Sequence record: SRR31156797_927 | Length of the DNA: 35,221 bases | Strand: one strand, 5' to 3' | Part shown: piece by piece, positions 1 to 35,221 of the stretch | Numbering within the stretch: the stretch's first letter is position 1 | Layout: the number at the start of each line of letters is the position of its first letter | Program-made: the position numbers and the translations under genes | The notes under the pieces: generated by a model | Databases searched by the model: none | The model's input: only the letters and a program-made list of their open reading frames with translations | Told to the model about the DNA's origin: nothing

Positions 1-297
1 GTATATGGGATAGGTGGACAGGTGACTGTGTCCGGACCAGGATGTGGCGATACCCTGGCATACGCGGGAGAGTTCCTCGCGCAGGATGACCTCGGAAATT
101 TTGTCCACACCGGCGCCGCCGTACTCTTCCGGATAGCGCACGCAGAGATACCCCATTTTTCCCATCAGAGGGAACAGATGCTTGGGGAAGGTCTGGGTAC
201 GTTCGGCCTTTTCCACCAGAGGCTCGATTTCCTTCTGGCAGAATCGGCGAAACTGTTCTCGCAAAATATTGTGTTGTTCCTGCACGAATGGTTCCAC
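1..297 (-). CDS. Acyl-CoA dehydrogenase, N-terminal 99 aa (runs off window)
   Basis: Not in ORF track; translated by hand from GTG at 297 (GAGGAG RBS upstream): MEPFVQEQHNILREQFRRFCQKEIEPLV...MGYLCVRYPEEYGGAG...LREELSRVCQGIA. Typical ACAD N-domain; 64/99 identical to the ACAD at 12456 by manual alignment. Confidence 0.92.
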   Translation of the reverse strand, partial: MEPFVQEQHNILREQFRRFCQKEIEPLVEKAERTQTFPKHLFPLMGKMGYLCVRYPEEYGGAGVDKISEVILREELSRVCQGIATSWSGHSHLSTYPIY

Positions 298-416
298 TAA
301 CGCTCCTCTTTTCCTTAGTTGGGAATCAAAAAATGATTCCTTGAAATGCCGTTGATTTTGGATAATGATCTTCCAGCCAATACTCGGTTATGATCTTAAT
401 GTTTCAATGCAACTCC

Positions 417-1109
417 TTAACGTTCCTGCCACATCCCAATTGGGAAGTTATTGCGCATAAATTCCACCAGATACTCGCCGCTTTTGATGATATGGCTTTC
501 CGTACGACGTCTAACCTCTTCGGCCTGACCCTTTTTAAAGGCCTCCAGAATGGACTGGTGATCCTCAATATTAAGGGATATGCGGCCGGGCGCGGAGAGT
601 ACGATAAACCAATAACTGGTGAACCGGGAGTTTTGCAGAATAAGTTCAATCAGGCGTTGATTGCCGCACTTGAGATTGATGACCCGGTGAAATTCGTGAT
701 TCAATTTCTGCCATTCCTGAACATTTTCGATTTCCAAACGTTGCTGTTGCCTCAGGTTTTGCTCCAACTTATGGATATCTTTTTCTTCAATGTGTTTGGC
801 GGCCAGCATGGCCGCGAAACCTCCCAGCATGGCATGCACCTGGTAATTTTCCGAGATGCGGACCAATGAAATTTCGGCCACGGAGGCTCCCTTGAACGGC
901 TCGGTGGTTACGAGACCCTCTTCTTCCAGGATGTTCAAGGCTTGGCGCACCACCATGCGGCTAACCGAAAAGGTTTTGACCAGGTCATTTTCCACCAGAC
1001 GCTCCCTGGGGAGGCGGATGCCCGAGTAGATTTCCCCGGAAAGGACCTTGAGTATCTGTTTTAGTTCCGTTTGGAGCCCGGTGGATTTGGCGGTTCCTCG
1101 TGTTTTCAT
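417..1109 (-). CDS. GntR-family transcriptional regulator (FCD/VanR-type)
   Basis: wHTH RLVENDLVKTFSVSRMVVRQAL..LEEEGLV; FCD domain with NHEFH, EDH and ESH His residues. Confidence 0.93.
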   Translation of the reverse strand: MKTRGTAKSTGLQTELKQILKVLSGEIYSGIRLPRERLVENDLVKTFSVSRMVVRQALNILEEEGLVTTEPFKGASVAEISLVRISENYQVHAMLGGFAAMLAAKHIEEKDIHKLEQNLRQQQRLEIENVQEWQKLNHEFHRVINLKCGNQRLIELILQNSRFTSYWFIVLSAPGRISLNIEDHQSILEAFKKGQAEEVRRRTESHIIKSGEYLVEFMRNNFPIGMWQER

Positions 1110-1157
1110 GATGTCACCCTCCGATCGGTCCCCATTGTCAGCCGATCTCCGATTCTT

Positions 1158-1185
1158 GGGCCGGGGAGGGCGTCCCCTCCGGCCC
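1158..1185 (-). other. GC-rich intergenic hairpin between dctP and gntR (attenuating or stabilising)
   Basis: GGGCCG-GG-GAGGG-CGTC-CCCTC-CGGCCC: 11-bp stem with a 2-nt bulge; no strong U-tract. Confidence 0.45.
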
Positions 1186-1204
1186 CGGTTTAACGATCAA
1201 TTTT

Positions 1205-2233
1205 TTAATTTTGCTTATCGTTGTAGATGGAAGTTTCCGCCAGATATGTCTGAAGGATTTGTACCGCTTTGGCTGAAAGTTCGCTGCGTTCGGCCACTTT
1301 TTTCCACATGGGACGGGTCGCCTCCTTAAACTTGGCGAACTCGGCGTCCGAAAGGCTGGATACTTTCACCTTCTTGGTATCGAGCCCTTCCTGATCCCAT
1401 TTCTTGTTGAGCTTGGCGGTCCACCGCATGGTGTTCAGGGCGGCCCGGGTCACCGCTTCCTGCATCTCCTTGGAAAGTCCCTTCCATGTTTTCATGTTCA
1501 TGGTGAGATCGATCACGCAGGGTGAATAGACCCCGGGCATGACCATGTAATCGATAACCTCATACAGTTTGTAGGCTTCCACGGTATACCAGGGATAAAT
1601 GGTTCCCTCAATGGTGCCCCTCTGTAAGGAAGTGTACTGCTCCGCCGCGGAAAGGGATACCGGGGTGCCTCCCAGGAGTTTAATGGTGGTGGCCTGGGGC
1701 CCGGCCCCTCTTATCTTTTTACCTTTAAAGTCGCTCATCTTGGTGACGGGGAATTTCGTGAGAAAACCGAGGGTTCCCATGGGGATGGGGACGAGATAAC
1801 GCACGCCGTGCCGGGCCAGTGCTTCCTGCATCAACTCAAGGAGGCCGTGGTTCAGAAACAGATCTTCCACCTGCTCAGGCGAATTCCAGCTAAAGGGAAG
1901 CCACTCCCAACTGGCTTCTTTGACGACCCCTCCATAGTATAGAAGGGCGGAATACATTCCGTCCACCATCCCCTTTTGCATGGCGGAAAACGCTTCTTTT
2001 GTTTTGAGTATCTGGCCTGCGTAGAAAAGTTGTACTTTGAGTTGCCCTCCGCTTTCTTTATTTACCTGGTCGGCGAAATACACCATGCTTCCGGCGCCAT
2101 GGCTGGCGCCGGTATAGTTTACTTGAAAGCGGAGGGTCCTTTCCGCCCTCGCCGGGCTGCTCCCAATACAAAACATAAATGCCAGAATCAATCCCGCCAA
2201 AAACCATCTCTTGCCAGTCAAATTGCTTCCCAT
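1205..2233 (-). CDS. dctP: TRAP transporter substrate-binding protein
   Basis: Signal peptide (ARA|E); ESGGQLKVQLFYAGQ; DFKGKKIRG with the conserved carboxylate-binding Arg; EQYTSLQRGTIEG. Confidence 0.93.
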   Translation of the reverse strand: MGSNLTGKRWFLAGLILAFMFCIGSSPARAERTLRFQVNYTGASHGAGSMVYFADQVNKESGGQLKVQLFYAGQILKTKEAFSAMQKGMVDGMYSALLYYGGVVKEASWEWLPFSWNSPEQVEDLFLNHGLLELMQEALARHGVRYLVPIPMGTLGFLTKFPVTKMSDFKGKKIRGAGPQATTIKLLGGTPVSLSAAEQYTSLQRGTIEGTIYPWYTVEAYKLYEVIDYMVMPGVYSPCVIDLTMNMKTWKGLSKEMQEAVTRAALNTMRWTAKLNKKWDQEGLDTKKVKVSSLSDAEFAKFKEATRPMWKKVAERSELSAKAVQILQTYLAETSIYNDKQN

Positions 2234-2287
2234 GTGTACTTCCTCCTTAAGTAGTGGTTAATAAATATTTAAACCCAAAGGACGAAG

Positions 2288-2421
2288 ATAGTAAATGATA
2301 TTGTGAAAAAAATGTCAAGATGATTTTACAATTTTTAATAAAATTGTTAACAATAATATTTTAAAAATACTTGACAGGCACATTTATCATGAATTAGATT
2401 GTTTTCAAAATCGTAAACAAT
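2288..2421. promoter_or_regulatory. Divergent sigma70-type promoters with candidate GntR operators
   Basis: Plus strand: TTGACA 2371-2376, 18 nt, TAGATT 2395-2400. Minus strand: TTGACA 2318-2313 and TACTAT 2293-2288 (19-nt spacer, weaker). Perfect palindrome ATTGTTAACAAT 2343-2354; related ATTGTTTTCAAA 2398-2409 and ATCGTAAACAAT 2410-2421. Confidence 0.65.
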
Positions 2422-2457
2422 TAAGCGCATATCTTATTTAGGAAGGATCTTAAGAAA

Positions 2458-2895
2458 ATGAGCCATAGGAATCCTGAACTGGTTTTTGAAGATTTGAAGA
2501 AAGGCCGCATCTTCCGGCCCATGAAATTCACTATCAATCGCGACCGTGTAGAGGACTACATGGAAACCGTGGGTGATTATAATCCCTTATATGGAGATAC
2601 GGCCGGCGCGGAATATGCGGGTAGTTCCATTGCCCCTCCAGGATTGGCCGCGGTCTTTGCCCGGCTCTCCTATCTCCAGGACAACACCATGCCTTCGGGT
2701 GGAATTCTGGCGAAGCAAGAGTTCGAGTTTCGTTCTCCCGCGCAGGTAGGCGACGTGCTCACGGTCCAGGCCCGGGTCTTTGACAGCTACCTGGATGAAA
2801 AAGGACGTAGGAGGGTCAATTTCCTCATACAAGCCGTGAATCAGGACCAAAAAGAGATCTGTCTGATCCGTCTTTTCGCCATCTGGCCCAAGTAG
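2458..2895 (+). CDS. MaoC/hotdog dehydratase subunit, probably non-catalytic (HadA-like)
   Basis: GDYNPLY...IAPPG (catalytic His replaced by Tyr); QEFEFRSPAQVGD. Confidence 0.8.
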   Translation: MSHRNPELVFEDLKKGRIFRPMKFTINRDRVEDYMETVGDYNPLYGDTAGAEYAGSSIAPPGLAAVFARLSYLQDNTMPSGGILAKQEFEFRSPAQVGDVLTVQARVFDSYLDEKGRRRVNFLIQAVNQDQKEICLIRLFAIWPK

Positions 2896-3330
2896 ATGAA
2901 AAGGAGTGTGAAAATGAGATTAAAAATCGGCGAAAAACTGCCGTCCGTGACCAAGGATATTGACCAGGAAAGAATCATGGGCTGGGCCAGGCTGTCCGGA
3001 GATTTTAACCGGCTGCACGTGGATCCGGAATATGCCCGGGAAACGCCTTTTAAGGGAACCATCGCCCATGGACCCATGTCTCTGGCCTTTTTAAATGAAC
3101 TGATGATGAATTGCTTCGGTCAGGGCTGGGTCAATGGGGGCCGGCTTCTGGACGTGCGTTTCCTTTCCCCTATCCAGCCCGGTGATCGAATCATCATAGG
3201 TGGTGAGGTAAAGGACCTTCAGCGTGAAGGGAACGTCGGCTGGGTTGAGTGCAGCCTGTCCGTCACCAAGGCCGATGATCGGATTGCCGTATCCGGACGG
3301 GCCATGGTTCCCCTTAAGGAGGATGAATGA
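2896..3330 (+). CDS. MaoC-family (R)-specific enoyl-CoA hydratase, catalytic subunit (start may be 2914)
   Basis: SGDFNRLHVDPEYA..TPFKGTIAHG hydratase-2 motif with Asp/His dyad; RFLSPIQPGD. Confidence 0.9.
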   Translation: MKRSVKMRLKIGEKLPSVTKDIDQERIMGWARLSGDFNRLHVDPEYARETPFKGTIAHGPMSLAFLNELMMNCFGQGWVNGGRLLDVRFLSPIQPGDRIIIGGEVKDLQREGNVGWVECSLSVTKADDRIAVSGRAMVPLKEDE

Positions 3331-4601
3331 TGAACGGGTCACATTTGTCCCGGAAAGTTACCGCGGCGGAGGCCATTGGCGCTTTGAAACCGGGTTGGAG
3401 GGTCTCCCTCCCTTTGTGTTGCGGTCTGCCCCAAAGTCTGGTGGAGGCATTGGTGATGGACGCGGACCGGCTCAAAAAAATGGAAATGGTCAGCGGCCTG
3501 CAGATCGTTTACCCCTTTCTGGCGGACGGCCTTGAGGAGTCCTTCACCTTTCGGACCTGGCAGTGCGCCCCGGCCATCCGCCAACACCTGGAAACCGGAA
3601 GGGTAAAGTATATTCCCATGCGTCAGGGTGACGCGGTCCGGGTCTTCGGACCCCGGGGACCGTGGCCCGTGGATGCGGTCCTGATTCAGGTTTCACCCCC
3701 GGATTCCGAGGGGCGGTGCAGCCTGGGAACCTCCATCGGCCACTCATTGCCGTTGGCCCTGGAAGCGAAGCTGGTGATTGCCGAGGTAAATGAGCGCATG
3801 CCACGGGTGCTGGGTCAGGGATTTATCCATCTGTCTCAGATCGATTTCCTGGTGGAATCGGATCGGGGGCTTCCGGAATTTCCTTCCGGGGGAGAGCCCG
3901 GCGAAAAGGAACGCACCATCGGCCGTCTGGCCGCGGGGCTGATCCCCGACGGGGCCACGGTTCAGATCGGTCTGGGCGCCATCCCCGAGGCAATCATGGA
4001 CCAGCTTGCCCATAAACGGGACCTGGCATTTTATGCCATGGGAATCGACAAAATGGTCGATTTGGTGGAGGCGGGAGCGGTAAGGCGGGATTCCGGCCCG
4101 GCCATCATGGTTACCGAGATTTTGGGAAGCCGAAAGATTTTCGATTTTGTTCACGAAAACCCCCTGGTGGAGGGCCGCCCATTGCCCGAGATGATTAATT
4201 CCAGGATGGCGGGACGTATCCCCCGCTTCTGTTCGGTACTCTCCGCCCTGGAGGTGGATCTCACGGGCCAGGTCAATGCGGAGACCATCCGGGGCAAGCA
4301 GTTGAGCGCGGTGGGAGGCAGCTTTGATTTTTTACAGGGGGCGCTCTTCTCCCAAGAAGGCGTGGCCATTATTGCCCTGCCTTCCACCACCCCCGGAGAT
4401 AAGATTTCCCGCATTGCGGTCCGGCTATCGGCCGGTTCGGCGGTGACCACCCCACGACATTCGGTGCAATACGTGGTCACCGAGTATGGGGTTGCGGAAT
4501 TGTGGGGCCGCTCCATGGGTGAGCGGGCCTTGGCCCTTTCACGGGTGGCTCACCCTGCCTTTCGCGAAGAACTGGAGCGGGAAGCGGCCCGGTTCGGGTA
4601 A
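3327..4601 (+). CDS. Acetyl-CoA hydrolase/4-hydroxybutyrate CoA-transferase family protein (atypical active site)
   Basis: QVSPPD..G.CSLG; IAEVNERMP; IPDGATVQIGLGAIP; LEVDLTGQVNAE; VTTPRHSVQYVVTEYGVAEL. Overlaps the upstream stop (ATGA). Confidence 0.9.
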   Translation: MMNGSHLSRKVTAAEAIGALKPGWRVSLPLCCGLPQSLVEALVMDADRLKKMEMVSGLQIVYPFLADGLEESFTFRTWQCAPAIRQHLETGRVKYIPMRQGDAVRVFGPRGPWPVDAVLIQVSPPDSEGRCSLGTSIGHSLPLALEAKLVIAEVNERMPRVLGQGFIHLSQIDFLVESDRGLPEFPSGGEPGEKERTIGRLAAGLIPDGATVQIGLGAIPEAIMDQLAHKRDLAFYAMGIDKMVDLVEAGAVRRDSGPAIMVTEILGSRKIFDFVHENPLVEGRPLPEMINSRMAGRIPRFCSVLSALEVDLTGQVNAETIRGKQLSAVGGSFDFLQGALFSQEGVAIIALPSTTPGDKISRIAVRLSAGSAVTTPRHSVQYVVTEYGVAELWGRSMGERALALSRVAHPAFREELEREAARFG

Positions 4602-4673
4602 AATCATCGGCCCGCATGGGTCTCCGGCAAAATGTATGAAAGGTTTGACTCCTTCATGAGAAAGGAGAATTCC

Positions 4674-6194
4674 ATGATATCGGTTACGCTGCCCCATTTA
4701 TTGCGCCGATGTGCCGCCAAATTCTCCGGCAAGGAGGCCATTGTCAGCCGGGAAGGGCGATGGACCTTTGGCCAGTGGGACAAAAATTCCAATAAAAGGG
4801 CAAACGTGCTGGCATCCTTGGGAGTGAAAAAGGGCGATCACGTGGCCACCCTGTTCCTGAACGGCAGGGATGTTCTGGAGACCTATTTCGCCCTGTTGAA
4901 GCTGGGCGCTGTTTTGGTCCCCTTGAACGTGCGTATGACGCCGTCGGAGCATGAAAACCTGATCATCCATGCCCGGGCGAAGTATGTCATCTACGGACCG
5001 CAATTCAAGGGTGTGACACAGAAGATAAAAGATAGCCTGCCGCAAGTGGCGGCATGGATCGGATGCGAGGGGGCCGGTGGGCCTGCGCCGGATCTTAACC
5101 GGCTCATGGATCAACAAAATGATCATGATCCCATGGTGGCGGTGGCGGAGGAAGACATGGCCTGCATCCTCTATACCGCCGGGACCACCGGTAAACCCAA
5201 GGGCGTCATGCTTTCCCACCGTAACTGCTTGTGGGCAGCCATCAACCTGGCACAGGACAGTACATTCTCCGGACATTTCCGCGTGCTTTTGGTCTTCCCC
5301 CTTTTCCATTCCGCGGCCTTCAGCCTTGTTAACGTCAGTCTTTATCTGGGTTGTACGCTGGTGTGCATGGAAGAATTCAATCCGAAAGCGGTGATGGATC
5401 TGGTCGCCCATGAGCGGGTCAGCAAGATGGCCTTCCCACCCACGGTCTGGAATTTCATTTTGCAGCTTCCGGATTTGGACCGATACGATACCTCGTCGGT
5501 GGAATCCATATCATCCGGCGCAGAAGTGATGCCTCTCGAGACGAAAAATAGGCTTATGGCGATATTTCCCGGGGCCAAACTGGGCGAGACCTACGGTATG
5601 ACCGAAACCGTGGCGGCCATAACCACCCTCAAGCCCGAATATGTCACGAAAAAGGCCGGGTCCGTGGGTCTGGCATTCACCAATATGGAAATCCGCGTGG
5701 TAAATGAGCGGGACCGGGATGTGCCCCGGGGCGAGGTGGGTGAGGTTCTGGTCCGGGGTCCGAACGTGATGCAGGGATATTTCCGGGATTCCGCGGAAAC
5801 GGCACTTTCTCTCCGGGGCGGGTGGCTCCACACGGGAGACCTGGGCCGCCTTGACAAAGAAGGCTTCCTCTATCTGGTTGATCGCAAAAAGGAAATGATC
5901 ATATCAGGTGGTGAAAATATTTATCCCAGGGAAGTTGAGGAAGTGCTGTACACCCATCCGCATATCTCTGAAGCTGCTGTTTTGGGATTGGCCGATCCCA
6001 TTTGGGGCGAACGGGTGCATGGGGTGGTAAGCCTCAAACCGGGGCGCCTTCTCACGGAGGCGGAAGTGATCGCCTTTTGCGGGAAGCGCCTGGCCGGATT
6101 CAAAAAAACCAAGTCCGTGGCGTTTGTGGACAAGCTGCCCAGGTCGCCGGCGGGCAAGGTCCTCAAGCGTTTGCTCCGGGATAAAGGCGAATAG
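4674..6194 (+). CDS. Acyl-CoA synthetase (class I adenylate-forming)
   Basis: AAGGAG RBS before ATG 4674; YTAGTTGKPKG, YGMTE, GWLHTGDLG, DRKKEMIISGGENIYP, GKVLK. Confidence 0.93.
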   Translation: MISVTLPHLLRRCAAKFSGKEAIVSREGRWTFGQWDKNSNKRANVLASLGVKKGDHVATLFLNGRDVLETYFALLKLGAVLVPLNVRMTPSEHENLIIHARAKYVIYGPQFKGVTQKIKDSLPQVAAWIGCEGAGGPAPDLNRLMDQQNDHDPMVAVAEEDMACILYTAGTTGKPKGVMLSHRNCLWAAINLAQDSTFSGHFRVLLVFPLFHSAAFSLVNVSLYLGCTLVCMEEFNPKAVMDLVAHERVSKMAFPPTVWNFILQLPDLDRYDTSSVESISSGAEVMPLETKNRLMAIFPGAKLGETYGMTETVAAITTLKPEYVTKKAGSVGLAFTNMEIRVVNERDRDVPRGEVGEVLVRGPNVMQGYFRDSAETALSLRGGWLHTGDLGRLDKEGFLYLVDRKKEMIISGGENIYPREVEEVLYTHPHISEAAVLGLADPIWGERVHGVVSLKPGRLLTEAEVIAFCGKRLAGFKKTKSVAFVDKLPRSPAGKVLKRLLRDKGE

Positions 6195-6378
6195 GGCCTT
6201 ATGAGAAACCGGTTTCGCTTTTAAGAGATGTGAAACGGACGGCGGACAACGACAACATCATCGCGCACGGGGAAGGGGGTGATTCCATAAAAAATAAATG
6301 AATCATACGCTCAAGAACCGGCGCCGGTATGGGAAAAACTTCAGTTTACAACCTTCATCTTGAAAAGGGAGAGGAAAC

Positions 6379-7398
6379 ATGAAAATGACCCGATTTGTTG
6401 TATGTGCATTCCTGGCTTTGATGGTTCCATTCGCCGTCCTGAATATTTCAAAAGACGCAATTGCAGAGGATAAATCGATTCGAACTCTGAAATTGGCAAC
6501 TCTTTACTCTGAAGGGAAGGAGCTTTTTAAGACCGTACAGTTTTTTGCCGATGAAGCGGAGAAAAGAACCCAAGGTAGAATTAAATTCAAAATTTTCCCG
6601 GGCAATTCCCTGGTCCCTTCCAAACAGGCCCTGTCGGGTGTTCACAGGGGAGTGGTGGATGCGGCATTTGTTCCGGCTGCCTATGAACAGCAACTATGGC
6701 CCATAACAGCCATGACCATGACCTTTGGGGCCCCGAATCTCACCTATGAAAATTGGCGGAAGATCCACGATCCCATCAGAGACATTATGAACCGGAGCCT
6801 GAACATCAACGTGGTGATCCTCGGCATGCCCCATGTGCTCAATTATTTTTTCTATGCAAAGAAACCCGTCACGGGCACTTTGAAAGACTTCAATAATACC
6901 CTCGTGAGAAGCGCCGGCGGGGCCTACGATCCCTCTTTCAAGGCGCTGGGATGCGCGCCCGTGAAGATACCGGCGCCCGAGGTTTATATGGCCTTACAAA
7001 AGGGGACCATCGATAGCGGATGGAATATTTACAGCCGGTATGTGGAGGGAAAATTGTACGAGGTCGTACCCAATGTGGTGGTGATCCCCAAAGGAATGGT
7101 TATCAGCGGACAACACTTTATTATCAATAAGAAGATATGGGAAAGTCTGCCCCCTGATATCCAAAAGATCTTACTCCAGGTGGGAACGGACGTTGTCGCC
7201 TTCACCAACGACAACTCCGCAGCGTCGGATAAAAAAGTCCTGGAAGAGATTCTTCCCGAAATGGGAATCAAACCCATCGTCATGAGCGAAGCGGAAAACA
7301 AACGCCTGATTGGTCGCCTCATGCCGGTATGGGGTCCGGTCAAGGAAAGATTGGGGAAACCGGGTGCGCAGATCGCGGAAATTCTCGGGGTGAAGTAG
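6379..7398 (+). CDS. dctP: TRAP transporter substrate-binding protein
   Basis: Signal peptide; RTQGRIKFKIFPGNSL; LVRSAG (Arg); EVYMALQKGTIDS; followed by dctQM. Confidence 0.92.
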   Translation: MKMTRFVVCAFLALMVPFAVLNISKDAIAEDKSIRTLKLATLYSEGKELFKTVQFFADEAEKRTQGRIKFKIFPGNSLVPSKQALSGVHRGVVDAAFVPAAYEQQLWPITAMTMTFGAPNLTYENWRKIHDPIRDIMNRSLNINVVILGMPHVLNYFFYAKKPVTGTLKDFNNTLVRSAGGAYDPSFKALGCAPVKIPAPEVYMALQKGTIDSGWNIYSRYVEGKLYEVVPNVVVIPKGMVISGQHFIINKKIWESLPPDIQKILLQVGTDVVAFTNDNSAASDKKVLEEILPEMGIKPIVMSEAENKRLIGRLMPVWGPVKERLGKPGAQIAEILGVK

Positions 7399-7420
7399 AT
7401 TGATCCAAGGAGATAATCCT

Positions 7421-7909
7421 ATGTTGTTGCGATTGATCACACGTGTAAACTTCATGGTGGATTGTCTTACCGCAGTCTCCTTTGTAATCATCACCGCCGG
7501 GGTGCTCATTGCGGTTTTCGGGCGATATCTTTTCCGATGCCCCGTACCGTCAGCCATGGAAGCTGCTTACTACGCCATGTTGTGTTGTGCCTTTTTGCAG
7601 ACCGGAAAGGCGCTTTTTGAGGGAAAACATGTGGCCATGTCTTTTTTATTGGACCGGGTGTCGGGAAAATCAAAGGCGGTCCTCGGCATTGTGGTCAATG
7701 TCATCATTTTGATAACGGCCCTGTTCATGAGTTGGTATGCAGCTTCCTTTAGCTGGGAGTCTTTTCTTTTCAAATGGTGCGCTTCCGGCTCGCTACCCGT
7801 TCCCCTGTTTTGCCTTTATGGAATTATGGCTTTCGGCACGGTTTACCTCGGTTTTATCGCCGTATTTAAAATGATTGAATATGGGAAACAGATCAGGAAG
7901 GGAAATTAA
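7421..7909 (+). CDS. dctQ: TRAP transporter small permease
   Basis: AAGGAG RBS before ATG 7421; four hydrophobic segments; VFGRYLF and GKHVAM motifs. Confidence 0.9.
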   Translation: MLLRLITRVNFMVDCLTAVSFVIITAGVLIAVFGRYLFRCPVPSAMEAAYYAMLCCAFLQTGKALFEGKHVAMSFLLDRVSGKSKAVLGIVVNVIILITALFMSWYAASFSWESFLFKWCASGSLPVPLFCLYGIMAFGTVYLGFIAVFKMIEYGKQIRKGN

Positions 7910-9214
7910 ATGGAATCCAGCTATATCCCTGCAATGATAATGAGCGGTATGCTTCTGATGCTGCTGGTCATGGGTGTGCCCATTTCTTTCGTCCTGACCT
8001 TTCTCGGCATCTTTGCCTGTTTTGTATGGATCGGAGCCGGATCTATTCTTCAGATCGTGCAGACTTTCTTCGGCACTTGCTCATCGGAAATTCTGCTGTG
8101 TCTACCGCTTTTTTTGTTGATGGCGGAGATCGTTGTGGTGGCGGACATCGGTAAAGACCTTTTCAACGCCATCAAGCTCTGGATGGGTCGGCTAAAAGGG
8201 GGTGTGGCCGGAGCCACGCTCATCGGTTGCGGCCTTTTTGCCGCGGTAAGCGGTTCCAGTACGGCTACCATTGCCGCAGTCGGTACCATAGCCCTGATTG
8301 AAATGTTGCGTTTGGGGTATAGAAAAGACTTCGCCAGCGGCACGGTGGGCGTGGGGGGCACCTTGGGGGTCATGATACCGCCGAGCATCATCATGATTTT
8401 ATACGGGGCACTTACCGATCAGTCCATCGGAAAACTGTTCATCGCCGGTGTGGTACCCGGGATTATGTTGGCAATGGGGTATGTGGGATTCGCCATTTTC
8501 CGGGCTTATCACAACCCCCTGCTGGCCCCGGTCCCCCTTGAAAAAATCCCGCTCCAGGAAAAACTTCGCGCTTCCCGATCCGTTATCCCTTTTTTCATTA
8601 TTTTTGTCGCCATGTTCTGGGCATTTTACACGGGTGTGGCCACCCCCACGGAAGTGGCCGCCGTAGGGGTTCTGGCGTCTCTGATCATCAGCGTCGGGAT
8701 GGGAAGATTGAACCTGTCGGCCCTGTTTAAGGCAACCGGCAGGGCCGGTGCAACCACCGCCTTTGTTCTGTTTATTATTGCCGGAGCCAAGTTTTTCACC
8801 TTTACGGTTTCCGCCACCGGCGTTACCCGTTTACTGACCGAGAGCATTATCAGTCTTGGCTTGTCCCAGTTTCAACTCGTCCTGCTGATGATGCTGATCT
8901 ATTTGATGATGGGATGTTTTATTGATCCGGCAGGTATGCTCACCCTTACAATTCCGTTTTTTCTACCTGTCCTGGTGGCAGCAAATGTGGATCTGATCTG
9001 GTTCGGTATCCTTGCCACGGTCAATTCGGAATTGGGGTACTGCACGCCGCCATTCGGGTTTAATCTGTTTGTGCTGAAAGGCGTGGCACCGCCGGAGGTG
9101 AGTATCCAGAATATTATCAAGGGTGTATTACCCTTTATTGTGGTCGATTTCATATTACTTATTCTTATTTTGTTTTTTCCTCAAATTGTGCTCTGGCTTC
9201 CATCACACATGTAG
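7910..9214 (+). CDS. dctM: TRAP transporter large permease
   Basis: GVPISF; FAAVSGSSTA; GGTLGVMIPPSI..ILYG; TPTE; TPPFG.NLFV. Confidence 0.95.
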   Translation: MESSYIPAMIMSGMLLMLLVMGVPISFVLTFLGIFACFVWIGAGSILQIVQTFFGTCSSEILLCLPLFLLMAEIVVVADIGKDLFNAIKLWMGRLKGGVAGATLIGCGLFAAVSGSSTATIAAVGTIALIEMLRLGYRKDFASGTVGVGGTLGVMIPPSIIMILYGALTDQSIGKLFIAGVVPGIMLAMGYVGFAIFRAYHNPLLAPVPLEKIPLQEKLRASRSVIPFFIIFVAMFWAFYTGVATPTEVAAVGVLASLIISVGMGRLNLSALFKATGRAGATTAFVLFIIAGAKFFTFTVSATGVTRLLTESIISLGLSQFQLVLLMMLIYLMMGCFIDPAGMLTLTIPFFLPVLVAANVDLIWFGILATVNSELGYCTPPFGFNLFVLKGVAPPEVSIQNIIKGVLPFIVVDFILLILILFFPQIVLWLPSHM

Positions 9215-9323
9215 TTGGTGTGGCGGTTCATGGAGAGGGTCATGGGGGGATTTATGATGTTCTGTTTGTTGCGGATAGTTGAATTTTGAAAATGTAAACC
9301 CTTTATTAAAAGAAGAAGGATGA

Positions 9324-10358
9324 ATGGAAATGATTCTACCAGGCAAAGTGACATTGTCGGACCTGACGGTCCGGGACGGCTTCCAGAGTGAAAAACGCGT
9401 TATCCCGACCGATGCGAAACTCTATATCATTAACGGTCTTGTGGATGCGGGCTTCAGGGAAATGGAGGTGGCAGCTTTTGCGCCTCCCCGGTATCAACCC
9501 CAATTCAGGGATTGGGAAGAAGTGCTGAAGGGGCTGCCCGATCGGGATGATGTGACCTATTCCTGCGTGACCACGGGCAAAAAAGCAACTCAAAGGGCTC
9601 TGCTGGCAAGGGAAAAGGGATATCGTGTGGACAGGATTCTACTGGGGATTCTTCCTGCCAGTGAAAAACTTAACAAGATCGTTCTTGGATTAAATTACGA
9701 AGAAACCTGGCAATGGATCGCTGAAACCGTGAGGATTGCCCACCAACTGGATATGAAAGTAAACGTTTTTTTAACGGGCATCTTCAGCCCCCCTGATCCG
9801 GAAGAGAAACGGGTGGACCTCATGGAACGTGCTTTGGCGTTTGTGGACAAACTCCTGGACATCGGCGTGGATGATATCGAGCATCCCGACCATCTGGGGG
9901 AATCGTGCCCGGAGCGGGTTTATGCTTATTTTACCCGTGTTCTCGAAAAGCATCCGGATCCCAATCTGCACGTCTTCCACATTCATGACGCGAGAGGGTT
10001 GGGTCTTGCATGCTATTTTGCGGCACTGCAGGCCGGCATTACCCGCTTCGAGACGACCATGGGGGGGCTTGGAGGATGGCCCGCAAACTTTGTGGACGAC
10101 GTCCCCGTGCCGGGCTTAATCGGCTTGACCGAGGTCTCCCGGCGCCCCGGTCTTGTTTCCACGGAAGATTTTCTGGTCATGCTGGACGGGATGGGAATTG
10201 AATCGGGAATCGATCTGGATAAGGTCATGGTGCTCGGAAGAATGGTCGAACAGATTGTCGGGCGTGAACTCTGGAGTTTTACACAGGGGACGGGTATGAG
10301 CCGTCCCGGAGCGGGACGTATTCCCGAAATACAAGAATATAAGAAGGAACAAAGGTAA
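9324..10358 (+). CDS. HMG-CoA lyase-like DRE-TIM metallolyase (substrate uncertain)
   Basis: DLTVRDGFQ; EMEV; HIHDARGLG (HxH); GGLGGWP; VSTED; GIESGIDLDK. Confidence 0.88.
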   Translation: MEMILPGKVTLSDLTVRDGFQSEKRVIPTDAKLYIINGLVDAGFREMEVAAFAPPRYQPQFRDWEEVLKGLPDRDDVTYSCVTTGKKATQRALLAREKGYRVDRILLGILPASEKLNKIVLGLNYEETWQWIAETVRIAHQLDMKVNVFLTGIFSPPDPEEKRVDLMERALAFVDKLLDIGVDDIEHPDHLGESCPERVYAYFTRVLEKHPDPNLHVFHIHDARGLGLACYFAALQAGITRFETTMGGLGGWPANFVDDVPVPGLIGLTEVSRRPGLVSTEDFLVMLDGMGIESGIDLDKVMVLGRMVEQIVGRELWSFTQGTGMSRPGAGRIPEIQEYKKEQR

Positions 10359-10362
10359 TATT

Positions 10363-12021
10363 ATGAGTGTGGAAAAGATAAGGAAAAACCAGGAAAAATG
10401 GGAAGCCGAACACCAATTGGAGCGGCTTCCCACCGCAAAAAGCGATATGGGGGAAGCGTTAAAGGTCGTGTACACCCCGGCCGATGTCGATCATGTGGAC
10501 TATCTAAAGGATATCGGCTATCCCGGCGAGTACCCTTACACCCGGGGCGTTTATCCCGGAATGTACCGAAAAAGACCCTGGCAAATGCGTCTCTATTCCG
10601 GGTTCGGCACGGCGGAAGACACCAATAAGCGGTGGAAATTCCTTCTGGAGAGGGGGAATAACGGTGTGGCCGTCGCCTTTGACCTCCCTACCCAGATGGG
10701 TATCAATTCCGACCATCCCCATGCGGAGGATGAGGTGGGGAGGTTGGGCGTGGCCATTGACACGCTTCGGGATATGGAAATCCTGTATGCGGATCTGCCT
10801 CTGGAAAAACTGGTCTCCTCCTTTAACATCAATGCGCCGGCAGCCATTATCCTCGCCATGTATATTGCCATGGGAGAGAAACAGGGCGTGCCTTTGGAAA
10901 GACTCGCAGGAACCATTTCAAATGATATCCTTTGCGAATATGTTTCTCGCGGCATGTGGGTATTCCCCCCATCCCCCGCCCTCCGATTGGTGGGCGATCT
11001 TGCGGAATATTGCGCCAAACACCTGACCAAATTCTATCCCTTCAACATCAGGGGGATCATCATGAGGGAAGCCGGCGCCGACATGATACAGGAAGCGGCC
11101 TTTGCATTTTCAAACGCCCTGGCCTATATCCAGGAAATCACTTCCCGGGGGCTTAACGTGGACGATTTTGCCCCTCGCATCTCTTTCTTTTTTGCAACGG
11201 GACTTCAGATATTTGAAGAGGCGGCACGATACCGGGCGGCCAGAAAACTGTGGGCGAAAATCATGAGAGAAAGGCTCCGTGCCAAAGATCCGAAATCCAT
11301 GCTGTTTCGCTTCACCGGTACAACGGGCGGTAGTTATTACCGGCCCAGGGAACCGCGGAACAATCTGGTTCGAGGCGCTTACGGGCTGCTGGGAAATATC
11401 CTGGGCGGCGCACAGGGCATGCTCCATCCCGCGTGGGATGAACCCTTTGCCATTCCCACGGAGGAATCATCCACCCTGGCCTTGAGAACCCAGCAGATAC
11501 TCGCTTACGAGACCGGCATTACAAAGGTTGCGGACCCCCTGGGAGGGTCCTACTTTGTTGAGGCATTGACAAAGGCATATGAAGGCCGAATTGAAGAAAT
11601 TATGCAAAAAATCGATGAGATGGGAGGAGCGGTAAGGGCCATCGAAGAGGGTTATATGCAAAAGGAAATCGCCGGCGAAGCATACCGCGTTATGAAAGAG
11701 GAGAAATCCGGCGAACGCGTCATCGTGGGCATGAACAAGTTCGTCACGGAAAATGAAAAATCGGAAAAGCATGAAATGGTATTCCATGAGGCGGATCCCC
11801 TCACCCGCCAACGGCAGATGGAACGTCTTGATCGGGTGAGGGAAGAACGGGACAATGTCGCCGTGAGGGACTGCCTCGCCGAACTCAAGGAGAAAGCAAA
11901 GGGTAAGGAAAATCTAATGCCTCACTTGGTGAAGGCCGTAAAGGCATACGCCTCCATAGAGGAAATCATGGAGACCCTCAAGGATGTCTTCGGCACATTT
12001 CGAGAACCCATTAACATATAG
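10363..12021 (+). CDS. Coenzyme B12-dependent acyl-CoA mutase, large substrate-binding subunit (MCM family, divergent specificity)
   Basis: PGEYPYTRG.YP.MY..RPW.MRLYSGF; AFDLPTQMG; NDIL; FAPRISFFF; ALRTQQILAYETG; DPLGGSYFVE. Confidence 0.95.
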   Translation: MSVEKIRKNQEKWEAEHQLERLPTAKSDMGEALKVVYTPADVDHVDYLKDIGYPGEYPYTRGVYPGMYRKRPWQMRLYSGFGTAEDTNKRWKFLLERGNNGVAVAFDLPTQMGINSDHPHAEDEVGRLGVAIDTLRDMEILYADLPLEKLVSSFNINAPAAIILAMYIAMGEKQGVPLERLAGTISNDILCEYVSRGMWVFPPSPALRLVGDLAEYCAKHLTKFYPFNIRGIIMREAGADMIQEAAFAFSNALAYIQEITSRGLNVDDFAPRISFFFATGLQIFEEAARYRAARKLWAKIMRERLRAKDPKSMLFRFTGTTGGSYYRPREPRNNLVRGAYGLLGNILGGAQGMLHPAWDEPFAIPTEESSTLALRTQQILAYETGITKVADPLGGSYFVEALTKAYEGRIEEIMQKIDEMGGAVRAIEEGYMQKEIAGEAYRVMKEEKSGERVIVGMNKFVTENEKSEKHEMVFHEADPLTRQRQMERLDRVREERDNVAVRDCLAELKEKAKGKENLMPHLVKAVKAYASIEEIMETLKDVFGTFREPINI

Positions 12022-12034
12022 GACGGTTAAAAGC

Positions 12035-12451
12035 ATGAATGGAAAAAGAAAGATGAGGGTGTTGGTGGCAAAAGCGGGGCTTGATGGGCATGACAGGGGC
12101 GCCAAAGCCGTTGCCCGGCTTCTGAAGGATGCCGGCATGGAAGTGATTTACGCCGGACTTCATCAAACCCCGGAACAGATTGTCAATGTGGCCATACAGG
12201 AAGATGTGGACGTCATCGGGGTCAGCATCTTATCGGGAGCCCATATGGGGATCTCACGGAAAATCCTGGGGAATCTTCAGAAAAAAAGGGCGAAAAACAT
12301 CGAATACATTGTGGGGGGGATTATCATTGACCGGGATGTTCGGAAACTGAAGGAAATGGGCGTGGCGGAGGTCTTTCCCATGGGTTCGGATATAGATGAT
12401 ATCGTAGCGTTTTTTGAAAAACATAATCACCCATCATTATGTGAAGGATAA
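12035..12451 (+). CDS. Acyl-CoA mutase small subunit (cobalamin-binding)
   Basis: RVLVAKAGLDGHDRGAK (DxHxxG); AIQEDVDVIGVSILSGAH; VGGII. Confidence 0.95.
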   Translation: MNGKRKMRVLVAKAGLDGHDRGAKAVARLLKDAGMEVIYAGLHQTPEQIVNVAIQEDVDVIGVSILSGAHMGISRKILGNLQKKRAKNIEYIVGGIIIDRDVRKLKEMGVAEVFPMGSDIDDIVAFFEKHNHPSLCEG

Positions 12452-12455
12452 TATT

Positions 12456-13595
12456 ATGAGGGATCTGTTCCTGACGGAAGCGCACATGATTTTCCGGGAT
12501 CAAATTCGACGTTTTTGCGAATTTGAAATTGCCCCCCTGGTGCAGGAGGCTGAAGAGACGGAAACTTTCCCAGTATCCCTATTCCCCAAGATGGGGGAAT
12601 TAGGTTATCTGGCTGTTCGTTACCCTGAAACATATGGTGGCGCCGGCGCAGACAAATTAACGGATGTGATCCTCCGTCAGGAAATGTCACGGATTTGTCA
12701 GGGCATTGCCAGCAGTTGGTCATCCCATTCCCATTTGGCCACCTTTCCAATCTATCACGCCGGGACGGAAGACCAAAAGGAAAGGTATCTGGTTCCCGCC
12801 ATTAAAGGGGATAAAATCGGCGGTTTTGCACTTACGGAACCGAATGCCGGTTCGGATACAAGGTCGATTGAGAGCTTCGCAAAAAGGGATGGTGACCATT
12901 ACACCTTGAATGGCTCGAAGACCTTTATATCCAATGCCCCCATCGGCGATTTTCTGACAACCGTGGCTTATACGGATAAAACCAAAGGATACAACGGCAT
13001 CAGCATTTTCATTGTCGATTGCCATACCCCGGGCATGAGCATTACGAAATTAAAGAAAGAGGGGATCCGGTCCTCGGAGACGGGCGAAGTTTCATTTGTG
13101 GATTGTGTTATACCCGTTGCGAACCTGCTGGGTCATAAAGAAGGCAATTACAGCCTGGTTATGGAAACCCTTTCCGAAGGCAGAATCGGTGTATCCGGAA
13201 ATATGCTGGGTGTGGCCCAGGCGGCATTGGAAGCAGCCGTAAAATACGTCAAAGAACGTATCCAGTTTGGTAGGCCCATCGGCAAATTCCAGGCAATTTC
13301 TCACAAGGTGGCGGAAATGGCGACCCAAATTCAGGCGGCGCAACTCATGGTTTACTCAGCCGCTAAGAAAATGGACATGGGGATCGCCTCCACGTTTGAT
13401 GCATCCGCCACCAAGCTTTTTACCTCGGAAGTGGCCGTGAAGGTGGCCCGGGAAACCATTCAAATCTTCGGTGGCTATGGATTCATGCGGGAATATCCGG
13501 TTTTTCGATATTTGAGGGATGCATTGGTCTATACGGTTGGAGAGGGCACTTCCGAAATCCAAAAAAATATCATTGCAAAAGAACTGGGCCTTTGA
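12456..13595 (+). CDS. Acyl-CoA dehydrogenase (catalytic Glu at MCAD-type position)
   Basis: ALTEPNAGSD; LNGSKTFISN; RIQFGRPIGKFQ; QIFGGYG; VGEGTSEIQ. Confidence 0.95.
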   Translation: MRDLFLTEAHMIFRDQIRRFCEFEIAPLVQEAEETETFPVSLFPKMGELGYLAVRYPETYGGAGADKLTDVILRQEMSRICQGIASSWSSHSHLATFPIYHAGTEDQKERYLVPAIKGDKIGGFALTEPNAGSDTRSIESFAKRDGDHYTLNGSKTFISNAPIGDFLTTVAYTDKTKGYNGISIFIVDCHTPGMSITKLKKEGIRSSETGEVSFVDCVIPVANLLGHKEGNYSLVMETLSEGRIGVSGNMLGVAQAALEAAVKYVKERIQFGRPIGKFQAISHKVAEMATQIQAAQLMVYSAAKKMDMGIASTFDASATKLFTSEVAVKVARETIQIFGGYGFMREYPVFRYLRDALVYTVGEGTSEIQKNIIAKELGL

Positions 13596-13659
13596 CACAT
13601 GAACATGCCGGCCTAACCATAAGGACCCATTTTGCTCACATTATCGCGGGAGAGATCCT

Positions 13660-15228
13660 ATGCTGATCGGTGACATCCTTTCCATGAGCGCATACCGTTT
13701 TCCTGACAAAGTGGCGCTCATTACACGGGAAGCTCGCTTGACTTACAAAGAGCTTGAAGCGAATGCCAATAGAATGGCACGTGTTCTTCTGAAACTTGGC
13801 GTAAAAAGGGGAGACCGGGTTGGAATAATAGATAAAACCTGCGGTTCATGCATCGAAACGGCTTTGGCTGTCATCAAAACAGGCGGCATACTGGTCAACA
13901 TTAACAACCTTCTGGGTCACGAAGAACTGCTCGGGGTCATTGAGGACTGTGATCCGGCGGTTTTAATTTTTGGAAATGAATATGAAACGCTGATTCGAGG
14001 CATTAGGGATGTTTCTCCGGGTATCCGACATTATCTCTCCATGGGAAGCTGTGGGTGGACTGTTTCGTTGAAAAGAGAGGCCGCATGCGAACCGGCCGAC
14101 AGCCCCGGTGTTGATATTAAGGAGAACGATGCGTTCATGATTTTGTATACCGCTGGGACCACGGGGGAACCCAAGGGGGCCGTTTATACGCATGGGGCTT
14201 TTTGGGAAAATCTCCTCATGACGGTCATCGATACCTACCAACAGACCTATGGAGACATATGGATCGGTCCCGTACCCATGTACCATATCGGCGGCTTTGG
14301 TACATTAATGCGTATTCTTTTAATGGCAAACACCTTTATATTGAAAAGTAAATTTGATCCGTCGGATTATCTTCTGACCATTGAAAAGGAGAAAGTCACC
14401 ATACTCTATGCCTATCCCACCATGATCAACGCCATGATTCAAACTCCGGAAGCGGATGCGTGTGATCTTTCTTCACTGAAATTGCTCATCTATGGGGGAT
14501 CTCCCATCCCTGAAGCCACTTTAAAGAGCGCTTATGAATTGTTCCGATGTGATTTTCTCCAGAGATACGGCGCCACTGAATGCTGCGGTTCGGCTATTTT
14601 AATCCTTGCGCCGGAAATGCATCGATCGGTTTTGTCGGGGGACGAAATCCATAAAAAGAAATTACAATCGGCGGGCAAACCGTGCCTGGGGGTTAAGGTA
14701 AAACTCATGGCAAAAAATGGTGAGGAGGTAACCGATCCGGGCAAACCCGGAATCTTGCTGGCTCAATTACAAGGGCCGATGAAAGGATACTGGCGGGCGC
14801 CCGGAAAAACAGCCGCGGCCTTTAAAAATGGTTGGCTCTGTTTGGGAGATATCGCAAAATTTGATCAAGACGGGTTCTTTTATCTCGTTGACAGGGCCAA
14901 AGACATGATCGTTAGCGGGGCACGCAATATTTATCCCAGGGAGGTGGAAGAAGTCCTGTACTCCCACCCCGCTGTTAAAGAGGCATGCGTCGTCGGTGTT
15001 CCGGACGACTACTGGGGAGAAGCGGTGAAAGCGGTGGTTGCGTTAAGGCACGACATTAAGGCTACGGAACAAGAACTGATCGCGTATTGCGGTCAGCGTT
15101 TGGCCGGCTATAAGAAGCCTAAAAGCGTTGATTTCGTTGCGTCATTGGCCAAGAATGCCGGGGGGAAAATCGATAAAAAAGAGCTAAGACGGAAGTATTG
15201 GCGAGGAAAGGATAGACTTGTTCATTAA
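13660..15228 (+). CDS. Acyl-CoA synthetase (class I adenylate-forming)
   Basis: YTAGTTGEPKG; YGATE; GWLCLGDIA; DRAKDMIVSGARNIYP; GKIDK. Confidence 0.93.
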   Translation: MLIGDILSMSAYRFPDKVALITREARLTYKELEANANRMARVLLKLGVKRGDRVGIIDKTCGSCIETALAVIKTGGILVNINNLLGHEELLGVIEDCDPAVLIFGNEYETLIRGIRDVSPGIRHYLSMGSCGWTVSLKREAACEPADSPGVDIKENDAFMILYTAGTTGEPKGAVYTHGAFWENLLMTVIDTYQQTYGDIWIGPVPMYHIGGFGTLMRILLMANTFILKSKFDPSDYLLTIEKEKVTILYAYPTMINAMIQTPEADACDLSSLKLLIYGGSPIPEATLKSAYELFRCDFLQRYGATECCGSAILILAPEMHRSVLSGDEIHKKKLQSAGKPCLGVKVKLMAKNGEEVTDPGKPGILLAQLQGPMKGYWRAPGKTAAAFKNGWLCLGDIAKFDQDGFFYLVDRAKDMIVSGARNIYPREVEEVLYSHPAVKEACVVGVPDDYWGEAVKAVVALRHDIKATEQELIAYCGQRLAGYKKPKSVDFVASLAKNAGGKIDKKELRRKYWRGKDRLVH

Positions 15229-15245
15229 CGGCGGGGGAGGACAAA

Positions 15246-15770
15246 ATGGCTGTCTACAGATACGGAAAACATGCGCCTGTAATCGGCGGGGAATGTTATA
15301 TCAGCGATTCGGCAAGAGTCATCGGGAATGTCATTTTGGAAGATTGCTGTTATGTTGGACATGGGGCCGTTATCCGCGCTGATCATGGGACGATCCATAT
15401 CGGACGGGGCTCGGCAATTGAAGAAAATGTTGTAATACATGTCCGTTCCGGGCAGACGTACATTCTGGAAGAACAGGTAACCCTGGGGCATGGGGCCATT
15501 ATCCATGGGGATTTAATAAAGGCTTTTGCCGTTATCGGTATGGGGGCTGTTGTGGGCCGGGAAACCACGGTGGGCAAATGGGCCGTGGTGGCCGAGGGTG
15601 CCGTCGTTCCCAGGGGACAAATAATCGAGGATGAAACCATCGTTGCGGGAGTCCCCGCAAAGGTGATTTCTCAAGTCACATGGAAACATAAAGAATATTG
15701 GGTATGGGCTAAACAAGTCTATGAAGATTTTGCGCGTGATTACGAAAAGGAGCTGGTCAGATTGTACTGA
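15246..15770 (+). CDS. Gamma carbonic anhydrase family protein (PaaY/CaiE/YrdA-like)
   Basis: Hexapeptide repeats; VIRAD; IEENVVIH; VTLGHGAIIHG (three His ligands); AGVPAKV. Confidence 0.9.
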   Translation: MAVYRYGKHAPVIGGECYISDSARVIGNVILEDCCYVGHGAVIRADHGTIHIGRGSAIEENVVIHVRSGQTYILEEQVTLGHGAIIHGDLIKAFAVIGMGAVVGRETTVGKWAVVAEGAVVPRGQIIEDETIVAGVPAKVISQVTWKHKEYWVWAKQVYEDFARDYEKELVRLY

Positions 15771-15855
15771 AACGACGCTCCAAACCTTATTGATTTTGAC
15801 TGGTAGCCCAGGAAGATATTTTTTATTCCGCGAGGGTTTTAAAATGACATTGGAG

Positions 15856-16047
15856 ATGAACACGGAATAGATATTGAGAGGTAAGAAAATCCTTATTGTG
15901 GATGATGAGCAAGGTATCCTTGATGTATTAACCGAACTTCTGTCCGGATGTAAGATAGATGCCGTATCCGGCCGTAATCCAACAATAGTATCAGCGCTTA
16001 TATCCCCTTCGGGGCTCCCGAACATGAGGGGTCCTCTCCCGCCTTAA
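15856..16047 (+). pseudogene. Truncated response-regulator receiver remnant with an in-frame TAG
   Basis: Hand translation MNTE*ILRGKKILIVDDEQGILDVLTELLSGCKID...; REC beta1/alpha1 motif, then similarity is lost before the phospho-Asp strand; TAA at 16045. Confidence 0.7.
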
Positions 16048-16073
16048 CATTCGTGGTTACGGGGATATTTTTC

Positions 16074-16135
16074 TTGACAGAATAAAATATGTTCCGTTAA
16101 ATGAACTATCATCAGTCAGCTGAATACTATTTAGC
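16074..16135 (+). promoter_or_regulatory. Putative tetR promoter (-35) and palindromic operator
   Basis: TTGACA 16074-16079 (-10 not convincing); GCTGAATA-C-TATTTAGC 16119-16135 (7/8 inverted repeat) just before the GAGGAG RBS. Confidence 0.5.
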
Positions 16136-16149
16136 ATGAGGAGGAACCC

Positions 16150-16794
16150 GTGGGCATAGCGGAGAGGAGAGAGCGTGAGCGTGATCTTCAGCAAAAGATG
16201 CGCCGCGGGCAGATCCTGGATGCCGCGAAACGGCTCTTTTATGCAAAAGGATTCAGCTCCGCAACCATGGAGGATATTGCTCAAGAGGCGGAATTAAGCC
16301 CGGCTGCATTATATCTCTATTTCAAAAATAAAGACGATCTCTATGTTTCCCTCAACCTTCAGCTTTTAGAGTACCTCTCTGATAAACTGGAAAGGCTTTT
16401 TCTGCAGGAAAGCCTTGATGCGGAAGAAAAGGTTGAAGCCTTAAAAGGCCTCTTTTACGATGTCTACAATTTCGACCCGCTGATTCTCATAAACCTGTTT
16501 CACCTCCAGGCCAGCGATGGCCTCAAAAACCTGCCTCCCCACCGGCTTTCCCAGTTAAATGAATTGGCAGGCAAGAGCCTCAGAAGCCTTGCCGCCATAT
16601 TTGATCAGGGAAAGGGGGAAGGGCGTTACATGGACTACCATTCCACCGCCCTCGCCGACATTGTCTGGATCATCTTTACGGGTGCGGTTCTATGGGAGGA
16701 GAGCAAACGGATGACAAACCCCCGTAAGGATTATCTGAAAGGCACCCTGGATCTTGCAATCGATATTTTGAAACGGGGCATAAGGAAGGGATAA
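16150..16794 (+). CDS. TetR/AcrR-family transcriptional regulator
   Basis: ILDAAKRLFYAKGFSSATMEDIAQEAELSPAALYLYFKNKDDL; GTG start with RBS. Confidence 0.95.
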   Translation: MGIAERRERERDLQQKMRRGQILDAAKRLFYAKGFSSATMEDIAQEAELSPAALYLYFKNKDDLYVSLNLQLLEYLSDKLERLFLQESLDAEEKVEALKGLFYDVYNFDPLILINLFHLQASDGLKNLPPHRLSQLNELAGKSLRSLAAIFDQGKGEGRYMDYHSTALADIVWIIFTGAVLWEESKRMTNPRKDYLKGTLDLAIDILKRGIRKG

Positions 16795-16857
16795 CATTCA
16801 TAACAACCGGATCATACAAAAGGATTAGTAAAAAACACGGAGGTTAACCATTAGTAA

Positions 16858-17685
16858 ATGGAAAATATGTTGAACAACAAGGTTGCCATCATAACAGGAT
16901 CGGGAAGGGGCATTGGACGCGCCGTCGCGCTCATGTTCGCCCGGGAAGGGGCCAGCGTTGTGGTGAGCGATATTGATGCGGAGCCGGCTGAACGGACGGT
17001 GGCGGACATCAAGGCGGCAGGTGGAGACGCCGTAACATACCTTGGGGATGTCACCGATCCCGATTTCGCCAAAGGCATTGTGGGGGCTGCGGCCGATATG
17101 TGGGGAGCAGTGCATATTATCGTAAACAACGCGGGCTTCACGTGGGATGCTCTGGTTCACAAAATGACCGAGGAACATTGGGACAAGATTCTGGATCTGC
17201 ACCTCAAAGCGCCATTCCGCATTATCCAGGCGGCCAAACCGTATTTTTGCGACGAGGCCAAGCGGGAAAAAAAGCGGGGGGAAAAGGTCTCGCGGAAAAT
17301 AATCAATATTTCCTCCATGGCGGGCCTCGGCGGAAATCCGGGCCAGGCCAACTATTCTTCAGCCAAAGCCGGCCTCGTGGGCTTGACCAAGACCATCAGC
17401 AAGGAATGGGCCCGGTATGATGTTCAGTGCAATTGCGTGGCTTTCGGATTCATCGACACCCGCCTTACGCAAGAAAAGGAAATGGGCCTCAAAGTGAAAA
17501 CAAAAGACCAAGAGATAGCCCTCGGGGTCCCCAGAAGGCAACGGGACATGTTCATAAAAATGATTCCCATGGGTAGACCCGGCACCGCGGAAGAAGCGGC
17601 GGGAACGATTCTTTTCTTTGCATCACCCTTGTCGGACTACGTTTCAGGTCAGGTTCTGGTGGTCGGGGGCGGGTTCTCAATGTAG
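16858..17685 (+). CDS. SDR-family 3-hydroxyacyl-CoA dehydrogenase/3-oxoacyl reductase
   Basis: TGSGRGIG; VSDID (acidic, suggests NAD); NNAG; SS; YSSAK. Confidence 0.93.
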   Translation: MENMLNNKVAIITGSGRGIGRAVALMFAREGASVVVSDIDAEPAERTVADIKAAGGDAVTYLGDVTDPDFAKGIVGAAADMWGAVHIIVNNAGFTWDALVHKMTEEHWDKILDLHLKAPFRIIQAAKPYFCDEAKREKKRGEKVSRKIINISSMAGLGGNPGQANYSSAKAGLVGLTKTISKEWARYDVQCNCVAFGFIDTRLTQEKEMGLKVKTKDQEIALGVPRRQRDMFIKMIPMGRPGTAEEAAGTILFFASPLSDYVSGQVLVVGGGFSM

Positions 17686-17721
17686 CCGGACCCCATGTGT
17701 CCCGGATCAAGGAGAAACAAA

Positions 17722-18561
17722 ATGACACTCAATCTTCATATGGTTGGGGAAAAGATGGGCCCCGTTCCGTTCACGTACGACGAGGACAGGGTCATTCTGT
17801 ATGCCTTGGGTATAGGGGCGGGCGTGGAGGAACTTAATTTCGTCTACGAGAAGAACCTGGCTGTTTTTCCGACCTTTGCCGTGGTTCCTTACATCCCTTC
17901 GCTTCTCGGTTCCTTCGTTCCCCGGGTAAACCTCAATTTACTTGCCGTTCTTCACGGCGAACAGAAAATAGTGCTGCACAAACCCATCCCTAACTCAGGG
18001 ACGATCCATACCACCACCCGGTGGGATTCCGTTTATGACAAGGGCGATAAGGGCGCAATGCTCAATATCAGTTTTAAGACCCGGAACGAAAATGGCGACC
18101 TGCTTTTCGAGAACCGGGCCGTCGTCGTGGACCGCAGTGCAGGCAATTTCGGTGGGGACAGGGGTCCCAAGTCGGAGATCGTCGTCCCTCCCGGGGGAAA
18201 GGAGCCCGACTTTTGTGTGGAATATGTCACCAGCCGGGATCAGTGCGCGCTCTACAGACTCAGCGGCGATAAAAACCCCCTTCACATCGATCCTGAATTT
18301 GCCGCAAAAGGCGGCTTCGATCGCCCCATCCTGCACGGTCTCTGCTCCTTCGGCTTCGCGGGGAGGGCCATACTTCACAGCGTCTGCGGGAGTGATCCGG
18401 CCCGTTTTAAATCCTTTTCAGTGCGGTTCATGAATGTGGTTTACCCCGGAGAAACCCTGATTACCGAGGGATGGAAGACGGATACGGGGACCTATATTAT
18501 TCAAACCAGGACCCGGGACGGCAGGGTCATTCTGGGTAATGCCGTGGCGGAGGTGGGTTAA
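17722..18561 (+). CDS. Double-hotdog enoyl-CoA hydratase 2 (MFE-2 hydratase-like)
   Basis: AAGGAG RBS; ILYALGIG; PTFAV; LHGEQ; YRLSGDKNPLHIDP.FA..GGFDRPILHGLC. Confidence 0.93.
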   Translation: MTLNLHMVGEKMGPVPFTYDEDRVILYALGIGAGVEELNFVYEKNLAVFPTFAVVPYIPSLLGSFVPRVNLNLLAVLHGEQKIVLHKPIPNSGTIHTTTRWDSVYDKGDKGAMLNISFKTRNENGDLLFENRAVVVDRSAGNFGGDRGPKSEIVVPPGGKEPDFCVEYVTSRDQCALYRLSGDKNPLHIDPEFAAKGGFDRPILHGLCSFGFAGRAILHSVCGSDPARFKSFSVRFMNVVYPGETLITEGWKTDTGTYIIQTRTRDGRVILGNAVAEVG

Positions 18562-18621
18562 AGGCGCCTTTAGCGCAAGCTTTTTTGGGCTGATGTTGCA
18601 ACCAAAAAGGAGGGGAATCAA

Positions 18622-19767
18622 TTGAACCGCAACATTTACAGGGAAGAACACGAAATTTTCAGGGATGCTTTTCGGAAATACGTCCACAATGAAGTGGGGC
18701 CGTATATTGAAGAATGGGAAGAGAAGGGCGCGGTCCCCCGTGGAGCCTGGCGGAGCATGGGGGAGCAGGGATTTCTCTGCCCCTGGCTTGAAGAACAGTA
18801 TGGTGGATCGGACGTCGGTTTCGAATATTCGGTCATCATCATCGAAGAACTCAGCCGCATCAGAGCGGATGGATTCCAGGTGGCGCTTCATAGTGATATC
18901 ATTGCCCCTTACATCGACGCTTTTGGGAGTGAAACCCAGAAAAAACGGTGGCTTCCGGGATGTGCTACCGGCGATACCCTATTGGCCGTCGCCATGACGG
19001 AACCGGGGACGGGATCCGATCTTCAAGCCATGCGCACAAAGGCTGTGAAAGATGGTGATTCCTATGTCATCAGCGGTCAGAAAACCTTTATTTCCAATGG
19101 CGTCTCCTGCGATCTGGTGATTGTGGCCTGTAAAACGGACCCAGAGGCCGTGCCGCCCCACAAAGGGATGAGCCTGTTGTTGGTGGAGGCCGGTTCACCC
19201 GGCTTTACAAAGGGAAAAAAGCTCAAAAAGATGGGTCTCTATTGTGCGGATACGGCTGAACTATATTTCGAGGAATGCCGTGTTCCCAAAGAGAACCTGC
19301 TGGGTGAAGAGGGGAGCGGTTTTGGCTACCTGATGCGGAAATTGCAGCAGGAGCGCCTCGTATGCGCCATCCAGGCTCAGGTGGCTGCCGAAACCATGCT
19401 GGATCTTACCCTTCAATACGCCAAAGAACGGGAGGCTTTCGGAAAACCGATCAGCCGGTTTCAACACAACACCTTTAAACTTGTTGACATGGCCACCGAG
19501 GTGGAACTGGGCCGGACCTTTATCGATGATCTTGTGGCCGACCACATGGAGGGAAAAAATGTCACCCGGAAGGTCTCCATGGCCAAATGGTGGGTTGCGG
19601 AAATGGCCAATCGCGTGGCCTATGACTGTGTTCAGCTTCACGGTGGTTACGGCTACATGGAAGAATACCCCATATGCCGATGGTATCGGGATATTCGGGC
19701 CGCAAGCATTTATGCCGGCACAACCGAGATCATGAAAACCATCATTGCCAAGGATCTGGGGCTTTAG
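18622..19767 (+). CDS. Acyl-CoA dehydrogenase (LCAD-type catalytic Glu)
   Basis: TTG start after AAGGAGG; AMTEPGTGSD; LQQERL carries the Glu while IYAGTTE lacks the MCAD Glu; QLHGGYGY. Confidence 0.95.
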   Translation: MNRNIYREEHEIFRDAFRKYVHNEVGPYIEEWEEKGAVPRGAWRSMGEQGFLCPWLEEQYGGSDVGFEYSVIIIEELSRIRADGFQVALHSDIIAPYIDAFGSETQKKRWLPGCATGDTLLAVAMTEPGTGSDLQAMRTKAVKDGDSYVISGQKTFISNGVSCDLVIVACKTDPEAVPPHKGMSLLLVEAGSPGFTKGKKLKKMGLYCADTAELYFEECRVPKENLLGEEGSGFGYLMRKLQQERLVCAIQAQVAAETMLDLTLQYAKEREAFGKPISRFQHNTFKLVDMATEVELGRTFIDDLVADHMEGKNVTRKVSMAKWWVAEMANRVAYDCVQLHGGYGYMEEYPICRWYRDIRAASIYAGTTEIMKTIIAKDLGL

Positions 19768-19795
19768 CCTTTGGTAGTGGGAGGGGGGAGAAAAC

Positions 19796-21244
19796 ATGTG
19801 GGGAATCGTTTCATACGGTGCCTATATACCGAAATACAGGATAGACCGAAAACTGATTTACAGGGCCATGGGATGGCTCAATCCCGCGACTTTTATGCCG
19901 GGGGAGAAGGCCGTGGCCAACTGCGATGAGGACAGCGTTACCATGGCGGTGGCGGCGGGGGTTGATTGCCTGACGGGAATCGACCGGGAAAAAGTGGATG
20001 CCGTCTTTTTTGCCACCACAACACCCCCTTACGTGGAACGGCAGAATGCCGAGATCATGGCAACCGCCCTTGATTGTCGCAGGGATATCCGAACCGCCGA
20101 TTTTACCGATGCGCTCAAGGGGGGGACCACGGCCGTCCTTTCCGCCATGGATGCGGTCAAAGCCGGATCCCTTAAAAACCTGCTGGTGTGCGCCGGCGAT
20201 ATGCGGATCGGCAAGGCCGGGAGCCCCCAGGAAGAAATATTCGGGGACGGCGCGGCAGCGCTGCTGTTGGGAGATAAAAACGTTGTCGCCCAATTTGTCG
20301 ATTCATTTTCGGTCTCCCACGATTTTGTGGATCACTGGCGGGGCTCAGGGAAAAAATTCGACCGGCAGTGGGAAGACAGATTCATCAGGGATGAGGGGTA
20401 TACCCGGTTCATCGTGGAAGCCATGGAGGGTTTGGAAAAAGGATGCGGCGTCAAATCGAGTACGTTTTCGCGCGTTGTTTATCCATGCCTGTACGCGGCC
20501 GACTTCAAGAAGATCTCGCGGATCTTGGGGCTTTCCGAATCCCGGTTGGTAGCGCCCCTCCTTGACCGGGTCGGTTACACGGGCGCAGCGGACCCCCTGT
20601 TGCATCTGGTGAGGGCTTTGGAAGAGGCAAAACCGGGGGATCGGATCGCCGTGGTCGGCTACGGCGCCGGGGCCGATGCCCTTTTATTCGAGGTCACGGG
20701 CGGGATCGAAAAAATCAGTGCCAAACGGCGAGGCGTCCGTAAGCACCTTAAAAGAAGAGAAGAATTGAAAAGCTACGAGAAGATGGTTGCCTTTAGAGAC
20801 CTGCTCCCCACGGAAAAGGGTATCCGGGGCGATACGGTCGCTTTTACACCATTTTCAGCCCTGTGGAGAAACCGAAAAGAGGTCTTGGGCCTCTATGGCA
20901 GCCGCTGTAAAACATGCGGTACACCCCAGTATCCCGTCCAGAGGATATGCGTTAACCCTCATTGCGGCGCCGTTGATGAGATGACGCCATACCGTTTTTC
21001 AGATAAAAAAGGGTCCCTGTTCACCTACACGGGAGACAACCTGGCTTTCAGTCTCAATCCGCCCGCCATCTACGGCATCGTCGATTTTGAAGGGGGCGGC
21101 CGGTTCTGGTTCGATTTGACCGATGTGGATTTGGAGGAGGTAACGGTGGACATGCCGGTGGAGATGAGCTTCAGGAAAAAATATGTGGATGAAACGTCGG
21201 GGATCCACGGTTATTTCTGGAAAGCGACGTCGGTGACGGCATAA
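19796..21244 (+). CDS. HMG-CoA-synthase-like (condensing fold) domain fused to a DUF35 Zn-ribbon/OB-fold
   Basis: GIVSYGAYIP.YRI; DEDSVTMA; GDGAAALL; VGYGAGAD; C-terminal CKTC..QYP..RICVNPHC and DMPVEMSFRK...YFWKA. Confidence 0.88.
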   Translation: MWGIVSYGAYIPKYRIDRKLIYRAMGWLNPATFMPGEKAVANCDEDSVTMAVAAGVDCLTGIDREKVDAVFFATTTPPYVERQNAEIMATALDCRRDIRTADFTDALKGGTTAVLSAMDAVKAGSLKNLLVCAGDMRIGKAGSPQEEIFGDGAAALLLGDKNVVAQFVDSFSVSHDFVDHWRGSGKKFDRQWEDRFIRDEGYTRFIVEAMEGLEKGCGVKSSTFSRVVYPCLYAADFKKISRILGLSESRLVAPLLDRVGYTGAADPLLHLVRALEEAKPGDRIAVVGYGAGADALLFEVTGGIEKISAKRRGVRKHLKRREELKSYEKMVAFRDLLPTEKGIRGDTVAFTPFSALWRNRKEVLGLYGSRCKTCGTPQYPVQRICVNPHCGAVDEMTPYRFSDKKGSLFTYTGDNLAFSLNPPAIYGIVDFEGGGRFWFDLTDVDLEEVTVDMPVEMSFRKKYVDETSGIHGYFWKATSVTA

Positions 21245-21298
21245 TCCTGGGCTACGAACCCCGGACCACCCGGAGTGTGTTGAGAGGAGGACGCAATA

Positions 21299-22495
21299 AT
21301 GGCGGAAGGGATAAAAAATAAAGTTGCCATCATCGGGATGGGCTGTACCCGGTTCGGGGAGCGCTGGGAAGCCGGAGCGGAAGATCTGATGGTGGAGGCT
21401 TTCCAAGAAGCCCTTGGGGATGCGGGGATAGAAAAAAAAGAGATTGAGGCCGCCTGGTTCGGTTCATGTTTTGATGAAGTCAATGTGGGAAAGGCCGCCA
21501 CACCCTTGAGTCTTGCCCTGAAACTCCCCTTTCTCCCGGTCACCCGGGTGGAGAATTTCTGCGCCACGGGGTCGGAGGCCCTGCGGGGGGCGGTCTATGC
21601 CGTGGCATCAGGCGCCTACGATATATGTCTTGCCCTGGGGTCTGAAAAACTCAAAGACACCGGATACGGGGGGCTCCCGGATTTTTCCCAGGTTCTGGGA
21701 ACCAGAAATCGTCTGATCATGCCGAATATCAGCGCTCCGGGCGGCTTTGCCATGATGGCGACCCGGTATTTCGCAAAGTACCATCTGGGCCCGGATGAAG
21801 GGAAGGAGATCCTTGCCATGGTGTCGGCCAAGAGCCATGAAAACGGTGCCGGGAACCCGAAAGCCCACCTTCGAAAGAAAGTATCCGTTGAGAAAATATT
21901 GAAGGCCCCCATGATCGCCTGGCCCCTCGGCCTTTTCGACTGCTGCGGGGTGAGTGACGGCGCCGCCGCGGCCATCGTTTGCCGGGCCGATCTCGCAAAG
22001 AGCTTCCGTCCGGATCCGGTCTATGTCAAGGCCATGCAGATTGCCCTCAGCTCCGGGGAGGAACTCATGTACACGGACTGGGACGGAACTTATGTGAAAA
22101 CCGCCGTCAAGTGCGCCGCCCGGGCCTATGATGAGGCCGGCATAAAGAATCCCAGAGAAGAGATCAGCATGATGGAGGTTCATGATTGCTTCTCCATCAC
22201 GGAGCTGGTAACCTATGAGGATCTCGGGATCTCCCCGCGCGGGAAGGCCGGGGATGACGTTCGCGACGGTTTTTTCAACCGCGACGGCAAGATCCCGTGC
22301 CAGCCGGACGGGGGGCTAAAATGCTTCGGACATCCCATCGGTGCATCAGGCCTTCGGATGATGTATGAAATGTACAAGCAACTTCAGGGCCGGGCCGGAG
22401 AAAGGCAGATTGACAATCCGACTTTGGGCCTCACGCACAACATGGGTGGATTCCCCCCCATGAATCTTATCAGCATCAATGTCGTAGGACTCTGA
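21299..22495 (+). CDS. SCP2/SCPx-type thiolase
   Basis: RVENFCATG; DCC.VSDGAAA; EVHDCF; GGL..FGHPIGASG; HNMGG. Confidence 0.93.
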   Translation: MAEGIKNKVAIIGMGCTRFGERWEAGAEDLMVEAFQEALGDAGIEKKEIEAAWFGSCFDEVNVGKAATPLSLALKLPFLPVTRVENFCATGSEALRGAVYAVASGAYDICLALGSEKLKDTGYGGLPDFSQVLGTRNRLIMPNISAPGGFAMMATRYFAKYHLGPDEGKEILAMVSAKSHENGAGNPKAHLRKKVSVEKILKAPMIAWPLGLFDCCGVSDGAAAAIVCRADLAKSFRPDPVYVKAMQIALSSGEELMYTDWDGTYVKTAVKCAARAYDEAGIKNPREEISMMEVHDCFSITELVTYEDLGISPRGKAGDDVRDGFFNRDGKIPCQPDGGLKCFGHPIGASGLRMMYEMYKQLQGRAGERQIDNPTLGLTHNMGGFPPMNLISINVVGL

Positions 22496-22512
22496 AAAAC
22501 GAATCTGAACAC

Positions 22513-22590
22513 AACAGCCAACGCTGAACCTCGAAACCCTTGAGCACCTGCAAAAAACCGTAACCTGTGAACCGGCAACCGGAAACCGAC
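22513..22590 (+). repeat. Degenerate 7-bp tandem repeats (AACCnnn)
   Basis: AACAGCC-AACGCTG-AACCTCG (22513-22533) and AACCGTA-ACCTGTG-AACCGGC-AACCGGA-AACCGAC (22556-22590). Confidence 0.55.
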
Positions 22591-22610
22591 CGCCGTGCGA
22601 AAGGAAACAG

Positions 22611-23480
22611 TTGGAATTTCTGCAAGTTCTGATTACGGGATTGGGACAGGGGTGCCTTTACGGCCTTATCGCCCTGGGGTTTGTTTTGATCTACAAGGCA
22701 ACGGAGATTGTAAACTTCGCCCAAGGGGATTTGTTAATGCTGGGCGCCTTTTTCGCCGTGACCTATGTGGGGATTCTTGACCTGCCCTTTTGGCTCGGCT
22801 TCCTGTTGGCAATCATTTCCATGGCCGTTTTCGGCTATCTGCTGGATATGTTGCTGGTTCGCTCCATGATCGGCGAATCTCCGTTCTCCATCATCATCTT
22901 GACCATCAGCATCGGTTTTATCTTGCGCGCGGCCGCCGGGGGGATCTGGGGTTGGGACATCCTTTCCCTGGAAACACCCTACTCCGGAAAAATGGCCCAC
23001 ATCGCCGGCCTGGTCATCAGTCAGGAGTATCTTGTGGTCATCGCCGGAACGGTTATCCTTTCCGTCATACTGTTTCTATTCTTCAAATTTTCCAGCCTGG
23101 GAATCGCCATGCAAGCCGCTTCCCAGAATCAGCTGGCCGCATATTATATGGGGATTCCCGTGAAGAGAATCTTTTCTCTGATCTGGGCCATCAGCGCTCT
23201 GGTGGCGACCGTAGCGGGAACATTAATGGCCCCCATTTCCCTGGTAAGCCCGCAAATGGGTTTCATCGGCATCAAAGCGTTTGCCGCCGCCGTCATCGGC
23301 GGTTTCGGCAGCCTTCCCGGCGCATTGATCGGGGGGTTGATCATCGGCGGTTCCGAGCAGTTGGCCGGGACGTACCTCCCGACCGGGTTTCAGGAAATCA
23401 CGGCGTATTTGATCATGTTTTTGGTATTAACCCTACGTCCACAGGGTCTTTTTGCACAGATTCAACAAAAAAAGGTCTAA
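22611..23480 (+). CDS. livH: Branched-chain amino acid-type ABC permease
   Basis: YGLIALGFVLIYKATEIVNFAQG; KAFAAAVIGGFGS; LRPQGLF. Confidence 0.92.
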   Translation: MEFLQVLITGLGQGCLYGLIALGFVLIYKATEIVNFAQGDLLMLGAFFAVTYVGILDLPFWLGFLLAIISMAVFGYLLDMLLVRSMIGESPFSIIILTISIGFILRAAAGGIWGWDILSLETPYSGKMAHIAGLVISQEYLVVIAGTVILSVILFLFFKFSSLGIAMQAASQNQLAAYYMGIPVKRIFSLIWAISALVATVAGTLMAPISLVSPQMGFIGIKAFAAAVIGGFGSLPGALIGGLIIGGSEQLAGTYLPTGFQEITAYLIMFLVLTLRPQGLFAQIQQKKV

Positions 23481-23486
23481 CAAAAT

Positions 23487-24563
23487 ATGCGAATACTTTT
23501 CAAGACCTCCTATGTTCAAGATATTAAACTCCTGAAACATAACGGGTATTTTTTCTGGTACGGTGTTCTTCTGTTTGCCGTATTTTTGGCGCCCGCGGTA
23601 CTGGATGAATTTTACATCGGTGAAATGGCTTTCATCTTTATCTACGCCATTGCCGGATTGGGGTTGATGATCCCGGTGGGTTTCACGGGGCTTCCCAGTT
23701 TGGGTCATGCCGCCTTTATGGCCGCGGGCGCTTATGCCAATGGTTATTTTTTATGCAAAGGCGTCCCTTTTCTCTTTTCTTTGTTATTGGCCGGCCTCAT
23801 CAGCTTCGGCCTGGGCGCTCTGATAACCATCCCCTTAAGAAGGATGACCGGAATCTACTTCGCCATCGCTTCGCTGGCCTTCGCGATTATCGTGGAAGAG
23901 ATCATTGCCCACTGGAAATCGGTCACGGGGGGCTTGGGCGGCATGTCGGTGGATTATCCCGTCCTTTTTGGATTCGAACTGGACAGTACCCGGGCTTTTT
24001 ATTTCCTCTGTCTGTCGGTCCTACTGTTCGTGTTGTATTGCACCATAAATCTTGTCAGATCCCCCAGCGGCCGAGCATTTATCGCCATTCGCGATTCGGA
24101 AATCTCCGCCGAGAGCATGGGAATCAACCTGTCGGTTTACAAAATCAAGTCATTTGCCATAAGCGGGGGTTTCACGGGCCTGGCGGGTGCTTTGTTTGCC
24201 CACAGACTCTCCTATTTAACGCCGGACGCGTTCAATTTTCTTCTATCCATACAGCTTCTGATGATGGTTGTGGTGGGTGGTCTGGGAACGGTTCACGGGG
24301 CCGTTTTCGGGGCTATTTTCGTAGGACTGCTACCCCAGGCAATCGCCATTGCCAAAGACCATCTGCCACCCGCCATCGGCCAGTTTCCGGGCCTGGAGCC
24401 GGGCCTGTTCGGAATTATCATGGTTTTGTTTATTATTTTTGAGCCCATGGGACTATACGGCGGATGGGTGAAATTCAAACGCTACTTTGAAATGTTTCCA
24501 CTCTACCGTAAAAAAACCTTTAAACGTCAAAAAACATACCTGAAAACGGAGCGTGTGCAATGA
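23487..24563 (+). CDS. livM: Branched-chain amino acid-type ABC permease
   Basis: GFTGLPSLGHAAF; YFAIASLAF; SPSGRAFIAIRD; VVVGGLG. Confidence 0.92.
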   Translation: MRILFKTSYVQDIKLLKHNGYFFWYGVLLFAVFLAPAVLDEFYIGEMAFIFIYAIAGLGLMIPVGFTGLPSLGHAAFMAAGAYANGYFLCKGVPFLFSLLLAGLISFGLGALITIPLRRMTGIYFAIASLAFAIIVEEIIAHWKSVTGGLGGMSVDYPVLFGFELDSTRAFYFLCLSVLLFVLYCTINLVRSPSGRAFIAIRDSEISAESMGINLSVYKIKSFAISGGFTGLAGALFAHRLSYLTPDAFNFLLSIQLLMMVVVGGLGTVHGAVFGAIFVGLLPQAIAIAKDHLPPAIGQFPGLEPGLFGIIMVLFIIFEPMGLYGGWVKFKRYFEMFPLYRKKTFKRQKTYLKTERVQ

Positions 24564-25330
24564 CGTTTTTTAAAGCGGAAAGCCTTTCAATTGATTTTGG
24601 CGGTATCAGGGCCGTGAACAACGTTAGTTTTCATGTGGAAAAGAAAACGGTTTTCACCATTGTGGGACCCAACGGTGCCGGCAAAACAACTATCTTTAAT
24701 ATTATCAGCAGGATTTACAATTTGACCGAAGGCCGGATTACCTTTGAAGATCAAGATATCACCCATTTACCGGCTCACCGGATCGTCAGCCTGGGAATCG
24801 CCAGGACCTTTCAGAATATTGAATTGTTCGAGCATGCCACCGTCCTTCACAATTTGCTGATCGGCCGCCATATTTACTGTCGGTCCTCTTTCTTTTCAGA
24901 TCTGTTTTTCCTTCCATCGGTAAAACGGATGGAATTGAAACATCGAAGGAAAGTTGAAGATGTGATCGATTTCCTTGATTTACAACACTACAGAAATCAA
25001 TTGATCCAAAACCTTCCCTACGGCGTTCGAAAGATTGTTGAGCTGGGGCGGGCCCTCTGTACCGAACCGAAACTCCTCCTGCTGGACGAACCGGCAAGCG
25101 GGTTGAATGTTGATGAAACCGAAGACATGTCATTCTGGATAGACGATATCAAAAAACTTTTGGGCATTACCGTAATTATGGTGGAACATAATATGAATTT
25201 GGTCTCCCGGGTTTCGGATCATGTACTGGCCATAAATTACGGACGGGCCTTAGCGGACGGAACCCCGAAAGAAGTTCAGGCGAATCCCCATGTCATCAAG
25301 GCATACCTGGGAGAAGACAAAGGTGTCTGA
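24560..25330 (+). CDS. livG: ABC transporter ATP-binding protein
   Basis: GPNGAGKTT; GIARTFQN; LPYG; LLLDEP; EHNM. Confidence 0.94.
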   Translation: MTFFKAESLSIDFGGIRAVNNVSFHVEKKTVFTIVGPNGAGKTTIFNIISRIYNLTEGRITFEDQDITHLPAHRIVSLGIARTFQNIELFEHATVLHNLLIGRHIYCRSSFFSDLFFLPSVKRMELKHRRKVEDVIDFLDLQHYRNQLIQNLPYGVRKIVELGRALCTEPKLLLLDEPASGLNVDETEDMSFWIDDIKKLLGITVIMVEHNMNLVSRVSDHVLAINYGRALADGTPKEVQANPHVIKAYLGEDKGV

Positions 25331-26096
25331 CAATATATTAACCTTAAGAAATATCGAGACCTACTATGGTCCCATACTGGCGATTAAGGGTATCAGCCTT
25401 GATGTTAAGATAGGCCAAATTGTCACCATTCTGGGTGCAAACGGTGCGGGTAAAACCACAATTTTGAAAACCATATCCGGCGCCATGGACCCCCAAAAAG
25501 GGAAAATCGAATTCTTGGGAAAAGAGATTCAAAAACGGAATCCGGATTGGGTTGCGCGAAAAGGGATCGCCCATGTTCCCGAGGGGAGAGAGGTCTTCCC
25601 GCTGTTATCAATTCATGAAAACCTGTTGATGGGAGCCTACGGCCGGAAAGATAAAAATAAAATCAATGAGGATTTGGAAATTGTTTATGAATATTTCCCC
25701 ATCTTAAAAGTACGCAACAAACAGAAATCAGGGCTTTTATCGGGAGGGCAACAGCAGATGCTGGTGTTGGGACGGGCCATGATGGCCCGCCCCAAATTGA
25801 TGCTGCTGGACGAGCCTTCCCTTGGACTGTCGCCTCTTTTCGTTCAAGATATTTTCAACATCATCAGGCGGTTAAACACCACGGAGAAAATAACCATGTT
25901 GCTGGTGGAGCAAAATGCCAACATGGCCCTACGGAACGGCAAGTATGGTTATGTATTGGAAAATGGACGAATTGTCATGGAAGATACGTGTGAAAACCTC
26001 ATGGCCAGCGATGATATTAAAGAGTTTTACATGGGGATAAAGGAAGAGGGCGTGCGGGGCGGACGCCGATGGAAAAAACGAAAAACCTGGCGATGA
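25323..26096 (+). CDS. livF: ABC transporter ATP-binding protein
   Basis: Likely GTG start at 25323, overlapping the livG end; GANGAGKTT; VPEGR; LSGGQQQM; DEPSLGLSP; EQNA. Confidence 0.93.
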   Translation: MSDNILTLRNIETYYGPILAIKGISLDVKIGQIVTILGANGAGKTTILKTISGAMDPQKGKIEFLGKEIQKRNPDWVARKGIAHVPEGREVFPLLSIHENLLMGAYGRKDKNKINEDLEIVYEYFPILKVRNKQKSGLLSGGQQQMLVLGRAMMARPKLMLLDEPSLGLSPLFVQDIFNIIRRLNTTEKITMLLVEQNANMALRNGKYGYVLENGRIVMEDTCENLMASDDIKEFYMGIKEEGVRGGRRWKKRKTWR

Positions 26097-26131
26097 TGGA
26101 ATCAACTAAAATCTAAAAAAACGAAAAATCC

Positions 26132-27964
26132 ATGACCACACCCAAATACGATCCGGTTCTCATTGAAGGCTGCGATACCATTGTAAAGCTTTTTAGACAC
26201 AGGGTTCGGCAGTTGGGCAATAAAATCGCCATGAGGGAGAAGAACTACGGTATATGGGAATCTTTCTCTTGGGCCGATTACGGCCACAAAGCCAGGGAAA
26301 TCGGCATGGGGCTCCTTGCATCGGGACTAAACCGGGGAGATGTCTGCTCAATTGTCAGTGATAATAAAAAGGAATGGTTGTTTACCGATATGGGTATCCT
26401 TTGCAGCGGCGGCGTCACAAGCGGGATCTATACCACTGATTCGAGTAAACAACTGGAATATCTGGTAACGGATTCCAAAACCCGGTTTTTATTTGTTGAA
26501 AACGAAGAACAGCTGGATAAATACTTGAAAGTAAGAGGGAATACTCCGACTATTATCAAAGTGATCGTATTTGATCCTGAAGGTTTGCATGAATTTTCAG
26601 ATGATCAAGTCATGATGATGGAAGACTTGTATGAATTGGGGCGAAACCATTTGAAGAATAATCCCAAACTCTGGGACAGGGAAATCGACAAAGCAGAACC
26701 GGAAGATCTCATGGTGCTCATCTACACCTCCGGCACCACCGGCCCGCCCAAAGGGGCCATGATCAGTCACCTCAATAGCATGTACCAGATTGAAGTATTC
26801 GACAAAATACTTGAAATTAATGATAAAGATGAGCAGCTTTCCTTTTTGCCCCTTTGCCACATCCTGGAAAGGCTCCTCACCATACTGGTACCGTTGAAAT
26901 CGTGCGGTACCGTCAATTTTGTGGAAGGGCCCGATACGGTTCCGGAAAATATCAGGGAATTGTCGCCCACCACATTTATAGCCGTTCCGAGAATCTGGGA
27001 AAAATTTTACGCGGCCGTTGCGCTTCAAGTGAAAGATGCCACCCGTTTTGGGAAATGGGCGTATCATACGGCTCTAAAGATAGGCACACGGGCTTCTTCC
27101 TATAAAATCGAGAGAAAACCGATCCCGCCGTTTTTATCCCTTGTTTATTGGATCGCCAAAAAAACAGTCTTGGATAATATCCTGCGCATGATGGGACTGG
27201 ACAGGCTTAGATGGGCCGGGACGGGTGCTGCGCCCATTTCACCCGATCTAATCGGATGGTACCTCTCCATGGGTGTGGAAATGTTTGAAGCGTATGGCCA
27301 GACGGAGTGCTGCGGCGTTGCCACGGCAAATATCATCGGAAACTCAAAACTGGGTACCGTGGGTCAGGCAATCCCCGGTACCCACGTCAAGCTTTCCCCG
27401 GAAGGGGAGATCCTCATCAGAAGCCCCAGCGTGTTCTTAGGTTATTTGAACCAACCCCGAAAGACCGCGGAGACCCTTCTTGACGGATGGTTGCACTCGG
27501 GAGATGTGGGAAAAATGGATAATGAGGGGTTTGTCACCATTACGGACCGTTTGAAAGACATTATCATTACGGCCGGTGGAAAAAACATCTCCCCCAGTGA
27601 GATTGAGAACCAATTGAAGTTTTCACCCTATATCACCGATGCCGTTGTTATCGGCGATAAGAGAAAGTACTTAACTTGCCTTATTATGATTGACCGGGAA
27701 AATGTTGAAAAGCATGCGCAGGACAACGATGTCCCATACACCAATTATGCCAGTTTATGCAAAGCCAAGGAGATAACGGAACTCATTTGGGAGGAAACGG
27801 CAAAAGTAAACGGACGATTCGCGCGGGTGGAACAAATCAAGAAAATACGATTGATTGATCAACTATTAACCGCGGAAGATGACGAACTCACCCCCACCAT
27901 GAAACTGAAGCGAAAATTTGTGAATCAAAAATATGAGGATTTAATCGTGTCAATGTACCCATAA
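26132..27964 (+). CDS. Long-chain fatty acid-CoA ligase (AMP-dependent synthetase)
   Basis: YTSGTTGPPKG; LSFLPLCHI.ER; VPRIWEK; YGQTE; DRLKDIIITAGGKNISP; ELTPTMKLKR. Confidence 0.94.
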   Translation: MTTPKYDPVLIEGCDTIVKLFRHRVRQLGNKIAMREKNYGIWESFSWADYGHKAREIGMGLLASGLNRGDVCSIVSDNKKEWLFTDMGILCSGGVTSGIYTTDSSKQLEYLVTDSKTRFLFVENEEQLDKYLKVRGNTPTIIKVIVFDPEGLHEFSDDQVMMMEDLYELGRNHLKNNPKLWDREIDKAEPEDLMVLIYTSGTTGPPKGAMISHLNSMYQIEVFDKILEINDKDEQLSFLPLCHILERLLTILVPLKSCGTVNFVEGPDTVPENIRELSPTTFIAVPRIWEKFYAAVALQVKDATRFGKWAYHTALKIGTRASSYKIERKPIPPFLSLVYWIAKKTVLDNILRMMGLDRLRWAGTGAAPISPDLIGWYLSMGVEMFEAYGQTECCGVATANIIGNSKLGTVGQAIPGTHVKLSPEGEILIRSPSVFLGYLNQPRKTAETLLDGWLHSGDVGKMDNEGFVTITDRLKDIIITAGGKNISPSEIENQLKFSPYITDAVVIGDKRKYLTCLIMIDRENVEKHAQDNDVPYTNYASLCKAKEITELIWEETAKVNGRFARVEQIKKIRLIDQLLTAEDDELTPTMKLKRKFVNQKYEDLIVSMYP

Positions 27965-27984
27965 TAAGAGAGAAGGAGGAGAAA

Positions 27985-29169
27985 ATGAAAGGGAGAAAAC
28001 TTTTTAAAATGTTCCTGTGTGTGGTGACGCTGCTGGCTTTTGTTGTTGCGGTTCAAGCGGAAACCCGGGGGGTTACAAAAAACCGGATCGTCGTGGGAAC
28101 CCATACGGCTTTGAGCGGACCCGTTGCCGGTTGGGGCATTGACGCCACCAACGGGGTTAGAATGCGTTTCGATGAAGCCAACGAAGCCGGAGGGATTTAT
28201 GGACGCAAGATTAAATATATTGTGGAGGATTCCCAATACAGAGTACCCATTGCCGTTCAAAAAGCCAACAAACTGGTAAATCGGGACAAAGCCTTTTTTC
28301 TCATTGCAAGCATCGGAACCCCCATGAACAACGCCATTTTCCCCATGTTGGAGAAGAAAGACGTACCCAACCTCTTTCCTTATACGGCGGCACGATCCAT
28401 GTACGAACCCCTTAACAAACTAAAATTTGCCAACCTGGCACCGTACTACGGTAATGTCAGGGCTGGATTGAAGTACTTTGTGGAAGAAAAAGGGAAGAAA
28501 CGTGTTTGTATGATGTATCAGGATACCGATTTTGGCCTTGAAACCGCCCAAGGGGTAAAAGATCAGTTAAAAGAAATGAATATGGAGCTGGTTGCGGAAA
28601 CAACCCACAAGGCATCGGAAACCAATTTTGTCGGAGCCATTACCAAATTGAGGGACGCAAAATGTGATGTGGTCATGTTGGGGACCATCATCAAGGATAC
28701 GATTATCGCCGTATCAACGGCCCGGAAAATGGGATGGGATGTGGATATGGTCGGGCAGACCGCCGCCTGCAACTATGTCATTCCCCTGAAAGGGAAAAAA
28801 GGCGTCGAAGGGTTGTACGCCATCACGTCAATCCCCATCATGTATGAAGACCAGGCAACCGGAAAAGCAAAAGCATTTTTCGAAAACTATAAAAAGCGAT
28901 TCGGCAAAACGCCCTCCGAAGTGGCGCAACAGGGGTATTTCAGCGCGGATCTTGCCGTGATCGCCCTTAAAAAAGCGGGAAAGGATCTGACGGTGGATAG
29001 CTTTATCAAAGCCCTTGAAAGCATTGAAGGATATCAGCATCCTTTCGGCGGACCCGTTGTCGGTTTCGGACCCAAAAAGCACCTGGGGTCCAATGAATCC
29101 ATATTACTTCAGGTCAAAAAAGGAAAATGGGTTTCTCCAACCGGGAAAAAACAGGTCTTGGATTACTAA
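27985..29169 (+). CDS. LivJ/K-type ABC substrate-binding protein
   Basis: Signal peptide; RGVT..RIVVG...LSGP; NEAGGIYGRKI...ED; YQDTDFG. Confidence 0.92.
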   Translation: MKGRKLFKMFLCVVTLLAFVVAVQAETRGVTKNRIVVGTHTALSGPVAGWGIDATNGVRMRFDEANEAGGIYGRKIKYIVEDSQYRVPIAVQKANKLVNRDKAFFLIASIGTPMNNAIFPMLEKKDVPNLFPYTAARSMYEPLNKLKFANLAPYYGNVRAGLKYFVEEKGKKRVCMMYQDTDFGLETAQGVKDQLKEMNMELVAETTHKASETNFVGAITKLRDAKCDVVMLGTIIKDTIIAVSTARKMGWDVDMVGQTAACNYVIPLKGKKGVEGLYAITSIPIMYEDQATGKAKAFFENYKKRFGKTPSEVAQQGYFSADLAVIALKKAGKDLTVDSFIKALESIEGYQHPFGGPVVGFGPKKHLGSNESILLQVKKGKWVSPTGKKQVLDY

Positions 29170-29212
29170 CCCAAATTTTTATGGGTTTGTTCTGAATGGA
29201 TATACTCAAAAT

Positions 29213-29243
29213 GCCTGATCCCCCCAATTATGGGGGATCAGGC
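29213..29243 (+). terminator. Strong hairpin after the ABC operon (probable terminator, possibly bidirectional)
   Basis: GCCTGATCCCCC-CAATTAT-GGGGGATCAGGC, perfect 12-bp stem; U-tract weak on plus, ATTTT on minus. Confidence 0.65.
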
Positions 29244-29382
29244 TGTCTCAGGTAATCATCATGTCATATGCGGATCGAAATAATCCCTACACCTGATTTA
29301 CCAGAACCCAGTCCGCATCTGCCGGCAGTGGGACAATTTCTGCGACGGGCTTTTCCATGCTTACCGGGACTTGGCGAAAAGT

Positions 29383-29414
29383 GAGGTCGCAAGTTCGAGC
29401 CCCGCCGGTTCCGC
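29383..29414 (+). pseudogene. Degenerate tRNA 3' fragment (tRNA-Asp-like), possible att scar
   Basis: GAGGTC-GCAAG-TTCGAGC-CCCGC-CGGTTCC-G: variable loop, T-arm (2 mismatches), 3' acceptor strand and G discriminator; no 5' half and no CCA. Confidence 0.55.
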
Positions 29415-29553
29415 TTTAGTGTAAGTTGGCTAATATCTGTTTTTATATTGACAACTTCTGTTTTTGACGTCAAAATATTATCTTTTTAGGGAAACCTCTG
29501 GCTCCCTTGCCCCCTACATCCTTTTTCCGTTCCTGTCCCGGAGGCCGGAAATC

Positions 29554-30747
29554 ATGAAAAATGAGAAACCCGATTGTGCAACACCAATCCATCGCGAAAG
29601 GTCCCAATCGCAACTGAATTGCAGCGCGGCGTTGGAGGCCGTCAACAAACGGCTGCGGGAAGTCCTTAAAGAGAAAAACCGGATTGCAGAGGCGTTGCGG
29701 GTGAGTGAAACTCGATATCGGTCCCTGGTGGAATGCACTGATGATTTCATCTACCTGGTGAACAGGAAAGGTGAATATCTCTTCATGAACAGCAGACACA
29801 GGTCCCTGTATGGTTTGTCGCCGGATGAGGTGATGGGCAGGCGTTATGGCGAATTTCATGATGAAAAGGAAACCTCCGCTTTTATGGATCGGATCCGTCA
29901 GGTGTTCGAAATCAAGAGTTCCCTGGTCCAGGAACACCATAGCAAGGGGCGGTATTACCTCCTTACCTTGAGCCCTGTCATAAGAACTGACGGCAGGGTC
30001 AGGGCCGTCACCGTGGTGTCAAAAGAAATAACGGATCAAAAAAACCTGGAAAAGGCCCTGGTGAAAAGCAATGAGAAACTGCGGCGAGAACAGAACCGGA
30101 GAATTGCCCTGTCCAAAAGGCTCATCGATATTCTGGAAGAGGAGCGGCATCGGATCGTCAGGGATCTTCACGACCAGGTGGGTCAAGTTCTCACTTCCCT
30201 GAAAATCGATCTGGAAATCATTTACCCCGAAATCCATACGGGGCATCCGGCGCTTTCGGAAAAAATCGTGGATGTCACCGGAAAAGCAAGCCGCGTTTTG
30301 AGCGATATTAAAGCCATTTCCAATCAGTTGCGCCCGGCTATCCTGGATGCTTTCGGCCTGGAGCAGTCTCTAATGCAGCTTCTGAAGGAATTGGAGCAAA
30401 AAGGGGTGGAAACCCGGTTTTTCCAAAGGGATGTACCGAAACGTTTTCACCCCGAAAAGGAATTGGCCCTCTACCGAATCGCCCAGGAGAGCATCCACAA
30501 TATCATGAAGCATGCGGGAGCTCTTAAGGTCCATGTGAACCTCACCAGGAAAAATGAAACGCTCTACCTGAGCGTGGAAGATAACGGCGCCGGTTTCAAT
30601 CCCGAAAAATTGTTGAAATCCGTCGATGGCAAAGGCCCTCTGGGCCTCCTTATTATGCAGGAGCGGGCCTTTCAACAGGGGGGTGGGCTGACCATCGATT
30701 CGGCGGAGGGCAAGGGGACGCATCTCCTTGCGGAAATTCCCCTATGA
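29554..30747 (+). CDS. Cytoplasmic PAS sensor histidine kinase (HisKA_3, NarX/UhpB class)
   Basis: GGAGG RBS before ATG 29554; PAS (YRSLVE..DDFIY..N); RDLHDQVGQ H-box; YRIAQESIHNIMKHA; EDNGAGF; LGLLIMQER; no transmembrane segments. Confidence 0.93.
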   Translation: MKNEKPDCATPIHRERSQSQLNCSAALEAVNKRLREVLKEKNRIAEALRVSETRYRSLVECTDDFIYLVNRKGEYLFMNSRHRSLYGLSPDEVMGRRYGEFHDEKETSAFMDRIRQVFEIKSSLVQEHHSKGRYYLLTLSPVIRTDGRVRAVTVVSKEITDQKNLEKALVKSNEKLRREQNRRIALSKRLIDILEEERHRIVRDLHDQVGQVLTSLKIDLEIIYPEIHTGHPALSEKIVDVTGKASRVLSDIKAISNQLRPAILDAFGLEQSLMQLLKELEQKGVETRFFQRDVPKRFHPEKELALYRIAQESIHNIMKHAGALKVHVNLTRKNETLYLSVEDNGAGFNPEKLLKSVDGKGPLGLLIMQERAFQQGGGLTIDSAEGKGTHLLAEIPL

Positions 30748-30757
30748 AATATTGCCC

Positions 30758-31450
30758 ATGGAAAGAAAGGACCCTCACCCGATGACCGATGGCCAACATC
30801 CGAAATCGAAGATCCTGCTCGTGGACGATCACCGGGTGGTGATTGAGGGGATTCGCAGCGCCCTTGAGGGCCAAGCCACATTCCAGGTGGTGGGAGAAGC
30901 CTTTGACGGACTGCAGGCCGTTGAAATGGTAAGGGAATTGAAACCGGACATGGTCATCATGGACATCGCCATGCCCCGCCTGAACGGCATTGAGGCCACA
31001 CGAAAAATAAAGGAAATAGCGCCCCATACCCGGATTATCGTCTTCACCATGTTTTCGGATAAGGAATATGTGGTGGCCCTCTTCAAGGAAGGCATCTCTG
31101 CCTTTGTCCTGAAGGAGGACCCGCTCTCCGAACTCATTCTCGCGTTAAAGGCCGTACAGGGATGCGGCACCTATTTCAGCACCAAGGCCCCCACCATCCT
31201 GGCGAGGCACATGGAAACGCTGGAAAAAATGACGAAAGACAAAGATCCCTATCAGAACCTCAGCCGACGGGAGAAGGAAGTTTTTCTGCTTCTGGCCCGG
31301 GGAAAAGGTGTTAAAGTCATCGCCGAAGCGCTTTTTATCAGTCCCAAGACGGCTGAAACCCATCGGTACAATATCATGCAGAAGCTTGATGCGGCTTCAG
31401 TGGTGGACCTGACCCGGATCGCCATCCGAAGAAAACTGTTTGAGGCGTAG
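30758..31450 (+). CDS. NarL/LuxR-family response regulator (start 30758 or 30782)
   Basis: ILLVDDH; MDIAMP.LNG; LSRREKEV; IAEALFISPKTAETHRYNIMQKL. Confidence 0.94.
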   Translation: MERKDPHPMTDGQHPKSKILLVDDHRVVIEGIRSALEGQATFQVVGEAFDGLQAVEMVRELKPDMVIMDIAMPRLNGIEATRKIKEIAPHTRIIVFTMFSDKEYVVALFKEGISAFVLKEDPLSELILALKAVQGCGTYFSTKAPTILARHMETLEKMTKDKDPYQNLSRREKEVFLLLARGKGVKVIAEALFISPKTAETHRYNIMQKLDAASVVDLTRIAIRRKLFEA

Positions 31451-31466
31451 TGGGTTCTTGTCCCGG

Positions 31467-31746
31467 TCAGGAAAAACCTGAGAAATGGATCAGGATTTTC
31501 CTGATGGATTTTTCCAATGCCTAAACCCCATCATTTGGCATGAGCGATCCGTTGGCCGCCATATCTGGGCGCAAAGCACACCCGAGCGGGATGGTGTCGT
31601 TTCCGTTTCCACAATTCATTCTCATCCGTTCAAAAAAATCCCCAATACATTCAAACTGTTAATCTTTGACCCCGCCCCTTCAGGAAAACCGCGTTTCAAC
31701 GGTCTTTTTTCAGGAATTCCCCGATGATTTTTCAGGGTTCCCCCGA
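31467..31746. promoter_or_regulatory. Cluster of TCAGG-N5-CCTGA palindromic boxes
   Basis: TCAGGAAAAACCTGA 31467; TCAGGATTTTCCTGA 31490; TCAGGAAAACCGCGT 31680; TCAGGAATTCCCCGA 31710; TCAGGGTTCCCCCGA 31732. Confidence 0.75.
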
Positions 31747-31851
31747 TATACAACCGGTTTCCGGAAGTGGTACAAATAAATCAACGCAAGGAAAACGCCG
31801 GTCCACGGGCCGGCATCCCTATTCCCCCGCTGGACCCAAAAGGAGGGTGCC

Positions 31852-32316
31852 ATGATTTCGAAAAAAATTCTGCTGCCTTACGAATTTACTTCTTTCAACA
31901 GGAAGGCCTTGGATTTTGTTGCCCAGACTTTCGGAAAACAGCCGGAAATCCGGGTGACCTTGTTCCACGCCCATACACCGTTGCCGGAGGTTGATTTGAC
32001 GGCAAACCCCGAGATGCGCAAACTGCGGTCGCCCATGACCTCCCTTACACGGGAATTAAAGGAAAAAGAGGCCGGGCTGCGCGCCGTAATGGGAGATCTC
32101 GTGCAAATGGGGTTTCATGGGGAGCAGTTGGATTGTGTCTTTCAAAAAAGAGAGAAAGGTGTGTCGGATGCTATTGTGCAGATGGTAAAAAAGGGAAACT
32201 ACCAGATCGTTGTACTCACCCGGACGCCTTTCAAGGTCTTCCGGCTGTTCGGTCGCAGCGTGAGCAGCAGGGTGATTACGGCACTGGAGAATGTTACGGT
32301 TTGCCTTGTGTTGTAA
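31852..32316 (+). CDS. Universal stress protein (UspA-like)
   Basis: KKILLPY......KALDF; VTLFHA; DAIV..VKKGNYQIVV; FGRSVSSRVI....VTVCLV. Confidence 0.8.
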   Translation: MISKKILLPYEFTSFNRKALDFVAQTFGKQPEIRVTLFHAHTPLPEVDLTANPEMRKLRSPMTSLTRELKEKEAGLRAVMGDLVQMGFHGEQLDCVFQKREKGVSDAIVQMVKKGNYQIVVLTRTPFKVFRLFGRSVSSRVITALENVTVCLVL

Positions 32317-32377
32317 CGGCCCCGGAAAAATAAATGCCACATAATCCATTCGATCCGATCATAAGGAGGACCGCGTT

Positions 32378-32938
32378 ATGACCAGCGATACAAAAATCAG
32401 CATTGAGGCCTTTAAGACCGTGACCAAAGCGATCGCATATTCCCAGAACCTGGACCAGATGACCAATCAGCTGGCGCAACTGCTGGTGGGGGCTTTGGAA
32501 ATCAAGGCCTGTTCCATTCTGGTCTTTGATCTTGAGACCCGCAATCTGGGGAGGTTGGCCAGCTATGGTCTGAGTACCCCGTATCTGACAAAGGGCCCCC
32601 TCTTGGGCGACAAGAGCACCGCGGCGAATCTGAAGGGTGAATCCGTGATCATCAATGATGTTCAGAACGATAGCCGGATACAGTACCCGGATGACGCGGA
32701 AAAAGAGGGCATTGCGTCCCTTGTTTCCATCCCCATTGTCGTATCGGGGGATATCCTGGGCGCCCTGCGGTTGTATCACCGGGAGATTTGGGAGATCTCT
32801 GAACAGGATTTGGACTCCCTTCAACTTCTGGCTGTTTTCATCGGGCTGGCCATGACCCATGTGAGTCTCGTTGGGGCCGTTGTCGCCATTGAAGAGGTGA
32901 TTCACACCGGATTGCCCAGAAGCGTCTTATCCCGATAA
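32378..32938 (+). CDS. Stand-alone GAF domain protein
   Basis: KACSILVFD; ASYGLS..YL.KG; INDVQNDSR; EGIASLVSIPI; ILGALRLY; DLDSLQLLA; AAGGAGG RBS. Confidence 0.88.
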   Translation: MTSDTKISIEAFKTVTKAIAYSQNLDQMTNQLAQLLVGALEIKACSILVFDLETRNLGRLASYGLSTPYLTKGPLLGDKSTAANLKGESVIINDVQNDSRIQYPDDAEKEGIASLVSIPIVVSGDILGALRLYHREIWEISEQDLDSLQLLAVFIGLAMTHVSLVGAVVAIEEVIHTGLPRSVLSR

Positions 32939-33026
32939 AACTGTCCCTCATAAGCTTTCAAATATGGGATACGATCCGAAAAGTTTCGGTGGGCGCCGAT
33001 TCTTTCTCGATTGGGGAGAGAATAAA

Positions 33027-33503
33027 ATGAAAGAATCGATTCTGGTTGTGGATGCTGATTCCGATATTTTCGGAATCATTGAGAAGGTCCTCACCCGGGA
33101 TGGGTATCGCGTCACGTGCACCGACCGGGGTGAAAAAGCCCTTAAAATGCTTCAATCGAAATCCTTTGCCGTTGTCATCACGGATATTCGAATCCCCGAT
33201 ATCCCCGGTTTGGTGTTTTTGAAGCGGATTAAACAAACGGATGACGATGTGGAAATCATCGTTCTGACCGGTTTTCTCACCTTTCAGAATGTCATCGGAG
33301 CGCTGAGGGATGGTGGGGCCGCTGATTATCTCGTGAAGCCCCTGAAGCATATGGATGAGCTTTTGGATTCCGTTAAAAAAGGGTGCCGAAAACGAAACCT
33401 GCGAAAAGAACAACAGACCGTTGAAAAAGAGATGAAATTGCGCAACCTCGGACTTGAAATGGAAATAGCACGTTTAAGACAACGCGACAGGTCATTGGAC
33501 TGA
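33027..33503 (+). CDS. Receiver-domain response regulator with a short coiled-coil tail
   Basis: GGAG RBS before ATG 33027; ILVVDAD; VITDIRIP; IVLTG; DYLVKP. Confidence 0.88.
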   Translation: MKESILVVDADSDIFGIIEKVLTRDGYRVTCTDRGEKALKMLQSKSFAVVITDIRIPDIPGLVFLKRIKQTDDDVEIIVLTGFLTFQNVIGALRDGGAADYLVKPLKHMDELLDSVKKGCRKRNLRKEQQTVEKEMKLRNLGLEMEIARLRQRDRSLD

Positions 33504-33549
33504 TCAGGTGAATACTAAAATTCTTCGGGTCGATTATGGAGGAGGAAAC

Positions 33550-35221
33550 ATGGCACATAACAGCGACCATTCCCTGCTGCATCACCTGAGTGCCGTGAAA
33601 GACGGCAAAAGATGCTTTGAGAACGCTTTTCAGGGTGTTACGAGGATGATCCTCGAAGGGGACATCGCAAAGGTTACGGTGACGGGGAAAACGACCTACG
33701 ATTTCAGTGTTTTCCGTGCCGGGAAGAAGCATGTGATCGGCATGTACGACGAGCTGAACAGCTTCGTCTCTTATGTGAAAGACGCCGCGGAAGGGGGATC
33801 GTCCAAGGAGATGGCCTACGTGTTGGTGGGCGAACCCGGTAATGGGAAGACTTTTCTGGTGGACTTCCTCTGTGCCCGTTACCGAGCTTTCCTGGCGAAA
33901 GAGGTTAATCGAAAGTATACCTTCCAGTTCACCAACATGGACCGGTTCGGCCATTACGGGAGAATCGCCACCATTGAGTCCCAGACCTATGAAGATCCAT
34001 TGATTCTGGCCATGAATCTCTTTGAGGAAGCGGATCAAAGCAGGGAATTCCTTGCGAGGGAAATCGGGTTTTCGGACAGCGGGATCGATGCTCTTTATGA
34101 AAATTACCGGCCTCTTGGCGCCTGTTCCGGGTATATATGGAACGACATCCGGAATCTCACCGACGGGAATATGGAGGAGATGCTCTCCCTGATCAGGATC
34201 GTCCCCGTACCCCTTACGGAAAGCCTTGGCACCGTCACCGGAAAATATCCGGCAAAGGACAAGATCACTTCTTCCGCGGTGGATCTGTTGGGGGAGGAAT
34301 CGATCCAGCGGTTGCTCCATGTGACCGACACCAACAATCCTTATCGGTTCGATTTGAGGCGCGGCGCCCTTGCACGGGTGGCGGGTGGCGGCATCCATTT
34401 CAGCGACGAGATATTCAAGAATAAAAGAGATCTTGTTCAGGTGTACCTGGGGGTGATACAGAACCGCAATATTGAAATTGACGGTTTCAAGTGGCCCATC
34501 GACACGTTGATCGTGGCCACCAGCAACAATTCCGAGTACCATACCTTTTTAGCGGAAAGGGAGGAGGCGCCCATTGTGGACCGGTGCCGCATCTGTTACG
34601 TCTCCCATAACACCAACTACCGGTTGCAAAATGAGCTCACCGCCTATGCCATCGGGAGCGAGACCCGGACCACCCTGACCAGGCAGACCCTGCACCAGGA
34701 TCCCAACCTGAATTATGCCGCTTCCGTGGCGGTGGTCCTGTCCCGCCTCCCCCGTTCGGAAAAGGTGACCCCCATTGAGACCATGAAGCTGGCGGCGGGG
34801 GAGGTGGCGGGGGAGAAAAGCATCAAAACCCTGGCGGAGGTGATCGACACCCTCAGCCAGGATCCCAACATCACAAACCGTTTCGGACAGAAAGGGTTGG
34901 GGCAGCGGAATCTGGGCCGGGCCATCCAGCTGCTGGTGGAGAGTTCCGAGACCAATGAGGGTGGGTGTATGTTTGCCCACGACGTTTTTAAGGCCCTTGA
35001 GCGGGTGGTCCTGGATTATGTGCAGGAAGCCAATGACCGCGCCAAGTACCTGGAAGACCTGAAAATCGCCAAAGGGTTGTACCGGGAACGGATCATGACG
35101 GAAATGTTCAACGCCTACATGGATGAACCGTTTGCCATCAGGAAGGATGTCATCAACTACGTGAACATGATTATCGGCATTGATGCGGAAAACCTGGGCC
35201 CCGATATGATGTGGAAATACA
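33550..35221 (+). CDS. prkA: PrkA/YeaG-family AAA+ serine protein kinase (partial, runs off window)
   Basis: Not in ORF track; GGAGGAGG RBS before ATG 33550; MAHNSDHSLLHHL...; Walker A LVGEPGNGKT; Walker B-like GGIHFSDEIFK; IVATSNNSEY. Confidence 0.88.
   Translation, partial: MAHNSDHSLLHHLSAVKDGKRCFENAFQGVTRMILEGDIAKVTVTGKTTYDFSVFRAGKKHVIGMYDELNSFVSYVKDAAEGGSSKEMAYVLVGEPGNGKTFLVDFLCARYRAFLAKEVNRKYTFQFTNMDRFGHYGRIATIESQTYEDPLILAMNLFEEADQSREFLAREIGFSDSGIDALYENYRPLGACSGYIWNDIRNLTDGNMEEMLSLIRIVPVPLTESLGTVTGKYPAKDKITSSAVDLLGEESIQRLLHVTDTNNPYRFDLRRGALARVAGGGIHFSDEIFKNKRDLVQVYLGVIQNRNIEIDGFKWPIDTLIVATSNNSEYHTFLAEREEAPIVDRCRICYVSHNTNYRLQNELTAYAIGSETRTTLTRQTLHQDPNLNYAASVAVVLSRLPRSEKVTPIETMKLAAGEVAGEKSIKTLAEVIDTLSQDPNITNRFGQKGLGQRNLGRAIQLLVESSETNEGGCMFAHDVFKALERVVLDYVQEANDRAKYLEDLKIAKGLYRERIMTEMFNAYMDEPFAIRKDVINYVNMIIGIDAENLGPDMMWKY

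Follow-up and report, generated by a model that had tools for sequence, protein, structure and literature searches.

A candidate operon for catabolism of a substituted dicarboxylate, centred on a distinctive B12-dependent acyl-CoA mutase

The window analysed here, a 35,221-nucleotide stretch of sequence record SRR31156797_927, carries a co-directional run of plus-strand genes (positions 2458-15770; Table 1). We judge it somewhat better than an even bet that this run is an uncharacterised catabolic operon for an imported, substituted dicarboxylate, with steps that we infer from its genes; the compound is probably branched and its breakdown route probably undescribed. Gene classes were called with Pfam and NCBIfam. 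Each class named in a preliminary description of this DNA (TRAP uptake, two CoA ligases, a mutase, an acyl-CoA dehydrogenase, a MaoC pair and an HMG-CoA-lyase homologue) was found where it had been placed, on the plus strand, but a CoA-transferase and a hexapeptide protein had been overlooked. Neighbouring genes either overlap or are separated by 0-184 bp. A scan for sigma-70-like promoters gave four plus-strand matches upstream of the first gene (the best, 10/12, at 2371-2400), although the 18 matches in total are not above chance (15.4 ± 4.3 in shuffles).

Table 1. Features of the gene run and its surroundings in the window
Feature	Position	Strand	Basis
GntR-family regulator with FCD domain	417..1109	-	Pfam GntR + FCD
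Second DctP-type TRAP solute-binding protein, divergent from the run	1205..2233	-	PF03480, E 1.5e-47
Weak cluster of sigma-70-like promoter matches, 5' of the first gene	2303..2400	+	
MaoC_A, hot-dog subunit	2458..2895	+	PF13452
MaoC_B, predicted catalytic (R)-hydratase subunit	2896..3330	+	PF01575, E 1.7e-20
Family-I (Cat1/4-hydroxybutyrate type) CoA-transferase	3327..4601	+	PF13336 + PF02550
AMP-forming acyl-CoA ligase 1, accessory	4632..6194	+	PF00501 + PF13193
TRAP set: DctP 6379-7398, DctQ 7400-7909, DctM 7910-9214	6379..9214	+	PF03480, PF04290, PF06808
HMGL-like (DRE-TIM) lyase, divergent	9324..10358	+	PF00682
Acyl-CoA mutase large subunit	10363..12021	+	PF01642, E 2e-177
B12-binding mutase small subunit	12038..12451 (ORF 11984-12451)	+	PF02310
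Short-chain-type acyl-CoA dehydrogenase ACAD1	12456..13595 (ORF 12414-13595)	+	Three ACAD Pfam domains
AMP-forming acyl-CoA ligase 2, accessory	13660..15228	+	PF00501 + PF13193
Hexapeptide-repeat protein (gamma-carbonic-anhydrase/PaaY/CaiE-like)	15246..15770	+	PF00132
TetR gene	16150-16794		
SDR, MFE-2-type hydratase, second ACAD, thiolase-like/DUF35 fusion, SCPx-type thiolase	16858-22495	+	

The gene set recurs in sulfate-reducer-type bacteria. We sampled 18 loci with a mutase orthologue at ≥62% identity, five of them on contigs shorter than 5.5 kb. The CoA-transferase shows the closest linkage to the mutase, directly adjoining it in 17 of the 18 loci, followed by MaoC_B (16), MaoC_A (14), and an HMGL-like gene and ACAD1 (11 each). 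Contig ends explain most of the absent partners, and by our reading 11 of the 13 loci where sequence runs at least 1.5 kb past MaoC_A have an HMGL-like gene. Within a 401-genome sample of one phylum, 12 genomes have a mutase orthologue, 13 a CoA-transferase orthologue and 11 both. Because the same partners recur, reordered, the arrangement is more than chance, and the gene order of the window, which differs from that of the other loci, speaks for selection acting on the set and against inheritance of a single arrangement. A neighbourhood check had been proposed in the preliminary description, and the mutase does recur with the lyase, dehydrogenase and MaoC pair in other loci. Despite ample flanking sequence, the dehydrogenase is missing from loci L027 and L038, and an adjacent lyase from L027 and L037. 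Locus L027 instead has genes for hydantoinase A/B, an OYE-type reductase, FadL and a crotonase; L038 is an otherwise complete minimal locus with unrelated flanking genes. The large mutase subunit occurs without a neighbouring small subunit in L029 and L030.

The ligases and TRAP genes had been counted as part of the set, but they occur in only 3-6 of the 18 mutase loci and are better regarded as accessory. DctP, DctQ and DctM are encoded by adjacent genes; this transporter set recurs in L001 and L032, and a TAXI-type TRAP substitutes in L026 and L030. The second DctP has orthologues (64-65% identity) next to the gene clusters of L028 and L032. Orthologues of ligase 1 (≥55% identity) occur in four of the 18 loci, as do those of ligase 2, and three of the latter four also carry the hexapeptide gene (3/18), for whose product every NCBIfam match is below cutoff. 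GntR homologues (≥35% identity) are found in 10 of the 18, and the GntR/FCD protein is likely the pathway regulator. The reported absence of 3-hydroxyacyl-CoA dehydrogenase and thiolase is true within 2458-15770, but a dehydrogenase/thiolase module lies ~1 kb downstream. That module has no counterparts (≥40% identity) in nine other clustered loci. The related locus L026 carries Hbd and a crotonase.

The mutase belongs to the coenzyme-B12 acyl-CoA mutase superfamily (PF01642, E 2e-177; PF02310; TIGR00641, 603 against a cutoff of 304). Its small subunit scores 146 in NCBIfam (TIGR00640, cutoff 57) and has the DxHxxG B12 motif, as DGHDRG at residue 34 of the ORF. For this subunit the internal ATG at 12038 is a likelier start than the ORF opening at 11984; the L001 orthologue is 131 aa long and begins past the end of the large subunit. 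In a PDB search, the closest solved structure is HcmA (4r3u, E 2e-157, residues 17-548).

In methylmalonyl-CoA mutase (MCM), the active site comprises Tyr89, Gln197, Arg207, Tyr243, His244, His328, Gln330 and Asn366 (numbering verified on chain 1e1c_A). The window mutase retains equivalents of the carboxylate-binding Tyr89 and Arg207 and of Glu370. At the other six positions, replaced clade-wide, it has Ser (197), Ile (243), Ile (244), Thr (328), Thr (330) and Pro (366), so that Ile-Ile and Thr/Gly/Thr line the pocket. Across 121 sequences (63-100% identity) this signature either does not vary or shows only conservative changes. The mutase forms a tight, unnamed new clade, with a single representative at 50% identity. 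Given the retained Tyr89 and Arg207, a dicarboxyl-CoA substrate is plausible, as the preliminary description had supposed, and the wider, more hydrophobic pocket suggests an extra substituent. His244 is important for MCM catalysis; without it, the reaction may not be a plain shift of the thioester.

The methylmalonyl-CoA mutase model scores 494 against a cutoff of 876 (NF006944), six of the eight active-site residues are replaced, and canonical MCM-type paralogues exist in the same genomes (e.g., L011 in G001). We take Ile90 and Asp117 of HcmA to be its specificity residues, with Asp117 binding the hydroxyl of the substrate; HcmA also has Gln at the Arg207 site. The window mutase has Tyr, Ala and Arg at these three positions, invariant in the 121 sequences, which sets 2-hydroxyisobutyryl-CoA mutase aside. 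Isobutyryl-CoA mutases (ICM/IcmF) carry Phe at the Tyr89 position and Gln at the Arg207 position, whereas the window mutase has Tyr and Arg and scores 260 with the IcmF equivalog against a cutoff of 1500. Ethylmalonyl-CoA mutase (ECM) keeps Tyr/Arg and has small residues at 328/330. The window mutase has Thr/Thr at 328/330 but also lacks Tyr243 and His244, and NCBIfam gave no ECM model match. Many further active-site variants of acyl-CoA mutases emerged from a search of representatives.

Family-I CoA-transferases form an acyl-enzyme anhydride on a catalytic Glu (Glu238 of 3gk7). The best PDB matches of the window CoA-transferase are 4-hydroxybutyrate CoA-transferases (E 3e-83), but Glu238 of AbfT (3gk7) aligns with a gap, and a catalytic Glu is absent at this site in all 17 orthologues. 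An intermolecular family-I (Cat1) enzyme was therefore rejected, given that the Pfam domains are present but the Glu is lost. The structure 3qli ('Coenzyme A transferase'), presumably RipA, matches at 189 bits. ThnP, as described, also lacks the catalytic Glu and moves CoA only within one molecule, its substrate being the CoA ester of a dicarboxylic acid (PMC11659651). The loss is common to both enzymes, compared by that description; ThnP has Gly at the site, whereas the window enzyme has Ala/Gly and a one-residue gap (PMC11659651). Judged by these residues, the window CoA-transferase probably acts as an intramolecular CoA-position isomerase. A ThnP-like 'HSGM' form occurs in paralogues at 41-47% identity, and in L048 a ThnP-like paralogue adjoins another variant mutase.

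ACAD1 (379-393 aa) is most similar in the PDB to Bcd (5ol2, E 2e-102); TTG opens its ORF at 12414, and the ATG at 12456 fits the orthologue lengths. Gly precedes the catalytic Glu in 9/9 orthologues. Smaller residues at this site are described for alpha-substituted substrates, and Gly is also found there in ThnO, which acts on a substrate with a beta-carbon branch (PMC11659651). This is in keeping with the branched-substrate dehydrogenation put forward earlier. Methylsuccinyl-CoA dehydrogenase (Mcd) is described as having an N-terminal extension of ~170 aa and a three-Arg carboxylate cluster, and glutaryl-CoA dehydrogenase (GDH) a helix-E Arg that holds the distal carboxylate (PMC5798300). Neither assignment was kept: ACAD1 lacks the extension and matches the 551-residue Mcd chain 6es9 weakly (194 bits), and the GDH model scores 320 against a cutoff of 470 (NF045552). 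The helix-E position is presumably Ala rather than Arg, from a hand alignment to a GDH helix-E stretch, which is less certain than a structural alignment. Since both features are missing, a dicarboxyl substrate at this step is only proposed.

MaoC_B has Asp and His in the motif SGDFNRLH, which we take to be the catalytic pair of hydratase-2, and so carries the predicted (R)-specific hydratase-2 motif. In MaoC_A (GDYNPLY) the catalytic His is Tyr, and gene adjacency suggests that the two form a heterodimer. HMG-CoA lyase uses Cys266 as a catalytic residue and Asp42, His233, His235 and Asn275 as metal ligands. The window lyase keeps Arg41, Asp42, Glu72, His233 and His235, but has Trp in place of Cys266 and Leu in place of Asn275, and beyond the G-loop it carries two insertions, of 7 and 9 residues. 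With these replacements and a PRK05692 score of 163 (cutoff 246), HMG-CoA lyase itself was rejected. Seven of the 11 lyase loci instead encode a 428-aa paralogue with Gln at the Cys266 site and a C-terminal extension without assignment. Cys266 is thus missing in both types, and Asn275 in the window type.

We propose that the dicarboxylate would enter via TRAP and be converted by one ligase to its mono-CoA ester at the expense of ATP. The Glu-less CoA-transferase would move CoA to the other carboxyl, with ThnP, IaaL and Mct as precedents, and the mutase would catalyse an adenosylcobalamin-dependent 1,2-shift of the thioester carbon, with Tyr and Arg holding the free carboxylate. Alpha,beta-dehydrogenation by the Bcd-like ACAD, with its Gly before the catalytic Glu, would then be followed by (R)-specific hydration by the MaoC heterodimer to an alcohol that resists oxidation. 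The HMGL-like lyase would then split this alcohol, releasing an oxo compound together with acetyl-CoA or a different short acyl-CoA. The order from CoA shift to hydration is provisional. Recurrence, the carboxylate-binding residues, the ACAD Gly and the thn precedent partly support the pathway logic of the preliminary description, which had omitted the CoA-transferase and built in the accessory ligases and transporter; the substrates that it named, dimethylmalonyl-CoA and 2,2-dimethylsuccinyl-CoA, are hypothetical.

The simplest substrate family employing all five conserved enzymes may be a C5 branch, in which ethylmalonyl- or glutaryl-CoA would pass through methylsuccinyl-CoA, mesaconyl-C1-CoA, mesaconyl-C4-CoA and citramalyl-CoA to pyruvate and acetyl-CoA. 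We regard this branch as rather unlikely, and bulkier analogues, including alicyclic ones, fit the gene set equally well. A broader idea, tentative and short of even odds, is a new AdoCbl-dependent skeleton rearrangement. The His244-less mutase would be obligatorily paired with the Glu-less intramolecular transferase and, together with the MaoC hydratase and Cys-less HMGL-type lyase, would let strict anaerobes dismantle dicarboxylates in which a tertiary or quaternary carbon blocks beta-oxidation, for example gem-dimethyl, alkyl- and cycloalkyl-succinates or glutarates, or naphthenic-type acids.

Other readings use the same enzymes differently. The pathway could run in an Iaa- or alkylsuccinate-like direction, on an aryl-, alkyl- or cycloalkyl-succinate. 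The transferase would put CoA on the proper carboxyl and the mutase would turn the succinyl-type ester into a substituted malonyl-CoA; the ACAD would dehydrogenate and decarboxylate it, and hydratase and lyase would shorten the resulting enoyl-CoA. The adjoining transferase (17/18 loci) and the enlarged hydrophobic pocket with its Ile-Ile and Thr/Gly/Thr are in keeping with this, and the FadL, OYE-type reductase and hydantoinase A/B of L027 suggest a hydrophobic or cyclic precursor. However, IaaF is GDH-like, whereas ACAD1 is Bcd-like and lacks the helix-E Arg; the core contains no decarboxylase or carboxyltransferase; and ordinary beta-oxidation would suffice after decarboxylation, yet the lyase is kept in 11 of the 13 loci with enough upstream context. 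We consider this direction unlikely, although a comparable trio of transferase, mutase and ACAD (IaaL, IaaGH and IaaF) is described in the breakdown of indoleacetate (PMC8360864).

Less probable still is a mutase acting after hydration, on a hydroxy-dicarboxyl-CoA, with the CoA shift and lyase cleavage to follow. It might, for instance, convert 3-hydroxyglutaryl-CoA into citramalyl-C1-CoA, the counterpart of the HCM reaction with an added carboxyl group, or 2-hydroxyglutaryl-C5-CoA into beta-methylmalyl-CoA. HcmA is the closest solved structure (E 2e-157), and the invariant core consists of the MaoC pair, transferase and mutase, with the ACAD separable, as in L038. Yet every one of the 121 clade members has Ala where HcmA has Asp117, Tyr stands in for Ile90, and ACAD1 is still present in 11 of the 18 loci. 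We strongly disfavour, as very improbable, an ordinary MCM of propionate/succinate metabolism among neighbours from unrelated pathways. Public sources do name relatives 'methylmalonyl-CoA mutase', Tyr89 and Arg207 are retained, and E. coli has family-I CoA-transferases alongside its Sbm-type mutases. The subcutoff equivalog score (494 < 876), the clade-wide replacement of Tyr243, His244, Gln197, His328, Gln330 and Asn366, the canonical-signature paralogues within the same genomes and the tight, specific co-occurrence with a Glu-less transferase and MaoC pair all count against it.

If the operon does dismantle a substituted dicarboxylate as proposed, it would explain how sulfate-reducer-type anaerobes handle beta-oxidation-resistant dicarboxylates. 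It would also supply another case, after the first one recently described, of a family-I CoA-transferase that lacks the Glu and works intramolecularly. Should the skeleton-rearrangement idea be true, the acyl-CoA mutases would gain a new class of substrate, and the finding could indicate a variant mechanism without a His general acid. To our knowledge, only a few mutase specificities are characterised (methylmalonyl-, isobutyryl-, ethylmalonyl-, 2-hydroxyisobutyryl-, pivalyl- and phenylsuccinyl-CoA), and each led to unfamiliar biochemistry and to ways of making branched building blocks. The representative search points to a large unexplored diversity of active sites, and the distinctive conserved active site and partner enzymes make this clade directly testable in vitro.

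The itaconate degradation trio (Ict/RipA, Ich/RipB, Ccl/RipC) also combines a family-I 4-hydroxybutyrate-type transferase, a MaoC hydratase and a lyase on a C5 dicarboxylate, but has no mutase, no ACAD and a CitE-type lyase; the window differs in all three. HMG-CoA lyase (human 2cw6, B. subtilis 1ydo) shares the DRE-TIM fold family with the window lyase. HcmA (4r3u) has split large and small subunits like the window mutase, but retains the Tyr-His and His-x-Gln that this clade lacks. The middle of the ethylmalonyl-CoA pathway runs through Ecm, Mcd, Mch and Mcl1, and the Chloroflexus 3-hydroxypropionate bi-cycle through Mct-Meh-lyase steps. Joined together, these follow the same succession of reaction types (B12 mutase on a carboxylated acyl-CoA, ACAD, intramolecular CoA shift, MaoC-type hydratase, C-C lyase; for Mcd and Mct, PMC5798300 and PMC11659651). 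None of their enzymes looks orthologous: the window has a mutase with its own active-site signature, a two-gene heterodimeric hydratase, a family-I rather than family-III transferase, an HMGL-type rather than CitE-type lyase, and a Bcd-like ACAD without the Mcd extension (194 bits against 6es9). The indoleacetate (iaa) pathway, as described, shares a CoA-position shift, a B12 mutase on substituted succinyl/malonyl-CoA and an ACAD with our proposal, but IaaL is family III and IaaF decarboxylating, whereas the window transferase is family I (PMC8360864). The remaining iaa cluster genes are absent from the window, and IaaG is set beside the mutase by description. The words 'mutase' and 'B12' do not occur in either thn paper (PMC11659651, PMC13689101). 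The thn operon has two small adjacent MaoC-like genes, ThnH and ThnI, comparable to the window MaoC pair, but its active hydratase is a crotonase rather than MaoC-type. In its published description, the thn pathway nevertheless has, like the window, a Glu-less family-I Cat1 CoA-transferase acting on a dicarboxylic CoA ester and an ACAD whose catalytic Glu is preceded by Gly (PMC11659651). Its hydration step, which yields a tertiary alcohol on which a lyase is proposed to act next, provides a characterised precedent for the dehydrogenase, hydratase and lyase logic first suggested for this DNA (PMC11659651, PMC13689101).

The open reading frames, together with Pfam and NCBIfam scans, confirm the preliminary description of this region as a whole: an unbroken co-directional gene run with intergenic gaps of 0-184 bp (table). 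The genes it named are correct as listed, with the CoA-transferase and the hexapeptide-repeat protein to be added. Its statement that a hydroxyacyl-CoA dehydrogenase and a thiolase are lacking holds inside this run, but an SDR and an SCPx-type thiolase are encoded downstream. Rfam gave no matches over the window at gathering score, so a cobalamin riboswitch is absent from it. A promoter and terminator scan of the window gave counts close to those of shuffled sequences, and no terminator-like site in the operon's intergenic gaps. In the PDB, the TRAP binding proteins have no close relatives, the matches being remote ones to isethionate-, lactate- and unnamed-ligand proteins (E 1e-21 to 1e-36), and thus offer no clue to the ligand.

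Features of the window and of compared loci, with coordinates
Feature	Position	Strand or orientation
GntR/FCD regulator	417-1109	divergent, upstream of operon
Second DctP	1205-2233	divergent, upstream of operon
Putative operon (whole gene run)	2458-15770	+
MaoC_A	2458-2895	+
MaoC_B	2896-3330	+
Family-I acetyl-CoA-hydrolase/transferase-type CoA-transferase	3327-4601	+
AMP-forming ligase 1	4632-6194	+
TRAP DctP/Q/M	6379-9214	+
HMGL-like protein (lyase)	9324-10358	+
Acyl-CoA mutase large subunit	10363-12021	+
B12-binding mutase small subunit	ORF 11984-12451, likely start 12038	+
ACAD1 acyl-CoA dehydrogenase	ORF 12414-13595, likely start 12456	+
AMP-forming ligase 2	13660-15228	+
Hexapeptide-repeat protein	15246-15770	+
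TetR-led module	16150-22495	
SDR to SCPx-type thiolase genes	16858-22495	
LIV-type ABC transporter and AMP-binding enzyme	22611-29169	
Regulatory genes	29464-35220	
C-terminal extension of 428-aa lyase	L025, 6560-6913	
Lyase with EtfA/EtfB	L040 (G274:C95), 3859-8409	
Transferase with variant mutase	L048 (G393:C24), 6886-11060	

The best 120 clusters of mutase relatives are 63-89% identical to the window protein; most are unnamed or labelled 'methylmalonyl-CoA mutase', their sources being MAGs of Desulfobacterota type and a single Bathyarchaeia MAG. The closest genome locus, L001 in a MAG labelled Desulfatiglandales (mutase 81% identity), has the same twelve genes, but arranged differently. Mutase orthologues occur in 12 of 401 genomes evenly sampled from its phylum (E <= 1e-200) and in 5 of 201 genomes of its order. 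We scored synteny at 18 mutase-orthologue loci, the window included. The preliminary description had proposed recurrence of the mutase with the MaoC pair, lyase and ACAD as a check, and this recurrence was found: MaoC_B is present at 16 of the 18 loci, MaoC_A at 14, ACAD1 at 11 and an HMGL-like gene at 11 (4 of the window type, 7 a 428-aa paralogue). The CoA-transferase is present at 17, the mutase small subunit at 11, GntR/FCD at 10, a DctM-type gene at 6, each of the two ligases at 4, the hexapeptide gene at 3 and TAXI-TRAP at 2. Many of the absences reflect contig ends, since five loci lie on contigs <5.5 kb. Others do not: L027, with ample flanks, lacks both lyase and ACAD1 and instead has hydantoinase A/B, an OYE-type reductase, FadL, a crotonase and a ligase; L037 lacks the lyase within its contig; and L038, also with ample flanks, lacks ACAD1 and is a minimal lyase, MaoC, transferase and mutase unit with unrelated genes on both sides. 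At L029 and L030, no small subunit adjoins the large subunit.

The stable core is MaoC_A, MaoC_B, transferase and mutase, usually accompanied by lyase, ACAD and GntR, with variable transporters and ligases. A reciprocal search of the same 401 genomes recovered CoA-transferase orthologues (at least 59% identity, one partial) in 13, of which 11 are among the 12 mutase genomes. The window-type lyase (at least 72% identity) occurs in only four of the 401, three of them mutase carriers, and lies on another contig in two of the four. We rejected it as a strict pathway marker, given that in genomes G274 and G216 its contig is a different one and its neighbours are EtfAB or unrelated genes. At L040, the G274 locus, the window-type lyase adjoins EtfA/EtfB and a membrane CCG/4Fe-4S/cytochrome-c7-like oxidoreductase, which are likely an electron outlet for ACADs.

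The best PDB relative of the mutase is the 2-hydroxyisobutyryl-CoA mutase HcmA (4r3u, E 2e-157), with human and bacterial methylmalonyl-CoA mutases (MCM) ranking below. Although HcmA is the top match, we rejected this identity: its Ile90 and Asp117, which we take from the structural literature to be specificity residues, are Tyr and Ala in the window. The roles of the MCM residues compared here likewise follow that literature. Numbering was checked on chain 1e1c_A, in which chain index plus one gives the usual MCM numbering; it has Ala at position 244, which fits its being the H244A mutant. MCM Tyr89, Arg207 and Glu370 correspond to window Tyr78, Arg196 and Glu360, and Gln197, Lys202, Tyr243, His244, His328, Gln330, Trp334 and Asn366 to Ser186, Cys191, Ile232, Ile233, Thr318, Thr320, Ser324 and Pro356. 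Across 121 aligned sequences of the clade (the window mutase and its 63-100%-identity relatives), the Tyr, the Arg, Cys191, Thr318 and Ser324 are invariant, while position 232 is Ile/Val and 233 is Ile/Leu/Val. The small subunit has the motif DGHDRG. The nearest paralogues in related genomes (45-49% identity) have the canonical Tyr-His and His-x-Gln, and a sister type (Val-Phe, Thr-x-Ala) is found in a ligase, mutase and ACAD unit.

In a search of 1.84 billion representatives, the clade was reduced to a single sequence (62% identity, 792 bits), followed by a match of 594 bits. Active-site patterns are spread very broadly among the best 128 full-length 50%-identity representatives (P0130-P0279): nearly each has its own combination at 13 positions, and about a dozen, counted by eye, have the full canonical MCM pattern. 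The substrate range of the family looks mostly unexplored. In a FastTree of these 128 and the window protein, rooted arbitrarily, the window protein is joined first by P0130 (support 0.99) and next by P0131 (0.995), inside a 23-member group (0.997) whose members never have His328 and Gln330 together. We read this as a radiation of mutases that bind carboxylates and have remodelled pockets; the window clade is one unnamed branch of it, unusual in its loss of His244. One 6.8-Mb MAG, G002 (the genome of locus L002), has an unusually large paralogue set, with 18 separate large-subunit matches at E <= 1e-50.

The CoA-transferase matches 4-hydroxybutyrate CoA-transferases (E 3e-83 to 6e-79), but in alignment to 3gk7 the catalytic Glu238 falls opposite a gap, with Ala just before, and the motif at this site is F-[YFW]-[AG]-M-G in all 17 orthologues. 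According to PMC11659651, the family-I Cat1 transferase ThnP has Gly at the catalytic Glu position and transfers CoA only intramolecularly, on a dicarboxylic CoA ester; in PMC8360864, IaaL is a CoA-position isomerase acting ahead of the IaaGH mutase. With the catalytic Glu missing as in ThnP, the ligases are likely the activating enzymes, and the transferase likely shifts the position of CoA. Paralogues in the same phylum (41-47% identity) have H-S-G-M at the Glu238 site, a form we call ThnP-like from the description in PMC11659651. At L048, a transferase of this Glu-to-Gly form is encoded divergently beside a further mutase variant and its small subunit; this mutase has Thr at both Tyr243 and His328 and Ala at Gln330, but retains His244. 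It is the second case, independent of the first, in which a transferase lacking the Glu accompanies a variant mutase.

ACAD1 is Bcd-like (5ol2, E 2e-102), scoring 243 bits against Desulfococcus glutaryl-CoA dehydrogenase (3mpi) and only 194 bits against methylsuccinyl-CoA dehydrogenase (6es9). By hand alignment to a helix-E stretch of glutaryl-CoA dehydrogenase, its orthologues appear to lack the helix-E Arg of that enzyme. In all nine, Gly precedes the catalytic Glu and helix E contains the conserved sequence S-W-S-x-H-S-H-L. ThnO has the same Gly-Glu, which shapes the pocket for a C3-branched substrate (PMC11659651). The MaoC pair is far from solved hydratases (MaoC_B, PDB matches at E 5e-10 or weaker); the hydratase-2 motif of MaoC_B has both its Asp and its His, and MaoC_A has Tyr in place of the His.

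The window lyase scores under the NCBIfam HMG-CoA lyase cutoff and falls only in generic 'HMG-CoA lyase' clusters of the ESM Atlas. It keeps Arg41, Asp42, Glu72, His233 and His235 of the human enzyme, has Trp for Cys266 and Leu for Asn275, and carries insertions of 7 and 9 residues. The 428-aa alternative has Gln at Cys266, keeps Asn275 and ends in an extension of about 120 residues (homologues in L028-L032) that has no Pfam match and, by eye, looks hot-dog-like. A wider paralogue family (40-49% identity) accounts for 72 of the 76 matched genomes of the 401-genome sample (E <= 1e-60). The four members examined (L042-L045) have Gln at the Cys266 site and a similar insertion, and three have ACAD and crotonase genes nearby. 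Loss of Cys266 is thus not unique to the operon but is shared across a broad lineage of anaerobe enzymes that is uncharacterised.

The proposed sequence, in which every step is inferred from the enzyme families, their active-site residues and synteny, would run from substrate uptake and ligation to CoA through a CoA shift, a B12-dependent 1,2-shift, dehydrogenation and (R)-hydration to lyase cleavage. The smallest substrate set that employs all five conserved enzymes is a C5 series, in which ethylmalonyl- or glutaryl-CoA would pass through methylsuccinyl-CoA, mesaconyl-C1-CoA, mesaconyl-C4-CoA and citramalyl-CoA to pyruvate and acetyl-CoA. The dimethylmalonyl and 2,2-dimethylsuccinyl routes put forward in the preliminary description are chemically possible, as are thn-style alicyclic analogues. 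The mutase pocket, wider and more hydrophobic, and the genes around L027 hint at a bulkier substituent; the Bcd-like character of the ACAD hints at a short chain. The earlier interpretation is supported in part.

Beyond the TetR gene lie an SDR, an MFE-2-type hydratase, a second ACAD (motif YAGT, Ala at the usual catalytic Glu site), a thiolase-like protein fused to ChsH2-type zinc-ribbon/OB (DUF35) domains and an SCPx-type thiolase, resembling steroid or branched side-chain aldolase/thiolase sets. We considered and rejected the SDR/thiolase genes as part of the pathway; we treat them as a separate module, as they have no counterpart of at least 40% identity among the nine other clustered loci. 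A LIV-type ABC transporter follows (two permeases, two ATPases and a Peripla_BP_6 binding protein), with a 610-aa AMP-binding enzyme embedded among its genes; together they likely take up and activate another organic acid. The remaining genes are regulatory: a PAS/HisKA_3 kinase with a LuxR-type response regulator, Usp and GAF proteins, a lone receiver domain and a PrkA-like AAA kinase continuing past the window's end.

In the searchable literature (about 8.1 M PMC papers plus bioRxiv), we found no description of the mutase clade, the gene set or the hypothetical reactions. The same literature yielded no enzyme and transporter set like the operon's (at least five of six kinds together), no combination of acyl-CoA mutase, HMG-CoA lyase and MaoC in sulfate-reducing bacteria, and no survey of acyl-CoA mutase diversity. 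Nor did it mention glutaryl-CoA, methylsuccinyl-CoA, methylglutaryl-CoA or adipyl-CoA mutases or dimethylsuccinyl-CoA, and dimethylmalonyl-CoA appeared in four unrelated papers only. We conclude that the putative operon encodes a conserved, uncharacterised pathway. New features would be the specificity of the mutase, its association with a family-I transferase that lacks the Glu, and an HMGL-type enzyme as the lyase. The design itself is a variant of known schemes, namely the ethylmalonyl-CoA, iaa and thn lower pathways, and the C5 series would follow the same scheme as Ecm-Mcd plus Mct-Meh-lyase, although with non-orthologous proteins.

Follow-up and report, generated by a model that had tools for sequence, protein, structure and literature searches.

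A predicted two-subunit B12-dependent acyl-CoA mutase with a rebuilt acyl pocket and its conserved catabolic operon

Described acyl-CoA mutases and the locus under study

To our knowledge, the acyl-CoA mutase specificities characterised so far are few (MCM, ICM/IcmF, ECM, HCM/RCM and PCM, with some others proposed), and every addition to them has given access to a new pathway or to a route for biocatalysis. In MCM the pair Tyr89/Arg207 is taken here to bind the free carboxylate, the role of His244 being likewise assumed; Phe or a small hydrophobic residue together with Gln at the positions of this pair is what we regard as the signature of ICM, IcmF and PCM, while Ile90, Asp117 and Gln208 of the solved structure 4r3u are presumed to be the specificity positions of HCM. 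In anaerobic alkane degradation, the alkylsuccinyl-CoA mutase is linked to a carboxyltransferase and to a glycyl-radical enzyme of the fumarate-adding kind. HcmAB of Aquincola tertiaricarbonis (4r3u) is split into two chains, a large one of about 560 aa and a small one that binds B12. Split as well is IaaGH of Aromatoleum aromaticum, which acts on a substituted succinyl- or malonyl-CoA (phenylsuccinyl/benzylmalonyl-CoA) and whose anaerobic catabolic operon also encodes an acyl-CoA dehydrogenase, a CoA-transferase, a CoA ligase and a binding protein; according to the same source, iaa operons are also reported in Desulfatiglans, and the decarboxylating partner dehydrogenase IaaF carries the motif GGG in all of them (PMC8360864). 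The same work also assigns GEG to methylsuccinyl-CoA dehydrogenase and VEG to benzylsuccinyl-CoA dehydrogenase, the loss of Tyr from the motif suiting alpha-substituted or bulky substrates (PMC8360864). ActD/MatB, the proposed hexylmalonyl-CoA mutase of actinonin and matlystatin biosynthesis, belongs to the HCM-type split subclass and handles a substituted malonyl-CoA; it is biosynthetic, is accompanied by CCR and an epimerase and is backed by genetic and labelling evidence only (PMC5719088); the comparison made here is with this description.

Here, we analyse a locus at positions 10363-12451 of a 35,221-nucleotide stretch of DNA (record SRR31156797_927; the whole stretch is referred to as the window), for which the original prediction, made from the sequence, had proposed a B12-dependent acyl-CoA mutase with an active site matching no recognised class.

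Subunits, fold and active-site residues

The large, substrate-binding TIM-barrel subunit is encoded on the + strand at 10363..12021 (552 aa) and is recognised by PF01642 (Pfam; 2.3e-177, 591 bits vs cutoff 22.1) and TIGR00641 (NCBIfam; 603.5 bits vs cutoff 303.8). The small B12-binding subunit corresponds to the ORF 11984..12451 of the same strand, which matches PF02310 (B12-binding, Pfam; 5.6e-25) and TIGR00640 (146 bits, exceeding the cutoff of 57) and contains the base-off/His-on motif DxHxxG in the form DGHDRG. As listed, this ORF overlaps that of the large subunit by 38 nt; since orthologues span 131-142 aa, translation probably begins at Met 12035. Reading frames of both subunits are intact. 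The AF2 model of the large subunit (pLDDT 91.2) superimposes on HCM 4r3u_A with TM 0.96, rmsd 1.4 Å and 44% identity, and on MCM structures with TM 0.92-0.94 and identity of 34-39%. Judged by the profile matches and the predicted fold, the segment 10363-12451 is a B12 acyl-CoA mutase split over two subunits, which agrees with both the family and the intact DxHxxG subunit originally proposed. Rfam at gathering threshold gave 0 matches over the whole window, and therefore no cobalamin riboswitch; a MeaB-type chaperone was found neither among window ORFs of at least 150 aa nor among the Pfam-scanned proteins.

Active-site residues were assigned from HMMER residue-by-residue alignments to solved MCM of human (2xij), M. 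tuberculosis (6oxc) and P. shermanii (1req/1e1c, the aligned chain being that of the H244A mutant 1e1c) and to HCM 4r3u. The offset of about 11 relative to P. shermanii MCM, on which the original residue numbering relied, proved correct, and the motifs quoted with it all occur in the translation of 10363-12021. RLYSGF at residue 76 (Y78) lies opposite RQYAGF of MCM, TISNDILCE at residue 184 (S186, C191) opposite TIQNDILKE, VSRGMW at residue 194 (R196) opposite (V/A)R, NIRGII at residue 228 (R230, I232 and I233, nt 11050-11061 as originally given) opposite SISISGYH(M/I), RFTGTTGG at residue 316 (T318, T320) opposite R(T/A)H(S/C)QT, and QGMLHPAWDE at residue 351 (G352-M-L-H-P-A-W358) opposite QSLHTN. 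The barrel scaffold and the equivalents of Tyr89 (Y78), Arg207 (R196) and Glu247 (E236) are common to the window mutase and MCM, whereas Gln197, Lys202, Ser241, Tyr243, His244, His328, Gln330 and His364-Thr-Asn366 of MCM are all replaced: Gln197 by S186, Tyr243-His244 by I232-I233, His328/Gln330 by T318/T320, and His364-Thr-Asn366 by L354-H355-P356. These alignments to solved MCM and HCM bear out the retentions and the substitutions that had been listed from the sequence.

In the predicted structure every changed residue falls on the C-terminal end of a barrel strand (182-185, 227-230, 316-321 or 352-354) or immediately beyond it. Apart from those retained, most residues at these strand ends are exchanged, and the new Arg230 stands two residues upstream of the former Tyr-His pair, which is missing here and throughout the clade described below, and is present in every characterised class that we aligned. 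The radical machinery is retained, with the Tyr89 equivalent, the DE pair past the seventh barrel strand and DxHxxG. We infer that Arg230 may assume the role of His244; an enlarged pocket, a dicarboxylyl-CoA substrate and the binding of another acidic group by Arg230, as put forward in the original prediction, would likewise be consistent with the sequence.

With regard to MCM, ECM, ICM-type enzymes and HCM, the view that the enzyme matches no known class was upheld, for it has the full residue signature of none of them. In the case of MCM, the presumed carboxylate pair Tyr89/Arg207 is found and the acyl-pocket residues are not; the MCM equivalog NF006944 scores 493.6 vs cutoff 876. Tyr and Arg also occupy the positions that define ICM, IcmF and PCM, PCM being compared by this signature, and the IcmF equivalog reaches 259.7 vs cutoff 1500. 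ECM was represented by a protein of Methylobacterium bullatum (L052:7579-9963), called ECM by adjacency to ccr (TIGR01751, 617 bits). It resembles the window mutase in keeping Tyr and Arg, in the lost His328 equivalent and in the stretch P-A-W-(D/N)-E, but differs in having RTYAGH, in retaining Gln197, Lys, S-Y-H (PMNVCSYH) and Gln330, in three residues inserted ahead of the last motif, in being a fused single chain where the window mutase is split, and in belonging to another part of the tree. Its IRTYAGHS and CSYH are opposed to RLYSGF and RGII, in line with the absence of the ECM motif RTYAGH that had been pointed out before, and no ccr was detected among window ORFs of at least 150 aa or the 19 Pfam-scanned proteins.

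Among solved structures, HCM 4r3u matches best (E 2.1e-157, 527.9 bits). It reads RQIAGF, TDFD, QADILKE, AQK, NISGYH, FHCQT and QSLHTN where the window reads RLYSGF, VAFD, SNDILCE, SRG, NIRGII, FTGTT and QGMLHP, respectively; Tyr, Ala and Arg are thereby aligned to Ile90, Asp117 and Gln208. Such closeness (527.9 bits; 44% identity in the model alignment) may be thought to imply a monocarboxylic or hydroxy acyl-CoA substrate in the manner of PCM or HCM, for instance pivalyl-CoA converted to isovaleryl-CoA, which would then be dehydrogenated, hydrated and cleaved to acetone and acetyl-CoA. The neighbouring dehydrogenase, ACAD1, is nearest to dehydrogenases of the short-chain and isovaleryl types, a quaternary carbon would logically be removed by a mutase with a lyase acting after it, and one clade locus, L041, has genes of the acetone carboxylase family, namely hydantoinase A/B. 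Nevertheless, this reading seems very unlikely to us in view of the invariant Tyr/Arg pair, replaced by Phe/Gln in the ICM-like paralogue L008 and by Ile/Gln in HCM, and of the Ala that the window has in place of the Asp of HCM (TDFD).

Conservation and position in the mutase family

The residues in question were followed through 121 aligned clade sequences, the overall identity of which is only 63-89%. Y78, C191, R196, N228, R230, R235, E236, T318 and G319 are invariant in 121/121, as are Q351, M353, L354, A357, D359 and E360; with little or no variation at the changed positions in sequences this divergent, their constancy goes far beyond chance. The dN/dS ratio is 0.052-0.085 against four orthologues at 81-86% identity. 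By these sequence measures the active-site substitutions are under purifying selection across the clade, as was anticipated in the original prediction by the words "selection rather than decay", and the opposite outcome considered there, substitutions peculiar to one strain, is contradicted by their fixation in all 121 sequences. A decayed or non-catalytic paralogue deprived of the catalytic His might be suspected from the loss of both the Tyr243 and the His244 equivalents, but is hardly credible given dN/dS of 0.05-0.09, the invariant replacements, a co-conserved B12 subunit with DxHxxG, intact frames and an operon conserved in at least 13 genomes. Two features were added to those recorded previously: the Lys of NDILKE is Cys in 121/121 clade sequences, and the stretch PAW(D/N)E is common to the clade and ECM.

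The clade is sharply delimited. It is held by one 50%-identity cluster (representative 62%, 792 bits), the next cluster being at 50% and 594 bits, and has SH-like support of 99 in the tree. Members at 62% identity or more occur in at least 13 of the 401 sampled genomes of the phylum, where other paralogues reach at most 52%; the closest named genome match to the window mutase is a Desulfatiglandales MAG. A pattern scan of genome contigs returned 5 loci, 2 of them in the clade (L001, 81%; L004, 71%). In the plasmid collection 427 records were matched by tblastn, all below 60% identity and none of them a clade member, and the best annotated one (Streptomyces canus) has the canonical MCM-type signature. 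The literature search found no paper on this clade. The "N-I-R-G-I-I" clade, as it may be called, is discrete, conserved and biochemically uncharacterised.

The tree places it within a superclade devoid of the His244 equivalent, other members of which carry even smaller residues (G-G-L, G-A-L) and whose sister group to the clade (locus L005) has a dehydrogenase with the motif VEG nearby, together with hydantoinase A/B and a ligase. Among the 150 nearest family representatives, 97 distinct five-site signatures are found, and in 64 of the 150 the residue at the His244 position is other than His, with 2 more gapped. Because of this diversity and of the larger His244-less group, the uniqueness implied in the original prediction was overstated, and the clade should be regarded as one among many unexplored specificities and no unique oddity. 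A basic residue at 230 co-occurs with the lost His at 233 in 6/150 representatives, which fits a functional swap between the two positions. Much of the acyl-CoA mutase family appears unexplored in the light of these 97 signatures among 150 representatives, and, with 64/150 lacking His, the annotation "methylmalonyl-CoA mutase" in anaerobe genomes is often uninformative.

It is under this name that relatives of the window mutase are deposited in databases, and one might suppose a divergent isozyme of MCM or ECM catalysing a known reaction in a differently built pocket, an explanation with which the kept equivalents of Tyr89, Arg207 and Glu247 and the stretch shared with ECM are consistent. We find it quite improbable. 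The equivalog score of 493.6 is well short of 876; the same genomes already encode split paralogues of the canonical MCM type, in which SGYH, FHTQT and SLHTN are found (e.g. L007 in G001); fixed substitutions stand in place of Gln197, Tyr243, His244, His328, Gln330 and Asn366; and the accompanying lyase, hydratase and CoA-transferase are unlike the partners of the propionate or ethylmalonyl-CoA pathways, with no ccr nearby.

Operon context and the proposed reaction

Genes surrounding the mutase on the + strand encode enzymes of acyl-CoA metabolism and transport. Two hot-dog proteins at 2458..2895 (subunit A; PF13452, 1.1e-12) and 2896..3330 (subunit B with a MaoC dehydratase domain; PF01575, 1.7e-20) make up a two-subunit MaoC-type enoyl-CoA hydratase, solved relatives of subunit B being (R)-specific enoyl-CoA hydratases and HadB. 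They are followed by a family-I CoA-transferase at 3327..4601 (PF13336, PF02550) of the 4-hydroxybutyrate CoA-transferase type, its top solved matches being enzymes of this name (2.8e-83), by one of two AMP-forming acyl-CoA ligases (4632..6194; PF00501, 1.3e-87) and by a TRAP transporter DctP-DctQ-DctM at 6379-7398, 7400-7909 and 7910-9214 (PF03480, PF04290, PF06808). An HMG-CoA-lyase-like (HMGL) enzyme at 9324..10358 (PF00682, 3.5e-26) ends 4 nt upstream of the mutase start codon; its top solved matches are HMG-CoA lyases (1e-29), and its score for the NCBIfam HMG-CoA lyase subfamily is 163 bits, under the cutoff of 246. Downstream of the mutase, the acyl-CoA dehydrogenase ACAD1 is listed at 12414..13595 (Pfam ACAD domains), with a true start probably near 12456. 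Its catalytic-base motif is GEG, replacing YEG; the top solved match is the Bcd-type 5ol2_C (2.2e-102, 346 bits), while the solved dicarboxylyl-CoA enzymes 3mpi and 6es9 give 243 and 194 bits. The other AMP-forming ligase (13660-15228; PF00501, PF13193) and a PaaY/CaiE-like hexapeptide protein (15246-15770; Hexapep) come next, every NCBIfam match of these two being under the equivalog cutoff.

This arrangement recurs in 22 clade loci, where most missing partners fall at contig ends. The CoA-transferase is found in 19/22, mostly directly upstream of the mutase, both hot-dog subunits in 18, HMGL and ACAD1 in 17 each, a ligase in 14, DctM in 11 and the PaaY-like gene in 8; GEG is preserved in 17/17 ACAD1 orthologues. 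The small subunit adjoins the large one in 16/22. It is non-adjacent in L043, L044, L046 and L047, the last of these a short contig, and the four genomes have small-subunit genes elsewhere. A longer HMGL type in L039 attains 263 bits, above the HMG-CoA lyase cutoff of 246. The mutase gene is part of a conserved catabolic operon; the module is nevertheless not fixed, since in L041 a crotonase and hydantoinase A/B occupy the places of HMGL and ACAD1.

Resemblance to the iaa operon in composition invites the question of indoleacetate metabolism, and an iaa operon is ruled out by GEG in 17/17 ACAD1 orthologues vs GGG of IaaF, IaaG itself being compared by its operon description (PMC8360864). A connection to alkylsuccinate, suggested by an L030-type relative, was rejected too: the glycyl-radical enzyme beside that relative is of the PFL2/HypD/sulfopropanediol-dehydratase type, below all cutoffs and convergent to the mutase, and is therefore no X-succinate synthase. 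Judged by gene linkage, an alkylsuccinyl-CoA mutase does not fit here either, no fumarate-adding glycyl-radical enzyme or carboxyltransferase being present among window ORFs of at least 150 aa, the scanned proteins or the tabulated matches of the 22 loci.

A broader alternative is a mutase for bulky 2-substituted succinyl- or malonyl-CoA with aryl or long alkyl groups, as proposed for IaaGH, ActD/MatB and alkylsuccinyl-CoA mutase, with the dehydrogenase, hydratase and lyase handling the side chain. Compared with MCM, many residues of the pocket have become smaller or gained in hydrophobicity (Q->S, K->C, Y->I, H->I, H->T, Q->T), even smaller ones occur in the superclade, the sister locus L005 adjoins a dehydrogenase with the benzylsuccinyl-CoA dehydrogenase motif VEG, and the Desulfatiglandales affinity of the closest named genome recalls the iaa operons of Desulfatiglans (PMC8360864 for the motif and for these operons). 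On the other hand, ACAD1 has GEG and not the GGG of IaaF, Ile-Ile fills the pocket more than the residues of Gly-containing relatives would, and neither a decarboxylase nor a carboxyltransferase nor a fumarate-adding glycyl-radical enzyme was seen among window ORFs of at least 150 aa and the scanned proteins; we consider bulky substrates unlikely.

Our preferred interpretation, held with moderate confidence, is that the locus probably encodes a working two-subunit AdoCbl mutase of a distinct uncharacterised specificity class, providing the isomerase step in the catabolism of a short branched dicarboxylyl-CoA; from the residues and the gene neighbours, a C5-C7 compound of this kind would be the most likely substrate. 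We infer a route in which the TRAP system would import a carboxylic acid, the CoA-transferase or a ligase would form the CoA ester, the mutase would rearrange its carbon skeleton, the GEG-type dehydrogenase ACAD1 would desaturate the product, the two-subunit MaoC enzyme would hydrate it, and the HMG-CoA-lyase-like enzyme would cleave the result, releasing an oxo compound along with an acyl-CoA, either acetyl- or propionyl-CoA. One guess for such a sequence is glutaryl- or ethylmalonyl-CoA via 2-methylsuccinyl-CoA and mesaconyl-CoA to citramalyl- or methylmalyl-CoA; another presumes a gem-dimethyl ester, with 2,2-dimethylsuccinyl-CoA possibly passing through 3-methylglutaryl-CoA to HMG-CoA or, alternatively, dimethylmalonyl-CoA through 3-methylsuccinyl-CoA to citramalyl-CoA. 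In its favour are the GEG of ACAD1, given as the motif of methylsuccinyl-CoA dehydrogenase (PMC8360864), and the stretch PAW(D/N)E and the lost His328 equivalent that are shared with ECM. What counts against this interpretation is that none of the partner enzymes is matched specifically, ACAD1 being nearest to butyryl-CoA dehydrogenases and the lyase under its cutoff; the MeaB-type chaperone missing from the proteins examined, the small subunit away from the large one in four loci and the deviating module of L041 also count against it.

A bolder version, which we advance tentatively and with slightly less than even confidence, is that the rearrangement has been described for no enzyme, that an Arg two residues upstream replaces the Tyr-His pair known from all studied acyl-CoA mutases, and that the step opens a self-contained anaerobic pathway by which Desulfobacterota of sediments would degrade dicarboxylates with branches or a quaternary carbon. 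Conversions of glutaryl-CoA to 2-methylsuccinyl-CoA or of 2,2-dimethylsuccinyl-CoA to 3-methylglutaryl-CoA would be examples of such a step. Tightly defined and strongly selected, the clade is suited to experiment, and owing to the complete conserved operon both the reaction and the pathway product are testable with six recombinant proteins.

Divergently from the operon, on the - strand, lie genes of a GntR/FCD regulator (417-1109; PF07729, PF00392) and of a second DctP binding protein (1205-2233; PF03480), the GntR gene being present in 11 of the 22 clade loci.

Active-site residues and their constraint

The large subunit of the mutase (552 aa, ORF 10363-12021) was aligned by HMMER to the solved HCM (4r3u) and to human, M. 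tuberculosis and P. shermanii MCM, the chain shown for the last being the H244A mutant 1e1c. Tyr89 (RQYAGF in MCM, RQIAGF in HCM) and Arg207, which we take to be the carboxylate-binding residues of MCM, correspond to Y78 and R196, and Glu247 to E236; Gln197 and the Lys of TIQNDILKE are replaced by S186 and C191, Ser241 by R230, Tyr243/His244 (SISGYH in MCM, NISGYH in HCM) by I232/I233, His328/Gln330 by T318/T320, and the stretch QSLHTNS by QGMLHPA. Every motif string of the original prediction was found in the translation at the residues it named, which confirms the observation. His244 of MCM is presumably hydrogen-bonded to the carbonyl of the thioester; titles of PDB entries confirm that MCM mutants Y89F and H244A were studied, and no more than that.

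Alignment with the 120 best database homologues (63-89% identity, n = 121) revealed Y78, C191, R196, N228, R230, R235, E236, T318, G319, Q351, M353, L354, A357, D359 and E360 to be invariant in 121/121 sequences; the residue counts are 116 Ile and 5 Val at I232, 107 Ile, 13 Leu and 1 Val at I233, and 105 Ser and 16 Ala at S186. Identity of 99% or more is reached in only 153 of the 552 columns, which places the active-site replacements among the most strongly constrained sites. Comparison with four orthologous loci (81-86% identity) gave dN/dS of 0.052-0.085 (Nei-Gojobori), rough values with dS near saturation, and the AF2 model of the large subunit (pLDDT 91.2, pTM 0.92) superposes on the HCM large subunit with TM 0.96 and on MCMs with 0.90-0.94. 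In the model, the replaced residues are predicted to lie at or just past the C-terminal ends of barrel strands 182-185, 227-230, 316-321 and 352-354, the side on which TIM barrels carry their active sites. Invariance, dN/dS and the confident model together bear out the earlier suggestion of selection rather than decay: the protein is a maintained enzyme and no decaying copy.

Relation to known classes and to the wider family

MCM has the Tyr/Arg pair in common with the window protein, but the remaining pocket residues differ, and its score with the NCBIfam MCM equivalog, 493.6, lies below the cutoff of 876. The ECM reference was assigned by context, as a fused mutase in a Methylobacterium bullatum record adjoining a crotonyl-CoA carboxylase/reductase (TIGR01751, 617 bits vs 378). 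Its motifs (IRTYAGHS, TQNDIIKE, SRG, PMNVCSYH, FRYGVQV and VQLPAWNE) imply that Tyr-His, Gln197 and Gln330 are kept in ECM, whereas the window protein is devoid of them; both possess P-A-W-(D/N)-E and have lost His328. The Phe/Gln signature of the ICM type, present in a paralogue (L008), is absent from the window protein, and HCM has Ile, Asp (TDFD) and Gln where the latter has Tyr, Ala and Arg. IaaGH operons, whose hallmark according to PMC8360864 is a decarboxylating dehydrogenase with GGG motif, are set apart by this operon marker: the acyl-CoA dehydrogenase accompanying the mutase (ACAD1) has GEG in 17/17 orthologues.

The clade with the N-I-R-G-I-I signature amounts to a single representative, P0121 (62% identity, 792 bits), among 1.84 billion representatives of clusters at 50% identity, the next one having 50% identity and 594 bits. 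Among 401 genomes sampled from the phylum of the closest named genome, a Desulfatiglandales MAG, clade members (at least 62% identity) occur in at least 13, the remaining paralogues do not exceed 52%, and one clade-bearing genome encodes four mutase paralogues. A FastTree phylogeny was built for 90 sequences: the query, seven clade members, 75 near-full-length representatives in rank order (lengths outside 500-720 aa left out), five paralogues and two Methylobacterium anchors. The clade has SH-like support of 99 (a FastTree local support, not a bootstrap; 33 of 87 inner branches are below 80) and is nested in a 15-row group, likewise supported at 99, all members of which lack the His244 equivalent, residue 230 being Arg, Lys or Gln (YRRTL, YRRAL, HIRGGL, NIQGVF, LKGGL). 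Both anchors, MCM and ECM, fall elsewhere. The proposed class, conserved and so far uncharacterised, is supported, with MCM and ECM as the anchors compared in the tree; a place beside IaaG, ActD/MatB, PCM, RCM, Lcm or the mutase of the alkane pathway is conceivable. Full-text literature searches found no paper on the clade or on the candidate reactions.

Loss of Tyr-His is less unusual than the original prediction implies. In a survey of five active-site positions in the 150 nearest representatives (P0121-P0270), the pair is found in 59, His at the His244-equivalent position in 84 (2 gapped), Tyr/Arg in 64 and the full MCM-like Tyr/Arg/Tyr-His set in only 39, with 97 distinct five-site signatures. 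Y/R/R/I/I belongs to the clade's own representative only, and Arg/Lys at 230 with His lost at 233 to six of 150, including P0149, gapped at 233. The clade is therefore one among many unstudied active-site variants, notable for its conservation and clear operon. Acyl-CoA mutases have a large unexplored space of specificities; this one is among many in anaerobes, and a highly testable one.

A further paralogue type of the same phylum (L021, L022, L025) reads PISICGGHLRGAG, LRVFAVGGGG and AVMTCPYDE, retaining His, with several Gly residues that would open the pocket. At L075 (6810-11554) an H-I-R-G-G-L-type mutase pair is convergent to a 797-aa glycyl-radical enzyme of PFL2/HypD/sulfopropanediol-dehydratase type, below all NCBIfam equivalog cutoffs, with an ADP-forming acyl-CoA synthetase close by.

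The operon and its counterparts

The window carries an intact AdoCbl mutase inside a catabolic operon, a same-strand gene run (2458-15770) comprising hot-dog A (2458-2895) and MaoC hot-dog B (2896-3330) of a two-subunit hydratase, family-I CoA-transferase (3327-4601), acyl-CoA ligase (4632-6194), TRAP DctPQM (6379-9214), an HMG-CoA-lyase-like gene (HMGL, 9324-10358), the mutase large subunit, the B12-binding small subunit (11984-12451, motif DGHDRG), ACAD1 (12414-13595), a second ligase (13660-15228) and a PaaY/CaiE-like hexapeptide protein (15246-15770). Only 4 nt separate the lyase stop from the mutase start, and the reading frames of the two mutase subunits overlap. Upstream, in divergent orientation, are a regulator of the GntR/FCD type and another DctP. 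Rfam at gathering score gave no family over 1-35221, hence no cobalamin riboswitch upstream of this B12-dependent operon.

Genes within 9 kb were tabulated for 22 loci (the window, 10 genomic and 11 metagenome-contig loci, several contigs being short; L001/L054 and L059/L060 are probable duplicates). CoA-transferase is present in 19, both hot-dog subunits in 18, HMGL and ACAD1 in 17 each, the small subunit in 16, a ligase in 14, DctM and GntR in 11 each and the PaaY-like gene in 8; the commonest order is (GntR)-TRAP-HMGL-hotA-hotB-CoAT-MutL-MutS-ACAD1-ligase-PaaY, MutL and MutS being the mutase subunits. The lyase exists as a type of about 345 aa (window) and one of about 428 aa; the cutoff of the NCBIfam HMG-CoA lyase subfamily, 246, is exceeded by the long type (263) and missed by that of the window (163). 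In L043, L044, L046 and the short contig L047 the mutase has no adjacent small subunit, and small subunits of 58-62% identity are encoded elsewhere in these genomes. At L041 (8683-19740) a clade member of 67% identity with unchanged motifs is accompanied by a crotonase-type hydratase together with hydantoinase A/B in place of HMGL and ACAD1, neither of which is within reach, so the rewired module may serve a lactam- or ketone-derived substrate.

From the group that is sister to the clade in the tree, one relative, L005 (3359-13273; its signature is N-I-Q-G-V-F), belongs to an operon of cupin-HTH regulator, hydantoinase A, a fusion of hydantoinase B and an acetone-carboxylase-gamma-like domain, CoA ligase, both mutase subunits and a VEG-motif acyl-CoA dehydrogenase, reminiscent of the iaa (indoleacetate) operon but without GGG dehydrogenase. 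In the window itself a second acyl-CoA module (16150-22495) contains a TetR regulator, SDR, MFE-2-type hydratase, SCP-x-type thiolase, an acyl-CoA dehydrogenase with the catalytic-base motif YAG, Glu missing from its usual place, and a 482-aa fusion of an HMG-CoA-synthase-like protein with a ChsH2 zinc-ribbon/OB domain; it resembles the archaeal thiolase/HMGCS/DUF35 trio with two parts fused, and its position beside the mutase is not conserved in the other tabulated loci. After the thiolase (22611-29169), translations suggest a LivHMGF-type ABC transporter, a 610-aa long-chain-type AMP ligase and a LivK-like binding protein.

Putative substrate and pathway

The operon would provide for substrate uptake, CoA activation, a mutase-catalysed 1,2-shift of the thioester group, alpha,beta-desaturation, hydration and C-C cleavage. 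A lyase rather than a dehydrogenase/thiolase pair is expected with a tertiary beta-carbon, and also with a carboxylate-bearing one, as in malyl-, citramalyl- and HMG-CoA chemistry; (R)-citramalyl-CoA lyase is a member of the HMGL family. Four clues read from sequence point to a short, branched dicarboxylyl-CoA as the probable substrate class: conservation of the Tyr/Arg pair, a PAW stretch resembling that of ECM, pocket residues generally smaller and more hydrophobic, and the GEG dehydrogenase, GEG being the motif of methylsuccinyl-CoA dehydrogenase according to PMC8360864. The nearest solved relatives of ACAD1 are butyryl-CoA dehydrogenases, which calls for caution over a dicarboxylate substrate.

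Within the dicarboxylate reading two routes, each taking every conserved gene once, may be drawn; they are about equally likely, and each taken singly is less likely than not. By the first, glutaryl- or ethylmalonyl-CoA would be converted via 2-methylsuccinyl-CoA to mesaconyl-CoA, CoA would possibly be shifted from C1 to C4 by the CoA-transferase (such a move from C1 to C4 takes place in Chloroflexus), and citramalyl- or methylmalyl-CoA would yield pyruvate or glyoxylate plus acetyl- or propionyl-CoA. By the second, 2,2-dimethylsuccinyl-CoA would pass through 3-methylglutaryl-CoA and 3-methylglutaconyl-CoA to HMG-CoA, to be cleaved into acetoacetate and acetyl-CoA; dimethylmalonyl-CoA would be the starting ester of its C5 analogue.

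Arg230 is the final residue of the predicted barrel strand 227-230, and across the wider His244-less group loss of His233 co-varies with Arg230. We infer that Arg230 might either take over from His244 as the polar contact for the thioester that migrates, or bind a displaced carboxylate.
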